Positions 1 to 60,418 of a stretch of 60,418 bases of DNA are shown here, piece by piece (position 1 is the first letter of the stretch; every line of letters starts with the position of its first letter). The position numbers were made by a program, and so were the translations under genes. The stretch covers positions 1-60,418 of the forward strand of contig JAJYLR010000004.1 of assembly GCA_021787535.1 (NCBI GenBank), written 5' to 3'. The stretch comes from a bacterium (GTDB lineage: Bacteria > Patescibacteriota > CPR2 > UBA1875 > JAJYID01). Below the pieces are notes generated by a model. It did no database searches and was not told the origin of the DNA. It worked only from the letters and a program-made list of their open reading frames with translations.

Positions 1-47
1 TTTCTTGCCTGACTTTCTGTCAGATCTGTTAACAGTTCTTTTTTCAT
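1..47 (-). CDS. 5' end of an unidentified CDS running off the window (MKKELLTDLTESQAR...)
   Basis: ATG at 47..45, GGAGG (64..60) 12 nt upstream, open to window edge; too short to name. Confidence 0.35.
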   Translation of the reverse strand, partial: MKKELLTDLTESQAR

Positions 48-173
48 GGAACAGATTTGCCTCCTTTCCACCTCTAGTTTACCTTAGATTAAAAGACGGG
101 TCTGTTCCAAATTGTTTATATAACTCGAAGAACTATGCGGTTTCATCGAAAAAATATATGCTAAAATATAGGT

Positions 174-1550
174 ATGAATAAAAAATTTCTTGCAATTTTT
201 GCTGCCAAGCAAGCCGGATTTTGGTCGCGCATTATGGGACGTGGTGGCGGTGCTGCGCTTCCCGGCCTTATTGCAATGAAGATTTATCCTGAGATTGTTA
301 CCGACTTAACAAAAGAGCTTGAAAAAGGTGTGCTTTTGATTACCGGTACCAACGGCAAAACCACTACTTCAAAGATGATTGCGGAGATTTTAAAGGCAAA
401 CGGCGAAAAAGTCCTTTCAAACTCCGGCGGGTCGAACCTGTCGCGCGGTATTGCTTCTGCTTTGATTGAGCAATCAAGTCTATTTGGCAAAATCAAAAAA
501 GAGATCGGCGTTTACGAAGTCGACGAAGCAACTTTGCCAAAAATTACACAATTCGTCAGTCCAAAAGCCATAATAATAACAAATATCTTCCGCGATCAGC
601 TCGACCGTTACGGCGAAGTTGATAAAACCGCCGCTATATTGAAACGGGCTATAAAATCAGCTCCAGATGCAGCTTTAATCTTGAACGCTGATGATCCGAT
701 CGTTTCTTCGCTTGGAAAAGATCAAGGGAATACAATTTACTTCGGTATTAGCGATGAAAAACTAGAAGCAAAGTCAGATCTTGCTATTGATATTAAAGAC
801 TGCTTGATCTGCGGAACCGAACTGGTTTATCTGCACAGATATTATGGACATATCGGAGAATATTTATGCGAAAATTGCGGTTTTACAAAACCAAAGACCT
901 CCGTTACGGCTAAAAATGTGCGGCTTTCGCCGGATAGAACATCAGCGGATATAAAAATAGGGAGAGAAAATGCTGCGCTCACCCTTCCGATGATTGGTCT
1001 TTATAATCTTTACAATGCTCTAGCAGCTGTCACAGCAGGAAATTTTCTGAAAATTAAAAACACGACTATATTTAAAACTTTAAATAATCAAAAACCGGCC
1101 TTTGGCCGCATGGAATCTTTTTTAGTAAATGACAAGAAAGCGGTTATTCATTTGGTAAAAAATCCGATCGGCTTCAATCAGGTTTTAGAGGCAATTACCC
1201 AAGACCGTAAGAGCAAAGTAGCACTAGTAGCTCTAAACGATAACTTCGCCGATGGCACCGACATTTCATGGATTTGGGACTCGGAATTTGAACTTTTTAA
1301 AAACGGGTTTAGGAAAATCATAGTCAGCGGCATAAGAAGCGAGGATCTTCGGCTCCGGCTGAAATATGCCGATGTAACAAGCAAAATTATTATCTCTGAG
1401 AAAGATCCATCGATTGCGTTTGACCATGCGCTAAATTTAACAAATACAAGCGAAACGCTCTATATCCTGCCGACTTATACGGCCATGCTGGAACTGCGAA
1501 ATAATCTGGTTAAAAAAGGCATTGTAAAGGATTACTGGAAAAAACGCTAA
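174..1550 (+). CDS. murT: Lipid II isoglutaminyl synthase subunit MurT (Mur-ligase family)
   Basis: 458-aa ORF; P-loop 'ITGTNGKTTT'; Cys4 ribbon 'CLICGTELV...CENCGF'; gatD partner 1.4 kb downstream. Confidence 0.85.
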   Translation: MNKKFLAIFAAKQAGFWSRIMGRGGGAALPGLIAMKIYPEIVTDLTKELEKGVLLITGTNGKTTTSKMIAEILKANGEKVLSNSGGSNLSRGIASALIEQSSLFGKIKKEIGVYEVDEATLPKITQFVSPKAIIITNIFRDQLDRYGEVDKTAAILKRAIKSAPDAALILNADDPIVSSLGKDQGNTIYFGISDEKLEAKSDLAIDIKDCLICGTELVYLHRYYGHIGEYLCENCGFTKPKTSVTAKNVRLSPDRTSADIKIGRENAALTLPMIGLYNLYNALAAVTAGNFLKIKNTTIFKTLNNQKPAFGRMESFLVNDKKAVIHLVKNPIGFNQVLEAITQDRKSKVALVALNDNFADGTDISWIWDSEFELFKNGFRKIIVSGIRSEDLRLRLKYADVTSKIIISEKDPSIAFDHALNLTNTSETLYILPTYTAMLELRNNLVKKGIVKDYWKKR

Positions 1551-1615
1551 GAGCATGCGTAAGAATCTCAACGAAAGGACTTTCAAAAACTTTCTCATTA
1601 TTTTAAAATAATCTC

Positions 1616-2917
1616 ATGAGGGTAAACTACCGAGAAGATAAAACAACGGATAAAGTCAGGCTTTTTGTATTTGCCGCCTTTGGATTTGCCGCCTTCGCCC
1701 TTGCGCTACTGCCTCTCTTTTTAGATTACACGTACAATCATCAATTTATTGTTTCTCTCCTAATCTCACTAACCTTCTCAGTATCTCTCACCGGCTATAT
1801 CTTAAGTCTGTTCATCCCTAAAAAAAGCTTTGCCATAGCAAATTATGAATTTCTTTTCTATACGGTAAGCGTCGCTTTAATCATCCATTACATCAGCTTC
1901 TTAAACGGCCCGCTTATTTTTATCTATGGACTCATTATTTTAGCTGCCGCATATTTTATGAATGCCCGCAACCTTACATACTTAAGCGGCCTGGCATCCA
2001 TACTCGTCATTACAGAGTATTTCCTTGCAACATCAAACGGCGAAGTAGTTTTTTCAATCACCGGCTTGACTTTCGTACTTTTGAGAGTATTGTATTTGGC
2101 GCTTTTAGCCCTAGCAGGCAAAAACCTGGGGCTTGATCTTAATATGCAGAAAAAGGAATATGCTAAAATAAATCAGCTTAATAAGGAATTAAGTGAGATT
2201 GATAGAGTCAAAAGCGAATTTATTGACGTAGCATCCCATCAACTAAAAACTCCCCTAACGGTTATTAAGGGCAATGCTTCTATGGCGCTGGAAGGCGACT
2301 ATGGCGAGGTAACAGACGAGCTTGTTATACCCTTAAAAGAAATAGATATCGGCGCCCAGCGGCTTACTGACATTATAAACAATGTCGTCGATACCTTAAA
2401 ATATGAGGAAGACCTGCCTCTGACGCTAAACAAAGAACATATGGATTTAAAGAAGATTATTACTTACGAAATGTACTCATTTGTATCTGATTCGTGGGCA
2501 AAGAATATTAAGATTGATCTACAAGATAAGGCGCCATCATCCCTTTTTACTATGATAGACCCTGAAAAAATAAAACTTGCTTTATCAATATACTTGGAAA
2601 ATGCTATCAAAAGAAGCTTGCATGGTGAAAAAGTTGAAGTCCTAGTCCATGAATCCAGAGGTAAAGCAGTAATTGAAGTATCAGACCTAGGTCCGCAGAT
2701 CACCGAATCAAGCCAAAGCAAGATCTTCAAAAGATTCTCTCCCGAACATAAAGAAAAAGCGAATCTGAATTTAAATCTTTATGTTGTCAAAAGAATTATT
2801 GATTCCCACAAAGGCAAGGCGTATTATAAATCGGGTGAAAAAGGCAGTAATATTTTCGGTTTTGAACTGCCCATAGAACGTATCGCCAAGAAAAACAGAA
2901 AAAGAATCAAGGTTTAG
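1616..2917 (+). CDS. Membrane sensor histidine kinase
   Basis: Several N-terminal hydrophobic helices; H-box 'ASHQLKTPLT'; N-box 'ENAIKRS'; degenerate G boxes; no adjacent response regulator. Confidence 0.8.
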   Translation: MRVNYREDKTTDKVRLFVFAAFGFAAFALALLPLFLDYTYNHQFIVSLLISLTFSVSLTGYILSLFIPKKSFAIANYEFLFYTVSVALIIHYISFLNGPLIFIYGLIILAAAYFMNARNLTYLSGLASILVITEYFLATSNGEVVFSITGLTFVLLRVLYLALLALAGKNLGLDLNMQKKEYAKINQLNKELSEIDRVKSEFIDVASHQLKTPLTVIKGNASMALEGDYGEVTDELVIPLKEIDIGAQRLTDIINNVVDTLKYEEDLPLTLNKEHMDLKKIITYEMYSFVSDSWAKNIKIDLQDKAPSSLFTMIDPEKIKLALSIYLENAIKRSLHGEKVEVLVHESRGKAVIEVSDLGPQITESSQSKIFKRFSPEHKEKANLNLNLYVVKRIIDSHKGKAYYKSGEKGSNIFGFELPIERIAKKNRKRIKV

Positions 2918-2924
2918 CTAGTTT

Positions 2925-3713
2925 ATGCCTATACAAAAATTGACTATTTTTCATCTTTACCCAGATGCTATGAATTTATACGGTGATCGAGGTAATGTAA
3001 TAACTCTTGTGCGCCGAATGCACGAGAGGGCTATTGATGTTGACTTAATCGAGATTAAAAGGGGTGATAAAGCCGACTTTAAGTACGCTGATATCGTATT
3101 TATGGGCGGCGGCCAGGATCGCGGCCAGAAAGTGATAGCCCCGGATCTGGCCCGCCGAACCGGACAAATCAAAAGTGAGGTCGAAAAGGGTCTGGTCTGT
3201 TTGACAATATGCGGCGGTTTTCAGCTTTTTGGCAAATATTTTAAAACCTCTGGCGGTGAGATACTTGAAGGAATTTCCATTTTCGATGCTTATACAGTCG
3301 GGTCAGACCAAAGATGTATAGGTAATATTGTTATAGATATAAGCGAAACACTACCCTCCCTCTGTCATTCCCGCGCCGGCGGGAATCTAAAAACCTTAGT
3401 CGGTTTTGAAAACCATAGCGGGCTTACATATCTTGAAGGCAATACCAAACCGCTTGGTAAAGTTCTGACCGGCTACGGCAATACCGGAGACAAAACCTAT
3501 GAGGGAGCAGTCTATAAAAACTGTTACGGCACCTACCTGCACGGACCCGTCCTGCCAAAAAATCCTCATTTCGCCGATCATTTAATCCAAACTGCCATCA
3601 ACCGCAGATACGGAAGCTGGGCTCCAATGAAAAAAATAGATGATTCTATAGAAATCGCCGCCCACAAAGCAGCAATTGCCCGAGCCAAAACCGCCAAAAC
3701 CGCGCATATATAA
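2925..3713 (+). CDS. gatD: Lipid II isoglutaminyl synthase glutaminase subunit GatD (CobB/CobQ-type amidotransferase)
   Basis: 'TICGGFQLFG' nucleophile elbow, 'GFENHSG', 'YLHGPVLPKNP'. Confidence 0.85.
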   Translation: MPIQKLTIFHLYPDAMNLYGDRGNVITLVRRMHERAIDVDLIEIKRGDKADFKYADIVFMGGGQDRGQKVIAPDLARRTGQIKSEVEKGLVCLTICGGFQLFGKYFKTSGGEILEGISIFDAYTVGSDQRCIGNIVIDISETLPSLCHSRAGGNLKTLVGFENHSGLTYLEGNTKPLGKVLTGYGNTGDKTYEGAVYKNCYGTYLHGPVLPKNPHFADHLIQTAINRRYGSWAPMKKIDDSIEIAAHKAAIARAKTAKTAHI

Positions 3714-3721
3714 TCAAGGGT

Positions 3722-4812
3722 ATGACAGAAGAAATTAAAATTTTAGGAGCAGGCCCTCGGGTCTTACGGCAGCCATTAATCTAGTCAAGTCTGGTTATGA
3801 TGTGCAAGTTTTTGATATTAATAAAACTTCTGGCGCCCGTTTCGGAGAAGATTTGCAAGGGTTGGAAAACTGGTCTGACAAAGAAGACACCCTAGACCTT
3901 TTGCAATCTTTTAGACTAGAAACATCATTTTATTTTAAGCCGTTTTTCAAATCGACTTTTACAAATACCAGCAAAAGCGTTGATCTAATAACCAAGGTTC
4001 CGTTGTTCTATTTAGTCAAACGCGGTATTTCTTCGAATTCACTGGATCAAGTATTGCTAAACCAGGCAGAAAAGAACGGTGTTAACGTCCATTTCGATAA
4101 AACAATCCCGGTAAATGAAGCGGATATCATCGCTACAGGCCCATTTAACAAAAAACCGGCTGCCTTCGGTCAAGGCATAACTTTTAAGACAAATCATAAA
4201 GATATCTCTGTTTCTATCATTAACAACAGTACTTCTTGTCTGGCATATGCATATCTTCTAGTCGCAGATGGTCATGGCTGTATAGCTACAGTTCTATTTG
4301 ATGATTTTACAAATGCCAAAAATTATCTTAAAGAGAGTATCAAAACCTTCGAAAAAATTACAAGAATAACCTACGAAAATACTCGTCCATTTGGGAGTTT
4401 TGGCAACTTCTCCCTACAACCTGAATATAAGGATGGTGATGCGCTTTTGGTCGGAGAAGCTGCGGGTTTGCAAGATTTCTTGGCCGGCTTTGGTATGAAA
4501 ACCGCGATTAAATCCGGTTATTTGGCGGCAAGAAGCATAATAGAAAATACAGATTACCAGGAGATCGCCAAGCGAGAATTCAGCGATTACCTGAAAGCCG
4601 GCATTGTAAATCGCTATCTTTTTGAAAAGGACGCAAAGCATCATCACAAACTTTTCCTTTCCGGTATCGAAAGGCCAGATTTCCCTGAAATCCTGCAATC
4701 ACTGTACAACTTCAATAAATACCAAAGAAGGCTCTACCCGTTGGCTTATAGGTATATCAAGAAAAAATACCCTAAAGTCTTAGGTAAAACCGCCAAAACG
4801 GTTCATCTATAA
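3722..4812 (+). pseudogene. FAD-dependent oxidoreductase (geranylgeranyl-reductase-like), frameshifted in the Rossmann GxGxxG motif
   Basis: 'MTEEIKILGAGP' in frame 2 (stop 3782..3784) continues as 'SGLTAAINLVKSGYDVQVFD...' in frame 1. Shift lies at 'ggccctcgg' 3752..3760. The 336-aa track ORF starts at an internal GTG. Confidence 0.6.
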
Positions 4813-4874
4813 AAAAACAAGATACAAGAAGCAATAACCAAGCAAATTCCAATTTCCAAATTAAAAATTAAAAA

Positions 4875-5297
4875 CTACGAAGCTTTAATAATAATAGATG
4901 AGAGAATGTTTTTAAGCTCAGTCGCCTCTTTTTCGCATTCGTCTATTTCATCTGCAAAGGATTCATTTGCTTCCTTTAAAACCTCAAGCCAGTGTATTGC
5001 CTCTTTTGCCTCTCTTCTAGCTATCCTGAGTTTATTTAAAAAATCGGCTTTACCGAGGGCATCATTTGCTTCGCGGTAGTTCGCTCCCACCGAGCCGCTC
5101 GAGCCAATAACTTGATCAATGGGTCTATTGTTAATAGGGTTTCTCGGTAACTTTTTGCATAATCTAACAATCATCTTTGCAAATTCGGTTGTTCTCTCCT
5201 CAAGATCAAATGTTCTTTTGCCTTGTTTGCTATTTGAATTTTTGGAATTTGGGATTTGTTTGTAACTTGTATCTTGGTGTTTGTGTCTTATTTGCAT
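4875..5297 (-). CDS. Four-helix-bundle protein (23S rRNA intervening-sequence-protein family)
   Basis: 'FDLEERT...', 'GANYREA', 'ARREAKEAIHWLEVL' family signatures; low-complexity N-terminus encoded by an aatttc-type repeat. Confidence 0.75.
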   Translation of the reverse strand: MQIRHKHQDTSYKQIPNSKNSNSKQGKRTFDLEERTTEFAKMIVRLCKKLPRNPINNRPIDQVIGSSGSVGANYREANDALGKADFLNKLRIARREAKEAIHWLEVLKEANESFADEIDECEKEATELKNILSSIIIKAS

Positions 5298-5305
5298 CTT
5301 GATCT

Positions 5306-6817
5306 CTAGTTTTTCGGTCTATACTGAAGCGCTTCGGCAATATGTTGGGTTTTGATATTGCCGCTTGCATCAAGATCAGCGATAGTTCTCGCGATTTTCA
5401 AAATTTTTGAATAAGACCTAGCTGATAAATAGAGTTTTTCTATTGCCGACTTCAAAAGTTCGGTTGACTTGTCGCTTAGCTGGCAATATTTTTTAATTTC
5501 ACTCGCAACCATCTCTGAGTTTGTGATTTTGCCGGATCCTTTAAACCTTTCAAGCTGCACTTCTCTGGCCCTCAAAACTCTGGCTCTGACATTAACCGAG
5601 CTCTCCCCTTTTTCGTCTGAAATAAGTTTATTATGCTCTACGCGCGGAACTTCAATATGCAGATCGATCCTATCAAGTATCGGCCCTGATATTTTCTTTT
5701 GATATTTAATAATCTGGCTCGGCGTACAGGAACAGTTTTTGACCGGATCATTTAAGAATCCGCAGGGACAGGGGTTTTGGGCAGCCACGAGCGTAAACTT
5801 AGCCGGAAAAGTCAGAGTGCCGTTTGCCCGGGAGATTGTTACTGTTCCATCTTCAAGCGGCTGTCTCATCATTTCAATCACCGATCGCGGAAACTCAGGC
5901 AGTTCATCCAGAAAAAGAACTCCCCGGTGCGCCAGAGAGATTTCCCCCGGCTTCGGCCACTGCCCGCCACCAACGAGGGCAATATTGGACGCTGTATGAT
6001 GCGGATTCCTGATCGGCCTTGTGGTAACCAGTGCCTTATCTTTAGGTAAAATACCGGTAATCGAGTAAATTTTTGAAATCTCAAGAGCCTCATCGAAGGT
6101 CAGGGGCGGCAAAATCGTAGTCAAGGTCTTGGCAAGCAAGGTTTTGCCCGACCCCGGCGGTCCGCTCATTAAAATATTATGCCCGCCTGCCGCCGCAATC
6201 TCCAGCGCCCTTTTAGCATGTTCCTGACCTTTGACATGCGCCATATCCAAAAAAGGATCATCCTCCTCGCGAAACTCAACCCTGAAGGGCTTTTCTTTAG
6301 CAATTTTTTTCTCGCCGCGAAAATGCAACATTAAATTCTTTAAATTATCAACCGGAATCACCTCGGCTCCCTCCACTATTACTGCCTCTTTGCCGTTAAC
6401 CTTCGGGATAAAGAATTTCTTATAATCCTTCTCTTTCGCCATAATTGATATCGGAAGCACCCCGTTTATTTTCCTGAGTTTCCCTCCAAGAGAAAGTTCT
6501 CCAACTACCAGTGAATTTTCATTGTCAAACTCAATTTGCCCGGAAGCTGCCAAAATACCAAGGGCAATCGGCAGATCAAAGGCCGGACCCTCCTTTTTTA
6601 TGTTGGCCGGCGCCAAGTTTACCGTAATTCTCTTCTGGGGAAAGTTTCCGCCGGAGTTTTTGATAGCGCTTTTAACCCTCTCTTTCGCCTCTTCGACCGC
6701 TTTGTCCGGAAGCCCGACAATATTAAAACACGGCAGGCCGCTTGAAAGGTCCACTTCCACATCAATCTCTTCGCACTCGAGCCCGATAACCGTAGCCGAC
6801 TTCACTTTGCTTAACAT
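5306..6817 (-). CDS. comM: YifB/ComM family Mg-chelatase-like AAA+ ATPase
   Basis: 503 aa; Lon-like N-domain, 'MSGPPGSGKT' Walker A, 'LFLDELPEF' Walker B, C-terminal 'HIAEALQYR'. Confidence 0.9.
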   Translation of the reverse strand: MLSKVKSATVIGLECEEIDVEVDLSSGLPCFNIVGLPDKAVEEAKERVKSAIKNSGGNFPQKRITVNLAPANIKKEGPAFDLPIALGILAASGQIEFDNENSLVVGELSLGGKLRKINGVLPISIMAKEKDYKKFFIPKVNGKEAVIVEGAEVIPVDNLKNLMLHFRGEKKIAKEKPFRVEFREEDDPFLDMAHVKGQEHAKRALEIAAAGGHNILMSGPPGSGKTLLAKTLTTILPPLTFDEALEISKIYSITGILPKDKALVTTRPIRNPHHTASNIALVGGGQWPKPGEISLAHRGVLFLDELPEFPRSVIEMMRQPLEDGTVTISRANGTLTFPAKFTLVAAQNPCPCGFLNDPVKNCSCTPSQIIKYQKKISGPILDRIDLHIEVPRVEHNKLISDEKGESSVNVRARVLRAREVQLERFKGSGKITNSEMVASEIKKYCQLSDKSTELLKSAIEKLYLSARSYSKILKIARTIADLDASGNIKTQHIAEALQYRPKN

Positions 6818-6863
6818 AAGCGTAATTTTACGCTAAGCCAAAAGCCAAAACAAGTATACAAAA

Positions 6864-7145
6864 TTATTTATAGAGACCACCTAAACCCAAAATAGAAAGG
6901 ATAGGATTCAAAAGATTTGTTTGAGCAATAAGGAGGTAAAACACTATGAGAACGAAAAAGAATGATCCGACATAGATAAGGTTGCGCCTCAGTTCTGACT
7001 TAAAAATTAAATCCTCTTTGGATAAGGTCTTTGCTCCCGGTTTTTCTTTGTTTTGAGCTTTAACTTCTGTCTTTGCTGCCCTTTCTACCTGACCGTATTT
7101 TAGATTTCTTTTTCTCTCAGTTTTTTTTCTTTTCTTTGCCATCAT
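6864..7145 (-). CDS. Hypothetical small protein, basic N-terminus plus one C-terminal TM helix
   Basis: ORF with GAAGGAG SD just before tandem ATG ATG (7145/7142); the upstream 14 codons of the track ORF are probably not translated. Confidence 0.5.
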   Translation of the reverse strand: MMAKKRKKTERKRNLKYGQVERAAKTEVKAQNKEKPGAKTLSKEDLIFKSELRRNLIYVGSFFFVLIVFYLLIAQTNLLNPILSILGLGGLYK

Positions 7146-7222
7146 ATCTCCTTCATAGCTTCTACAATTATATATTAGCCAGCTCAATACTTGAATACTT
7201 ATTCGTACCCCAAACTTTCCCC

Positions 7223-7252
7223 TTGAAAAAGTTCTTGAAATGTCTTTATAAT
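7223..7252 (+). promoter_or_regulatory. Sigma70-like promoter (TTGAAA-18-TATAAT) for the DUF4446 gene
   Basis: TTGAAA 7223..7228, TATAAT 7247..7252; implies an about 150-nt structured leader. Confidence 0.4.
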
Positions 7253-7412
7253 ATAGGACACCGACTTCAGAGCGAGCTATATTCTTATAAATTATTTTTA
7301 CACTATATTAACTCCTCAGCTCGGATATGAAAATTTTCATATCACTCGCTCTACGTCGCTAATGAAAGAACTTTGGCGGGTAATATAACCGTTTTTTAAT
7401 TTTGAGATAAAT

Positions 7413-7892
7413 ATGCCGAATACAAATATTATTATAATTATTTTAGCGGCTTTCGTAGCAGTTCTTATGCTATGGGTAATTTTTTTGACCTACCGCCAAA
7501 ACAAAATGTATAAAAGAATCGGAGAACTCTTTGATACCTCAAAAAACGGCGATGTGTATGAGATCTTAAAGAAATATTTGGATGGTACCAAAGAAGTTGG
7601 AAATTACGCTAAAAAACTTCAGATTGAAATGGTGAAAATGTCGAAAAAAATGCAGTCAAGCATCCAGAGAATCGGCTTTATCAGATACAACCCTTTCGGT
7701 AAAAACGACACCGGCGGGAATCAGAGTTTTTCTATAGCCCTTCTTGACAATGACAAAAACGGCTTTGTTCTGACCAGTATGCATGCCCGGGAAGGTACCA
7801 GAGTTTATGCCAAACAGGTCAGAAACGGCGCTTCCCAGAACACACTGAGCAAAGAAGAGGAAGAAGCGATTCAAAAAGCAGCAAAAGAATAA
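7413..7892 (+). CDS. DUF4446 family protein
   Basis: N-terminal TM helix; 'RYNPFGKNDTGGNQSFSIALLD...GFVLTSMHAREGTRVYAKQV' matches my recollection of the DUF4446 core. Confidence 0.7.
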   Translation: MPNTNIIIIILAAFVAVLMLWVIFLTYRQNKMYKRIGELFDTSKNGDVYEILKKYLDGTKEVGNYAKKLQIEMVKMSKKMQSSIQRIGFIRYNPFGKNDTGGNQSFSIALLDNDKNGFVLTSMHAREGTRVYAKQVRNGASQNTLSKEEEEAIQKAAKE

Positions 7893-7925
7893 AGTGATTT
7901 AGTAAATATTAAAAAAGGAGCAAAC

Positions 7926-8366
7926 ATGTTCGAAAAAAAGGAAGAGTCGACGTTTACCATGAATCCCGAGACCGTGGAAACAATAGTCGGTTCGTCAGTT
8001 AAACTAAAGGGAAACTTAAAGAGTGACGGAGACATCAACATTAACGGAAGTGTTTCCGGTGACGTCAAGACAAAATCCAGCGTCAAAATAGGCCCGACCG
8101 CAAGTGTTGTTGCTAGTATCAAGGCCAAAAATGTTCAAGTTTCCGGCGTAGTTCAGGGTAATATTGAAGCCAAAGAAACCCTGGAGATTTCAGAAACAGG
8201 CAAAGTTTACGGCGACATTCAAGCCGGTGTTTTAGTAGTGTCTCCGGGAGCTCTCTTCTCGGGCAAGTGCGTAATGGCTGAAACTAAAAGAGAAGAACTT
8301 GAACTTGAACCGATCTTAGAGGTCGAAGAAGAATCCCAGGAAAAAGAGAAAAGCGGCAAGAAATAA
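7926..8366 (+). CDS. Bactofilin (polymer-forming cytoskeletal protein)
   Basis: Repetitive beta-helix pattern 'VKLKGNLKSDGDININGSVSGDV...VSGVVQGNIEA...VYGDIQAGVLVV', acidic tail. Confidence 0.8.
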   Translation: MFEKKEESTFTMNPETVETIVGSSVKLKGNLKSDGDININGSVSGDVKTKSSVKIGPTASVVASIKAKNVQVSGVVQGNIEAKETLEISETGKVYGDIQAGVLVVSPGALFSGKCVMAETKREELELEPILEVEEESQEKEKSGKK

Positions 8367-8415
8367 TCCGCGCATTTCATTTCAAATTTCTAATTTCAAA
8401 TTGTAAATTATTTTT

Positions 8416-9330
8416 ATGTACTACTATATTTTAAATCCTGCTTCCGGAGGCGGACGTATTAACAAAATTCAAGACCGCCTGAAATCTCGCTTAGAAGAAC
8501 TCGGCATAGCCGGCGAGTTTGTTAAAAGTATCGGCGAGGGTGATATTACAAAGCTTACTGCCATGGGTATCAAGAAAGGATACAAGACCATAGTTGCAGT
8601 AGGCGGTAATGGCACTATTAACGAGGTTATAAACGGAATCGGAAAAAGTGATGTCGCTATCGGTGTTATCCCTATCGGCCAAAAAAATGAACTTGCTAAG
8701 CTGCTTGGAATTAACGACTGGCAAAGCGCCTGCAATATTCTGGCTGCCAGAAAGATTGATACTTTAAGGATAGGCCGTATCGGCAAAAGCTACTTTATCA
8801 CCAGTGTAAATATCGGTTTTGAAGCGGAAATGGCTATTCAAAAAGCTGACGATCAGACTTTAATCCAAAAAACTATGTATTTAAAAAGTGCCCTTTCGTG
8901 GTCCTCAAAGTTTAAACCGCAAAAAGCCACGCTGAACTTTAACGATAACTTTAAAGTAGATACGCGATTTTTTAATATAAAAGTTTTAAACAGCGGATTC
9001 CCTCAGTTTAAAAGAGACCAAGACGACGCAAGTCTTCTAAACGTCATGATAACTGGCAAAATGCCGCACATGACATCACTAAAATATATACTCGATCCGG
9101 ACGGTTTGAAACCAGAGAAAAAACCAGATCTTTCACTTTTTAGAACAAAAAAAGTCATAATCAATACCGAAAAGTCCCTGCCCGTATCGGTAGATGGCAA
9201 AATTCTTTGTAAAACTCCGATTGTGTGCGAGGTTTCAAATAAGGAACTGAAAATAATCGTCGCCCGAAAAAAAGCTCCTTCAAAGCCATCTTTAAAACCA
9301 ACAAAATCTACTTCAAAAAATAAACCTTAA
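8416..9330 (+). CDS. Diacylglycerol/lipid kinase family protein (YegS/BmrU-like)
   Basis: 'IVAVGGNGTINEV' DAGK catalytic motif; Lys/Ser/Pro-rich tail. Confidence 0.75.
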   Translation: MYYYILNPASGGGRINKIQDRLKSRLEELGIAGEFVKSIGEGDITKLTAMGIKKGYKTIVAVGGNGTINEVINGIGKSDVAIGVIPIGQKNELAKLLGINDWQSACNILAARKIDTLRIGRIGKSYFITSVNIGFEAEMAIQKADDQTLIQKTMYLKSALSWSSKFKPQKATLNFNDNFKVDTRFFNIKVLNSGFPQFKRDQDDASLLNVMITGKMPHMTSLKYILDPDGLKPEKKPDLSLFRTKKVIINTEKSLPVSVDGKILCKTPIVCEVSNKELKIIVARKKAPSKPSLKPTKSTSKNKP

Positions 9331-9344
9331 ACTACTAAAGTCAA

Positions 9345-9512
9345 TTATTGCTCTTTATCAATTTGGTTTGGCAACTTCCCTGTCTTCACAAATAACCTAA
9401 AATCATCTGCCATTATCAGCCATTGAGAATGTCCCAATGCTTCCCTTGGAATTGCTTCAAGGAATTTGTTAGAATACCGATCAAATTCTTTTAAAAATGA
9501 TTCTTTTTGCAT
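9345..9512 (-). CDS. Possible 55-aa hypothetical ORF (below track threshold)
   Basis: ATG 9512..9510 to TAA 9347..9345 (MQKESFLKEFDRYSNKF...); no clear SD. Confidence 0.25.
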   Translation of the reverse strand: MQKESFLKEFDRYSNKFLEAIPREALGHSQWLIMADDFRLFVKTGKLPNQIDKEQ

Positions 9513-9561
9513 AAGTTAATCTTAATTTGCCTGAGATATGAAAACAAGTATACAAAGAAAA

Positions 9562-9583
9562 GAGACGCCATTTCTGGCGTCTC
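9562..9583 (-). terminator. Intrinsic terminator of the GC-rich three-gene operon
   Basis: 9-bp stem gagacgcca/tggcgtctc, loop tttc, T-rich tract on the minus strand (9541..9561). Confidence 0.6.
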
Positions 9584-9606
9584 GTACCATAGCATGAAAC
9601 TATGCC

Positions 9607-10065
9607 TCAGACTATGGGTTCATGAATGTGCATCGATGATTCATCCGACCAATGCTCATGCCAAATATCTTTCTTGTCTTTGACGAGATAAAGCAGGAGA
9701 GGATCCGGTTTAGGAGCATTGACACAGACGGCAATCGAGATTGTTCGGCATTCCGGACGGTTCTTGCGTTCTCCTGGCATACTCTGGCGAGCATACTCAG
9801 CAAGTCTTGATGCAAGAAGCTGGGTATACTCCTGCATCTTATCGTGTGCGCTCTCGGGGATTTCGCAGTGAGCCAAAAGCCTGTGCCGGCTCACAGCACT
9901 GCTTTCTAGAATATCAAACTCAGGGATGGGGAAGAAAAACGAGTGCAGATCAATGCCTTCTCTACCTAATACCTCTCGGCATTTAGCATTGAGATCCATC
10001 TCCCATGCCATCACTACGTCTTCCGGAATGCCCGTCGGGAAGAAAATCAGATTTACAGCCTTCAC
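9607..10065 (-). CDS. Hypothetical protein (152 aa)
   Basis: AAGGAGG SD then GTG at 10065..10063 (MKAVNLIFFPTG...); the SD overlaps the stop of the upstream gene. Confidence 0.55.
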   Translation of the reverse strand: MKAVNLIFFPTGIPEDVVMAWEMDLNAKCREVLGREGIDLHSFFFPIPEFDILESSAVSRHRLLAHCEIPESAHDKMQEYTQLLASRLAEYARQSMPGERKNRPECRTISIAVCVNAPKPDPLLLYLVKDKKDIWHEHWSDESSMHIHEPIV

Positions 10066-10076
10066 GTTACACCTCC

Positions 10077-10481
10077 TTAAACAGGTTGATGTCTGCGCCA
10101 TGTAAAGGCGCCTTGGTTGATATTGTCGAAGGGGCACACTAGCGTTGTCACCCGATCACATGTGTATTTTCTCCCATAGTACTCGACAAGAACTTCTGTC
10201 ACCGCCTGAGCTGCTTCATCTTGCGTCTCTTTATCGCGCTCTTCATCTTCGTTCATCAAAATGTCAGCACGCATAAAGGCGGCAAAGACTGGAACGAAAG
10301 TGACTGTGACTTGCTCGGGCTTACGATGCATCTTCTCGATTCCGGCAACTGCTGCCTGAATCTTGGGCTCCAACATGTCCCTTTCATCCCTGATCTTACG
10401 AAATATCTCAAGCAGATGTTCTGGAAGAGATAATGCTTCACCACCGAAAACAATCGGGACTTCTACATTAACTTGCGGCAT
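10077..10481 (-). CDS. Hypothetical protein (134 aa), possible distant paralogue of the downstream gene
   Basis: GAGGAGGAG SD before ATG; 'MPQVNVEVPIVFGGE...'; pattern loosely parallel to the 152-aa protein. Confidence 0.55.
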   Translation of the reverse strand: MPQVNVEVPIVFGGEALSLPEHLLEIFRKIRDERDMLEPKIQAAVAGIEKMHRKPEQVTVTFVPVFAAFMRADILMNEDEERDKETQDEAAQAVTEVLVEYYGRKYTCDRVTTLVCPFDNINQGAFTWRRHQPV

Positions 10482-10577
10482 TTACTTCACTCCTCCTCGT
10501 CAGGGTTAGATCCCTTTTCCAAGAACTCCTCGGCGAGATCGATTAAAGCAATGTAGACACCTCCAAAAGTCTTGTTC

Positions 10578-10835
10578 TTATTGGTTCGGCAGTTTCACAG
10601 TCTCGCCCCCAACTATTGTGTAGGGGCCGGGATTGAAAGTTACCGTAATGCTTGGAATGGGAGGAAAAGCTGAGGGTTTTTTGTCCTCGAAGATATCAGC
10701 GATATGGGCGCTAACAATCTTGACTCCTTTTTCTTCGGGATAGATTGTCGCTATTACCTTATCGTCCTCGAGGACCTCAACGATTTGAACTCCCGGTTTT
10801 ACCGAATGAGTCTCAATTTTGAAACTGATGGCCAT
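10578..10835 (-). CDS. Hypothetical protein (85 aa)
   Basis: AAAGGAG SD before ATG 10835..10833 (MAISFKIETHSV...). Confidence 0.55.
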   Translation of the reverse strand: MAISFKIETHSVKPGVQIVEVLEDDKVIATIYPEEKGVKIVSAHIADIFEDKKPSAFPPIPSITVTFNPGPYTIVGGETVKLPNQ

Positions 10836-11004
10836 ATCTGCTCCTTTGTATTTTTTCCAGAGTGAAATCCGATTACAAACCTTTGGGCCTATAACCAAAT
10901 AAAACCCTGGAAGTTTTCAAGGTCCAGGATTTCTTATAATAACATAAAAGGCGTTCTGTGACAAGAGCAAAAATCGTGAATAAAGTAAGGATTATACATT
11001 GTCA

Positions 11005-11036
11005 GTCGGTACACTAAACTAGTCTAGTGTACCGAC
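11005..11036. promoter_or_regulatory. 12-bp perfect inverted repeat upstream of infC (operator or leader hairpin candidate)
   Basis: gtcggtacacta (11005..11016) / tagtgtaccgac (11025..11036), 8-nt loop. Confidence 0.35.
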
Positions 11037-11113
11037 AATTGGACATTGGTACTTGGATATTGGAAATTTTTTTTAAACTTCCCCTTTACACATGCTGCAT
11101 TTTTTGTTATCAT

Positions 11114-11665
11114 ATGCAAGGAAAATTAAACGGAGCAATTTCAATAAAATACAGGATTAACCACCAGATAAGGGCAAAAGAAGTAAGACTGATTGGAGCT
11201 AGCGGCGAACAGATCGGAGTAGTTTCATTGCCTGAGGCACTCAAGCTGGCAGAGGACGAGGATCTGGATCTTGTAGAAATTTCTCCAAACGCAAATCCCC
11301 CTGTGGCTAAAATTCTTGATTGGGGGAAATTTAAATACGAGAAAAGAAAGCAAGAGCAGAGCCAGCGAAAAAGGCAGAAGAACGTCGAGGTAAAAGGCAT
11401 ACGTCTCAGTTCGAAAATCGGACAGCACGACCTTGAAACCAAAGCAAAACATGCCGGAAAGTTTCTCGAATCCGGCAACAAAGTCAAGATTCGGCTAATG
11501 TTTAAAGGCCGGGAAATCGTACACAAAGATCTGGGGGCTGAAGTCCTAAGAAGGTTTGCCGAAAAGCTCGAAGACATTGCCGAAACCGACCAAAACATAA
11601 CATTTTCAGGACGCGAAGTTAGTATGATTCTTGCACCCAAGAAAAAAGCAGAGAAAGGAAAATAA
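11114..11665 (+). CDS. infC: Translation initiation factor IF-3
   Basis: 'INHQIRAKEVRLIG...', 'VAKILDWGKFKYE', C-domain 'KGREIVH'. Start uncertain: ATG 11114 or a nearby ATT/ATA, as is common for infC. Confidence 0.85.
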   Translation: MQGKLNGAISIKYRINHQIRAKEVRLIGASGEQIGVVSLPEALKLAEDEDLDLVEISPNANPPVAKILDWGKFKYEKRKQEQSQRKRQKNVEVKGIRLSSKIGQHDLETKAKHAGKFLESGNKVKIRLMFKGREIVHKDLGAEVLRRFAEKLEDIAETDQNITFSGREVSMILAPKKKAEKGK

Positions 11666-11860
11666 ATGCCAAAAATGAAAACGCACAAAGGTGCGGCTAA
11701 AAGATTTAAAATGACAAAAAAGGGCAAACTTTTACGCGCCCGAGCTTTTGGCAGCCATATTTTGGAGAAAAAAGCCCAAGATAGAAAAAGAGATGATTCA
11801 AAGAATGCTCCAGTATCCGGTGCAGACTATAAAAACGTTAAAAAACTGATCGGAAAATAA
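11666..11860 (+). CDS. rpmI: 50S ribosomal protein L35
   Basis: '[22 protein letters not shown]'. Confidence 0.9.
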
Positions 11861-11861
11861 A

Positions 11862-12194
11862 ATGAGAGTCAAAAGAGGAAAAACCACCCGCAAAAAACAT
11901 AAGAAAATAATGAAGCAAGTCAAAGGCATGAGCCACGCGAGAACTTCTTCTATTAAAGGCGCCAAAGAAGCTCTTCTCAAATCCCTATCTTACTCTTACC
12001 GCGACAGACGAACCAGAAAGAGAGATTTCCGTGCTCTTTGGATTACGCGCATCTCAGCCGCTTGCAAAGAAAACGGTACCAAATACTCTGAGTTTATGCA
12101 TTCCTTAAAGAACCAAAATATAGAATTAGATAGGAAAATCCTGGCAGATCTTGCCGCCACCGAACCGGAAGTTTTCAAGAAATTAGTTAAATAA
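11862..12194 (+). CDS. rplT: 50S ribosomal protein L20
   Basis: 'MRVKRGKTTRKKHKKI...', 'YRDRRTRKRDFRALWITRI'. Confidence 0.9.
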   Translation: MRVKRGKTTRKKHKKIMKQVKGMSHARTSSIKGAKEALLKSLSYSYRDRRTRKRDFRALWITRISAACKENGTKYSEFMHSLKNQNIELDRKILADLAATEPEVFKKLVK

Positions 12195-12208
12195 AGTTCT
12201 TTGCCAAT

Positions 12209-12573
12209 CAAATAAAATCCCTGAGTCGGGTACAACCACTGGGAGGTATAATGAAAACAGCATTCGAGGATTTAGTATTGTTTCAATCAGGACTCTGTTG
12301 ATGCGGTTTTCGATACTATGTCTGTAACGACATAGACCATATCCAGATTGATCTAAACACGAGCACTAAAGAGATTGACCACTTTGGCACAGTGGGCCCT
12401 TGCGACGGCTCATGCAAAAGCCAAAGAGGTAAGCTTTCTGGATTAGTGCTCAAGGCACTCAAAGAGTCACAACTGGTAAACATATAATCAGAAATAATTG
12501 CTACAACCGCCCGGCCTTCACTAATAACGCGAGAGGTTTTTACACCTCTCGCCCGACTCAGGTTTTTTATTTG
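12209..12573 (+). other. Inverted-repeat-bounded about 365-nt element (structured RNA, or small insertion carrying a Cys-rich ORF with an in-frame TGA)
   Basis: 22-nt terminal inverted repeat with 20/22 complementary; internal hairpins; SD+ATG 12251, TGA 12299, TAA 12485; see findings. Confidence 0.4.
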
Positions 12574-12599
12574 ATATAATTATAATAATGGAGGTGAAT

Positions 12600-12773
12600 G
12601 TGAAGATTAATAAATATAAATGCAAAGATTGCGAAGCCGAGTTTGAACTTTTGGAGGGCAATACCCCGGAAGTAAAGTGCCTTGGCTGCGGCAGCAAAAA
12701 TGTCGAAAAGACAGCTTCTGAAGAAATGCAAGGCGGATGCGACTGCTCATCCTGCCCCGGCTGCGGACACTAA
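12600..12773 (+). CDS. FmdB-family zinc-ribbon protein
   Basis: GGAGG SD then GTG 12600 gives 'MKINKYKCKDCEAEF...CLGCGS', C-terminal 'GGCDCSSCPGCGH'. The track ORF starts 12 nt earlier at ATG 12588. Confidence 0.7.
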   Translation: MKINKYKCKDCEAEFELLEGNTPEVKCLGCGSKNVEKTASEEMQGGCDCSSCPGCGH

Positions 12774-12797
12774 CATATTACCTTAACTAAGAAAAAA

Positions 12798-12821
12798 GAA
12801 GACCCCGAAGGGTCTTCTTTT
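12798..12821. terminator. Bidirectional intrinsic terminator
   Basis: gaagaccc/gggtcttc stem, cgaa loop, A/T tracts on both sides, between convergent genes. Confidence 0.65.
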
Positions 12822-12834
12822 GACTCTTCGAGGT

Positions 12835-13614
12835 TTATTTTTTACTGAGCAACCACTCGGCTTGTTCCCGCTCGGTCATCTTCAGTACCGGCAGAATTGA
12901 AAGGTCATCCAGTGAAAGCTTCGCGGTCAATAAACCCATCTCATCCTTAATTTCAGCGATTGTTCTTTCAGGCGAAACCACTTTACTCTCAGAAATTAGC
13001 TCTTTTCCATAAGCCATAGCTATCCCGAAGCAGCAGTTAAGCTGAGTAGAAATAGCAGTTGCGATAGAGATAACCATTTCCCTCTGTCTGTCCCTCATCT
13101 CCAAAATTGGCACAACCATGTTGGAAGGACAAAGAATGATCTGTACACCCTGATCCTCATACTGTGCCACCACCCTCGCAGAAAAGATGTCGAAACAGAT
13201 CAAGATACCGATACGGCCAAAATCGGTATCAAGAATGACGGGAGATGTACCCGCTGTCATCCCGTAATCTTTTTCCCCGCCCAGAAGATTTTGCTTGTGG
13301 TATATATCAGCTATCTCTCCCTCTCTGTTTAAAATTACAGCTGAGTTGCGCATACCTTCTGCATAAGTTACAGCCCCAAACACTGCCCAGATCCCATATT
13401 TTTTGCACATTGGAGAAATGTGCTCAGTTATATAATCAGCACACCTCCTCGGATCTTCGACCTGAATGATGGTTTCCGGAAAACAGATGATATCCGCTCC
13501 TTGCGCGACAGCCTTCTCAAAAACATCTCTTACTGTGTAAAGTAAATCACCGGACTGAAGGATTTTCGGATATGGTATCTGAGCCAACCCAATAACTGGA
13601 TCCATTAAGACCAC
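12835..13614 (-). CDS. Carbon-nitrogen hydrolase (nitrilase superfamily)
   Basis: E-K-C triad context 'ICFPE', 'YHKQNL', 'ILICFD'. Start is either GTG 13614 or ATG 13605. Confidence 0.75.
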   Translation of the reverse strand: MVLMDPVIGLAQIPYPKILQSGDLLYTVRDVFEKAVAQGADIICFPETIIQVEDPRRCADYITEHISPMCKKYGIWAVFGAVTYAEGMRNSAVILNREGEIADIYHKQNLLGGEKDYGMTAGTSPVILDTDFGRIGILICFDIFSARVVAQYEDQGVQIILCPSNMVVPILEMRDRQREMVISIATAISTQLNCCFGIAMAYGKELISESKVVSPERTIAEIKDEMGLLTAKLSLDDLSILPVLKMTEREQAEWLLSKK

Positions 13615-13681
13615 CGCTCCTTTGTAGAAAGTTCAGTATTTGTTTACAGAATAATAGTATAATACATAAATAGTCATTTTT

Positions 13682-14242
13682 CTACTCACTGTCCTTAAGC
13701 GGATATTCAAAGTGATGGAATTCCTTTCTCTTCCCTAGGTGAAATCCTAAGCCAAGCATTGTCTCGATCAGTAAATCCTGTAACTCCTGATATCTCTTAG
13801 ATTTCTTATCTTCTTTCTCCCTATAAAAATCGAGAAAGATTCCGTCCGGCCAGTCTGCCCTATTCCACATCTCAACTTCCTGACCGGTTTTTAGATCTAT
13901 CAAGTTAATATCGACCGCGAGTCCGGTGGCATGAGGCATTCTCGTTCCGCTAAAAGTTCTATCAGTCACCTCCCTGCCATCATTTTCGTAACGTTTTTTT
14001 TGAACGAGTTTATAAAGTTCCGGCGTGCGATAAGCATCTTTCACTATCATTTCATAACCATATATCCGAAAAATCCTATTTGCTTCTTGAAGCTTAGGAA
14101 TTAACCTTTCGTCAACTTGAGCGATATTACCGTCAATGCCAACAGATTTTAGTTCGTCTATGGATAAATTAAAGTTTTTTCTTCTGACCCAATAGTAGTT
14201 AATACTTTTGATGTCATAATCTGACAAGTCCACCAGTCCCAT
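13682..14242 (-). CDS. M15 family D-Ala-D-Ala dipeptidase-like metallopeptidase (VanX-like)
   Basis: 'MPHATGLAVDI' and 'EFHHFEY' zinc-ligand motifs. Confidence 0.75.
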   Translation of the reverse strand: MGLVDLSDYDIKSINYYWVRRKNFNLSIDELKSVGIDGNIAQVDERLIPKLQEANRIFRIYGYEMIVKDAYRTPELYKLVQKKRYENDGREVTDRTFSGTRMPHATGLAVDINLIDLKTGQEVEMWNRADWPDGIFLDFYREKEDKKSKRYQELQDLLIETMLGLGFHLGKRKEFHHFEYPLKDSE

Positions 14243-14244
14243 AA

Positions 14245-14940
14245 CTATTTTATCTTTTCCAGTTTCCCATCGCGAAGGTGTATTACGCGATTAGCGATCC
14301 TGGTCACATCCGGATTATGAGTAACTATGACAAAAGTTTGTCCGGTTTTTTTATTGAGAACAGTCATCATGTCGATGATCTCATCCCCTGTTTTGGTATC
14401 GAGGTTCCCCGTCGGCTCATCGGCTAGGATAATTGCTGGATTGTTTACAAGGGCGCGGGCAATAGCCACTCTCTGCTGCTGGCCTCCGGAAAGCTGGGTC
14501 GGTTTTGAGCCGGCCCTGTCTTCCATCCCCACTTCTTTTAGATATTTTAACGCTCTCTTTTTTGCCTCTTTCTTCTTAACCCCGGAGTATTTAAGCGGCA
14601 ACATGACATTTTCAAGAGCGGTTAACGTCGGGATTAAGTTATATTGCTGGAATATAAAGCCGACCATTTCCGATCTGATCTTTGGATAATCGCCTTTTTT
14701 AACCTTTGTAACGTCTTTTTTATCGATCATAACCTTCCCGTTTGATGGTTGGTCGAGAATACCAAACATATTTAGAAGAGTTGACTTTCCCGACCCGGAC
14801 GGTCCCATGACGGCTACAATCTCGCCTTTTTTGATGTCTAAGCTCAGATTATTTAAAGCATGAACAATATTTTCCTTACTCGGTTTATAAGTTTTTGTAA
14901 GCTTTTTTGCTTCTAGTATTTTTTCGTCTTTTTTTACCAT
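14245..14940 (-). CDS. ABC transporter ATP-binding protein (MacB/LolD type)
   Basis: 'GPSGSGKST', 'LSGGQQQRVAIARAL', 'ILADEPTGNLD'. Confidence 0.9.
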   Translation of the reverse strand: MVKKDEKILEAKKLTKTYKPSKENIVHALNNLSLDIKKGEIVAVMGPSGSGKSTLLNMFGILDQPSNGKVMIDKKDVTKVKKGDYPKIRSEMVGFIFQQYNLIPTLTALENVMLPLKYSGVKKKEAKKRALKYLKEVGMEDRAGSKPTQLSGGQQQRVAIARALVNNPAIILADEPTGNLDTKTGDEIIDMMTVLNKKTGQTFVIVTHNPDVTRIANRVIHLRDGKLEKIK

Positions 14941-15003
14941 TTATCTACCTTTGAAATTTGTAATTTTATTGGAAATTGGTCATTGAAAATTGGAAATTTT
15001 TAG

Positions 15004-16299
15004 CTATTCTTCCTTTAAAGCCGTTACCGGATTGATCCTTGCGGCATGCCACGCCGGATAAAGACCGGCCACAGCGCCGATAACAATTGAAAATACAATC
15101 GCCCCAATAGCTAACCTCGGGGTAATGGCAAATATCTGGATATTCTTTGATGCTGTAGACATATTTATCAGATACACGATCCCACTGCCGATACCCAAGC
15201 CGATAAGCCCGCCAAAGAGACCGATGGTTGAAGATTCTATTAAGTATTCTTTGATAATATGCCGGTCGCGCGCGCCAACCGCTTTTTTGACACCTATTTC
15301 TCTTTTGCGCTCTGAAACCGACATGATCATGGTGTTAATTACGGACAACGAACCAACAATAAGAGCAATTAACGCGCTTCCGACAATCACAGCGTTTAAG
15401 AGCACCGATACCGATTCGATCATTTTCTTGCCTTGCGCCGGCGAAAGCGCCTTCACGTCCTTCACTTTCGACTCAATATCTTTGGAAACCTGCTCCGGAT
15501 CTGTTCCGTCTTTCCAGCTCACTGAAGCCGAGGAGTTAATGTTGTTTATGTCGAAGTTAGCAGCTTGTGTGATTTGTCTCTGAACCGCGGGTGACAGATA
15601 TTGAAACGATGGGTCGGCCATAGTCTGCTTGGCGCTTGCCGACTTGTCGCGCAGATCTTTGAGAGTTGGTGTCTGGTCGATTAAAATCTCGCGCGCATCT
15701 CCTATATTCATAAATATATAACTATCCGGGCCTGTCATGGTTTTTTCCAGTACTCCAACTACCCTGAAATTCTTGTTGTCGATCTTAAACGTATCACCGG
15801 TTTTTAAATTTTTATCAGATGCAATATCTGAACCGACCGAAACAACTCCCGTGTCACCTTTTTGAATCATTCTGCCGCTTTTCATAGTCAGGGTTTTCCA
15901 GTTCTCATTTTTGAAGCTGCTGTTTAGGTCAACACCCATAATGGTCGGCGGCGGACCGAAACTAATTCCCGATCCTCCGTTTTTCTTATCAGGATCAATG
16001 TAGCTTGTTTCCACTCCTGCTTGGACCGCCTTAACTCCATCAACTTTCGCAACCTGATTAATCTGGTCTTGTGTTAAAAATCCCGAACCAGAGAAAGGAT
16101 TTCTCTCTCCGCTTGCTCCTTGAGAAGAAGAAACCGTAATCTGTCCTGTCAGAAACTGTTCGCCTCCCTTGAGCATTAAATTCATCTTCTCAGCAAGAGA
16201 ACCAAGGACTACCAGAGCTAAAACACCGATCACAATGCCAAAAATAGTGAGCGTTGTCCTCAGCTTCCTCCGAAACATGTTGCGAATCGTCTCAAACAT
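15004..16299 (-). CDS. ABC transporter permease (MacB/FtsX-like)
   Basis: N-terminal TM helix, large periplasmic domain, C-terminal FtsX-type TM bundle; adjacent to the ATPase. Confidence 0.85.
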   Translation of the reverse strand: MFETIRNMFRRKLRTTLTIFGIVIGVLALVVLGSLAEKMNLMLKGGEQFLTGQITVSSSQGASGERNPFSGSGFLTQDQINQVAKVDGVKAVQAGVETSYIDPDKKNGGSGISFGPPPTIMGVDLNSSFKNENWKTLTMKSGRMIQKGDTGVVSVGSDIASDKNLKTGDTFKIDNKNFRVVGVLEKTMTGPDSYIFMNIGDAREILIDQTPTLKDLRDKSASAKQTMADPSFQYLSPAVQRQITQAANFDINNINSSASVSWKDGTDPEQVSKDIESKVKDVKALSPAQGKKMIESVSVLLNAVIVGSALIALIVGSLSVINTMIMSVSERKREIGVKKAVGARDRHIIKEYLIESSTIGLFGGLIGLGIGSGIVYLINMSTASKNIQIFAITPRLAIGAIVFSIVIGAVAGLYPAWHAARINPVTALKEE

Positions 16300-16361
16300 A
16301 GAAAAATCCTCATTAACCTCTATATTTTACACAAAACCTGAAACTTTGCCAGTAAAAACTT

Positions 16362-16835
16362 TTATAGATCTAAATGTTTTTCAAGAGCTTTAATTTTTAT
16401 CCGATCGGCATCGCCTTTCTTGCCTTGTCTATAATCATCCTTAAGACAAGCTTTGTAAGCTTTCAAATACTGCCTTGCACTCAATGCATAATATTTGACG
16501 CCACTTTCTACCAAGTTTGCTTCATTAAGTTGTAAACCGGAATGTTTCCCGGATTCCTCTATTGAACCAAATGCTACATAGCCACTGATATTAGGATGTG
16601 AAAATTCGTGTTCATGCTCATCTTCAAGTTGGAATTGATATTTCTCAAGGTAAGATCTAAGCTCATCCCACTTATTGGTAATCCATGTTTCATATACCAG
16701 TAAATCAATATCATCTATTTTGCCAAGAGGTTCAATAATCTGATATAAACCCAATGATCCATAAAGAACCGGGACTATACCCTTTTTATTTAGGAGCCCT
16801 ATAACCCATAAGGCATCTTTTATTTTCTTTTCCAT
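16362..16835 (-). CDS. Putative Pol-beta-superfamily nucleotidyltransferase
   Basis: 'VLYGSLGLY...IDDIDLLV' (GS-Xn-DxD pattern); size similar to small antibiotic nucleotidyltransferases; weak call. Confidence 0.4.
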   Translation of the reverse strand: MEKKIKDALWVIGLLNKKGIVPVLYGSLGLYQIIEPLGKIDDIDLLVYETWITNKWDELRSYLEKYQFQLEDEHEHEFSHPNISGYVAFGSIEESGKHSGLQLNEANLVESGVKYYALSARQYLKAYKACLKDDYRQGKKGDADRIKIKALEKHLDL

Positions 16836-17002
16836 AAAATAATTCTATCACAACTAGTTTCTGGGAGTTCTCACCCCTAGAAACTAAAAGAGACAACGAT
16901 ACGCAAGATATCATTGCCTCTTTGGTAGAACATAGTTGATGCAGTTTGGAACTTTTGTGCGATATAGTGTAGTGCATGAAAAGAGTTGAGAAAAGATGTG
17001 CA

Positions 17003-17746
17003 CTAAATGATAGTGACTATTTCTAACGCAATTTGAAACAACTTTGCTGCATCTCGTTCATTTTCTTGTAAGTTTTTTCCTGCAATATTATCATCAGTAA
17101 TTAAGAAACTAGCAAAACTTATATTACGAAATTGTGCGACGGCAAGTAAAGACGCCAATTCCATATCAACAGCTACACATCCATTGTTTTTCATTGTCTG
17201 TAACTTTCCAGCCGTCTCTCTATATACTGCATCAGTTGTCCAGACCTTACCATTTAAAAAAGATACATTATGTTTGGAAAATAATTCATTCATTACACTT
17301 ACTAACTTAGTGTCTTGAATAACTTCGTCACTCGGTGGCAGATAATGATAACTTACACCTTCTTCTCGATAAGCTGATTTAGGGATGATGATTGTGTTTT
17401 TAGCAATTTTTTTGTCCATTGCACCACACGTACCAAATGCAACGATTTTATTGATTCCACTTGCAATTAACAACTCCATTTCTACGGCAGACATAGCAGA
17501 ACCACCAACTCCATCGGCTGGTGATACCAGTAATATATTTTCTTGACCATATTTATATATAAAAAAATTATCAAATACTCCTTTTTTGTCGTTTTTAATA
17601 GGGGAAACCTCAATATTGTCTTGTTTTTTTATGTAGACTTCCCATACCTCATCATCAAATATCATTAAAGCTCTTGATGGACTACCGAATAAATCAAGAA
17701 CACTGGGGTTGAATAATGCACTTTTGTCTGGATCAAATTTAATCAT
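17003..17746 (-). CDS. Nucleoside phosphorylase (PNP/UDP family 1)
   Basis: 'AFGTCGAM', 'VAVDMELASL' family motifs. Confidence 0.7.
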   Translation of the reverse strand: MIKFDPDKSALFNPSVLDLFGSPSRALMIFDDEVWEVYIKKQDNIEVSPIKNDKKGVFDNFFIYKYGQENILLVSPADGVGGSAMSAVEMELLIASGINKIVAFGTCGAMDKKIAKNTIIIPKSAYREEGVSYHYLPPSDEVIQDTKLVSVMNELFSKHNVSFLNGKVWTTDAVYRETAGKLQTMKNNGCVAVDMELASLLAVAQFRNISFASFLITDDNIAGKNLQENERDAAKLFQIALEIVTII

Positions 17747-17951
17747 TTTTCTTTTTAATTTATGCTAATAGCTTGATTAAAATTTATTATAACAATTTTC
17801 TCATTAATTTACCTCTTTGTCTTCATAGGATCATTCATTGAGTATTGGAATTTAAGACTAATGAATTGACAGACAATACATAATCAGTTATAATGTGCAC
17901 CAATTACTTTACAGTAATGTACATTACATTATACAAAAGAATGAGGTAAGG

Positions 17952-19265
17952 ATGAAACTCTCGAATTACAACATCATAACAGACACGACCAATGGGAAAG
18001 TTCTCTACAACACCATGTACAAGAATATCGCCGAGATTTCACTCAAAGAGCACAAAATGCTCACGAGTATGGCAAAAAATGGTTTTATTGTATCAGGCGA
18101 AGACGAATCTAATTTGCTCAAGCTTCTAGCTGAGCAGATGTTCGTCGTCGATGACGATCTTGACGAACTTGCACATTTCAAGCTTGCATGGAACAGAAGC
18201 CTCTACTCGTCTAGCATTATTCGACATACCGTACTACCGAATCTTGCATGCAACCTGGACTGTCCGTACTGCTTCGAGAACAAAACAGGAAAGTTCATGA
18301 GCAGAGAAACCGAACATAACTATCTTGCATGGCTTGAGCCACAGCTCGCGGATGCAAAATATCTTTACTTGTCATGGTTTGGTGGCGAGCCCCTACTTTC
18401 GAAGGGTACGATCGAGCGCATCACAGAGAGCATTTTACGCATGGAAAAACAGTATGGGTTTGAGTATGCCGCGAATATTGTAACAAACGGCGTACTGCTG
18501 GATGAGAAGTTCATCCAGAAAGCTGAGGCGCTACGTATCAAGAGTGTGCAAGTAACTCTTGATGGTGACAAGGATGTCCACAATGCCTATCGTTTCACCA
18601 AGGGCTCGGGCGCGGGAACTTTCGACACTATTCTGGAGAACATGGCGAGTTTCTGCAGGAATAGTGACTCCGATGTCGCATCAAGTGTACGAGTGAATGT
18701 GACGGATGAAAACTACCAGAGCATATCTGCGTTACTCGAAAAGATACCCGCCGTCATGAAGGAGAAATGTGTCCTGCTGTTCCGATGGGTCTACTCTCAT
18801 TCCGACGGAAGAAACCCCGGGAAGGAGTTCTCAAGGAAGATGAAGGGGGTATCTCCTATCTCAAACCTTCTACCACTCTATGAGCTTGCGGAAGAAATGG
18901 GCTTCACGACGAACTCATTTGATGAGGGACTCACCTACAACTTCTGTGAGTGTGATTTTGATAAGGCCTTCTTAATTGACCAGGACGGCGACCTGTTCAT
19001 GTGTTCACATAGCATGGATAAGAAGGAATCTGTCGGTAACGTCCGTAGTGGATTTTCATCCCAAAGAGACCTTTCAAGATACGCAAGGTTCGTGAACACA
19101 ACTCCATTCGACGACGAAGAATGTCTCGAATGTATTATCTTACCTCTGTGCAAGGGGGGCTGCAGAAAAGCACGTTATCTCGGTACAAAAGTGTGTTCTG
19201 ACGTACTTTTGGATATAACGGGATACGTCCTTCAGAAGTATCGGAAGACACAGCTACTCACGTAG
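17952..19265 (+). CDS. Radical SAM/SPASM peptide-modifying enzyme
   Basis: GAGGTAAGG SD + ATG 17952; 'CNLDCPYCFE' CxxxCxxC; C-terminal SPASM 'CLECIILPLCKGGCRK'; N-terminal 'LSNYNII...GKVLYNT' typical of peptide maturases. Confidence 0.85.
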   Translation: MKLSNYNIITDTTNGKVLYNTMYKNIAEISLKEHKMLTSMAKNGFIVSGEDESNLLKLLAEQMFVVDDDLDELAHFKLAWNRSLYSSSIIRHTVLPNLACNLDCPYCFENKTGKFMSRETEHNYLAWLEPQLADAKYLYLSWFGGEPLLSKGTIERITESILRMEKQYGFEYAANIVTNGVLLDEKFIQKAEALRIKSVQVTLDGDKDVHNAYRFTKGSGAGTFDTILENMASFCRNSDSDVASSVRVNVTDENYQSISALLEKIPAVMKEKCVLLFRWVYSHSDGRNPGKEFSRKMKGVSPISNLLPLYELAEEMGFTTNSFDEGLTYNFCECDFDKAFLIDQDGDLFMCSHSMDKKESVGNVRSGFSSQRDLSRYARFVNTTPFDDEECLECIILPLCKGGCRKARYLGTKVCSDVLLDITGYVLQKYRKTQLLT

Positions 19266-19317
19266 TAGCAGGTGAGAATGTAAAAATGTCTATGTATTCT
19301 AGGAGGAGGTGATATAG

Positions 19318-19476
19318 ATGAAAACACTTCAGACGATGACAAGCAGCCAGAACTTTATCAGCGCGGCCAAGGTCACGACGGAAAACCTCCCAACTGGAGA
19401 ATCAATTTCCAAGGCCGTCACTATGGGTAAAAAGATCTGCTGCGGCTCATCCTACAAAGAGCAGGCCAACAAGTAG
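19318..19476 (+). CDS. 52-aa candidate RiPP precursor peptide (unannotated in track)
   Basis: AGGAGGAGG SD 8 nt before ATG; MKTLQTMTSSQNFISAAKVTTENLPTGESISKAVTMGKKICCGSSYKEQANK; 52 nt after the maturase stop; terminator follows. Confidence 0.55.
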   Translation: MKTLQTMTSSQNFISAAKVTTENLPTGESISKAVTMGKKICCGSSYKEQANK

Positions 19477-19525
19477 ACCTGCGCCGGGTGATACCCACCG
19501 ATTTATAAACCCAAATCGTTAAAAC

Positions 19526-19560
19526 AAGACCGCCCCTCCAAGGGCGGTCTTCTCTTTTCT
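19526..19560 (+). terminator. Intrinsic terminator of the rSAM-peptide cassette
   Basis: aagaccgccc/gggcggtctt 10-bp stem, then a T-rich tract. Confidence 0.65.
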
Positions 19561-19749
19561 AAAATTTAATTTCTATCTGCGAGAAAAAACTTAGTCAAGC
19601 AATGATGTTTTCTTGGTAGACCAAGTGCTACAGTATTCGAACCTTGATCTACGCGGGGACATCTACGCATTAAAGCGGGTTGAGAAGCAGTTTAAGAAGA
19701 TTTTGATGTCATAATGGTGGACTCTGTAGTGGCTTAACCGAGCTTTTTT

Positions 19750-21879
19750 TTATTCTAAATCATCTTGGGAAGCGGTAAAGAGTTTCGTTGCTTGGTCCGT
19801 TTCTCTAGATAAATCGATAATCATCGGCATATTAGATTTAACAGCCTTGCCAGCTACCACGGCGTGATATTGTTTAAGATTTGGTAAAGCCTTAACCATG
19901 TCTTTTCCGACGTAATTACCTAAGAACGTAAAGCTTGTTTCATCAAACGCCTGAAAGCAAATCACAGTATTGCACTGAGTAAGAACCGTTTTCGAAACAT
20001 TTGCTGTTCTTTGAGCAATTACTAAGAAACCAACGCCATACTTTCTGCCCTGAAGGGCAATCTGTCCTATCTTGCTTACCAGTCCTTTATTGCTAGAATA
20101 ATCCCCTAAGTCGCCCAAAAATGAAGTCTCGGGAACAACAGTGTGTGCCTCCTCAAGAACAATACAAAACTTCCTCTTCTGATTTTGTTTTGCATATATG
20201 AAAATTCCTTCCAGAAACAATTGAGTAAATTCTAGAACGAAAGATGTGTTGGATAAATCGGGTAGTTCAAAGATTGCTATGTTGTTTTTAGAACTTGCGA
20301 ACGCCTCTATATGTTCGTTTAGCTTCTCCTGGATTTGCCTCTTGTACTTAAGCACTTCGGCCGATTTCTTCCCAGCAGCCTCTTTTTTAGCAATTTTTTC
20401 TTCGACCACTGGGAGAGCCTCAGGTTTTATAAGTGGTTCCGGAGATAAATCGGACAAGATGTCCTTCCACTCTCCAGTTAAATCAACGCAAATGATTTTC
20501 GTATCGCAACTCAGTTTCTTCACGATTTCATGGGCCAAAAAGGTTTTTCCCGAACCTGTCACACCCAGTAATGCTAAGTGATGGCTCACTGCCTCACTCA
20601 AATTCATGACTGATGGTAAAGACGTTCCAGGAATGGTGCCAATTTCGTATAAAGGATACGAAAATTTGCCTACAGAGATTTTTGATGTATTTGCTTTGAA
20701 CAGCGCGGTATTTATTGAAGGGACCCATCCGAACTTTTGGAATGACAACATATCATTTTGCCATTCTCCTAATTGTATTGCCTCTCCCTCGATGAAGCTG
20801 GATTCGTTCATGGCTTCAAGTTTCTCTTTTTCCGTACTGCCGCTTATTACTTGATAATAGAGCGTCTTATTTGCAACTCTTAGTTCAAGTAAGTCCCCTT
20901 CCTGCAGGTCATCTTTCTTCTTAGAGTACTCGAACTTGATGTTTCCGATGGTCGATCCCTCGATAATTACCCCTACAAGGTCATCAAGCTTTAATTGCTT
21001 ACTGGTTTCATTAATTTCCGAGGTTTCGGTAATTTTATAAACGATATTCTTTTCCAGCTTCGTAATTTCTTTCTTAGGGTTAGATAATTGGAGGATTTTT
21101 GCCCATTTTTCCTGATTCAGAAGATAGGTATCAAAAACTATACCGGTAATCACAAGGTCATCGGCATCCTGCATGGAATATCTAAATTTGACCATATCGT
21201 ACTTCTTGATATTCTTCCTATCTTCGAAGAGTTTTACTAGAAATATCCTTTTCGATTGCACCCCGAAGATTTCTCCGATTTGATTCTTATTGTCCTGCCG
21301 CGTCAGTACCGAAAACTTCCCATGAATTTTTTTTGGATTTATGGTGAGAATGAAGAACCACAAGACAAAGAACGACAACGAATAAAAGTCCTGCAGTGAA
21401 TAGAAAGTGACTATAAAATATAGAAAAACAGCAGAATAAAGTACTCTACCCTGACCGAAAATAACAACAACGTTCTTCAAACTAGTTGACGTTTTGTTCT
21501 TCCAATGTTCCGGACTTTTATCTTTGTCATCAAGCGAGAGGGCAATTATTGACGTCACCAGAAGCAAAACTAACGCCACAATCGCTCCGACCCATATCTT
21601 TCCATTTTCAAATGAGCTTTGAATCGCGAGGAGCACCAACAGAAGTGGTATAACGTTAGTTATCACGTTTTTGGGAGAAGTATAGAACGGTTCAATAAAT
21701 AGCAATGAAAATAGCACCATAAAAATGCCTGAATAGAACCATAGGTCCTTCATTTCCGTGCTTGGCAAGATTTCGCCATAGAATAAAAGTTGCAACGCAA
21801 CAAAAAGGGAGAAAAATATTCCGAATATCACGAACCTATTTCTCACCAAGATAGTCAAATTGTTTGAATGCTTTTTCAT
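19750..21879 (-). CDS. Membrane-anchored HerA/DUF87-family P-loop ATPase
   Basis: About 5-6 hydrophobic helices in the first about 185 aa; 'LLGVTGSGKTF' Walker A, 'FCIVLEEAH' Walker B, 'LQGRKYGVGFLVIAQR'. Confidence 0.75.
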   Translation of the reverse strand: MKKHSNNLTILVRNRFVIFGIFFSLFVALQLLFYGEILPSTEMKDLWFYSGIFMVLFSLLFIEPFYTSPKNVITNVIPLLLVLLAIQSSFENGKIWVGAIVALVLLLVTSIIALSLDDKDKSPEHWKNKTSTSLKNVVVIFGQGRVLYSAVFLYFIVTFYSLQDFYSLSFFVLWFFILTINPKKIHGKFSVLTRQDNKNQIGEIFGVQSKRIFLVKLFEDRKNIKKYDMVKFRYSMQDADDLVITGIVFDTYLLNQEKWAKILQLSNPKKEITKLEKNIVYKITETSEINETSKQLKLDDLVGVIIEGSTIGNIKFEYSKKKDDLQEGDLLELRVANKTLYYQVISGSTEKEKLEAMNESSFIEGEAIQLGEWQNDMLSFQKFGWVPSINTALFKANTSKISVGKFSYPLYEIGTIPGTSLPSVMNLSEAVSHHLALLGVTGSGKTFLAHEIVKKLSCDTKIICVDLTGEWKDILSDLSPEPLIKPEALPVVEEKIAKKEAAGKKSAEVLKYKRQIQEKLNEHIEAFASSKNNIAIFELPDLSNTSFVLEFTQLFLEGIFIYAKQNQKRKFCIVLEEAHTVVPETSFLGDLGDYSSNKGLVSKIGQIALQGRKYGVGFLVIAQRTANVSKTVLTQCNTVICFQAFDETSFTFLGNYVGKDMVKALPNLKQYHAVVAGKAVKSNMPMIIDLSRETDQATKLFTASQDDLE

Positions 21880-21885
21880 AAATAT

Positions 21886-22722
21886 CTATTGGTTTTTGGC
21901 AACTTGATAGATTGCCAATTTTAAGACCTGCCAGCACAACTTCGCTGTATGCTCGTCCGGATTAAACTTGTGGCTTGCTTGCTGATACGGATGTATGTAA
22001 TTGCGGAAGTCTCGCAATACATGACTAAATTTTCTTACATCCTCATTAATTATCTCTGTTTCCTTAGCCACGTCTATAAAATTACTGAGCGTCCATTCAT
22101 GAAACTGTAAAACCTTCCCTTCTTTTCTTGGGCTTGCCTTAGCTTGATTAAACTTACGAGGATGGTTTAATGCTACGCCGAGCAAGATACCCTCAAGAGT
22201 GCTTCCACATAGGAAGATGCAAGCAAGGGAAGCTTTCGAATTCAAACATTTCTTTATTTCTTGAAGGCGCTGATTGAGTATGTCCGTGATTGCTCCATTT
22301 AGCTTTAGGGAGCTGACTGACACTTCTTTGAATTCCTTCTTTATGAACTCGTCTTCTGTCACCCCTTCTTCAACCTGGGTTTCACCGGAAATGCGTGTGG
22401 CAATCTTTAAGCATTCCTCATATAAGGCTTCCTCATTATTTTTCACTTCTTGGTCGCTTAGTAAGGTTTCCGTCCGCCAGCATTCCAATAAATCCTTTAA
22501 TACTTTGCCTACAATGCTATCCGGTTCTATTGACCATAGGGCACGTAATCTATTGGCCTTGGAGCCACTGCTGTAATCGTATTTATCATCCCAAATGTCA
22601 ACCCCAACGCTATCATAAATAAACTCACCAAAGGATTGATTATTAAAATCCAATACATATCCACTAGACATACCTAAGAGCTTCTCTAATTTAATCTTGT
22701 CAATATTGGTCAGTGTTGACAT
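21886..22722 (-). CDS. Abi-like protein with C-terminal HEPN-type motif
   Basis: 'HVLRDFRNYIHPYQ' (R-x6-H); N-terminal 'SGYVLDFNNQSFGEFI...GSKANRLRALW'; ends 6 nt before the ATPase gene. Confidence 0.5.
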   Translation of the reverse strand: MSTLTNIDKIKLEKLLGMSSGYVLDFNNQSFGEFIYDSVGVDIWDDKYDYSSGSKANRLRALWSIEPDSIVGKVLKDLLECWRTETLLSDQEVKNNEEALYEECLKIATRISGETQVEEGVTEDEFIKKEFKEVSVSSLKLNGAITDILNQRLQEIKKCLNSKASLACIFLCGSTLEGILLGVALNHPRKFNQAKASPRKEGKVLQFHEWTLSNFIDVAKETEIINEDVRKFSHVLRDFRNYIHPYQQASHKFNPDEHTAKLCWQVLKLAIYQVAKNQ

Positions 22723-22951
22723 ATTTCTACCATCTTTATTTAGTTGCTATTTTACCATTATTTTGTTTGTGCCGTAACATCTAAATGACAACATTCTCTG
22801 GATGTGTTTTGGATTGGGCTGCATTCCTGAAAATGGTCCGCAGGAAATGTATACGACTTCTGCTGAGCATAGATACAACCAAAGTATTATTGAAATCAGT
22901 GCAAGACATGGTAAGCTTTTCGAACCCCATTGTCACTGTTTCCACTACGGA

Positions 22952-22979
22952 AAAGACCGCCTTTTGGCGGTCTTTTTTT
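22952..22979 (-). terminator. Intrinsic terminator after the methyltransferase gene
   Basis: aaagaccgcc/ggcggtcttt 10-bp stem, tttt loop, T tracts on both strands. Confidence 0.6.
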
Positions 22980-24156
22980 ACTTTAAGAACAAAGCTGGTT
23001 GGGGTTGTTTGATATAGGAGTTTCGGAAATCAAGTAAAAATTCGATGTGGGAAGTCCGGTTGTATCGCGATGTCTTGAGAGTTGAGGCCGCTTTCTGTGT
23101 TTGTTGTTTATGGCGAAAGATCGCCTCGCCTGCCATAACGCCTAGGCCAACGGGAACTGCGTTTCCAATTTGTTTGTAGATGTTGGTTAGGTTTCCTGAG
23201 AACTTCCAATCATCAGGAAACATCTGAATTCGAGCATATTCCTGAACACTCAGGGGGCGCATTTCCTCGGGATGGGCTAAAAGCGTTGCAGGCATCGTTG
23301 GATGAGTGACGAGAGTAGGTGATGGTTTATCCCACGAAAGCCGGCGATAGAAACCAGTTTTTCCTCCCCCCAATCTATAAGACTTACCCATTGCCTCCTC
23401 ATGCAAATGTTTCGGTAAATGTTTCCAGTACTGCCCTGCTTTTATAAACGCGAGATATTTGGTCTGTCTCTTGCTTAAAGGCAAGTAGTCATGGTGCCTA
23501 TCCTGAATATCGCCCACAGCGTCCCGGAAGGTTCTGAGGTTTAGGGCTGTTGTTGGTTGAGGTATCTCGATCTCATCGCCGTCTAGGGCGCCAAATATGA
23601 TTACCCGTTCCCTTCTTTGTGGCACTCCATACAATGATGCGTCAAATAGACTAAATGAAACTTTATATCCCAATTTTTTGAATTCCTCGGTGAGAAACCA
23701 CACTACACTGCCAGGTAAATCTTCGATAAGGCCGTAGTCACCGAATTCAGGAGGAGTATTAGCTAACTTCGCAGACAACAGACCTCTAACATTTTCAAGG
23801 ATAAAATACTTCGGCTTTATTTCCTTTATAAATTCCAAATAACGGATTATCAGATTACCGCGGAAGTCTTCCAAGCTTCTTCTTCTTCCCGCCGTACTAA
23901 ACGCTTGGCATGGCGGCCCACCTGCGACCAAATCAATACTGCCTTTCTTCATTCGCAGATCGCTAAGTATCTTGGAGGGTTCTGTTTGTCCAATATCGTC
24001 GTAAATTCTTACTTTTGGCCGGTTCGTAGTAATCGTGTTAATACAATGTTTGTCGTTCTCCACGCACGCAAGAATTTCAAAACCGGATGCCTCTAGCCCA
24101 AGATCGAGTCCCATTGCACCTGAAAATAGAGATAAAGCTTTTAGCTTTTTTCGCAT
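22978..24156 (-). CDS. dcm: DNA (cytosine-5)-methyltransferase
   Basis: Motifs I 'LSLFSGAMGLDLG', IV 'GGPPCQAFS', VI 'ENVRGL', VIII 'QRRERV', X 'GNAVP'. ATG 24156 overlaps the upstream TAA by 1 nt. Confidence 0.9.
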   Translation of the reverse strand: MRKKLKALSLFSGAMGLDLGLEASGFEILACVENDKHCINTITTNRPKVRIYDDIGQTEPSKILSDLRMKKGSIDLVAGGPPCQAFSTAGRRRSLEDFRGNLIIRYLEFIKEIKPKYFILENVRGLLSAKLANTPPEFGDYGLIEDLPGSVVWFLTEEFKKLGYKVSFSLFDASLYGVPQRRERVIIFGALDGDEIEIPQPTTALNLRTFRDAVGDIQDRHHDYLPLSKRQTKYLAFIKAGQYWKHLPKHLHEEAMGKSYRLGGGKTGFYRRLSWDKPSPTLVTHPTMPATLLAHPEEMRPLSVQEYARIQMFPDDWKFSGNLTNIYKQIGNAVPVGLGVMAGEAIFRHKQQTQKAASTLKTSRYNRTSHIEFLLDFRNSYIKQPQPALFLK

Positions 24157-25148
24157 TAGATATAATTCTCCAACATGTCGTCGATTGAACCGCTCGGTGA
24201 TTTCGCTTCCCACTGTTCGACCAACTCAATTATCTTATTCTCTATAAGGTCAATAAAGCTTTCAGAAAGTATCCCCGAAGAAGAAGCTTCAAGTAGTGAA
24301 AATAGAACCTTGTGGTAATTTTCCCGCTCACTGATGAAGTCCCAAAATTCCCTGCCAATCTTCATTTTGGTATCAGCGTCCCTGAGGTTTGCCGTAATCT
24401 GGTTTGAGATCCTTTCTCGTTTCCCATATGTCATGCCGAGGATTCCTTCGACATTGTCCCTATCCCTCTCAATCCGTTCAATTGCTCGGTTGAGACTGGT
24501 GACCATACCTACATTCATGGTATTTGGCCCACTTTTTACCTGAATATAGTAATCTGTTTCGCCGAGTGATTTGATCAGGTCAAAATTAGTGCCAGTCTGG
24601 CCTTCAATGGCGACGTCGTTGTCTTTACACCCCGAGTACTTAGCCATTGTCTCGACTGCATTGCCCCAGGATGTGACCACTGAACGCGTCACTGTCTGAT
24701 AAACATTGAATGCAATCACCTTGCCAGGTGTATCGAGAGTGAGAGCTTTAGCTAACAGCGGGTTAATATCGAAGTTATCTAGGGATAAGCCTTCAACCAT
24801 TATTGCTTGTTCCTGAAGGAACTTCCGGCCCAAGTAAAAAACCCAAGCTTCTTCAATTGGCCTGCCTTTGGGTATTGGCTCTTTAGCTGTTAGCAGGTCA
24901 TCAATTTGAGCTTCCCGCAATAAAGGAGCCCCGGAAGTTTTCTTGATCCTCGCAAAACGCTCTTTATCAGCTTGCAAAAAGGCCTGAAGGTCATGTTCAA
25001 AATCCACCGCGATTGCGCCCGCCGTGGCTGGTCCAATTCCAGAGACGTTCGAGCATACAACGACAAAAAATTGCTCGATGTTATCATCTTGCCCCTCGAT
25101 TAGATGCTCATCTGGGACTTGGAAGCCGTCTAGTCTTGGATCAGGCAT
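24156..25148 (-). CDS. Type II restriction endonuclease (specificity unknown)
   Basis: Translationally coupled to the m5C methyltransferase gene; 'NFDLI...YIQVKSGPNT' PD-(D/E)xK-like core; N-terminal HhH-like 'VSGIGPATAGAI'. Confidence 0.55.
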   Translation of the reverse strand: MPDPRLDGFQVPDEHLIEGQDDNIEQFFVVVCSNVSGIGPATAGAIAVDFEHDLQAFLQADKERFARIKKTSGAPLLREAQIDDLLTAKEPIPKGRPIEEAWVFYLGRKFLQEQAIMVEGLSLDNFDINPLLAKALTLDTPGKVIAFNVYQTVTRSVVTSWGNAVETMAKYSGCKDNDVAIEGQTGTNFDLIKSLGETDYYIQVKSGPNTMNVGMVTSLNRAIERIERDRDNVEGILGMTYGKRERISNQITANLRDADTKMKIGREFWDFISERENYHKVLFSLLEASSSGILSESFIDLIENKIIELVEQWEAKSPSGSIDDMLENYI

Positions 25149-25214
25149 TTACTCCTTTCGTTCCTTATTTCTTCTCCCCTAATATACCTTAAAAATTAGT
25201 TGATAAAAATATTT

Positions 25215-25655
25215 TTATTTGTTAGTTAATCGGGAGGCGATTGCCTCTTTAACTTTTGCCACACAAAATTCAAGTTCTTTATTGATCTCATTATCAGAAA
25301 ACCTTAATACAAGCCAGCCATTGTTTGAAAGCTCTTCGTTCACTTTCTTGTCCCTGGCCATATTCCTTTCAATCTTCTTAATCCAAAAATCCCGGTTGGT
25401 TTTAATCTTCTTCTTCTTTTCCGACCAATCAAGGCCGTGCCAGAAAGTGCTGTCACAAAAGACTGCGACCCTGGGGCCAATGAAAACGATATCCGGGGTT
25501 CCTTTACAGCCCCGATAATTCTTCCTATATCGGAAGCCCTCGGCCCAAAGTGCCTTCCTCAATCTCAACTCAATCGAGGTATCTCGGCCCCGTATACGCG
25601 ACATCGTATAACTGACAACGGACGGATCTTTTTCTTTCTTTGCTTTGCTTGCCAT
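25215..25655 (-). CDS. vsr: Very-short-patch repair endonuclease
   Basis: 'SRIRGRDTSIELRLRKAL', 'GTPDIVFIGPRVAVFCDSTFWHG'; ATG at 25655. Confidence 0.85.
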   Translation of the reverse strand: MASKAKKEKDPSVVSYTMSRIRGRDTSIELRLRKALWAEGFRYRKNYRGCKGTPDIVFIGPRVAVFCDSTFWHGLDWSEKKKKIKTNRDFWIKKIERNMARDKKVNEELSNNGWLVLRFSDNEINKELEFCVAKVKEAIASRLTNK

Positions 25656-25824
25656 TATTCTTTGACAGAAAATCAGGCCCGATGATAGATTATCCGTTTG
25701 ATGGGCCAATCTGACTATCTTGGTCTTGAAAGCGATCTGGCCGACTAATCATATCGCTTTTAGCCCAAAAGCTCATCTTCTAGTTCGTTTCTGCTCCAAA
25801 TAGTGAAAGGAAGGGAACAGCCCC

Positions 25825-26367
25825 ATGTCTTTTACCTCGTTTTTCGTGATCTTGATTATCGCCCTGGTCGTAATTGCCGTGCTCAGAATGAGCAGTAGGC
25901 CAAAAGAGGAAAACGTCGTTCAGAGATGGGGCGCCTATCTTCCGGGGAAGAAAGAAGCCGGTGAGGAATATTTGGAAATGGCTGAAAAAGAATTCGCCAG
26001 TCGAAATACAGATTTACGCCATGAGAGAATCTATTTCAAACTGGCCAGCAAAGAAGGCCCTGCATTAAGAATCATACACAGTCCGACTTATTCGAGCTAC
26101 ATCGCCTATGACACAACTGGCGATGACCTCTTCCTTCATTACGTTCTTTACAGAAGAGGCGATTTTCTTTATGCAATCCCAATGGTCGGTTGGCTGTTTT
26201 TCCGGCTGTTTCACAACGTTTTCGTCCATGACCATAACAAGCTCATCGGCTTTGCCTCAATGACGATTGACTGTGCCAAGGAAGCCGCCGGAGACCTCAT
26301 GGACAAGTTCAATATGGACAGGACGAAGGGAATCAGGCCGTCCAGCGGAAAGCTGGGTGCGCTTTAA
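25825..26367 (+). CDS. Hypothetical membrane-anchored protein
   Basis: N-terminal TM helix plus a second hydrophobic segment; 4-nt convergent overlap with the T4CP-like gene. Confidence 0.5.
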   Translation: MSFTSFFVILIIALVVIAVLRMSSRPKEENVVQRWGAYLPGKKEAGEEYLEMAEKEFASRNTDLRHERIYFKLASKEGPALRIIHSPTYSSYIAYDTTGDDLFLHYVLYRRGDFLYAIPMVGWLFFRLFHNVFVHDHNKLIGFASMTIDCAKEAAGDLMDKFNMDRTKGIRPSSGKLGAL

Positions 26368-27731
26368 TCAAAAAATTTATATGGCTCTTCCGGTTCAGAT
26401 GCTTTCGAGGCAGGAAATGTAACATCTTCGTCCAGCTTAGCCAAACTGAGGGTCTTGCCTGAATTCTTGTTGATCTGTCGAAGCGTCGCTAGATTTCCTT
26501 CGAGGTGGGAGCTTTCATCCAGGTCGAAAGTCCGAAACATCATCGAGTTTTTGCCCTTGGTTTTTAAAATGGCAACCTGGATGTCCATGTCCATCAGCTC
26601 GCTTATACCTTGTTCTCTTTGTTCGTCTTTTGTGAAGTAGGTATATGACATTTCGTGTCTGTCCTTAACATCCCACGGGTCGTATTCCTTCATATATTTT
26701 ATGATCAGTTCAGCGTCCTGTCTGTCGCATCTGTAAATGACGAAATTCTTGGCGTTGCCGAGAATAATATCCCTTAGTTGCTGATCTAGCTGGACAAGGC
26801 TTTGATGAGCAAGAACTAACGATAAGCCATATTTCCTGGCCTCGCTCATAATCTCAGCAAAACTCAGCGTTGCATAGTTCTGAAACTCGTCAACATAAAG
26901 ATAAAAAGGTTTTCTCTCTGATGGTGGAAGATCTACTCTCGACATGGCCGCCATTTGAATTTTGGCGACGAAGAGCGCACCGAGCAGGAAGCTGTTAGTT
27001 CTGAGTACTCCTTTAGCCAGGTTAATAAGAACCGTTTGTTCTTTGTCCATGATCTGCCTGAAATCTATGGTTGACTTCTTGGCAGAAAGCATAAGGCGTA
27101 TTCTCGGGTCGCTGGTAAATGAAGAAACTTTGTTGAGAGTTGATTCAACGTTAGAGATTCTGTCTGCTTCAGACCATCTCTCAAATCTGTCATGCCAGAA
27201 ATGATCTACTCCCTCATAAGAGACATACTTCATTTTCTCTTTGCGGAAACTATCGTTTGTAAGAAGCGGTTCGATGTCTAACATCGTTCCACCCGCTTCG
27301 ATGAGGGTCAAAACAGAATTCCGCAAAATCTCTATTAGCCGAGGCGTCTTGTCTTCTGAGAGATTCCATATCTTCCTGAAAACCTCAACCAGCTCAAGCA
27401 TTTGAGTATAAGGATCAATGCCTGGTTGAACTTCAAGTGGGTTAAAACCAATGATATTGGCCGGATCGGTCATCTCAACTAAAGTAACGTTTCTAAAATC
27501 GCCAAGATTTCCAACGATGTCGTTAATGAGGTCGCCGTGAGGATCAATAACTCCGCACCCATTTCCGTTGAAAATGTCGTCGAGAATCCAGGTCGCAAGT
27601 CCTTTGGATTTGCCAACGCCGGAACTGCCCAGGACGTAAACGTGAGTCGATCTGTCCTCCTCGGGCAAATAAAAACCGACGATTTCGTCGGCATCATCAA
27701 AAGTCATTCCGAGTTTAAGAGAATTGAACAT
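26364..27731 (-). CDS. Soluble TraD/VirD4 (T4CP)-like P-loop ATPase
   Basis: 'VYVLGSSGVGKSKGL' Walker A, 'FYLYVDEFQNYA' Walker B, 'YGLSLVLAHQSLVQL'; no TM segment. Confidence 0.7.
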   Translation of the reverse strand: MFNSLKLGMTFDDADEIVGFYLPEEDRSTHVYVLGSSGVGKSKGLATWILDDIFNGNGCGVIDPHGDLINDIVGNLGDFRNVTLVEMTDPANIIGFNPLEVQPGIDPYTQMLELVEVFRKIWNLSEDKTPRLIEILRNSVLTLIEAGGTMLDIEPLLTNDSFRKEKMKYVSYEGVDHFWHDRFERWSEADRISNVESTLNKVSSFTSDPRIRLMLSAKKSTIDFRQIMDKEQTVLINLAKGVLRTNSFLLGALFVAKIQMAAMSRVDLPPSERKPFYLYVDEFQNYATLSFAEIMSEARKYGLSLVLAHQSLVQLDQQLRDIILGNAKNFVIYRCDRQDAELIIKYMKEYDPWDVKDRHEMSYTYFTKDEQREQGISELMDMDIQVAILKTKGKNSMMFRTFDLDESSHLEGNLATLRQINKNSGKTLSLAKLDEDVTFPASKASEPEEPYKFFD

Positions 27732-27753
27732 CGTGATTAAGGAAAAAGATCTC

Positions 27754-28272
27754 CTATGCGAACTCCTTCAAAATTTTATTGAGTTCATATATTAGATGCT
27801 GGAATGGATCATCTCCCCAGGTATTTGGGTACCTTAATCCATCCGATTCATAGTGCCATCCTAACTGGTTGCTAAATTCAGCTCTTGTCGTATATCCATT
27901 GTCTGAGCCAAGGCGACTCGACCGATCGTCATTTACACCAAATCGTTTTATCCCACTTCTATAAACTCGGTAACTGTCCGTATCTTCTTGCTCGTCCCAA
28001 ACTCCGGCATGAATAATGAATCCCTCCATTTCAATGCCCAGCATTTCCAATTTTTCGAAAAAATCCTTAAGCAAACGGGTAACCTCAGCCTGAAATTCTG
28101 CTTCCTGCCCCCGTTCTATCTTCTGCTCTTCCAGCTGTTGTGTAGAAATAGTTAATCTTTTATCTCTTATTTCCATTAGGCTTTCGATATCCATTATGCC
28201 TTCAGCCTGTGGAGATGATGAAGGTATATCTTTTTTTTTGTTTTTTCTTGAAAATTCCCAAGCCTTCTCCAT
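27754..28272 (-). CDS. Hypothetical protein (172 aa)
   Basis: ORF packed between the nuclease-like and ATPase genes (gaps of about 22 nt); coiled-coil N-half. Confidence 0.5.
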   Translation of the reverse strand: MEKAWEFSRKNKKKDIPSSSPQAEGIMDIESLMEIRDKRLTISTQQLEEQKIERGQEAEFQAEVTRLLKDFFEKLEMLGIEMEGFIIHAGVWDEQEDTDSYRVYRSGIKRFGVNDDRSSRLGSDNGYTTRAEFSNQLGWHYESDGLRYPNTWGDDPFQHLIYELNKILKEFA

Positions 28273-28293
28273 TGGAACAGAATGTTCTCCAAA

Positions 28294-29151
28294 TTATTTG
28301 ACATTCTCAATTACTTTTATACCAAGTGAATTTCTGACCGAAATTAATTCTCTAGGAAGACCGCATCCTAAAGCTAATATAACTTCTACGTCCTTCTGTG
28401 AATTAGACACAAAAAGATACGATTCCATTACTGCTTGATATTTCACACATTGGTAAAGCCCTCTGAGAATATCTGTTTCATTAGATATTTCTGACTTTAC
28501 CTCAACACCGATCCAAACATTCTTGTTTTCGAAAGAGACATCGATTGAATCACCAGAGGGCAGGTCTTTCTCAGTTTCCGATACTATATTTTTTAAATTG
28601 ATTCCAACACAAGCCGGATGGGATTTTATGAAATTCTTCAACTTCCGATGTTGTGGTCCTTCCCCACCCCTTGCCTTGGTCGTTGCCGCAGTCCGAACTT
28701 TCTTTATAATGCTTTCAGAAATAGGTGCTGGCTTGAGACCAAGGGTTTTTAAAACTAGGTCCCATTTCGGATAAGCAAATATATTGGCTAATTCAGCATC
28801 AACCAGTACTTTCTGTTGTTTCCGGTTGAGCTTCTTAAATTCGTTTATATCGCTTATAAACCATCCAATGCCTTCGCCTGGTAATCCAGTATGTTGATTT
28901 ACGACGATACACTGGATTTGGGGTATTGCTTCCCCCCATTTTTCACTGAGTTCCTTAAGTGATGTACCAATGGATCCTAGCGGATAATTCAGATTTCTTG
29001 CATTTGGCATGTTTATTTCTTCCGCCAAATCCTGATAGGAGATAATAGTATCAGCCTTGGCTTGACGAACAAGTATAGGCAAGGCTAGCCGAGCTCGTTT
29101 TTGATACAACTTATTGCCGTTAATTCCCAATGATGTTTCAGCTGTATCCAT
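28294..29151 (-). CDS. Hypothetical protein with C-terminal PD-(D/E)xK nuclease-like domain
   Basis: 'GDSIDVSFENKNVWIGVEVKSE...QCVKY' (D...E-x-K); 'GGEGPQHRKLKNFI' linker; probable winged-helix-like N-domain. Confidence 0.5.
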   Translation of the reverse strand: MDTAETSLGINGNKLYQKRARLALPILVRQAKADTIISYQDLAEEINMPNARNLNYPLGSIGTSLKELSEKWGEAIPQIQCIVVNQHTGLPGEGIGWFISDINEFKKLNRKQQKVLVDAELANIFAYPKWDLVLKTLGLKPAPISESIIKKVRTAATTKARGGEGPQHRKLKNFIKSHPACVGINLKNIVSETEKDLPSGDSIDVSFENKNVWIGVEVKSEISNETDILRGLYQCVKYQAVMESYLFVSNSQKDVEVILALGCGLPRELISVRNSLGIKVIENVK

Positions 29152-29214
29152 GTCTTCGACGTAGAAGGCTTTTAGGAATCTGAATTATATGCCGGAAAAC
29201 AAATTATTTCCAAT

Positions 29215-29243
29215 GAGAAAAGCCGACGGTTCGAACGTCGGCT
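29215..29243 (-). terminator. Intrinsic terminator
   Basis: agccgacg/cgtcggct stem; T tract on the minus strand. Confidence 0.55.
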
Positions 29244-29269
29244 CCTCGCAAGGCAGATAACTCAGGCGC

Positions 29270-29659
29270 TTAGTTAAGATTAGTGCTGGGCATATCACCC
29301 TGCTTCATGAACTGGATATCATCTGGCAGGTTCAGCGTATTGTCGTCGTCCGTGTACCTGCTGCCACCTTCTTTACAGCTCAGATGGATCCAGCGTGACC
29401 CCCAGTTGAACAGATAGGAGTTATTCGGATTCTGGCACGCTTGATCAGTCAGGAAAAACTCAACATGGTCACCAGAGAATCCGCGGTCTGGCGTTGTCTT
29501 GACGATAAACAAATCGCCGTTGTGGACGGTTTTTGTCCACTCTACCCTGGGGTTATTCCGGCTATCCGTTGCGAGCCAGAAGAGCCCTAATATGAGCCAC
29601 GAGAAGAACATCGTTATACAGGCAACGATGAACAAGTTCTTCCAGTCACTGTTTGACAT
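29270..29659 (-). CDS. Hypothetical membrane-anchored protein (129 aa)
   Basis: AAGGAG SD + ATG 29659 (MSNSDWKNLFIVACITMFFSWLILGLFWL...); the track ORF is N-terminally over-extended. Confidence 0.5.
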   Translation of the reverse strand: MSNSDWKNLFIVACITMFFSWLILGLFWLATDSRNNPRVEWTKTVHNGDLFIVKTTPDRGFSGDHVEFFLTDQACQNPNNSYLFNWGSRWIHLSCKEGGSRYTDDDNTLNLPDDIQFMKQGDMPSTNLN

Positions 29660-29779
29660 GGATACTCCTTCCAGTTGGGATTGATTAAGGTGCAGGTGGG
29701 AATCCAAGCACAAGGGTTGTGCGAGGATTAGCTTATAATAACACAAGTATTATAGTATGTCAAGTATATTCTGTTTGGC

Positions 29780-29812
29780 AAGAAAAAGGCACAGCTTTTT
29801 ATGCTGTGCCTT
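29780..29812 (-). terminator. Intrinsic terminator after radC
   Basis: aaggcacagc/gctgtgcctt 10-bp stem followed by T tract on the minus strand. Confidence 0.6.
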
Positions 29813-29819
29813 GTGCGCA

Positions 29820-30236
29820 TTAGCGCGTAATGCTCTGAACCTTCCCTCCCGCCGCGATTACGACCGAATCAAGTAGCTCAATGCCCAAGATTTCCGACGA
29901 TTTCTTGAGCCGATCGGTAAGTTTCCAGTCTTCCATGCTTGGCTCATCGTTGCCACTCGGGTGATTGTGAACAGCAATGATGGCCACTGTGCCATTGATT
30001 ACTGCTTTTCGCATGACATCTGCAGGTCTGACTAGGCATGAATTCACCGAACCCATGGCAGTCAGCTCCTTCTCGATGACCTGGTTGCGGGCGTTCAGGT
30101 GAAGAATCCAGAAGCATTCGCGGTCTGCGAGCGCTTCTTCTTCCATATTCTCCCGAACGAATTTGGCCACGTCCTGCGGTGACCTGATCGGCTCACCGGT
30201 GGCAATTTCTTTGACCTTCAATAATTCAAAAGTCAT
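29820..30236 (-). CDS. radC: RadC-like JAB/MPN domain protein
   Basis: 'HNHPSGNDEPSMED' JAMM motif; AGGAGGAAG SD + ATG 30236. Confidence 0.85.
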   Translation of the reverse strand: MTFELLKVKEIATGEPIRSPQDVAKFVRENMEEEALADRECFWILHLNARNQVIEKELTAMGSVNSCLVRPADVMRKAVINGTVAIIAVHNHPSGNDEPSMEDWKLTDRLKKSSEILGIELLDSVVIAAGGKVQSITR

Positions 30237-30313
30237 TTCTTCCTCCTTTGATTTATGGCATGCAAAAGCCAAGGGTGGGTTGGAAACGCGATTGGTGGGA
30301 TTGGTGAGGTACT

Positions 30314-30467
30314 TTGAGCCTTCAGCCCGGCTCAGGGACGCTTACCCGCAACCTGAGCCGGACCTTCCGAAGCCGGTGAAGGGCAATACCTACCTAAAAT
30401 TGAAAGGTGCGCGGTAAGTTTTCAGAAACTGAGCCTTGTCCTTTTGGGATCTGCTCCGAAGGCTCAA
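30314..30467 (-). other. GC-rich multi-stem structured segment between the replication-relaxation gene and radC
   Basis: Outer 10-bp pairing 30314..30323/30458..30467; inner 10-bp hairpin 30327..30336/30352..30361; 5-bp hairpin 30363..30367/30378..30382. Confidence 0.35.
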
Positions 30468-30479
30468 GCCCTGGCGGGC

Positions 30480-31322
30480 CTATTCCAACATTGAGGTTGG
30501 TGAACTCGTGGTGGGAGAAAGCCAAATGCTTCCCAGGGGGCTTTGAGCGTGGATTGTTCCGAAGGTGGTAAACAGAAACATTCTCTGTCCCCCTGCTTTC
30601 CCTGTCGCCTTTATCAGATTGATCAGGCGTCTTTCGCTTTCCGCGACCGTGAGGACGCGAAAGTGATTAAATCCGTATTCTTCGGTGTACTGATGTGATT
30701 TCCAATATCTCTTGTAGGCGACAATTTTCTCGGCAAACCTCGACAGCGGTTCCGTTCCCATGTCCACTTCAAGAAAGAAGACGTGCTTGCCCCGACCGCT
30801 CTCAATTCCGAAGAAGGCATCGGGGGCGACCACGAAATACTTCTTCTTTGCGCCGGTCATGTTGATTCGCCTCAGGTGCGAGCGGTCGCCTCGCTGGTAG
30901 AAAATCAGCTCTTCCGACCTGTCGGCAAGCGCGACATCGAGGCAAACGCGAAACTCAGAAATTCCAAGTGTGTGTTCGAGGAACAGAAACTCAACGTAGT
31001 TGTTGGCCCGATTCCATTTGACCTTGTGGCGGTCAATCTCTAGCGTTGCCGCCACCACGTCAGCTCCGCGCCGGTTGAGGGCGTAAATCATCTGCTGGCT
31101 TCCGTTCCCTCGGATCACCGGCTTCTCGAACCGGTCCAGGAATTTATGCTCGTAGAGTTTCTTGATCCTGAGTGTGCAGGCGATCCTGGAAGCATCGGCA
31201 AAATGCAGGCGCTGTATTTGGTCACGCTTCAAAAAGCGGTTCTCGTAAACGCTCAAGATAATGCTAACATCTCGTGCTGTCAGTCTCATGGGAGCTATTC
31301 GGTTGTTTCTTGCTGTTTTCAT
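30480..31322 (-). CDS. Replication-relaxation family protein
   Basis: 'RDVSIILSVYENRFLKRDQIQRLHF', 'LEHTLGISEFRV', 'PDAFF...FFLEVDMGTE' fit my recollection of the Replic_Relax family. ATG 31322; the track begins at TTG 31337. Confidence 0.7.
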   Translation of the reverse strand: MKTARNNRIAPMRLTARDVSIILSVYENRFLKRDQIQRLHFADASRIACTLRIKKLYEHKFLDRFEKPVIRGNGSQQMIYALNRRGADVVAATLEIDRHKVKWNRANNYVEFLFLEHTLGISEFRVCLDVALADRSEELIFYQRGDRSHLRRINMTGAKKKYFVVAPDAFFGIESGRGKHVFFLEVDMGTEPLSRFAEKIVAYKRYWKSHQYTEEYGFNHFRVLTVAESERRLINLIKATGKAGGQRMFLFTTFGTIHAQSPLGSIWLSPTTSSPTSMLE

Positions 31323-31344
31323 TTCTTTGCCTTTCAAGTTTTTA

Positions 31345-31600
31345 CACCAGGGAAATTAAGCGACCGATAGGGAGCGCCGTCTGGCTGATAAGCCAGACTC
31401 CCCGCGCCTCGCCGACGAGACGAAGGAACGAGGGTAGCTGCAAGTCGAGGGGCGGGGAGTCGGGCTTCGTTTTGCCCTACAAACGAAGACAGACGGCGCC
31501 GACTTAAACGGGCTAAATGCCCTGCAAGTCGGTTAATTTCCCTGGTGGTTTTCAAGGTTTTTGGGTCTTACTATCGGGTCTTACTATTAAGAGTAAGAGG
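31345..31600. other. GC-rich four-stem structured element plus 12-mer iteron-like repeats (candidate oriT/ori or ncRNA)
   Basis: Closing stem 31345..31364/31528..31547; stems 31374..31383/31490..31499, 31396..31411/31446..31461, 31465..31472/31481..31488. 'gggtcttactat' occurs twice (31563, 31576) plus an inverted copy at 31592. Confidence 0.45.
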
Positions 31601-31780
31601 CATTGTAAGGGGCTTTTGATATCTTTCGCCGGCATCGGCGACATGGGTGGGTGTGCCCGCCGCGGCTTTTTTCTTCGACAGCTCGTCCTCGGCAAGGTCA
31701 AGGAAGGCGTCCACCAGTCGCTGAAACTCGAACTGGACGCTCCTTTTGTTAATCTTCTTTGGGAATACTTCCTTGATCAC
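31571..31780 (-). CDS. Possible small ribbon-helix-helix-like DNA-binding protein (69 aa)
   Basis: GTG start with a GAGAGG SD-like element upstream; 'KRSVQFEFQRLVDAFLDLAEDEL' strand-helix pattern; divergent from XRE. Confidence 0.4.
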   Translation of the reverse strand: MIKEVFPKKINKRSVQFEFQRLVDAFLDLAEDELSKKKAAAGTPTHVADAGERYQKPLTMPLTLNSKTR

Positions 31781-31804
31781 TTTTGCCTCTCTGAACCTTA
31801 AATA

Positions 31805-31904
31805 TCATATACTTACGATATAGCCGGGGAAAAAGAAACGGGATTGGCTTCCCGTTAAAGGCCCTCTCTGCTATATACCTTACAAGAATATCGTAATAAT
31901 ATGA
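31805..31904. promoter_or_regulatory. Divergent control region with inverted 17-mers (operator candidates)
   Basis: tcatatacttacgatat (31805..31821) vs atatcgtaataatatga (31888..31904), 15/17 complementary; lies between the RHH-like and XRE genes. Confidence 0.4.
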
Positions 31905-32010
31905 TAGAGGTCAAGAGGAATGTTATCCACAGGATGTGTATAAAAAAGGTATTGCCTGGGTGACGCTTCTGTTTTATATTAGTAAACAAATAGTGTAAGG
32001 ATATGATGTT

Positions 32011-32370
32011 ATGGCCAAGCATTTTGGCGAGAAATTAAAGCAAATCAGGCATGAGAGGGGCATTTCCCAGGACAAAATCAGGGAAGCTCTCGGCTACAAG
32101 ACCAACAGTTATATCTCCGAAGCAGAGAGGGGCAAGTTCATTCCCCAGGGCGAGAAGCTCTACAAGTGGGGCGAAGTCCTCGGCCTCACCCCCGAGCAGA
32201 TGGACGACCTGCTTTTGGAATACAAGCTCGAGGAACTCGGGCTTGACGACCCGGCTTTCACGCTCATGTTCAAGGAAGTCCCCAATATGACGCGCGAGGA
32301 AAAAGCCTCGCTGATCAGGTCATTCGAGGACGTCATCCATTCGCGTCACCCGAGGAAAAAAAGATCATGA
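32011..32370 (+). CDS. XRE-family helix-turn-helix regulator
   Basis: 'FGEKLKQIRHERGISQDKIREALGYKTNSYISEAERGK'. Confidence 0.85.
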   Translation: MAKHFGEKLKQIRHERGISQDKIREALGYKTNSYISEAERGKFIPQGEKLYKWGEVLGLTPEQMDDLLLEYKLEELGLDDPAFTLMFKEVPNMTREEKASLIRSFEDVIHSRHPRKKRS

Positions 32371-32840
32371 AAAGAGTAATCGAAAGAGCAAATCAAATAC
32401 ACGCGGAGTTCGGGACCGATCTGGAGCAAGTCGCAGACGGTCTAGGTCTTTCCGTAGTCTATAACGACAAGCTGACCGGCAGGATGAAGGAGTATTACTT
32501 CGGAAAGACGATCGTCATTCAGGATGCCTTGCCTGTCACGGAAAAGCGCGAACTCGTGGCTCACGCCATCGGGCATCATCTCTTTCACGCCGGAAACCAT
32601 CTCGCTATGCAAAAGCGGATTTACTCTTTCGGAAACTACCATGAGAAGCAGGCCAACGTCTTCGCCGCCTGTCTGCTCATGCCTCTCTCAGAGCTGTCCG
32701 CATTTATCTCAAACAGAAGCAAGACTCACGAGATAGCCGAATATTTTCAGGTTCGCGAGGAACTGGTTCGGCTACGGCTCATGGTCTGGGCTAATTTTGA
32801 AAGGGAACTAAAAAGCGGCGCGGGCGCAAGGGTGGGTTAA
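32367..32840 (+). CDS. ImmA/IrrE-family (DUF955) protein with altered metal motif
   Basis: ATGA overlap with XRE; 'LVAHAIGHHLFH' where the family has HExxH. Confidence 0.75.
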   Translation: MKRVIERANQIHAEFGTDLEQVADGLGLSVVYNDKLTGRMKEYYFGKTIVIQDALPVTEKRELVAHAIGHHLFHAGNHLAMQKRIYSFGNYHEKQANVFAACLLMPLSELSAFISNRSKTHEIAEYFQVREELVRLRLMVWANFERELKSGAGARVG

Positions 32841-32842
32841 TA

Positions 32843-34381
32843 ATGAACTGTGTTATTTATCTTCGAGTATCAACCAAAGAACAGGCACAGAAGGCTGACA
32901 GCAAAGAGGGTTATTCTATTCCCGCTCAGCGCGAAGCCTGCGTCAAATACATCAAGGAAAAGGGTTGGAAACTCGTTGATGAGTATATTGATCGCGGGGA
33001 ATCAGCAAGAAGTTCCCAACGCCCACAGCTTCAGGAAATGCTCGGGCGGATCGCTAAGCACAAAGATATCCAAGCCGTCATCGTCCATAAAATTGACCGT
33101 CTGTCCCGAAAAATGGAAGATCACGTCGCCATCAAAGCGATTCTCACGAAGGCAGACTGTTCTTTGGTCTCGGTGGTCGAACATTTTGAGGACAACGCCT
33201 CAGGAAGGCTCGTAGAGGGTATACACGCGCTCATGGCTGAGTTCTACTCCGCCAATTTGGGAGCGGAAACCAAAAAAGGGATGACGCAAAAAACTAAACA
33301 GGGCGGTTGGGCAGGCAGAGCACCGCTTGGATATCTGAACGTTCAAACACCGATGAACGGCCGCCTGCTTAGAACAATCGAGATCGATGAAGAAAGAGCG
33401 CCATTTGTGAGGGAGTTGTTCGCCCTTTACGCGACGGGTGACCATGGCCTCATTAAGTTGGAAGAGAAGATGTACAAACTCGGATTTCGGAGCAGGGGCA
33501 CTGCGAAACAAGCGCCAGGGAAAGTCCACAAATCACTTTTGGCAAGAATGCTTCAAAATCCGTTTTACAAGGGTACAATCCGCTGGAATGGGATCGAAAC
33601 TCAAGGCATTCATACGCCGCTTGTTTCCAAAGACCAGTGGGATCGTGTCCAGGAGATTATCAAGGTGAGGAATATCGCAGGCGAACGAAGACGGAAGCAT
33701 CCTCATCATCTCAGGGGCTCCATTTTCTGTGGCGAATGCGGATCGAGGATGTCATCCGACCTCGCCAAAGGCCACGTGTATTTCTATTGCTTGGGACAGA
33801 AGAGAGGAAACGGCTGTAAGCAAAAATACATTCGAGATGATGAGCTCGAAAAACTGATAGAAAACCGCTATAAAAAAATCCAGCTTCCTGAGAAGGTCAA
33901 AAACAGGCTGACGGACTGGTTTGAGCAGGAACTGTTGAAAAGACAATCCAATACCATCAATGAGCAACAGTTCATCACCCGCAGAATGTCGAAGCTTGCG
34001 AATGAAAGACTAAGCACATTACACGCATATCAAGCCGGGGCTATACCTCTGGAACTCCTAAAACAGGAACAAGACAGGATCAGTGGAGAAATAGAGGATT
34101 GTCAAAGAAGGCTGGAAGTTCTCAAGGACGGGGATGACGAGATTAAGGAAACAATCACGCTCGCACTGGAAATGGCTTCAAAGTGCCACAAGGCTTTTCT
34201 AAAAGCCAAGCCCGACGTCAGACGCAAATTTAATCAGGCATTCTTCAAGAAGATCCTCATAAAAGACAAAAAGATCAGTGAGCTTCATTACACTAATCTT
34301 TTCGGCCTCTTACTCAACCCAGGTTCGAGTAAGAATGATTTGGTAGCCCCAAGGGGAATCGAACCCCTGTTTCCAGGATGA
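32843..34381 (+). CDS. Large serine recombinase
   Basis: 'IYLRVSTKEQ' catalytic Ser, 'HKIDRLSR', recombinase domain, zinc ribbon 'CGECGSRM...YFYC', coiled coil. The last 41 nt overlap tRNA-Glu on the other strand. Confidence 0.9.
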   Translation: MNCVIYLRVSTKEQAQKADSKEGYSIPAQREACVKYIKEKGWKLVDEYIDRGESARSSQRPQLQEMLGRIAKHKDIQAVIVHKIDRLSRKMEDHVAIKAILTKADCSLVSVVEHFEDNASGRLVEGIHALMAEFYSANLGAETKKGMTQKTKQGGWAGRAPLGYLNVQTPMNGRLLRTIEIDEERAPFVRELFALYATGDHGLIKLEEKMYKLGFRSRGTAKQAPGKVHKSLLARMLQNPFYKGTIRWNGIETQGIHTPLVSKDQWDRVQEIIKVRNIAGERRRKHPHHLRGSIFCGECGSRMSSDLAKGHVYFYCLGQKRGNGCKQKYIRDDELEKLIENRYKKIQLPEKVKNRLTDWFEQELLKRQSNTINEQQFITRRMSKLANERLSTLHAYQAGAIPLELLKQEQDRISGEIEDCQRRLEVLKDGDDEIKETITLALEMASKCHKAFLKAKPDVRRKFNQAFFKKILIKDKKISELHYTNLFGLLLNPGSSKNDLVAPRGIEPLFPG

Positions 34382-34415
34382 AAACCTGACGTCCTGACCA
34401 CTAGACGATGGGGCC
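34341..34415 (-). tRNA. tRNA-Glu (UUC), CCA encoded
   Basis: Manual cloverleaf: acceptor GGCCCCA/TGGGGCT (G1-U72 wobble), anticodon loop TT-TTC-AT, T-arm AGGGG-TTCGATT-CCCCT. Confidence 0.9.
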
Positions 34416-34548
34416 ATTAATTTAATTAACAATTCACAATTATAAATGCAAAATTTAATGTGAAGTACTAGGAAATTATAGCAGAAATTATGGCCGAATT
34501 CAAGGAAAATATGCTTGATTTGTGCTAAGATTTATGATATATTGATTT

Positions 34549-34938
34549 GTGCTGAGTGAGTCGGATGATCGCCCTTTGGGGAGGAAAGTCCGGACACCCA
34601 AGAGCATGGTAGTCACGAAATGTGACCGGTCGAAAGGCCCGAGCCAGTGCCACAGAAACAATACCGCCCCGAGCAATCGGGGTAAGGGTGAAAAGAGTGA
34701 GGTAAGAGCTCACAGCATTTGTTGGCGACAACAAATGGAGGTAAACCTTACCTGGTGCAAGTCCGGTGGGCCAAAGTTTTCCTAAAACGTGTCTTAGCTT
34801 TGCGAAAGCAAGGCGTGGCTCTTTCTTAGAAAGGTGTTGCTCGCACTGAAAACTGCGGTCCGGACGCATAGATAGATGGTCATCGATTCCAATGTAATGT
34901 TGGTTGAACAGAACCCGGCTTATAGACTCGCTCAGCAA
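34549..34938 (+). ncRNA. rnpB: RNase P RNA (bacterial type A)
   Basis: 'GAGGAAAGTCCGGAC' (P4 5' strand), 'ACAGAAACAATACCGCC', 'GGTAAGGGTGAAA', 'ACAGAACCCGGCTTAT'. P1 pairing is gctgagtgagtc/gactcgctcagc. Confidence 0.9.
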
Positions 34939-34940
34939 TT

Positions 34941-34967
34941 AAAAAGACTCATTTTTGAGTCTTTTTA
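34941..34967 (+). terminator. Intrinsic terminator after rnpB (also faces the convergent membrane-protein gene)
   Basis: aaaagactca/tgagtctttt 10-bp stem, tttt loop. Confidence 0.65.
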
Positions 34968-34982
34968 ATAAATAAATTTGGC

Positions 34983-35999
34983 CTACTGAGCAGATTTTGC
35001 AATTTGTAATAAAGTATCTTTAGAGACGCCGCTTTCCCCCCAGATGACAACAGCGTAGCCGTTTTTATAGAAGGCAACCCCTGTCCTACTATCCTCATTT
35101 TTTGTTGCAATTTGCGAACTATCGGGAATATTATTGCCAACATATACTTCATTAACTGTAATCCATTTTTTCATATTCCAAAAATCTTCTTTCGATAAAT
35201 AGCGTAAGCTAAAAACCTTAAGATTTACATTACTCTTGTCTCCCATAATAAAAGCTGCCTCCGTATAACTGGGAATATTCAATACCACAGGGTCGTTGCC
35301 AAACTGATCCTTTGCTTTTTGAAATCCAACAAAGGGTTTTTCCTGAGAAGCAAGCATACCTGGTACATAAAATACAGATAAAATGATTACCGCAACTATA
35401 GAGTAGGCCAGAATGCCCATCCGCTTTGTAGAACTTAAAGACCTTTTTTGATTAAATCTGTTGCTGAAAAATGGAATGATAAGTAAGGCAGCAACAACCA
35501 AAACAACTAATATCTGAAAGGTAATATCTAAAAAATCGACCAAATGGAAACCTGCCTCGGCAGTACCGGTCAGATCAAGTCCTTTGGTCGCGGCCTGATT
35601 AATCAAGATATATGCTATCATATAATCGCCGGCAATCACTTGGAATGCTACCGAAAAAAACAAACTTCTAAGTGTTAAAGTTCTCAGTTTGAAAAATAGG
35701 TATAGAAAACCAGCTGAGATAATAAAAGCTAAAGGACCTAGAATATAGATCAAGGGAGCATTGGCAAAAATTAAGCCCCAGTTAATTGGGTCAAATAAGT
35801 TTTTGGTTCCATAGTAAAGATCATAAATTGAATAGATTCCGCCGAAGAGAAAGACCGCAAAGCCAAATAATGCAATGATGGAAACTATTGTTTTAGTACG
35901 CCCGTCTTCAAGCAAACCATCCTCTTCATAGATTCCGGAAGCAATTAAGTCCGACTGAGGATCAGGATAAATATCATCTTGCCAACTCACACTCTCCAT
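34983..35999 (-). CDS. Hypothetical polytopic membrane protein with C-terminal extracytoplasmic domain
   Basis: 338-aa ORF, about 6 hydrophobic helices. Confidence 0.55.
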   Translation of the reverse strand: MESVSWQDDIYPDPQSDLIASGIYEEDGLLEDGRTKTIVSIIALFGFAVFLFGGIYSIYDLYYGTKNLFDPINWGLIFANAPLIYILGPLAFIISAGFLYLFFKLRTLTLRSLFFSVAFQVIAGDYMIAYILINQAATKGLDLTGTAEAGFHLVDFLDITFQILVVLVVAALLIIPFFSNRFNQKRSLSSTKRMGILAYSIVAVIILSVFYVPGMLASQEKPFVGFQKAKDQFGNDPVVLNIPSYTEAAFIMGDKSNVNLKVFSLRYLSKEDFWNMKKWITVNEVYVGNNIPDSSQIATKNEDSRTGVAFYKNGYAVVIWGESGVSKDTLLQIAKSAQ

Positions 36000-36057
36000 A
36001 GATAAAGGATATGCTTTACTGCAAAATTTGTCCAGTCAAAGCGTCTTTTTCTATTCT

Positions 36058-36246
36058 TTAGTCTTCTACGGGCACGTCTAGTTCATCATAGTCATCTTTG
36101 GAAACAAATCTGGTCAGATTTGTACCATCATCATCAACTGCTCGAACAGCATATCTCTTCCTGCCTTTTGAATCATAAACTTTCTTTTTCAGCTGATCCT
36201 CCGGTATTTCCACTTTTTCTCTTTTTTTGACATTATAAAACTGCAT
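36058..36246 (-). CDS. Hypothetical small basic/acidic protein (62 aa)
   Basis: GAAGGAGAAAA SD before ATG; no recognisable motif. Confidence 0.5.
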   Translation of the reverse strand: MQFYNVKKREKVEIPEDQLKKKVYDSKGRKRYAVRAVDDDGTNLTRFVSKDDYDELDVPVED

Positions 36247-36350
36247 CTTTTTTCTCCTTCATTATTCTGGAGTAATTTTACACGCAGTTTATGTCATAAA
36301 CATTGTGCAAACACACAATAAAAAATGTTCAATTAAAAATTTCTAATTTC

Positions 36351-36371
36351 CCTGCCTTGCCGTCAGGCAGG
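36351..36371. repeat. GC-rich 7-bp hairpin embedded in an AT-rich aatttc-type spacer
   Basis: cctgcct tgccgtc aggcagg. Confidence 0.3.
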
Positions 36372-36447
36372 TGATCAATACCTAAATTTTTGAATTTGTT
36401 AATTGAACCCTATTGAAAATTCGTTATTAGATACTAAAAATTTTCCC

Positions 36448-38715
36448 TTACTTAACCTCTACCCTTTCTCTTTCTGCCGGTTTCTCATCGTCCTTCATTT
36501 TCTTGCTCACTATTTCCTTGGCCTCATTAATAGGTGTCTCAAGAGGAATATTTTTGTCAAATGGTGAAACGCTGTTTTTTGTCACTGGCGCTGTTTTAGG
36601 CAGTTTAAAGCCAAAAGTTGATCCTTTGCCTTCCACTGAATGGAAAATAATTTCTCCATGATGCTCTTCTATAACCTTTTTCGCCATAAAGAGTCCAAGC
36701 CCGGTACCGTCCGGCCGGGTGCTTCTGGCATTTTCAGCCCGATAAAACTTGGTAAATAAGTGTTTTTGCTGTTCGGCCGGCACCCCAATACCGTTATCTG
36801 TTACTTCGAAGCAGATCTTCTCCTCCTCTTCATAAAGCTTCACGGTAATTTTGCCGTTCAGAGTATAATAAATAGCGTTATCAATGAAGTTCATGATCAC
36901 TTGTCTGACTTTCATCTCATCAGCACAAAGAGTTAAATGTTTAGACGATTTGTTGAATACCAGCTTTAGTCCCTTATCTTTGACCGCCTTATCAAGCTGC
37001 TTGATTTCCTCCTCAGTTGTCTTTGTGACATCAAACTCTGAAACCTCGAGGAAGAATCGGCCCGTTTCCATACGGGAAACGTTCAGAAGATCATTGATGA
37101 GCGAAACCATGCGTGTCGCACCATAATAAGCTTCCTGAACAAACTCATACTGCCCCACCTTGATTTCACCGGCATCTCCCTCAAGAAGCATAGAAAGATA
37201 CCCTTTTATTGCCGTGAGCGGAGTTCGAAGCTGATGCGATGCCATGGTAATAAATTCATCTTTTGCTTTATCTAGTTCGCGCAGGTTCTGATTGGCTTTT
37301 TCGAGATCATGAGTCGCCTTTTTAATTTCTGTTGTCAGCATAGCGTTAAATTGCTGGATTTCCTCATATGACTTGGCATTTTCAACAGCCACGGCGACTT
37401 CCGGACCGAGAATCTCAAAGATCTTAATATCTTGACCTGAAAACATATCTCCCGAACTCTTCTCACCGAGAAAAAGCACGCCCGTCAGTTTATCATTTGC
37501 TTTTAGCGGAATTACTACGGAGGCCTCATGTTTTTTTAATATATTTTTAATCCTCGATCCCTCCTCAAATTCATCATAAATGCATAGCCCATCCTGAGAG
37601 ATGGCTTCTATTTCTTTTAAGCCCACCATGGGGCTTTTTTTGTAACCCACCCCTTGGGTGGTATCAACTGTTTTCTCATCCTTTAAAATAACAAAAAACC
37701 CTCGCGAGACCTTCACTTCCTCGACTAAAATATTGAGCACTTTATATAAAAGCTCGATCAAAACTATGCTGGAACTCATAGTGTGAGCTAACTTATCCAG
37801 AAGCTGATCCGGATCATAAGATTGCTTGAAAAATATCCGGTCAGTTTTCTTTGTAATAAACTTTTTCAGCGGCTGAAAGGCAAAAATTACTAATAGGGTT
37901 AAGAGAATCCTGAAAATAATTTGATCTGGTGTTAGTGTTCCTGCAGTTTCTGGAAAGATTATTTTTTCCAACCAAATCATCGAAAAAGTATAGAAAAAGC
38001 CAATCAGAGCCAAAAGAATAATGAAGGCGACTGATTTGGCTACAATAAGTCTAATGTCCATTAACCGATGTTTAATAATAGCGTATGCAATAGAACCAAC
38101 ATAGACTGAGACCAAAATATTAGTTACTGGCGGTATTGGAATTCTATACCATAGTAGGTAATTGGTAGAACCTCCAATAAAGCCGATGACCATGCCCAGA
38201 ATAATATATTTTATTTGTAATCTAAAAACTCCCTTAGACGTCCTAAATGCTTTCAGCAGTAAATAAGTAGAGTAAATAACATAAAAAAACCAAACAATAA
38301 GAAATAAGCTATAAGCGGGTCCAGCAATCGGCCAAAACTTGAAGCCTAAAAGCTGTTCGGTATGATCAATAAAATAAGGTGTAAAATCAGTAAGAAAAAA
38401 AACGAAAAATAGTAGATAACTTAAGATTAAAGTTATTTTCTTTTTTTTCAGTAGACCAAGGAAAGCATAAACAAAATGAAGATAGGCAACAGGTATAAAA
38501 ATAGCTCCAGCCATTAATATTCTGATAGAAAGCATTGCTGAATCTGCTGTTCGAGCTATTTGCCAAAAAAAGTAATTCAGGCTCCAAAATGCGACTAATA
38601 AACAGAATGCAAAAAAGCTTGTATTTTTTGCATTCCTGCTTTTTGCGATAACGAAAATGCCAAGTACACTACTGGTGATAAAATTTACTAGTGCTGATAT
38701 TGTAAATAAATTCAT
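36448..38715 (-). CDS. Multi-TM sensor histidine kinase with GAF-like domain
   Basis: About 7+ N-terminal TM helices; 'ASHQLRTPLTAIKGY' H-box; 'DNGIGV', 'GTGLGL' G boxes. Confidence 0.85.
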   Translation of the reverse strand: MNLFTISALVNFITSSVLGIFVIAKSRNAKNTSFFAFCLLVAFWSLNYFFWQIARTADSAMLSIRILMAGAIFIPVAYLHFVYAFLGLLKKKKITLILSYLLFFVFFLTDFTPYFIDHTEQLLGFKFWPIAGPAYSLFLIVWFFYVIYSTYLLLKAFRTSKGVFRLQIKYIILGMVIGFIGGSTNYLLWYRIPIPPVTNILVSVYVGSIAYAIIKHRLMDIRLIVAKSVAFIILLALIGFFYTFSMIWLEKIIFPETAGTLTPDQIIFRILLTLLVIFAFQPLKKFITKKTDRIFFKQSYDPDQLLDKLAHTMSSSIVLIELLYKVLNILVEEVKVSRGFFVILKDEKTVDTTQGVGYKKSPMVGLKEIEAISQDGLCIYDEFEEGSRIKNILKKHEASVVIPLKANDKLTGVLFLGEKSSGDMFSGQDIKIFEILGPEVAVAVENAKSYEEIQQFNAMLTTEIKKATHDLEKANQNLRELDKAKDEFITMASHQLRTPLTAIKGYLSMLLEGDAGEIKVGQYEFVQEAYYGATRMVSLINDLLNVSRMETGRFFLEVSEFDVTKTTEEEIKQLDKAVKDKGLKLVFNKSSKHLTLCADEMKVRQVIMNFIDNAIYYTLNGKITVKLYEEEEKICFEVTDNGIGVPAEQQKHLFTKFYRAENARSTRPDGTGLGLFMAKKVIEEHHGEIIFHSVEGKGSTFGFKLPKTAPVTKNSVSPFDKNIPLETPINEAKEIVSKKMKDDEKPAERERVEVK

Positions 38716-38737
38716 AAGCTCTTTAAAAAAGCAAAAC

Positions 38738-38768
38738 GGGGACTTGCTACTATTATAGCAAAGTCCCC
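38738..38768 (-). terminator. Intrinsic terminator after the methyltransferase gene
   Basis: ggggacttgcta/tagca(a)agtcccc stem with one bulge; T-rich tract on the minus strand. Confidence 0.55.
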
Positions 38769-38772
38769 GCGC

Positions 38773-39726
38773 TTACAGCAATACCTTCCGGGCGACCAAA
38801 ATGCCGTGCATTCGAAGAGGTTCATAAACAAGCCGATAATCCTGAAAGCCTGCCTTCGTCACCACTTCGATGAGCTCTTTTGGTGTCCTGTAGATCATCT
38901 CCCAGTCAATGACCCACCGGAGGAAGTGCATCTCCGGATTTCTCCGGATATTGCACGTTAAGAAAATCCCATCCGGTTTAAGAGACTGATAGATCTTACT
39001 TACCAATCGAATGGCTTTCTCCTGTGGTATGTAGTCAAGGAGCCCAAGCATCTCGATCACATCAGGGGAAAAGTCACTGGCCACTCGCTTGACCTGGACA
39101 ACACTGGCCTTCACCGTCTCGATCTGATCACGGACACCATGCTCCATGGCCAACATCTCTGAGTAGTCAAGAGCGGTCTGATCAATGTCAAGCAGCATGG
39201 CTTGTACCAGGACACCCTCGGACTTTAGTTCTGCCATAACCTCAATAACTGCTTGAGCAGAACCGGCAGCCAGGGATAGCAACCGAACTTCTTGATTGCC
39301 AGACCGGAGAAGCGCTGATCGCAGTTCTTGTTTGACCAGCTTTAGACGATTTCTTACGGCTTGGGCATTCAACATTCCAATCCAGAAATCATCTATAGCA
39401 CCGCGGACACTTCTACCTTGTCCGAATTCGTGATTATAGATGAGATCTAACGCCTTCCAGGACGCTGCCCCCTCCTTGATCGCTCGACATTGTAAACCCA
39501 GCCCATCAAACCAGATGGTGTTAACTTTCGGCTCAATACCGAGAGTCCAGCAAAAGGATTTCTTTGCCATGACCCAAAGAGTTAACACCCAGCCAAACGG
39601 TACAGTAAACAGATACATCCAACGCTTATTCTCAAAGCCGGAGGAGTCGATTGTATCAGTTTGGCCTTCTGCCACTGTCGGGATTTCTGCAACTTCCGTG
39701 GAATTTGAAGTCATCGAACTGTTCAC
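38773..39726 (-). CDS. Class I SAM-dependent methyltransferase
   Basis: AAGGAGG SD + GTG 39726; 'VRLLSLAAGSAQ' motif I, 'LLDID', 'LKPDGIFL'; visibly GC-richer than the backbone. Confidence 0.7.
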   Translation of the reverse strand: MNSSMTSNSTEVAEIPTVAEGQTDTIDSSGFENKRWMYLFTVPFGWVLTLWVMAKKSFCWTLGIEPKVNTIWFDGLGLQCRAIKEGAASWKALDLIYNHEFGQGRSVRGAIDDFWIGMLNAQAVRNRLKLVKQELRSALLRSGNQEVRLLSLAAGSAQAVIEVMAELKSEGVLVQAMLLDIDQTALDYSEMLAMEHGVRDQIETVKASVVQVKRVASDFSPDVIEMLGLLDYIPQEKAIRLVSKIYQSLKPDGIFLTCNIRRNPEMHFLRWVIDWEMIYRTPKELIEVVTKAGFQDYRLVYEPLRMHGILVARKVLL

Positions 39727-40165
39727 CGAACACCTCCTTCTTCGATATAGGGATTGATGGATCCTTGATCTCTAACAGAGTTCCAAAGGTTAATTTAATT
39801 CAATGTGCGACCTTTAGATATAAGATAATATAACATATTGACGTTTTTGTCAATGTGTTTATCTCATCTCCACTAATATCCTAACATTTTTAGCCTCAAA
39901 AAGAAATGAACTTTCAAGAGATTCATAAATATTATCCTAGGTAATAGTTAGCAAAACATTTCATGATATAATTATTACAATGAGAAATGTAAATTTTAAA
40001 TTCATAATCAATAAACAGGCAAATCAACTTTTGCCGCCATTTCTTTCACCGATTAAGGCAACGTTTTCCCCTGCTTTCAAAAGATTTTTTATAACTTCTG
40101 ATAAACTATTCATGTTAAAATTATATGCCTCAAATTGTCCAAGAAGTATAATTTTAATAGAGGAT

Positions 40166-40852
40166 TTAGTGTTTTAGCTCGTAACTTTTTAACAGGACTA
40201 TGCTCTTGTCGATAAATTTATCGAAATCTTTGTCTTGATTCCATATTTTTGATAGTTTCTGCCATAAATCTTCAAAAATCGGATAAGTTCTTTCTGAATT
40301 CCCCGTTAAATCACCGAAATAATCGTTGAGTATCGGTGTCATTGCCTCTCTCAACCATTCGGATTTTTGCTGGTCAACCTGGCAAATAACCTCTTCTGCA
40401 TAATAAGCAAAATATTGAAAATGTAGAATCTCATGGCTTATTACCTTAACTAATCTTTTTTTGTCTCTTGTGGCAGGTATCCAAATATACCCTTTATCAA
40501 AATAAAAGGGACACCTTGGAAAAGTGGTTATAAATAAAGTAATTTTTTTCTTTGCAATGGGATGTTTGGTAAGATCAGACAATCGATTAGCGAATTCGGA
40601 GGAAAGCTCTTGAAGGTATTCCTGCATTTCAATCTGCATCAACTCCAACTTTTTTTCCCCATAAAGACTCTTTAAATAGGGGAATAGAAACTCGTATGCT
40701 TCCTCCCTCGTCTTCCCAACTATCTTATCTCTTAACTCCCCACTTATTCTCTGCTTCCAATCAGTCCCATGGCTGATTTTATTGCAAGCTTCATACCAAT
40801 TTCCCGCATCCCTATCAATGTTAAGTTCAACTTTTATGCTAATCGTACTCAT
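40166..40852 (-). CDS. Hypothetical HExxH protein (putative zinc metallopeptidase)
   Basis: 'VISHEILHFQY'; no signal peptide or TM helix seen. Confidence 0.5.
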   Translation of the reverse strand: MSTISIKVELNIDRDAGNWYEACNKISHGTDWKQRISGELRDKIVGKTREEAYEFLFPYLKSLYGEKKLELMQIEMQEYLQELSSEFANRLSDLTKHPIAKKKITLFITTFPRCPFYFDKGYIWIPATRDKKRLVKVISHEILHFQYFAYYAEEVICQVDQQKSEWLREAMTPILNDYFGDLTGNSERTYPIFEDLWQKLSKIWNQDKDFDKFIDKSIVLLKSYELKH

Positions 40853-40882
40853 TATTTATTGATTATAATACAATGAAGAAAA

Positions 40883-40909
40883 AAGGGCTACCTTGAAAAG
40901 GTAGCCCTT
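40883..40909 (-). terminator. Intrinsic terminator after the Cys-rich peptide gene
   Basis: aagggctacc/ggtagccctt 10-bp stem, T tract on the minus strand. Confidence 0.6.
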
Positions 40910-40913
40910 TAGA

Positions 40914-41039
40914 CTAGTTGTCTTCGCAGTCCCCATCGGGACAGTCGCAATCAGTACATTCGACGCATTCACTGCCAGATGGGTTGCCACAATCGCCAAG
41001 ATGACTTGAGTTTGTGAGCTGATCGGATATAATCTGCAT
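40914..41039 (-). CDS. 41-aa acidic six-cysteine candidate RiPP precursor (unannotated in track)
   Basis: AGGAGG SD 5 nt before ATG 41039; MQIISDQLTNSSHLGDCGNPSGSECVECTDCDCPDGDCEDN; 65 nt downstream of the rSAM/SPASM gene. Confidence 0.6.
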   Translation of the reverse strand: MQIISDQLTNSSHLGDCGNPSGSECVECTDCDCPDGDCEDN

Positions 41040-41104
41040 CCTTACCTCCTTCCTGTCATGTCGAGTTTGAATTCGAGAAGTATTCGAGTATGTTATCCGA
41101 AAGC

Positions 41105-42493
41105 TTATATATTATTAACAGATAAGACCTCACTTTTTGATTCTTTTGATGAGTCTCTCAGCATCTGTAGTCCTTTGATCCTAAGCAACCGGGGTATTAC
41201 GGCCTTGAATACTTGACAATAGGGAGAAGGCATATCATATCTCCCAAATGTTTTATAGGTTTGTAATGGACAGCCACCGGCACAGCTTTTCCTCCAAAAG
41301 CATGAGGAACATAGTTCGTAATTACTTCCTTTCATACTTCTTAAGTTATTATTGCTGTTTCTGGTTTTCGCAATTATATCATCCCCCGCTTCAAGAGCAC
41401 CGAATGGAATACTAAGTCCCAATCCGCACAACCCCATATTACCACTGTGATCTATCGCCGTAAAACTGCTGCCAGCAGCACAAGTACGGTTAATCGGCCT
41501 AGTCAACGAAACATCACAGAACTTATGTATCCTGTTAATATCCTTAATAGGTAGATTTGCCTCGATTAAATCGTAGCATTCATTAAGGACATCAACGAGT
41601 TCATCCTGTAAATCAAGGAGGGCGGGGTGCCCTGTATCGATATCCCTCTCAAGAGAGTATCTGAACCTCAGTCCGTTTTTCAATGCAAACTCGGTAAATT
41701 CGGGGAGTTGACGGAAACTCGATGCAGAAACCGTAACAAGGGTAGAAAAGGAGACATGATAATCCTTGAGAATCTTGAGCCCCTTCAGAACATCTTGGAA
41801 ACTGCCTCTGCCTCTTCTATCTACACGACTTCTATCATGTGCCTCCTCCAGTCCATCAAGGGATAGACCCACATGGAAATGATGCCTTTTGAGAAATTCA
41901 GCAATTTCTGAGGTTAGTAATATGCCATTAGTTAATAACATATTGTCTATAGTGACATCACAACTCATCTTTTCGCTATACTCCACAAGATCCTTTAACA
42001 AACTATATTTCGTCAAAGGTTCTCCACCTGCGTATTTGATTCCAAGCTTACCAATATTGTTTTGTAAACATGACTTTACGAGTCTATTGAGCAATTCCTT
42101 CCCCTGGATACTTGACATTGAGCCCGGCGATTTATGGATGTAACAATACTTGCAAGCTAAATTACAACTATTGGTTAAGTGTAACCAACAAGAGAAAGAT
42201 GGCTCTTTTCTGGCACTTTCCCTTAGAGACTCTGTAAATTCTAGAGAAATGCTGACAATTTCATTCTTCGCCATCGTTTCCAGAGTCCTAAATACCTTTT
42301 CTCCCCTTATTGATCTCTGAATTTCAGAAACAGAGGATTGGCCATGACAATACTGTAGTAGCTCTTCGGCCTCATCATCCAAGAGGAGCGGTCCGCCATA
42401 ACTTTCTGGATTGAAATACAGATGGTAACCTTCCACTAATTCTTTATAAAGTCCCTCTACAATAACTGGCACATCTGTCCGTAAAAGTTGCAT
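41105..42493 (-). CDS. Radical SAM/SPASM peptide maturase with N-terminal PqqD/RRE-like region
   Basis: 'CNLACKYCY'; SPASM 'CSSCFWRKSCAGGCP'; N-terminal 'LLLDDEAEELLQYCHGQSSVSEI'. Confidence 0.85.
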   Translation of the reverse strand: MQLLRTDVPVIVEGLYKELVEGYHLYFNPESYGGPLLLDDEAEELLQYCHGQSSVSEIQRSIRGEKVFRTLETMAKNEIVSISLEFTESLRESARKEPSFSCWLHLTNSCNLACKYCYIHKSPGSMSSIQGKELLNRLVKSCLQNNIGKLGIKYAGGEPLTKYSLLKDLVEYSEKMSCDVTIDNMLLTNGILLTSEIAEFLKRHHFHVGLSLDGLEEAHDRSRVDRRGRGSFQDVLKGLKILKDYHVSFSTLVTVSASSFRQLPEFTEFALKNGLRFRYSLERDIDTGHPALLDLQDELVDVLNECYDLIEANLPIKDINRIHKFCDVSLTRPINRTCAAGSSFTAIDHSGNMGLCGLGLSIPFGALEAGDDIIAKTRNSNNNLRSMKGSNYELCSSCFWRKSCAGGCPLQTYKTFGRYDMPSPYCQVFKAVIPRLLRIKGLQMLRDSSKESKSEVLSVNNI

Positions 42494-42649
42494 TATTTTT
42501 TCCTTTCAAGTTGCGCGGGTTTTCAAGTTCATAAAAGGCCACCCCCTTCGAGTAACCTTTATATCAACTTCCGATTGCCCTCATTATAGTCAAAATTGCT
42601 TTTTTGTCAACCTTTTTAGTTAGCTAGGAGTAATATTTCTAAATTCTCC

Positions 42650-42677
42650 TTGACAAATTTTCGAAAATGCTTATAAT
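42650..42677 (+). promoter_or_regulatory. Near-consensus sigma70 promoter (TTGACA-16-TATAAT)
   Basis: TTGACA 42650..42655; TATAAT 42672..42677. Confidence 0.5.
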
Positions 42678-42699
42678 GATTGCTAAACAAAGGAAAAAT

Positions 42700-42762
42700 A
42701 TGAAACTGTTTCTGATTATACGCAAATTTTCAGAAGATTTGTTTCTTAAAACAAAATTTTAG
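42700..42762 (+). CDS. Possible 20-aa ORF within a promoter-to-terminator mini-unit (could instead be an sRNA)
   Basis: AAAGGAAAAATATG; MKLFLIIRKFSEDLFLKTKF. Confidence 0.25.
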   Translation: MKLFLIIRKFSEDLFLKTKF

Positions 42763-42766
42763 AAAC

Positions 42767-42790
42767 AAAGAGAGCTTTTTAGCTCTCTTT
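42767..42790. terminator. Palindromic intrinsic terminator
   Basis: aaagagagct tttt agctctcttt followed by ttt. Confidence 0.55.
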
Positions 42791-42914
42791 TTTCGATCCT
42801 GCGCAAGAATCTCATTTCGGCTAAAAAAATATGTGTTGAGATTCTTCAACAGGTGTACGGGGGTGCCTACAGAGTTTCGGGAGGTGGAAATATTGTTTAA
42901 CCGCCGGAGGTCAA

Positions 42915-43157
42915 ATGGGCACGAAAAAAATCGGGGCAATGATACTGGAGGCTCTCATGGAAGAGCCGAAGACATTGTCCGGCATTAAAGAGGCGCTTGC
43001 TAGAGACGGCATAAAATGCGCGAATGATGAGCTCGAAAAAAGCATCCTGCGACTCGAGCGACAGGATTATCTGAAAATCCTGGATGATAGACCTGCAAGA
43101 TATTTCTGTATCACGGCTCTCGGCCAAGCAGTTTCTGAAGACCTGAAAAACAAGTAA
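42915..43157 (+). CDS. Small winged-helix transcription regulator-like protein (80 aa)
   Basis: GGAGG SD; 'ILEALMEEPKTLSGIKEAL...LERQDYLKI' wHTH-like pattern. Confidence 0.55.
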   Translation: MGTKKIGAMILEALMEEPKTLSGIKEALARDGIKCANDELEKSILRLERQDYLKILDDRPARYFCITALGQAVSEDLKNK

Positions 43158-43259
43158 GATTTGCCATTAACTCAACATCAAAATATAAGGCGTTTTTTAG
43201 CGGCCTATCTTAAATGCCCCCTAAAACCAAACTAAAGTTACAGCCAACAGGCTGATTTT

Positions 43260-44357
43260 TTATTTCTCCCCAGATACGCCTGAAACGGCATTGCCGGCAC
43301 TTTCCACCGCTCTCTTTGCCAAGACTTTTTTAACGATTATCGAAATGGCTATAAGCAGAACACTAAAAATAGCGGCGGACGCAAAAATTTCAAACTGCAT
43401 AGCGCCTACTTTCGCCGCAACATCTCTGGCTAGCGGCATTAGAAGCTGGCTTTTGATATTCGGCAGCACGGTGATTTTTTTGTCGGCAAAGCCGATAAGC
43501 TGCGGCAAAACCAATTTATTGGCAAGAAGGCCCAAAACGTAGAAAATCCCCGCTAAGATAAAGAGGTAAATGCCGAACACCATAGGCGTCTTTTTCCATG
43601 CGCCGGCAAAAAGACGGGCCAAAAGTACGAGAATAATGAAAAGAATGGCCGGCAAAAAGTAGAAATTTTTGGTTATCGGGCTGATCCAGTCTTGAACACC
43701 GGCAACCTTCTGATAATTATTACCAAGTTTAGGATTTGCCGCGGCAAAGCTGCCCAAGTCAAAGTTATCCGGAATATTATTTACGGCAAAAAGCGGAGTC
43801 GTGGTATTGCCAAATTTCTGCATTTGGACTTGCTTTACAAGGTCATCAAAGCTGACGCCGGCCGGCCGGCAAGTATTTAGGGCGGTATTGAACTGAGCAG
43901 CGTATCGGCAAACAGGCAGAGCATTATATTTGGCCCTAAACTGATCCATCACACCGTTATAGATATTGGTTTTTAAGCCGCCTGTTGCAATCGGGACTAG
44001 CTTTTTGCCGGAAAAAAGCCATGGCCAGACGCTATCAATGAAAGATTCGCTCTGGCTTTGCATAAGCTGGGGCGTGAGGATGTTTTTGGCAAAAGCTATG
44101 GTGTCGGCTTGGCTGAAAGGATTTGAGTTATCCGCCTGAGCAGCCGGCGCACCGCCAGCGTCCTTTTCGCCTCCGCCGACTATCTGCGCTCCTATTTCCG
44201 GGAAATTATTATAGATAATTGTGTAAGCGTGATTATCCCTCAGCTCTTTTTTCACAAACTGAGGATTAAAGATAGTAAACTTAAAAGCCAGACCAAAAAG
44301 CACCAAATAAACAAGCGGGCTGATAATGATAAGAAATATAATTGATAACGCTTTCAT
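43260..44357 (-). CDS. Hypothetical membrane protein
   Basis: N-terminal TM helix, extracytoplasmic middle, 3-4 C-terminal TM helices. Confidence 0.55.
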   Translation of the reverse strand: MKALSIIFLIIISPLVYLVLFGLAFKFTIFNPQFVKKELRDNHAYTIIYNNFPEIGAQIVGGGEKDAGGAPAAQADNSNPFSQADTIAFAKNILTPQLMQSQSESFIDSVWPWLFSGKKLVPIATGGLKTNIYNGVMDQFRAKYNALPVCRYAAQFNTALNTCRPAGVSFDDLVKQVQMQKFGNTTTPLFAVNNIPDNFDLGSFAAANPKLGNNYQKVAGVQDWISPITKNFYFLPAILFIILVLLARLFAGAWKKTPMVFGIYLFILAGIFYVLGLLANKLVLPQLIGFADKKITVLPNIKSQLLMPLARDVAAKVGAMQFEIFASAAIFSVLLIAISIIVKKVLAKRAVESAGNAVSGVSGEK

Positions 44358-44425
44358 TGCAAATTTTTACCCTTAAATAATAGCATTTTTACCAAAAGAA
44401 ACAAAGTTTATGGTATATTTGGGAT

Positions 44426-44845
44426 ATGAAAAAAGAGTATTTAGAAAAAGCCGGAGCGATCATAATCCGGGAAGAAAATGGCAGCAAAAAAGTTTTACTT
44501 GCTCATAGGAGCCGGGGATTTAACGATTGGTCATTTCCTAAGGGGCATATTGAAGCCGGCGAGACTCCGGAAGTAACTGCTAAAAGAGAGGTTATGGAAG
44601 AAACGGGGCTTGATATCGAACTGTTGGAAGAATTGCCTCCAATCGTTTATAAATCCAACGAAGGAACGGTGAAGCAATATACTTTTTTGGCGCACGAAAA
44701 AGGCGGAAAACTGCAAAACAATGATGAAAACGATAAACTCGCATGGATGACGTATGAAAATGCTCGAGGTACGTTGTCTTATCCAAACCTTCAGGTACTC
44801 CTTGATAATGCCATAATACGGAAACCAAATCTGGCTTCAACATAA
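44426..44845 (+). CDS. NUDIX hydrolase
   Basis: Nudix box 'GHIEAGETPEVTAKREVMEETG'. Confidence 0.85.
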   Translation: MKKEYLEKAGAIIIREENGSKKVLLAHRSRGFNDWSFPKGHIEAGETPEVTAKREVMEETGLDIELLEELPPIVYKSNEGTVKQYTFLAHEKGGKLQNNDENDKLAWMTYENARGTLSYPNLQVLLDNAIIRKPNLAST

Positions 44846-44935
44846 CCAGGTGAGGTATAACTACAGATCAGGCCTTAAAATAAAGATTTATTGAACCGTT
44901 TTAGAAGTAAGTGGCAATAAGTTAGCTCAAAAAAA

Positions 44936-46462
44936 TTATTTTTCTTTATTGCGCTTTAAAAATTTTGGGCGGGAGATATGAAAAACCGGCTTATTCCACC
45001 AATCATTTCTCTGCTGTCTCGAACGTTCCTGATGTTTAGCCATCTGCTTTCTCATTTCGGCAGCATAATTTACAGGTTGGGAAGTAGGATCTTGAGGTTC
45101 TTCTGATTCATTAATCTTCTCTTTGGCCCCACTTAAATCGACAGCACCCTTAGAATGCGACCTATAATGGTTTTCTCTTTGGTTATTCGGTTGAATTTCC
45201 TCTTCATTTGCAGTATCACCATTTTTCTTTTTTTGATCAGACTGGACTTCCTCATCCAACCGTTTTTCGATTTCGGATGCATGTGTTTTATAAAACTGCA
45301 AATCTTCCGGAGTCCAAGTTACTTTACTTCGATCCATCTTTATTTTTTCCGCTAAATCATTGACTCTTTGATCATGAGTTTCTTTTTCCAAATTTTCTAA
45401 ATCCTTACCAGACAATCTCTGAGTTTTAGCTTCTTCTGGGGATCGGGTAAGCGACTCCAGTTTATAAACAATATTCTTATAATCCCTCTCTTCGAAATTC
45501 TTCTCATTTTCAGATAAGACCTCGCCAATATCTTCGATTGTCTGGGCATCTAAGCTTTTGCCGCTAAGAACCGCGCTCTCCAGATTTTCAAGGCAGTGGG
45601 CAAAATGCTCTTTATGATCTACGACATTGACACCCGCTTCTTTCAAGGCCTTCACCTCCGCCCAACCTGGTTTTTTACTCCTGTCTGCTTCTTCTCTATC
45701 TGCCCTTTCTTTTTCTAAAAGATCGACTTTCCTTTTCGCTTCCGCCAGCTCTTTAGCCAAAACATCATTTTCCTTGTCTTTATCAGCAATCTGCTTTTTT
45801 AAATCTCGGTTCTCACTTTGAAGACTTTCAATTTTTTCCCGATCAAGCTCTGCTTCTTTCTCCGTCGGCGTCTTGACCTCATAAGGGAGGGGTTCTCGAA
45901 AATTTTCGGGATTTCCGACAAAGTTTTCTTTACTCTCGGGCATTTTTGCCTCCTTTTCCGGACGTTTATTGTTTGTCTTTATCTTACGCTTATTGTTTTT
46001 GTATTGCAAATCACCATCAAGTTCAAGAAATTCCGGATTCCATTTTACCATCCGACTTTCCATCATATCTGCTTCTTTTTGGCCGATTGCTGGGCGGTCG
46101 TCTTTCTGATCATCACTTTTAGATATTATTTGGCCGCCATCCTTGTTTTTAAAAATTCTTCTTTCTTTTGATTTACTGAGAAGATACGCCTCTTGATCTT
46201 TGAGCGCCTGATCAACCATATGCTCTTCATTATGATTTTTCACTGCTCTTAGACCATCCACGGACTTGGTGCCATAGATGGTAGCCAGAGTAGCGTCAAA
46301 TTGTTTTTTGCTCATCCTAAACTTTTTTATATCCCCAGATTCCTTGTCAGAATCCCGGTTTTCAAAGCCGTTTGGATTAATATTTTCCGCCAATTTTTTC
46401 CCTATTTTTTCATCTTGTTCAATTTTATGGGTAACCCGAGAAAAAAGCAACCGGATATTCAA
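44936..46462 (-). CDS. Hypothetical highly charged coiled-coil protein
   Basis: 508-aa K/E/D-rich ORF. Start uncertain: TTG at 46462, first ATG 49 codons in. Confidence 0.5.
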   Translation of the reverse strand: MNIRLLFSRVTHKIEQDEKIGKKLAENINPNGFENRDSDKESGDIKKFRMSKKQFDATLATIYGTKSVDGLRAVKNHNEEHMVDQALKDQEAYLLSKSKERRIFKNKDGGQIISKSDDQKDDRPAIGQKEADMMESRMVKWNPEFLELDGDLQYKNNKRKIKTNNKRPEKEAKMPESKENFVGNPENFREPLPYEVKTPTEKEAELDREKIESLQSENRDLKKQIADKDKENDVLAKELAEAKRKVDLLEKERADREEADRSKKPGWAEVKALKEAGVNVVDHKEHFAHCLENLESAVLSGKSLDAQTIEDIGEVLSENEKNFEERDYKNIVYKLESLTRSPEEAKTQRLSGKDLENLEKETHDQRVNDLAEKIKMDRSKVTWTPEDLQFYKTHASEIEKRLDEEVQSDQKKKNGDTANEEEIQPNNQRENHYRSHSKGAVDLSGAKEKINESEEPQDPTSQPVNYAAEMRKQMAKHQERSRQQRNDWWNKPVFHISRPKFLKRNKEK

Positions 46463-46536
46463 TATAAGTACAGAGACCAGTTTGACAAAGATTCTGCCAA
46501 AAGATAAAATAAAATCTGATTAATAAAGCTTGAAAA

Positions 46537-46917
46537 ATGGCATATAAAATTCTACTTGCCGAAGATGACATCCAGCTTGTCGAGATGTACAAGCGCAAGT
46601 TTGAATTCGAAGGTTTTGATGTACATGTCGCCGAGGATGGCCAAGAAGCGCTTGATAAACTGAAAACGTTTACACCGGATATGACCTTATTGGATATCAT
46701 GATGCCTAAAGTTAACGGGCTCGAAGTATTAAGATCTATAAGACAAGACCCTGTAAAAAAAGATATGCTTGTGGTAATCCTTACCAATCTAGGCAATGAA
46801 GCTACTTCGGAAGAAATATACAAGCTTGGAGCAACCGACTATATCGTAAAAGCGGAAATGACGCCTTTGGATGTCGTAAGTAAGGTAAAGGAAATATTAG
46901 AAATCTACAAAAAATAA
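46537..46917 (+). CDS. Stand-alone response-regulator receiver protein (CheY-like)
   Basis: 'LLAEDD', phospho-acceptor 'LLDIMMP', 'ILTNLG', 'DYIVKA'. Confidence 0.85.
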   Translation: MAYKILLAEDDIQLVEMYKRKFEFEGFDVHVAEDGQEALDKLKTFTPDMTLLDIMMPKVNGLEVLRSIRQDPVKKDMLVVILTNLGNEATSEEIYKLGATDYIVKAEMTPLDVVSKVKEILEIYKK

Positions 46918-46932
46918 TAATTGCTTTTTGAA

Positions 46933-47475
46933 TCAGAGATTATTTTTGACGAGTGAAATAAGCTCGTCCTTTGTTTTTTCACCAACTTCCCGAGCCGTCT
47001 CTTTGCCGTTTTTGAAAACTATAAAGGTCGGAGTTGATTCAATACCATACTTTTTTGTAATTGCGCTGCTTTGCTCTACGTCAAGCTTTCCTACCTCGGC
47101 TTGGCCAACAAGCGCATCTGAAGCTGCGGTCACATCACCCGCAATCTTTTTGCAATGCGGGCACCACGAAGCATAGAAATCTACCAAAACCACGCCTTTG
47201 TAGTTTAGAACCTTGGCATCAAAATTACCGGCATCAAATTTAATCTCGTTTTTTCCAACCGCTCCAGCATCATTAGTTTCACTGCCGCTTTGGCTGTTGG
47301 TTTGAGGAATGACAGAATTGTTCTGAGCAGGCTTGGCATTTAAAGCATTGCCAGCACCCCCTCCTTTTTGTATAACAAAAATAACTCCCGCTGCAACAAC
47401 GGCCATAACTATAACAGCAGTTATAATAACCTTGGCTTTAATATCACTCTTGTTTTTTTCTACAATGCCAGGCAT
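46933..47475 (-). CDS. Membrane-anchored thioredoxin-fold protein
   Basis: TM helix, 'WCPHC' active site; TGA stop. Confidence 0.8.
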   Translation of the reverse strand: MPGIVEKNKSDIKAKVIITAVIVMAVVAAGVIFVIQKGGGAGNALNAKPAQNNSVIPQTNSQSGSETNDAGAVGKNEIKFDAGNFDAKVLNYKGVVLVDFYASWCPHCKKIAGDVTAASDALVGQAEVGKLDVEQSSAITKKYGIESTPTFIVFKNGKETAREVGEKTKDELISLVKNNL

Positions 47476-47668
47476 TTCACTCCTTGAGTCACATTATACA
47501 TATTCCAGAACCAATTTCAATCGTCCGGTTTATAAAAACTGCCAGTCCAGCATCGCTCTTATCTAGAGCGGCTTGCCAAGTGAGAACTCCAAAGGAAATA
47601 AAATTTGGTGAGAAGATTGAGCAGGAAAAGCAAGTTTGACTTGCCAAGCAAAGCTCGAAGAGCGAAGT

Positions 47669-47691
47669 TTGGTGGGTCGGCTGGGACTCGA
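47669..47691 (-). pseudogene. Orphan tRNA 3' fragment (T-loop to CCA)
   Basis: tggtgggtcggctgggactcgaa matches 21/23 of the 3' end of tRNA-Lys (47844..47866); no 5' half present. Confidence 0.5.
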
Positions 47692-47843
47692 AGAGCATCG
47701 GCTCTTTTACTTTTTTAAGTTCCATATTTCAGCTTTTCAAGTATATAATTTATTGGTTTGAATATTTTCTTTCTAGCTGCCTTCACTGGGTTCTCGCACC
47801 CAAACAGCCCAGAAATAAAAAGCCCTCCTGAGCATTTCATTTC

Positions 47844-47919
47844 TGGTGGGTTGCCTGGGACTCGAACCCAGAACCTACTGCTTAAGAGGCAGTTGCTCTA
47901 CCAATTGAGCTAGCAACCC
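47844..47919 (-). tRNA. tRNA-Lys (CUU), CCA encoded
   Basis: Acceptor GGGTTGC/GCAACCC, anticodon stem ACTGC/GCAGT, loop CT-CTT-AA, T-arm CTGGG-TTCGAGT-CCCAG. Confidence 0.9.
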
Positions 47920-47994
47920 AGAACTAATTACTAATTCACAATTCGAAATTAATAATTTTTGTGAATTATGCATTGATAATTATTAATTATTCAC

Positions 47995-48071
47995 TGGTGC
48001 CCCGGACAGGACTCGAACCTGTAACCTACAGCTTAGAAGGCTGTCGCTCTATCCGGTTGAGCTACCGGGGC
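47995..48071 (-). tRNA. tRNA-Arg (UCU), CCA encoded
   Basis: Acceptor GCCCCGG/CCGGGGC, anticodon stem ACAGC/GCTGT, loop CT-TCT-AA, T-arm ACAGG-TTCGAGT-CCTGT. Confidence 0.9.
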
Positions 48072-48259
48072 GAGTCAGTTACTTAGGAAATTAGTTAATT
48101 AGGGGTTGAATTTACCTAAGTACCTAGTTATCTAATCCCTCACTGAACCCATATATTATAGCTGATTTTGACTGATTTGTGAACTCAATATTTGTAAATA
48201 TTACCAATGTTAGCAATTGTTTCTGTTTATAGAATAAATATAAAGAAAGGAGGTTAGTT

Positions 48260-48736
48260 ATGGCAATTATCAGATGGAAACCATTTAACGTAGGGCAATT
48301 CTTATCCGAAGATTTCCCGGATTTGAGAGTGCCGACACTTGCAAGCTCACTGGCTACCGATGTTTACGAAAAAAACGGCAAGATAATCACTGAGATGAAT
48401 CTTCCGGGGATTGATCCGGAAACACTGGATATCGTAGTCGAAGACAACTATATCCATATCACCGGCAGCCGCGAGGAAGACCGGGAAGAAAAGGGCAAAA
48501 ACTACTACTACAAAGAAATTCAGAGAGGCAGCTTCGAGAGAACAGTCCGCTTGCCCTCAAATGTCAAAAAAGATAAAGCTGAAGCTATGTTTGAAGATGG
48601 CGTATTAAAAATCGAGGTCCCTAAGGTAGAAGAAAGAAAAACTCAGGTGAAAATAAAGGCCGGCAAAAAACCGTCGGCAAGGATCACGAAGAAACTTCCG
48701 GCAACCAGAACCAAAAAGATTAGCAAGAAAAAATAA
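48260..48736 (+). CDS. Hsp20/alpha-crystallin small heat-shock protein
   Basis: 'DVYEKNGKIITEMNLPGIDPE', 'GSFERTVRLPSNV...AEAMFEDGVLKIEVPK'. Confidence 0.9.
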   Translation: MAIIRWKPFNVGQFLSEDFPDLRVPTLASSLATDVYEKNGKIITEMNLPGIDPETLDIVVEDNYIHITGSREEDREEKGKNYYYKEIQRGSFERTVRLPSNVKKDKAEAMFEDGVLKIEVPKVEERKTQVKIKAGKKPSARITKKLPATRTKKISKKK

Positions 48737-48747
48737 ATAAAACATTA

Positions 48748-48772
48748 AAAAGGCCCTCTAAGGCCTTTTTAA
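48748..48772 (+). terminator. Intrinsic terminator after hsp20
   Basis: aaaaggcc/ggcctttt stem plus T tract. Confidence 0.55.
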
Positions 48773-48828
48773 GATATGTTTGCATATCGAATTCAGAAAA
48801 ACTATAATTTAAATAGAAAGGAATCATT

Positions 48829-49017
48829 ATGTTGGCAAGTATTATTATCGCGGCAGGAATCGGCTGGCTGCTCCAAAATCTCGGCATTTTGCCGGGAAAC
48901 TTTTGGGGAATTTTCTGGCCCTTGCTTCTGATCGCTTTCGGCGTTTCTCTCATTACAAAGAAAAGATCGTCTTGCTACTGGTCTTGCTTTGATGGCAAAG
49001 TTAGAGAAAAGAAATAG
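48829..49017 (+). CDS. Small two-TM membrane protein
   Basis: 62 aa, 'IIIAAGIGWLLQNLGILPGNFWGIFWPLLLIAFGVSLI'. Confidence 0.5.
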   Translation: MLASIIIAAGIGWLLQNLGILPGNFWGIFWPLLLIAFGVSLITKKRSSCYWSCFDGKVREKK

Positions 49018-49065
49018 TTTGTGCTAAATTATTTCAAAGCGAAATCATTATTAATGCAGCGGTAA

Positions 49066-49096
49066 AATAAATAATGCCTCAAAGGCATTATTTATT
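49066..49096. terminator. Bidirectional terminator (13-bp stem)
   Basis: aataaataatgcc tcaaa ggcattatttatt between convergent genes. Confidence 0.6.
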
Positions 49097-49107
49097 CAAA
49101 GCAATTT

Positions 49108-49617
49108 TTAGATATCGAGATATTCGACTTTCTTTTCCTCTTTTTTGAGCGCGTCCTCGGCTTTTTTCAAAAGATCGTCTGAAATCTTGTCTTTTAAGTC
49201 CTTGGATTTTTTGGCGACCAAAAGTTCAGAAGAGCTGACGTCTTCTAGAAATTCACCTTTTTTCTTCCAATCTTTGGGATTGGTAATCAGATTTGCCTTG
49301 CAAACCGTTACAAGATGTATGGCCATGCTTCCCTTTTGAGTTTCGTAAATTTTGGCTGTCTGCCAGTATTCTTTGTCACGCGAGAATCCTCGCCACTTGC
49401 CGACTTGGTTGCCGATAAATCTCTGCTCGCGCATAGCGTCTTTCGACCCTACACCTACGCTGATCTCACGCATCTCCCCCTTCAGTGCCTTAGACCGGTC
49501 GACGAATTCTCTGAGCGCTTTGGAAATGACGCTAGACAATGCCTCTCCGGCAATTTCCTTTGCCTCTTTGTAGACATTTTCGTCTTTGTCTGATACATAA
49601 ATGGTCTTGTTTGCCAT
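49108..49617 (-). CDS. EXLDI family protein
   Basis: 169 aa ending '...VEYLDI', the C-terminal E-x-L-D-I motif that names the family (recollection). Confidence 0.6.
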   Translation of the reverse strand: MANKTIYVSDKDENVYKEAKEIAGEALSSVISKALREFVDRSKALKGEMREISVGVGSKDAMREQRFIGNQVGKWRGFSRDKEYWQTAKIYETQKGSMAIHLVTVCKANLITNPKDWKKKGEFLEDVSSSELLVAKKSKDLKDKISDDLLKKAEDALKKEEKKVEYLDI

Positions 49618-49813
49618 TTTTACTCCTTCTTGCTGGATTAGTTGTCACTGCGGCCTGCCTACCTATTCCGAATCTTTTGGCGCAAGCGAATCCAAAATCC
49701 CAGCTTTTTAATGTTATTGTTATAAGTATATTCATACGTATACATCTTGTCAAGTACTTTTTTCTAAAATATTCTCACTTGTAGAGCATTTCTCACAGAA
49801 TTATAATTACTTC

Positions 49814-50386
49814 ATGGAAAAGATTGTCCCCATTTTCTGGCTTATCTTCCTCGGCTTCTGGGCCGTGACCGCATTCTCGGCCAAACCCAAGGAAGAAATG
49901 GTCTCAACCGACAGTGTCGGCGGGGTTCGCGGTATCCTGATCGGCATCATTATCTTCATAATCTTGCTCAGACATTTTTTCGGCGCGTATCTTAGTTTTT
50001 TATTTCACAATATCATCACTTTTCCCACGCCCATTCAGGAAATCGGCATCGGCGTCCTGGCCGTCGGCCTGGCCGTAGCCCTCTATGCCAGATATTCCCT
50101 GGGGCGAAACTGGAGCGGCCGGGTTTCTTTTCAAAAAGATCATGAGCTTGTCACTTCCGGGCTTTATTCGTACATCCGGCACCCGATCTATCTCGGTATC
50201 TTGATCATGGGCATCGGCACTCTCGCGATCGTGAACTTTAGTTTCATCGCCATAGGCGCCGTCTTGGTTGGTATATCTTTCATTCAGAGAATAAAAAAGG
50301 AAGAAGAGCTCATGAACAAGCATTTCCCGAAAGAGTACACTGCTTATCAGCACCAGACCAAAAAACTTATCCCGTTTATTTGGTAA
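49814..50386 (+). CDS. Isoprenylcysteine carboxyl methyltransferase (ICMT)-family membrane methyltransferase
   Basis: 4-5 TM helices; 'LVTSGLYSYIRHPIYLG'. Confidence 0.75.
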   Translation: MEKIVPIFWLIFLGFWAVTAFSAKPKEEMVSTDSVGGVRGILIGIIIFIILLRHFFGAYLSFLFHNIITFPTPIQEIGIGVLAVGLAVALYARYSLGRNWSGRVSFQKDHELVTSGLYSYIRHPIYLGILIMGIGTLAIVNFSFIAIGAVLVGISFIQRIKKEEELMNKHFPKEYTAYQHQTKKLIPFIW

Positions 50387-50533
50387 CAATACTCACTCTA
50401 AAAGAAACATTATGTATTTAGGGCTATGCACCGAAAATGCAGCAGATTTTGTCGACCACATCACGCTTAAGGTCGGGGGCAATTAGTTGGCTGTTTTTAG
50501 TATGGTTTTTATAGCTTCTGCCATTTGTTTTAA

Positions 50534-52921
50534 TTAATTCGTAATAAATCTTTTCTCCAGTTTTTGCTCGACCACTTTCACAAGCTCGCTTATCTGCATC
50601 CAGAAAAGCCCCCATACCCAGACGATTAAAATCATTTCTAAGTTAATGCTTTGCATGAGAACCCCGAAGTATGCAAGTCCGGTTGCCAAAAATTGCGTGG
50701 CAAAGGTCGAGATAATGACGATTTTTGATGGCAAAAACTTATACCATCTTTTCTTGGTGTGAGCGACAAAGATGAGCATATGGCCGGAAACGGACAGCTT
50801 AAGGAAAAACATAGTTTGGATGGCGCCCCAGCCGACTCCGAAAACATTCTTGGCAAGCAGGAAGAAAAGCAGGCTGTTTACAAGGCCTACCATGCCGAGG
50901 GCCGTGCCTAAAAAAAACTTTTTCTTCGAAGTGGCTTTGGCTGGTTTTCGCGGTGCCTCCACCCGATTAAAAGCCAGAGAAACTATGGGGATATCGTTTA
51001 AAAGCGTCAAAATTATCAGTTGAATAGGCAGAAGAGGAAAATCGCGGTACAAAAGCCCGATGATAAGGATATTAAAGATGACGCGGAAGCTTTCCGATAT
51101 TCTGTAAACCGCATAGGCATAGAGGCGGGAGAAAATCTTTCGCGCCTCGATAATGGCATCTTTTATGACAGAAATGCCGTCTTCAAGTATCACTATATCG
51201 GCGGCGCCCTTCAGCGCATCAACCGCCTTTTTGACTGCAATGCCGACATCGGATGCTTCGACCGGCGGGATATCGTTAACGCCGTCGCCGGTAACGGCAA
51301 CAATATAGTGCTTTTTGGCAAACTCGACAATTTTGAACTTCTCAAGCGGCAGGATTTCAGAAAAAACCGAAATCCTATCAAAGTCTTTCGCTTTAAGCGT
51401 TTTGAAATCCATGGCGGCGATCTGCTCCTTGCCCCAGACATTTCCCGGCAGTTCCAGTTCATGAGCTATTCTCTTACTGATAGCGAAGTTGTCGCCGGTG
51501 ATAAGTTTCGTGTCTATGCCTTGCTCATGCATGAAGTCTAAGACTTCCTTGGAGTCGCTTCGCAAAATGTCGGAGAAAAGGATAATGCCGGCAAGCGCCA
51601 TGTCTTTTTCGCTATTGCCATTTTTTACCGCTACTAGAAGCGATTTATAGCCGTCCTCAGCCAATTTCTCGATTTCCTTTAACTCGCCTTTATTTTGTTT
51701 GGCGCTTAGCTTGCAGAATTTTAAAATAACTTGCGGAGCGCCGATTGATATTGTGCGGACACCGTCACGGAACTTGACCTTAGCCGTGCTTCTTTTTCTG
51801 TCAGAGTCATACGGCGTGAAGTCTGCTATCTGATAGTTTGTGATATCGGCGCCGGACTCTTTGACTTCTTTAAAAATCGCATCTCGAATCGGCCCCTCGG
51901 CGTTGTAGTTTGCCAGATAGGCAAACTCCAAAATATTCTTTTCTTTGAATTTTCCTTTGGGAATAATCCTTACAAGATTGATCTCGTTTCTGGTCAAAGT
52001 GCCTGTTTTATCGGTTAGAAGCAGGTTAACATTGGCGAGATTTTCGAGAGATGCTACTTTTCTGGTAATAGCTTTTTTCTTGGTCAGATATACAATGCCG
52101 ATTGAGATTATTAAGGTCATCACAGTCGGAAGAGAGATAGGGATGCCCGCAATTACAAGACTCAGGTCGAGCTCCAAAAGCTCTAATATGGGTTTTTGCT
52201 CAAGCAAAAAGACGACGCTTAAGACCAAAACCGCAGCTAAGCTTAAGGCGGCCAAGTATTTGGATATGCTCAAAATATCCTTCTCGAGCAAGCTCCTTTT
52301 GGAAGCTTTTTCGACAGTAATTAGCGTTTTGCCAAAGTAGGTGTGTTTGCCGGTACTTGTCACTTGGCAGATGGCGAATCCTGTAGCCACAAAAGATCCG
52401 GCAAAGCATTTATCCCCCTTTTTTTTCTCACTCGGCAGCGACTCGCCGGTCAAAACGGACTCGTTTACACTGAGGTTCTTTGCTTCCAAAACTTTGACGT
52501 CGGCGGGAACGATATCGCCTATGCCAAGCCGAATAATGTCGTCCGGCACAATATCGCGCGAATCCAGCTCCTGCCACCTGCCGTTTCGCTCCACTTTAAC
52601 CTGAACCGCCAGACTGTCTTGGAGCTTTTTGATGGCACTGTCTGCTTTTTTCTCATGCCAGAAACCAACAAAGATATTTAAAAGCGCCAGAAAAATTATA
52701 AAGTAAAAGTCAAAAACTTTACCGAGCACCATCGACAAAACCGCGGCACCAAAGAGCATAATGGAGATGGGAGAAATGAACCACTTCACAAATTTCTGAA
52801 GGTATCCGGCACCTTTTTGTTCGATCTCGTTTGATCCGAATTCCTTTAATCTTTGGCTAGCTTCATCTGTATTTAAACTGTGATATTTTTCTTTCTGGGC
52901 TGTTACGGAGAACACTTGCAT
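50534..52921 (-). CDS. Cation-translocating P-type ATPase (P3A H+-ATPase-like)
   Basis: 'LTDKTGTLT', 'TGDNFAISKRIA', 'TGDGVNDIP'; 795 aa; 'EASQRLKEFGSNEI' N-terminus. Confidence 0.9.
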   Translation of the reverse strand: MQVFSVTAQKEKYHSLNTDEASQRLKEFGSNEIEQKGAGYLQKFVKWFISPISIMLFGAAVLSMVLGKVFDFYFIIFLALLNIFVGFWHEKKADSAIKKLQDSLAVQVKVERNGRWQELDSRDIVPDDIIRLGIGDIVPADVKVLEAKNLSVNESVLTGESLPSEKKKGDKCFAGSFVATGFAICQVTSTGKHTYFGKTLITVEKASKRSLLEKDILSISKYLAALSLAAVLVLSVVFLLEQKPILELLELDLSLVIAGIPISLPTVMTLIISIGIVYLTKKKAITRKVASLENLANVNLLLTDKTGTLTRNEINLVRIIPKGKFKEKNILEFAYLANYNAEGPIRDAIFKEVKESGADITNYQIADFTPYDSDRKRSTAKVKFRDGVRTISIGAPQVILKFCKLSAKQNKGELKEIEKLAEDGYKSLLVAVKNGNSEKDMALAGIILFSDILRSDSKEVLDFMHEQGIDTKLITGDNFAISKRIAHELELPGNVWGKEQIAAMDFKTLKAKDFDRISVFSEILPLEKFKIVEFAKKHYIVAVTGDGVNDIPPVEASDVGIAVKKAVDALKGAADIVILEDGISVIKDAIIEARKIFSRLYAYAVYRISESFRVIFNILIIGLLYRDFPLLPIQLIILTLLNDIPIVSLAFNRVEAPRKPAKATSKKKFFLGTALGMVGLVNSLLFFLLAKNVFGVGWGAIQTMFFLKLSVSGHMLIFVAHTKKRWYKFLPSKIVIISTFATQFLATGLAYFGVLMQSINLEMILIVWVWGLFWMQISELVKVVEQKLEKRFITN

Positions 52922-52976
52922 AAGTTTATTGTAGCAGGGGTCGGCTCTTTATTCAAAAAAGGAGCTTGCTTCGCTC

Positions 52977-53005
52977 TTGACAGCATATTTCTTTGGGTTT
53001 AGCAT
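52977..53005 (+). promoter_or_regulatory. Candidate promoter (TTGACA-17-TAGCAT) of paralogue A
   Basis: 'ctcttgacag...tagcataa' box is shared with the paralogue B upstream region. Confidence 0.3.
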
Positions 53006-53040
53006 AAGCGTATAATTTGAATCTAATAGGAGGGTGAAAA

Positions 53041-53847
53041 ATGGAAGAACAAGAAAATCAAACGGCTCCGGAAGCTGCACCGGCACAAAGCGGCGCGAGC
53101 AAGGGGTCGTCAAAGAAAACTATTATCATTATCGCGGCAATTGTGGCTGTGCTTGTTATCGCCGGGCTGCTTTTCTGGATGCTGGGCGGCAAAAATAGCG
53201 CCTTAAATCCGGTAAATTCAGTCAAAAAAGCGGCTCAGGAGTCAACGCTCGAGACCCAATGTCTGGCTAAGTATCACGATGCAAATCTCTGTCACTTCGA
53301 GGCTTGGTCATCGCTTAACCCGATAGATAAAATGGCCTATACCGGCACAATGACCGAAACGGCGAACGGCCAGACTTCAACCATCGTCTTTAAACAGGAC
53401 GGCAAAGGAAATACTTCGATGACCATGAGCGGCGGCGGCCAGCCGGGGGAGTTTAATACAGTCGAATACGGCGGCAGCACCTATATGCAACAGGGAAACG
53501 TCTGGGAGAAATATCCGTCCAGTTCAAAGCCGCAAACCCAGGATAGCCCATCAAGCAGTCTCAGCTTTATGGATTCTATCCTAAATACCCAGTTTACCAA
53601 GATGGGTACCGAACCCTGCGGCAACCTGACATGTTACAAATACAAGATTACGGAAAATGGCATGGGCGACCAATATGTATGGTTCGATACCAAAGACTTC
53701 AAAATGAGAGAGTTTTCTACGCCGAATTTCGGCGCCGGCGGAGCCATGGATATGAAAATGAGCTATGAGCCGGTTACTATTTCCGCGCCGTCTCCGGTTC
53801 AGGAAATGACAGTTCCGACAGCCCCAACCGCTCCAGTCGGACAGTAA
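53041..53847 (+). CDS. Membrane-anchored exported protein, paralogue A
   Basis: TM anchor; 'QCLAKYHDANLCHFEAW', 'VEYGGSTYMQ', 'FMDSILNTQFTKMGTEPCGNLTCYKYK...YVWFDTKDF' shared with the next ORF. Confidence 0.55.
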   Translation: MEEQENQTAPEAAPAQSGASKGSSKKTIIIIAAIVAVLVIAGLLFWMLGGKNSALNPVNSVKKAAQESTLETQCLAKYHDANLCHFEAWSSLNPIDKMAYTGTMTETANGQTSTIVFKQDGKGNTSMTMSGGGQPGEFNTVEYGGSTYMQQGNVWEKYPSSSKPQTQDSPSSSLSFMDSILNTQFTKMGTEPCGNLTCYKYKITENGMGDQYVWFDTKDFKMREFSTPNFGAGGAMDMKMSYEPVTISAPSPVQEMTVPTAPTAPVGQ

Positions 53848-53946
53848 GCTCTAAAATCAACTTTGCGATACATGCTGGCCTTCATTTCAAAGGTCAGCAT
53901 GTTTTTAGTGATGAAACTTAACCGAACCTTTATCATACCCTTTCTC

Positions 53947-53976
53947 TTGACAGACATAATCGCCAGAGTATAGCAT
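53947..53976 (+). promoter_or_regulatory. Candidate promoter (TTGACA-18-TAGCAT) of paralogue B
   Basis: Duplicated 'ctcttgacag...tagcataa' box. Confidence 0.3.
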
Positions 53977-54002
53977 AATCATATATTCTTTTAAAAATAC
54001 AT

Positions 54003-54878
54003 ATGGAAAAACAAAAAAATCAAATTACACGACTTGATCCTGATATGCATAATGTGAAGAAAGTTTCATTAAAAAGAATTACAACCATTATAATTATAAT
54101 TGCTGCAAATATAGCAGTTATCGCAGCAATTATAGCTGGGCTACTTTTATGGAAAATCCCCGGCAAAAAGGGTTCTAAAAAATCTGATATAAAAAATTCT
54201 GCGGCTCAAACTCAAAATACTCTCAAAAATTCCAGCCCGGAAGACCAGTGTCTGGATAAATTTCATGATCCAGATTTATGCCGCTTTGAATCCTGGATAC
54301 AAGCTAATCCAATTCAAAAAATCCCTTACTCAGCCACAATCACTGCAAAAAGTAATGGTCTAACATTTACCAATATTTACAAGCGGGATAAGAATGGCAA
54401 TATCTCAATGAATATGAAATGGCAAGAACAGCAACCTCTGGAATTAAATATTATAGAATACAATGGCAACACTTATATGCAGGGCAGCAACATGTTCTGG
54501 GTAAAATTTCCGATTGGCTTCAAAATTCCAACCGACTCTAAAATCCCATCTAATGTAATGGACCCGTCAAGCAATTTCAATTTCATGGATTCTTTACAAA
54601 ATGACCGGTTTACAAAAATGGGAAAAGAACCCTGCGACAATAATCTCATGTGCTTTGAATATAAAGTATCAGAAAGCGGTATGGTAAACCAATATATTTG
54701 GTTCGACACGAAAGAGTATCAACTGCGTAAGCTTGTTGCGGGAAGTCCTGGTGGCACAACGGAGATGAAACTCGGTTACAAGCCGGTGACCGTTACCGCA
54801 CCACCTGCTCAAAACGTAGTAAGTCCAGCTCTACCAAACGTTTCGTCGTTTGAACAACTATTCAACAATTTAAAATAA
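54003..54878 (+). CDS. Membrane-anchored exported protein, paralogue B
   Basis: 'QCLDKFHDPDLCRFESW', 'IEYNGNTYMQ', 'FMDSLQNDRFTKMGKEPCDNNLMCFEYK...YIWFDTKEY'. Confidence 0.55.
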   Translation: MEKQKNQITRLDPDMHNVKKVSLKRITTIIIIIAANIAVIAAIIAGLLLWKIPGKKGSKKSDIKNSAAQTQNTLKNSSPEDQCLDKFHDPDLCRFESWIQANPIQKIPYSATITAKSNGLTFTNIYKRDKNGNISMNMKWQEQQPLELNIIEYNGNTYMQGSNMFWVKFPIGFKIPTDSKIPSNVMDPSSNFNFMDSLQNDRFTKMGKEPCDNNLMCFEYKVSESGMVNQYIWFDTKEYQLRKLVAGSPGGTTEMKLGYKPVTVTAPPAQNVVSPALPNVSSFEQLFNNLK

Positions 54879-54954
54879 CTCACTCAGTGAGATATGTTGA
54901 TTCTTGTAGGAATGTGAGAATGTCCTGAGATCAAGTTTGTGCTATAATTTACTT

Positions 54955-55692
54955 ATGAAATATGCGGTTGAAGTCAAAGATCTCATCAAAGACTACTCGA
55001 AAGAGGTACGGGCGCTCGATGGCGCCACACTTAAGATCCCGGAGGGCAAAGTCTACGGCCTGATCGGCCCGAACGGCTCCGGCAAGACGACCATGATCAA
55101 GATTCTGGCCGGGCTTCTCGCCCCGACCGCCGGCGAAGTACTGGTCGAGGGCTTAAATCCGCAGAAAGAAAAGCGCGAACTCCACAAACTGATCGGCTAC
55201 ATGCCGCAGGAAACGGCTCTCTACAACGAGCTGACCGTCAAGGAAAACCTCGAGCTTTTCGGTCGGCTCTATAACATTCCGAGAAAAGAACTGACAGATC
55301 GTATAAATGATTTGCTCGGTTTTGTAGATCTTGTAAAGCGATCATCGACCATCGTCGCTAACCTTTCCGGCGGGATGAAGCACCGGGCATCTCTGGCCGC
55401 CGCGCTTCTGCCCAAGCCGAAGCTCCTCATCCTGGACGAGCCGACGGTCGGCGTTGATCCCGAGCTTCGGGCTACTTTCTGGGCGAGATTTGCCGAAATG
55501 CAGGCCGACGGCACGACAATCTTAATTACTACCCATTATATGGACGAAGCTTCCCGTTGCGAGGAAGTGGCCTTAATCAATCAGGGCAAAATTATCAGCC
55601 AAGGCGCGCCGAAGGAAATTATCCAAAAAACAAAGTCTGAGAATCTGGAGGAAGCATTCCTAAAGCTGACGCGGAAGGGAGGCGACAAATGA
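54955..55692 (+). CDS. ABC transporter ATP-binding protein
   Basis: ATG 54955 (MKYAVEVKDL); 'GPNGSGKTT', 'LSGGMKHR', 'LLILDEPT'. Confidence 0.9.
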   Translation: MKYAVEVKDLIKDYSKEVRALDGATLKIPEGKVYGLIGPNGSGKTTMIKILAGLLAPTAGEVLVEGLNPQKEKRELHKLIGYMPQETALYNELTVKENLELFGRLYNIPRKELTDRINDLLGFVDLVKRSSTIVANLSGGMKHRASLAAALLPKPKLLILDEPTVGVDPELRATFWARFAEMQADGTTILITTHYMDEASRCEEVALINQGKIISQGAPKEIIQKTKSENLEEAFLKLTRKGGDK

Positions 55693-56810
55693 ATATCGGC
55701 CGCACTCTCGCCATCGCCAGGAAACAGTTTCTCTCCGTGAGGCACGATCCGCGCACTCTAGCACTCATGCTTCTGGCGCCGGTCATGGCGATGCTTATCT
55801 TCGGCTTCGTCTTCGGCACCAAGCCGGAGCATGTGCCGGTTCTGGTTGTAAATGGCGACAGCGGCAAGCTGGCCCAGCAGTTCATTGACAACATCGACCA
55901 CACCACGCTTAATATTCAAAACTCTACCGATGCAAATGACGCCAAAAACCAGGTCACAGATGGCAAGAAAACGGCTGCCATCATCTTCCCGAGCGATTTT
56001 TCGGAAAATACCCAGCCGCAAATCCTCGGACCCGGCAAAGTCCTGCCGCCGAAGGGTACTAAAGTGCAGATATTTATTGACACCACCGACGAACAGCTGG
56101 CCGCCGCCGTCACCCAGTCGCTTGCCGAAGCGGGACAGAAGCTTGTGTCTAAGCAAAATGCCTCGCCAGTCACATTTCAGACCGACTATGCTTTCCCGAA
56201 GGCAAAAGATGCCCGCTACCTCGACTACTTCGTGGCCGGCATCATGGTTTTTGCCATTACGGTATTCACCACTCTTCTCACCCTTTTGGCCTTTGTCGGC
56301 GAACGCTCAAGCGGCACGCTGGACCGGCTAAAGTCTACGCCGGTTACTGAAGCGGAAATAGTCATAGGGTATGAACTCGCCTTTGGCGCCATCGCCGCTA
56401 TCCAGGGCATCCTGCTTCTGGCAGTCGCTTACTTCGTCTATCACATCTTGGTCGTCGGCTCGGTGTTTCTGGCAGGACTCCTCATCATTTTGACCGCCAT
56501 AGACGCCCAAGTGATCGGTGTTCTCATCTCGGCTGCCGCCAAGCGCGAAAGCCAGGCGGTCCAGTTTCTGCCATTTATCATATTTCCGGTGTTTCTGCTA
56601 TCGGGCATCTTCGTACCCGTCCAGTCCCTCCCGAACTGGCTCAAACCTTTCTCGTACATCCTTCCGCCGACCTGGTCAATCGACGGCATCCGTGATGTAC
56701 TCCTTCGCGGCTGGAGCATCTCGTATGTCTGGCCGCATGTTCTCATTCTCCTCGGCTTCGCCATAGTCCTCTCAGTTCTGGCAGTTTTAGGATTGAAAAG
56801 AAAGGAATAA
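55689..56810 (+). CDS. ABC-2 type transporter permease
   Basis: ATGA overlap with the ATPase gene; N-terminal TM helix, large loop, 5 C-terminal TM helices. Confidence 0.8.
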   Translation: MNIGRTLAIARKQFLSVRHDPRTLALMLLAPVMAMLIFGFVFGTKPEHVPVLVVNGDSGKLAQQFIDNIDHTTLNIQNSTDANDAKNQVTDGKKTAAIIFPSDFSENTQPQILGPGKVLPPKGTKVQIFIDTTDEQLAAAVTQSLAEAGQKLVSKQNASPVTFQTDYAFPKAKDARYLDYFVAGIMVFAITVFTTLLTLLAFVGERSSGTLDRLKSTPVTEAEIVIGYELAFGAIAAIQGILLLAVAYFVYHILVVGSVFLAGLLIILTAIDAQVIGVLISAAAKRESQAVQFLPFIIFPVFLLSGIFVPVQSLPNWLKPFSYILPPTWSIDGIRDVLLRGWSISYVWPHVLILLGFAIVLSVLAVLGLKRKE

Positions 56811-56950
56811 CCTACCCCTTAACCCTTTTCTACTGTATAATGGACGCAGTATATAAGTCCAGAGAAGTGGCAACCCTTCGCCTTAAAGGACAAGTTGCCG
56901 CTGGCATACGCAAGCACAGAGGCTCATTATTAACTAAATAAGGAGTCGCT

Positions 56951-57121
56951 ATGGCAAAACATACACCTGAGGAAATGGAGCAATACGCGAAGCACCACAG
57001 TGAGGCCATGAAACATTGGCGTTCGTGGGGCTCGTGGTTCAGTTGGGGCTCGCCCGTGGGACTGAGTATCTTCTTGCTAACCCTCGCAGGAGTCATCTGG
57101 ATCCTCGCTCACATTTTCTAG
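56951..57121 (+). CDS. 56-aa hypothetical protein with C-terminal TM helix (unannotated in track)
   Basis: AAGGAG SD + ATG 56951; MAKHTPEEMEQYAKHHSEAMKHWRSWGSWFSWGSPVGLSIFLLTLAGVIWILAHIF; terminator follows. Confidence 0.45.
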   Translation: MAKHTPEEMEQYAKHHSEAMKHWRSWGSWFSWGSPVGLSIFLLTLAGVIWILAHIF

Positions 57122-57137
57122 GAGAGGACAAACGAAA

Positions 57138-57166
57138 AACAGAACACCCCACGTGTTCTGTTTTTC
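57138..57166 (+). terminator. Intrinsic terminator
   Basis: aacagaacac/gtgttctgtt stem plus ttttt. Confidence 0.6.
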
Positions 57167-57179
57167 GCAAGAATACCAC

Positions 57180-57218
57180 CAGCACCGCACCAAAAAACTC
57201 ATTCCGTTTGTTTGGTAG
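57180..57218 (+). repeat. Remnant of an ICMT-family gene 3' end (copy R2)
   Basis: 33/39 identical to 50348..50386, the last 13 codons of the intact ICMT gene; reads ...QHRTKKLIPFVW-stop. Confidence 0.5.
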
Positions 57219-57221
57219 AAT

Positions 57222-57842
57222 CTACCTTAGCTTTTTGATAATCGTCTGATCTTTGGTATTTATTACCTCAAAATCACCACTGATTTCCTTGTTAAAAAAC
57301 CTCTGGACACGCTTTTCATAAAAATCAGTATTATCTATGACCATAAAGCCGTTCTTAATGAGACGTGGAAACAGATTTTTATACTCAAAAGTCACGGTCT
57401 CCGGCAGATGGCTTCCATCCAGAAAAATAAAGCTAAATTTAGAAAAATCATGTTCCTTGCCTTGGAACCAATAGTGAACAGTGTCCATAATCTTAATGAA
57501 ATCCTCTGAGGTCATGTGGTAATGAATGTGATTTTCATAGCCGGACAAAAGGTCCTTCATCTCTGTATAGAAATCACTGCCATATTTCCAGGGTTTGCCG
57601 TCGTATGGCTTGTTGCCGTAAGGATCCACCGTTACCAACACTGTACCCGGATACATTTTTTCAATGATTTTTAAGAGTGCAAGAGCCGATCCGCCCCTGC
57701 GGGTCCCTATTTCCAAGAAAGGAGGCTGACCTTTTACTTTCGGTGTCTTGGCGGCATATTCAACAAGATTGTAAAAGTCCCGTTGATCGCCCTTGCTATC
57801 ACTGTATGCAACAGATTCTTTAATGATTTGCATCAACTCCAT
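57222..57842 (-). CDS. Class I SAM-dependent methyltransferase (CmcI/TylF-like)
   Basis: 'FLEIGTRRGGSALAL', 'FIFLDGSH'. Confidence 0.7.
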   Translation of the reverse strand: MELMQIIKESVAYSDSKGDQRDFYNLVEYAAKTPKVKGQPPFLEIGTRRGGSALALLKIIEKMYPGTVLVTVDPYGNKPYDGKPWKYGSDFYTEMKDLLSGYENHIHYHMTSEDFIKIMDTVHYWFQGKEHDFSKFSFIFLDGSHLPETVTFEYKNLFPRLIKNGFMVIDNTDFYEKRVQRFFNKEISGDFEVINTKDQTIIKKLR

Positions 57843-57851
57843 AAAATCATT

Positions 57852-57881
57852 ATACCAAAATTCATCCCGTTTGTTTGGTAG
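57852..57881 (+). repeat. Second remnant of the ICMT-family 3' end (copy R3)
   Basis: 'tcatcccgtttgtttggtag' matches R2 at 19/20. Confidence 0.45.
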
Positions 57882-57966
57882 ATATTAAAGGATTTTGACA
57901 TTTAGATAATGATCAAGCTTGCTTTGTATTAACGTTGTGCTAGATTAGATCAAAAAGGAGGCGAAA

Positions 57967-58548
57967 ATGGAAAAATATAATTTTTGTATTAAAGTTTCGA
58001 AAAAGGGTTTTAATGTTATAGATTCAGATGAGCAATTAGAACCATCTGATCAACCGAAAAAAGAGATAAAAACTGATTATTTAAGATACACGCTTGCATT
58101 ACCATATTTAGTAGGAGCTAAAAATCAAATAGAAAGATATCGCAAAGCAGCCCAAAAACTCCAGGGAAGCCCAACCATCGGTGTGATTGAATGTATTCAC
58201 GAAACATCAACTTTATTTGAGGATTTATCAACACTTGCAAAATATGCAACAAGACATGGCCACGAAAATATGAATCACAGTTTGTGGTTCGATGTTCGTA
58301 ATCATATAAGGCATGATACTCGCGAAGAATTTGATGACGAGAGTGATAAACGAAAGATAGATAGGGCTAGGAAATTAAAACTAGACTTAAAACTGCAAAC
58401 TGAAATTTGCTTTTCTATAAATTCTATAAAAGTGGGTGGCATAATCATAACAATCAAACAAATTCAAGATTACTTACATTGGTTAGAAGGAGTCATGGCT
58501 GATGTGTTAGTTGACGCTAAAGAAAAGGGTTATATAAAAGAATCTTAA
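57967..58548 (+). CDS. Hypothetical protein (193 aa)
   Basis: AAGGAGG SD; no recognised motif. Confidence 0.5.
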   Translation: MEKYNFCIKVSKKGFNVIDSDEQLEPSDQPKKEIKTDYLRYTLALPYLVGAKNQIERYRKAAQKLQGSPTIGVIECIHETSTLFEDLSTLAKYATRHGHENMNHSLWFDVRNHIRHDTREEFDDESDKRKIDRARKLKLDLKLQTEICFSINSIKVGGIIITIKQIQDYLHWLEGVMADVLVDAKEKGYIKES

Positions 58549-58550
58549 TT

Positions 58551-59348
58551 CTAGACATTCAAATCCCGCCTCGAGTAGGTGAAGTAGGCGGAGGCGATGA
58601 GGACGACGGTAATTACTAGAGACAAAACCATATAGAATGGGTCGAGTTTGGCATTTGTGATGATATCTTTGGCTTCGAAATATTTGAAAGGCGAGAGATA
58701 TTTCAAGAAGTCGAGCTTGTCGTTTAAGTTAATTACAAAATACAAAATGAAGGTGAGAAGTAGAACGCTCGTAGCGATAGAGGCGCTGGACTTCTGATGC
58801 TTGTTTACGCCGGCAACCGCCGCGCCGACTGAAAAGAAGATTATCTGGAGAAATACCAACCCCGCCATAAGTAAGAGAATGTCGTGATTGGCCGAGGCGC
58901 CTTTGTTGAAATATTGAACCATATAGATCGACGACAAAGTGGTGACCAAGTTGAAAATAGCCAGGATGGCAAGTCCAGCCAGAAGCTTGCCGGTCAATGC
59001 TTTAGCGCGGGAAATTGGCTTAGAAAAGAGAAATTCTGAAGTTTTGTCGCGCTCTTCTTTGGCGATCATGTCAGAACCGATGAGAGCCGCGTGAATGGCC
59101 GCCATTATTGCAATATAGATAAAGAGCAAGCCGTAAAATCCGGCGGCGGTCGTCAGGTCGAAGCCGCTAATACCCAAGATTATCTGCACGCTTTTGGGAA
59201 ACTGCGCCATGAGCTGATTTATCGACTGACCGGTCGACTGATAAGCGTCGTACTTTGCCATGCCAGAGCCGATAAGCGCAATCATGCCGAGCGACCAGAA
59301 AAGGATTCCCTTCCAGTGCGCTTTCAATTCTCTCAAAAGTACATTCAT
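58551..59348 (-). CDS. ABC-2 family transporter permease subunit
   Basis: 265 aa, 6 TM pattern; paralogue of the upstream gene. Confidence 0.65.
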   Translation of the reverse strand: MNVLLRELKAHWKGILFWSLGMIALIGSGMAKYDAYQSTGQSINQLMAQFPKSVQIILGISGFDLTTAAGFYGLLFIYIAIMAAIHAALIGSDMIAKEERDKTSEFLFSKPISRAKALTGKLLAGLAILAIFNLVTTLSSIYMVQYFNKGASANHDILLLMAGLVFLQIIFFSVGAAVAGVNKHQKSSASIATSVLLLTFILYFVINLNDKLDFLKYLSPFKYFEAKDIITNAKLDPFYMVLSLVITVVLIASAYFTYSRRDLNV

Positions 59349-59448
59349 AATTTCTCCGCTTTTCCTTTAGCCGTAGTCATTCTGATCCGGCAACTGCCGG
59401 AGAAGAATCGGGATCCTTCGTCCCTCAGGATGACGCCAGTCAATACAT

Positions 59449-60249
59449 TCATGACGCCGCCCTCACATCTTTTTTAAGGTAAATTATAAAACTCGCGACA
59501 ATCGCTAGAATGATAAATACCGCCTCAATGATGACATATTTCCATTCGTAAGTGTTGTGGGCGATGATGTACTGATAGTCGTAGAATTTAAAAGGGGTGA
59601 CATAGCGGACATTTTCGTTGCCGATGATGGCGCCGATAGTTGAGATAATGAAAAAAACAAAAACCGTTGGCAGGGTGACTGCAATAACGGATTTAATTTT
59701 TGGAATAATTACAGCAAAAAGCGCGCCGAGCGCCCAGAAGAAAAGCTGGACCAGAAAAAGAGTCGCGGTGATCAAGAAAAAAGTTTTGGCGGAGAATGGG
59801 GTTTGCGACACTGCCCTTGCGGCCGCATATGAGGCGAGGGAAAAGAAGATGTTGGTTGCGGCAAGAAGTGTGAGCGCCGCAGACAGCTTGCCGGTCAAGA
59901 CCTTTGTACGGGTTACGGGTTTGGAAAGCAGAAAATCAGATGTTTTGCCGGAGTCTTCTTTGGAAATAATGCCGGTGCCAAGACCCATGGCTTGCACCGC
60001 ACCGGCCAAGAGAACAAAGGTAAAGAGATAGCCCAGGAAGCCGAAGATGGTGAAGAAATTGTCCAGCGAGAGGCCGAGGGCGTTTCGATAAGCGGCCGGG
60101 ATACCGGAGAGCATCTTTCTGGTGGCTTCGACGTCTTTTGTAAACCCCGGGTACAGAAGAAGAAAAACAATAGTAATTGCAGCAAGCGCCAGCGCCCAGA
60201 TGATGGTCGACTTCCGGTAGGCACGGATCTCGCGGAGAAAGATATTCAC
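59449..60249 (-). CDS. ABC-2 family transporter permease subunit
   Basis: 266 aa; GTG start overlaps the TAG of the ATPase gene by 1 nt. Confidence 0.65.
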   Translation of the reverse strand: MNIFLREIRAYRKSTIIWALALAAITIVFLLLYPGFTKDVEATRKMLSGIPAAYRNALGLSLDNFFTIFGFLGYLFTFVLLAGAVQAMGLGTGIISKEDSGKTSDFLLSKPVTRTKVLTGKLSAALTLLAATNIFFSLASYAAARAVSQTPFSAKTFFLITATLFLVQLFFWALGALFAVIIPKIKSVIAVTLPTVFVFFIISTIGAIIGNENVRYVTPFKFYDYQYIIAHNTYEWKYVIIEAVFIILAIVASFIIYLKKDVRAAS

Positions 60250-60418
60250 TAGCCCTCCTTCTGGTAATAATGCAGGAAGATTTCTTCGAGATCCGGCTCT
60301 TCGATGGAAATGTTAGCTAGATCCAGCTTGGCAATTTCACGCATAATGTCATTTAAATGGCCTCTAAAAAGGAAAGTTACAGAGTTATCCGTAATCGACA
60401 AATCGTCGACTCCCTTGA
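60249..60418 (-). CDS. ABC transporter ATP-binding protein, C-terminal part (5' end outside the window)
   Basis: Minus-frame tail '...EEPDLEEIFLHYYQKEG' typical of an ABC ATPase C-terminus. Confidence 0.6.
   Translation of the reverse strand, partial: KGVDDLSITDNSVTFLFRGHLNDIMREIAKLDLANISIEEPDLEEIFLHYYQKEG

What the first reader, a model, noticed from the sequence alone, without database searches (positions are those of the whole stretch)
19750..22722. HEPN-motif Abi-like protein plus membrane-anchored HerA/DUF87 ATPase: candidate undescribed two-gene defence cassette
Seen in sequence:
- A 278-aa ORF (21886..22722) ends 6 nt before a 709-aa ORF (19750..21879) on the same strand.
- The pair has its own upstream non-coding region (22723..22951). 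A hairpin terminator separates it from the R-M operon.
- The 278-aa protein ends with 'HVLRDFRNYIHPYQ', a HEPN-type R-x6-H motif. Its N-terminal 'SGYVLDFNNQSFGEFI...GSKANRLRALW' module is one I recall from abortive-infection-type proteins; this is unverified.
- The 709-aa protein has about 5-6 hydrophobic helices in residues about 15-185. These are followed by a HerA/DUF87 core: 'LLGVTGSGKTF', 'FCIVLEEAH', 'LQGRKYGVGFLVIAQR'.

Established knowledge:
- HerA-family ATPases partner with effectors in SIR2-HerA and DUF4297-HerA defence systems.
- HEPN domains are common abortive-infection RNases.
- Defence genes cluster next to R-M systems on mobile islands.

Inference: a membrane-tethered HerA-type ring coupled to a HEPN effector is not a combination I recognise as a named system.
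Basis: partly seen in the sequence, partly recalled or inferred. Interest (0 to 1): 0.75.

Follow-up and report, generated by a model that had tools for sequence, protein, structure and literature searches.

The report
Two unrelated defence genes, not a pair
The two adjacent genes are real, but they are separate restriction-modification-associated modules that happen to sit together here: an AbiJ-like HEPN RNase of a known kind, and an uncharacterised, widespread membrane-anchored HerA ATPase that is the more interesting of the two.

Summary
A 278-aa ORF (21886-22722) and a 709-aa ORF (19750-21879) lie 6 nt apart on the minus strand, between a terminator that ends the Dcm/REase/Vsr operon and a terminator of their own. 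The 709-aa protein has six TM helices, a beta-rich region and a HerA ATPase. The 278-aa protein has an AbiJ-type N-terminal module and a DUF4145-like HEPN domain with an invariant R-x6-H motif.

In 93 unique loci with the ATPase family and 93 with the 278-aa family, the two never co-occur. This includes the closest relatives (70-74% identity). Each gene on its own is typically embedded in R-M operons, often in the hsdS-hsdR slot, and the ATPase also occurs alone between housekeeping genes.

The HEPN protein belongs to a class described in 2013 (AbiJ-NTD plus DUF4145 in R-M operons), with experimentally studied DUF4145 relatives (RAZR, Ishtar). The 6TM-HerA family is large (at least 557 species; 544 clusters at 50% identity) and strongly conserved. 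PADLOC has no dedicated model for it, and I found no description in the literature I could search. It is a candidate stand-alone, membrane-located defence motor. Here both genes are cargo of an integrated mobilisable element.

The parts
22950..22977 (-). Intrinsic terminator hairpin that ends the Vsr-REase-Dcm operon. It marks the upstream boundary of the unit.
   Evidence: Read directly from the sequence: GACCGCC-AAAA-GGCGGTC followed by TTTT.
22757..22936 (-). Leader with three sigma-70-like promoter candidates for the 278-aa and 709-aa unit.
   Evidence: Consensus scan. The count is not above the shuffled expectation, so these are candidates only. No convincing small ORF lies in this leader.
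22378..22722 (-). 278-aa protein, N-terminal all-alpha module (about residues 1-115). This is an AbiJ-NTD-type putative sensor domain.
   Evidence: AF2 pLDDT is 84-95 over this region. The same module is fused to Abi_C (PF14355, E=8e-14) in L229, L231 and L232. On plasmids it occurs in 'abortive infection family protein' records and in a 'restriction endonuclease'.
21886..22305 (-). 278-aa protein, C-terminal DUF4145-like HEPN domain (about residues 140-278, plus the stop codon) with an invariant R237-x6-H244 motif.
   Evidence: DUF4145 E=3.4e-4, 21 bits, below the gathering cutoff of 23.1. 28 of 46 family members hit DUF4145 at E<0.01. The motif is invariant. The only plausible Foldseek hits are HEPN domains, with target TM-scores of 0.61-0.66 and E-values above 1.
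21340..21834 (-). 709-aa protein, six-TM membrane domain (residues 16-180), including the conserved TM2-TM3 turn motif IEPFYTSPKNVITN.
   Evidence: Hydropathy and positive-inside analysis. AF2 predicts helices with pLDDT 72-92. The motif is invariant in close relatives and is the majority consensus across the superfamily.
20650..21312 (-). 709-aa protein, beta-rich region (residues 190-410). Its second half aligns with the N-terminal barrel region of HerA.
   Evidence: AF2 predicts strands, but at low confidence (pLDDT 40-73). In the PDB profile search, profile positions 318-483 align with residues 24-200 of the HerA chain 9c1m.
19795..20649 (-). 709-aa protein, HerA-type RecA-like ATPase (residues 411-695) with Walker A G439-K445, Walker B E576/E577 and R612.
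   Evidence: PF01935. PADLOC HerA models, down to E=2.5e-28. PDB HerA chains at E=1e-20. Foldseek HerA hits at E=3e-11. The motif residues are invariant across members of 25-60% identity.
19526..19551 (-). Terminator hairpin about 200 nt downstream of the ATPase stop codon. It marks the 3' end of the unit.
   Evidence: GAAGACCGCCC-TTGGAG-GGGCGGTCTT followed by GTTTTAA on the minus strand.

Best explanation
The two genes are independent, individually mobile, R-M-associated modules. In this genome they have landed side by side, and are probably co-transcribed, in the cargo region of an integrated mobilisable element, directly downstream of a Type II Dcm/REase/Vsr system.

Gene A (278 aa) is an AbiJ-like abortive-infection protein. 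A variable N-terminal sensor module is joined to a DUF4145-type HEPN RNase. By inference, the N-terminal domain or an associated R-M complex holds the RNase inactive, and an invader signal releases it to cleave RNA and stop translation. This follows the PrrC paradigm for HEPN genes embedded in R-M operons.

Gene B (709 aa) is a stand-alone membrane-embedded HerA-type motor. By inference, six subunits form a ring with 36 TM helices and a cytoplasmic pore that binds DNA. ATP-driven engagement of invading DNA at the membrane then either gates the conserved TM domain, causing membrane permeabilisation and abortive infection, or moves the DNA towards or away from the co-encoded restriction enzymes.

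What is shown: the domain architectures, the conservation of catalytic residues, the absence of co-conservation, and the R-M and defence-island context of each family. What is inferred: RNase activity, hexamer formation, the trigger, and the role of the TM domain as effector.
For: Independence. There were 0 co-occurrences in 93 unique ATPase loci and 93 loci of the 278-aa family. The closest ATPase relatives, at 70-73% identity, lack gene A. The closest gene-A relative, at 70% identity, lies between HsdS and HsdR.

Context of gene A. 27 of 90 loci have hsdS less than 3 kb upstream and hsdR less than 3 kb downstream (examples).

Context of gene B. No neighbour family occurs in more than 26% of loci. 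The commonest are HsdM/S (24 loci), HsdR (22), RhuM (11), Fic (6), ParB-methyltransferase (5), DUF2779 (5) and GmrSD (3). MmeI-type and Eco57I-type enzymes lie directly upstream in L028 and L030. In Campylobacter the gene sits alone between PFOR or CarB and other genes. Gene overlaps of 4 nt occur within hsdM-B-hsdS in L006 and L017.

Identity of gene A. DUF4145 hits, an invariant R-x6-H motif, HEPN-like fold matches, its N-terminal module shared with Abi_C proteins, and a UniRef label for one homologue of 'Abortive infection protein-like C-terminal domain'.

Identity of gene B.. The whole superfamily keeps the 6TM-beta-DUF87 architecture with no fused effector domain and with invariant Walker A, Walker B and arginine residues.

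Mobile-element context. A serine recombinase (32843-34381) lies next to tRNA-Glu, together with an M78 peptidase, a Replic_Relax protein, RadC and a TraG-like ATPase.

Literature. HEPN genes embedded in R-M operons and the PrrC model are described in PMC3710099. DUF4145 has been shown to be a defensive HEPN RNase in RAZR (PMC13017515) and has anti-plasmid activity in Ishtar (bioRxiv 10.64898/2026.07.06.735840).
Against: In this window the two genes are 6 nt apart and share one leader and one terminator, so they are probably co-expressed. A lineage-specific functional interaction cannot be excluded.

The HEPN assignment rests on sub-threshold profile scores and non-significant structural matches. 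The profile of the family found no match among PDB sequences.

No experiment links either family to defence. The association with R-M genes was measured with representative queries and ORF clustering, not with a full annotation pipeline. About half of the ATPase loci show no recognisable defence gene within 5 kb.

The AF2 monomer model of the ATPase has only moderate confidence (mean pLDDT 68).
Confidence: 0.85

Rival explanations
1. A and B form a true two-gene system. The membrane HerA ring would sense or thread invader nucleic acid and activate or scaffold the HEPN RNase, by analogy with SIR2-HerA and DUF4297-HerA.
For: The genes are 6 nt apart, on the same strand, and share one leader and one terminator. 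HerA rings do scaffold effectors in known systems (PDB 8xav, 8wld, 8sub, 9c1m).
Against: There were 0 co-occurrences in 93 plus 93 loci, including the nearest relatives. Both families are found as lone inserts in R-M operons. B is found with no partner at all in Campylobacter. A's modular N-terminal and C-terminal domains follow the self-contained AbiJ architecture.
Confidence: 0.07
2. B is part of the DNA-transfer machinery of the integrated element. It would be a membrane-anchored coupling protein or an FtsK-like translocase, not a defence gene.
For: The element encodes a Replic_Relax protein and a TraG/VirD4-like ATPase. B and its relatives give weak TrwB_AAD_bind, FtsK_SpoIIIE and P-loop_TraG hits. 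N-terminal TM helices followed by a ring ATPase is the layout of FtsK and VirD4 (my own knowledge).
Against: The TrwB hit is below Pfam's cutoff (17.8 against 20.5 bits). The best profile and fold matches are HerA, not VirD4 or FtsK. In 93 loci the recurrent neighbours are R-M genes, RhuM, Fic and GmrSD, not relaxases or T4SS genes. The element already has its own TraG-like ATPase, at 26364-27731.
Confidence: 0.04
3. B is not an immune effector. It would be an accessory of R-M systems or of DNA uptake, for example a motor that presents incoming DNA to restriction enzymes at the entry site without killing the cell, or a function unrelated to conflict.
For: It is tightly embedded and translationally coupled between hsdM and hsdS or between hsdS and hsdR. 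It has no recognisable toxin domain. HerA/FtsK 'capture' modules that feed DNA to nucleases have been proposed (PMC12839542).
Against: It also occurs without any R-M gene nearby, and alone between housekeeping genes. That points to an autonomous function. The membrane domain is very strongly conserved in sequence, which suggests it does more than tether the protein.
Confidence: 0.2

Closest known systems
AbiJ-family and DUF4145-family HEPN proteins embedded in R-M operons (Anantharaman et al. 2013, PMC3710099), in particular the 'AbiJ-NTD1 + DUF4145' architecture listed there
   Same: Gene A has a variable, mostly alpha-helical N-terminal module of about 115-140 aa followed by a HEPN domain with a conserved R-x(4-6)-H motif. 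The same N-terminal module is also fused to Abi_C HEPN domains and to a restriction endonuclease, which matches the fusion partners the paper lists for AbiJ-NTD1. Its typical location is inside R-M operons.
   Different: I could not check identity with AbiJ-NTD1 itself, because Pfam has no model for it and the paper's alignments were not available. The DUF4145 score is below Pfam's cutoff. In this window the gene follows a Type II R-M operon, not a Type I operon.
RAZR / PD-T7-4 (zinc finger plus DUF4145 HEPN RNase; PMC13017515) and Ishtar (DUF4145 or DUF3644 HEPN; bioRxiv 10.64898/2026.07.06.735840)
   Same: These are single-gene defence proteins whose effector is a DUF4145-type HEPN domain. 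In RAZR the arginine and histidine of the motif are essential for defence.
   Different: Gene A has a different partner domain: an AbiJ-type N-terminal module rather than a zinc finger, and in a different order from Ishtar, whose HEPN domain is N-terminal. The family profile shows no sequence-level match to any PDB chain. The motif spacing is R-x6-H here and R146...H154 in RAZR.
PrrC / EcoprrI (an anticodon nuclease embedded in a Type Ic R-M operon)
   Same: An NTPase-containing or HEPN-containing gene is inserted between the hsd genes. The proposed logic is that the R-M complex silences a second-line suicide effector until a phage inhibits restriction. RhuM and Fic are co-residents in PrrC-type loci, and they also occur in the loci that carry B.
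   Different: PrrC is a single ABC-ATPase plus HEPN polypeptide. Here the HEPN protein (A) and the NTPase (B) are separate genes that are not linked elsewhere. B is a HerA-type ATPase and is an integral membrane protein.
SIR2-HerA (Nezha) and DUF4297-HerA two-gene defence systems
   Same: B's ATPase is closest in sequence and fold to these defence HerAs. Its Walker motifs are conserved and it has a barrel-like N-terminal region.
   Different: B has no SIR2 or DUF4297 partner, and no conserved partner at all. It carries a 6-TM domain and an extra beta-rich region that those HerAs lack. Its NCBIfam HerA_antiphage scores are far below the cutoffs (64 against 800 bits).
Tmn (the 'transmembrane NTPase' single-gene system of Gao et al. 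2020; cited from my own knowledge)
   Same: It shares the concept of a single-gene, membrane-embedded P-loop NTPase found in defence islands.
   Different: As I recall, Tmn is a KAP-family NTPase with its TM helices inserted inside the NTPase domain. B is a HerA/FtsK-class ATPase with an N-terminal 6-TM block. PADLOC returned no hit other than HerA and mad8 models.
FtsK/SpoIIIE translocases and VirD4/TraG coupling proteins
   Same: They share the layout of N-terminal TM helices followed by a ring ATPase of the FtsK-HerA superfamily that translocates DNA at the membrane (my own knowledge). B gives weak Pfam hits to these families.
   Different: The hits are below the family cutoffs. The genomic context is R-M and defence genes, not cell division or conjugation. 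The beta-barrel region and the best matches are of the HerA type.

Membership tests
HEPN superfamily (gene A, C-terminal domain) | A conserved R-x(4-6)-H catalytic motif | tested here: met
   R237-x6-H244 lies within 'LRDFRNYIHP', and R237, R240, N241 and H244 are invariant in 46 sequences.
HEPN superfamily (gene A, C-terminal domain) | A significant profile match to a family of the HEPN clan | tested here: inconclusive
   DUF4145 gives E=3.4e-4 at 21 bits, below the gathering cutoff of 23.1. 28 of 46 members hit it at E<0.01, with a best value of 3.9e-5. UniRef labels one homologue 'Abortive infection protein-like C-terminal domain'. hhalign against one neighbouring Abi_C protein found nothing.
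HEPN superfamily (gene A, C-terminal domain) | The alpha-helical HEPN bundle fold | tested here: inconclusive
   The AF2 model is all-alpha, with pLDDT 85.9. The only Foldseek hits with probability 0.6-0.8 are HEPN proteins (1o3u, 1ufb, Csm6), with target TM-scores of 0.61-0.66 for the single-domain HEPN chains 1o3u, 1ufb and 1wol, but all E-values are above 0.5.
HEPN superfamily (gene A, C-terminal domain) | Metal-independent endoribonuclease activity | not testable with these tools
   This needs biochemistry.
AbiJ-like architecture (N-terminal module plus HEPN) | An N-terminal module shared with bona fide AbiJ/Abi_C proteins and with other conflict-related effector domains | tested here: met
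   Residues 1-119 match proteins whose C-terminal domain is Abi_C (PF14355, E=8e-14 and 9.6e-14, above the cutoff). They also match a protein annotated as a restriction endonuclease and proteins named 'abortive infection family protein'.
HerA / DUF87 ATPases (gene B) | A PF01935 match above the cutoff, with Walker A, Walker B and arginine residues | tested here: met
   PF01935 scores 46.1 bits against a cutoff of 23.2. G439, G442, G444, K445, E576, E577 and R612 are invariant in 40 members of 25-60% identity.
HerA / DUF87 ATPases (gene B) | The HerA fold: an N-terminal barrel followed by a RecA-like core | tested here: met
   The top 36 Foldseek hits against the PDB are all HerA, with E-values down to 2.8e-11. 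The family profile aligns with both the barrel region and the ATPase region of 9c1m. The barrel part of the model has low pLDDT.
HerA / DUF87 ATPases (gene B) | A hexameric ring that translocates DNA | not testable with these tools
   No multimer prediction or biochemistry was available.
SIR2-HerA / DUF4297-HerA (Gao_Her, Nezha) | An adjacent SIR2 or DUF4297 effector gene, co-conserved with HerA | tested here: not met
   The upstream gene has no SIR2 or DUF4297 hit. No neighbour of B is conserved in more than 26% of 93 loci. NCBIfam HerA_antiphage scores 64.5 bits against a cutoff of 800.
   There were 0 co-occurrences in 93 ATPase loci and 93 loci of the 278-aa family, and none next to the closest relatives.
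Conjugative coupling proteins (VirD4/TraG/TrwB) | A family profile match above the cutoff, and a relaxase/T4SS neighbourhood | tested here: not met
   TrwB_AAD_bind scores 17.8 bits against a cutoff of 20.5. The neighbourhoods are R-M and defence genes.
MADS (mad8) | The mad8 ATPase together with the other mad genes | tested here: inconclusive
   The PADLOC mad8 model hits the ATPase core only (E=4.8e-15, residues 432-681). That model is 314 positions long and has no membrane part. I did not search specifically for the other mad genes.

The most novel reading that the evidence does not exclude
The 6TM-HerA protein represents an undescribed, widespread, single-gene immune or R-M-accessory module. 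It would be a membrane-embedded HerA ring that engages invading DNA at its point of entry. It would then either convert ATP-driven DNA engagement into opening of its own conserved 36-helix membrane domain (abortive infection), or pump the DNA out of the cell or towards restriction enzymes. This would be a HerA-based defence with no separate effector protein. It would also be a second kind of gene that rides in the R-M slot, alongside the HEPN, RhuM and Fic toxins.
Probability: 0.4. Interest if true: 0.7.

Novelty: new variant of a known kind. Interest (0 to 1): 0.45.

Why it matters
The finding corrects a tempting mistake: adjacency and tight spacing inside a defence island do not make a system.

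It also isolates a more useful lead. A large and very strongly conserved family of membrane-anchored HerA ATPases (at least 557 species; close relatives share about 65% identity across phyla from CPR bacteria to Bacteroidota) repeatedly occupies the same slot inside R-M operons as known suicide effectors. It has no dedicated PADLOC model and no description in the literature I could search.

If it is a defence gene, it would show that a HerA motor can work without a partner effector and at the membrane. That bears on how cells deal with DNA at the moment of entry.

The HEPN gene adds a well-supported member to the AbiJ/DUF4145 class, and illustrates clearly how N-terminal and C-terminal modules are shuffled in that class.

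Tried and rejected
1. PADLOC and NCBIfam gave nothing for the 278-aa protein.
2. hhalign of the 278-aa family against a neighbouring AbiJ_NTD3/Abi_C protein from L052 found no relationship.
3. A profile search of the 278-aa family against PDB sequences returned only a spurious DUF507 hit at E=2. No sequence link to RAZR or to any solved HEPN structure could be shown.
4. Foldseek with the whole two-domain model gave no significant hit. A search with the C-terminal domain alone would be cleaner, but the model could not be subdivided.
5. I tested whether the ATPase has any fixed partner: none is present in more than 26% of loci. I also looked for a small ORF or antitoxin in the leader and found nothing convincing.
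6. I considered a conjugation role for the ATPase, because of the TraG-like and Replic_Relax genes in the element. I rejected it on comparative context.
7. Four literature searches for a membrane-anchored HerA in defence found nothing relevant. Iyer et al. 2004, on the FtsK-HerA superfamily, was not available, so an early mention of this family there cannot be excluded.
8. The supplementary alignments of the 2013 HEPN paper were not held in searchable form, so I could not confirm that A's N-terminal module is AbiJ-NTD1.
9. I did not determine the host organism.


Full report
**1. Observation**

The two ORFs are exactly as described. The 278-aa ORF spans 21886-22722 and the 709-aa ORF spans 19750-21879, both on the minus strand. 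Six nucleotides separate the TAG stop of the first from the ATG of the second.

Upstream, the C5-methyltransferase gene ends at 22978. It is followed by a strong hairpin with a T-run (GACCGCC-AAAA-GGCGGTC-TTTT). Then comes a leader of about 255 nt with sigma-70-like sites, although these are no more numerous than in shuffled sequence. A second terminator hairpin lies about 200 nt after the ATPase stop codon (19526-19551). In this genome, therefore, the two genes look like a single transcription unit.

The upstream operon is a Type II R-M system: Vsr (25215-25709), an EcoO109I/TdeIII-like restriction enzyme (24156-25148) and a Dcm-type methylase (22978-24213).

One detail concerns the start of the ATPase. 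The collection's own gene call for it is 693 aa. However, N14, R15 and F16 lie upstream of that start and are invariant in the family. The 709-aa reading from the ATG at 21879 is therefore the right one.

**2. The 709-aa protein**

- *Membrane domain.* Hydropathy analysis finds six TM helices (16-34, 46-64, 72-90, 95-113, 138-156, 162-180). The N-terminus and the 114-137 loop are positively charged, which places the rest of the protein in the cytoplasm.
- *ATPase.* Pfam DUF87/HerA is above its cutoff. PADLOC HerA models match, with E-values down to 2.5e-28. A family profile hits the solved defence HerAs (9c1m, 8xau, 8wiv, 8ziq) at about E=1e-20. That alignment also covers the barrel region upstream of the ATPase.
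- *Fold.* The AF2 model has a mean pLDDT of 68. The TM helices score 72-92, the beta-rich middle scores low, and the ATPase scores 60-87. The top 36 Foldseek hits for this model are all HerA.
- *Conservation.* Among 42 relatives from very different phyla, the mean column identity is 65%. An invariant stretch, WFYSG...FIEPYYTSPKNVITN, covers TM2 to TM3.
- *Size of the family.* An exhaustive search with residues 1-420 only (the TM and beta regions) finds 544 clusters at 50% identity. Nearly all full-length hits are 680-750 aa. Distant members keep the same architecture and have no added effector domain.
- *Catalytic residues.* Across members of 25-60% identity, Walker A (G439, G442, G444, K445), Walker B (E576, E577) and R612 are invariant. 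The TM2-TM3 turn motif remains the consensus.
- *Spread.* At least 557 species-level genomes encode a relative, including cultured Campylobacter, Flavobacterium, Flagellimonas and Methylobacillus.

**3. The 278-aa protein**

The family is large: 5751 hits in the 90%-identity collection and at least 570 species genomes. The block SH.LRDFRNYIHPY is invariant and gives an R237-x6-H244 motif.

The evidence for a HEPN domain is consistent but not conclusive:
- Pfam DUF4145, a family of the HEPN clan, matches residues 155-245 at E=3.4e-4, just below the gathering score.
- 28 of 46 family members hit DUF4145 at E<0.01.
- The AF2 model is confident (pLDDT 85.9) and entirely alpha-helical, with two domains joined by a disordered linker at about residues 113-135.
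- Foldseek finds nothing significant. The only matches with good target coverage or probabilities of 0.6-0.8 are HEPN proteins: 1o3u, 1ufb and 1wol (target TM-scores 0.61-0.66, probability 0.28 for 1wol) and Csm6.

The protein is modular. On viral contigs, proteins of about 290 aa carry the same C-terminal domain (up to 59% identity) behind a different N-terminal domain. A 779-aa protein carries it after TPR repeats. Proteins of about 262-353 aa carry the same N-terminal domain in front of a bona fide Abi_C domain (PF14355, E=8e-14). On plasmids, the N-terminal module occurs in proteins named 'abortive infection family protein' and in a protein annotated as a restriction endonuclease.

This pattern is the one Anantharaman et al. 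(2013) describe for AbiJ-NTD1. That domain is mostly alpha-helical, about 140 aa long, and fused to AbiJ, DUF4145, Ymh, REase and other domains. I could not verify identity with AbiJ-NTD1 itself.

**4. Are the two genes a system?**

No.

- The first sample held 37 ATPase loci and two full-length loci of the 278-aa family (plus one N-terminal fragment); neither gene was found next to the other.
- The larger sample held 93 unique ATPase loci (36-72% identity to the window protein) and 93 loci of the 278-aa family. The overlap was zero.
- The closest ATPase relatives show no 278-aa homologue nearby. P0123 (73% identity) is followed by HsdS and HsdR. P0125 (70%) follows a Type I operon and precedes a giant NOV_C protein. 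P0124 (71%) has no partner at all.
- The closest relative of the 278-aa protein (P0002, 70%) lies between HsdS and HsdR. P0006, P0007, P0008 and P0028 directly follow hsdS.
- 27 of 90 loci of the 278-aa family have hsdS upstream and hsdR downstream, each within 3 kb.

The ATPase has no fixed neighbour. The commonest are:

| Neighbour | Loci (of 93) |
|---|---|
| HsdM/HsdS | 24 |
| HsdR | 22 |
| RhuM | 11 |
| Fic | 6 |
| Serine recombinase | 6 |
| ParB-methyltransferase | 5 |
| DUF2779 | 5 |
| GmrSD | 3 |

MmeI-type and Eco57I-type enzymes lie directly upstream in two loci. In Campylobacter the gene stands alone next to PFOR or CarB. In L006 and L017 it overlaps hsdM and hsdS by 4 nt on each side.

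Each gene is therefore a self-contained insert that tends to sit inside R-M operons. The two families often occupy the same hsdS-hsdR slot, but in different genomes.

**5. Wider context in the window**

The window is chromosomal: it carries RNase P RNA and three tRNA genes.

The stretch from about 19.3 to 34.4 kb looks like an integrated mobilisable element. It contains:
- a large serine recombinase (32843-34381) abutting tRNA-Glu;
- an M78/IrrE peptidase;
- a Replic_Relax protein (30480-31337);
- RadC;
- a TraG/VirD4-like ATPase (26364-27731);
- the R-M operon and the two genes studied here, as cargo.

Because the element carries transfer genes, I considered whether the TM-HerA is part of the transfer machinery. 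Its contexts elsewhere argue against this.

**6. Mechanism**

*Gene A.* The best-supported model is the AbiJ/PrrC logic set out in PMC3710099. An N-terminal sensor, or the associated R-M complex, restrains a HEPN RNase. An invader cue, such as inhibition of restriction, releases it, and RNA cleavage halts translation. A DUF4145-type HEPN domain has been shown experimentally to act as a defensive RNase in RAZR. It has anti-plasmid activity in Ishtar.

*Gene B.* Nothing is known experimentally. Three features point to a hexameric motor whose output is at the membrane: the ATPase is intact, the fold is HerA with a barrel, and the only non-motor part is a strongly conserved membrane domain. The motor could gate a pore (abortive infection), or it could move DNA at the entry site for exclusion or for delivery to restriction enzymes. 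The HerA/FtsK 'capture' idea of PMC12839542 is the nearest published concept, but it concerns cytoplasmic multi-gene systems.

**7. Novelty and score**

The cassette as proposed is not a real system. Gene A is a new member of a class recognised since 2013. Gene B is a new variant of a known kind: a HerA-based conflict ATPase that is membrane-integral and has no partner.

I found no name, no dedicated PADLOC model and no literature for the gene-B family. My literature access was incomplete, however. Overall interest is moderate, and it rests on the 6TM-HerA family rather than on the pairing.

Noticed in passing
window 19300-34420: This stretch looks like an integrated mobilisable element. It holds a large serine recombinase (32843-34381) whose 3' end overlaps tRNA-Glu (34341-34415) just before RNase P RNA (34553-34938), an M78/IrrE peptidase (32367-32840), a Replic_Relax protein (30480-31337), RadC (29820-30272) and a TraG/VirD4-like ATPase (26364-27731). 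The R-M operon and the two genes studied here are its cargo. I did not map the exact ends or att sites.
   Followed up: partly
window 22950-22977 and 19526-19551: The two terminator hairpins that flank the two-gene unit share almost the same stem (AAGACCGCC...GGCGGTCTT). This could be a repeated terminator cassette or a trace of how the module was inserted.
   Followed up: no
L213-L233 (viral contigs); plasmid hits H10, H12, H19: The two halves of the 278-aa protein circulate separately. The C-terminal HEPN domain (up to 59% identity) sits behind at least one other N-terminal domain, and behind TPR repeats in a 779-aa protein. The N-terminal domain sits in front of Abi_C domains and, in Leptospira weilii, in a protein annotated as a restriction endonuclease.
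   Followed up: partly
alignment A2, columns about 520-590 (window protein residues about 480-535): The ATPase family has a variable insert between Walker A and Walker B, in three length classes: absent, about 40 aa, and about 50 aa and charged or coiled. The classes do not follow overall similarity. This could be a specificity or regulatory element.
   Followed up: no
window 21832-21879: The collection's own gene call for the ATPase is 693 aa, about 16 codons shorter than the 709-aa ORF. N14, R15 and F16 are invariant in the family, so the true start is the ATG at 21879, which lies 6 nt after the upstream stop codon.
   Followed up: yes
L175 (Campylobacter concisus) and L194 (Campylobacter sp.): Here the 6TM-HerA gene is a lone insertion next to housekeeping genes (pyruvate:ferredoxin oxidoreductase; carbamoyl-phosphate synthase large subunit). 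In L194 it is split into two ORFs of 261 and 458 aa, so it is probably a pseudogene.
   Followed up: partly
window 25825-26367, 27754-28272, 28294-29151, 29270-29746: Four ORFs of 158-285 aa inside the element have no Pfam match. The 180-aa ORF has an N-terminal hydrophobic segment and lies on the opposite strand to its neighbours.
   Followed up: no
window 17895-19265: A radical-SAM enzyme with a C-terminal cysteine-rich region (SPASM-like, judged by eye) converges on the ATPase terminator. It lies just outside the putative left end of the element. A phosphorylase-family gene (17003-17746) and an ABC transporter pair (14245-16299) follow.
   Followed up: no
L052 / L053: One 278-aa-family member (P0015) sits directly downstream of a separate AbiJ_NTD3 plus Abi_C protein. 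That makes two different AbiJ-like HEPN genes in tandem with no R-M operon nearby.
   Followed up: no
L021, L164, L168 (Gracilibacteria / Peribacteria / Absconditabacterales loci): ORFs in these loci, including the ATPase, appear fragmented under genetic code 11. This is expected for lineages that read UGA as glycine, so neighbour calls for these loci are unreliable.
   Followed up: no
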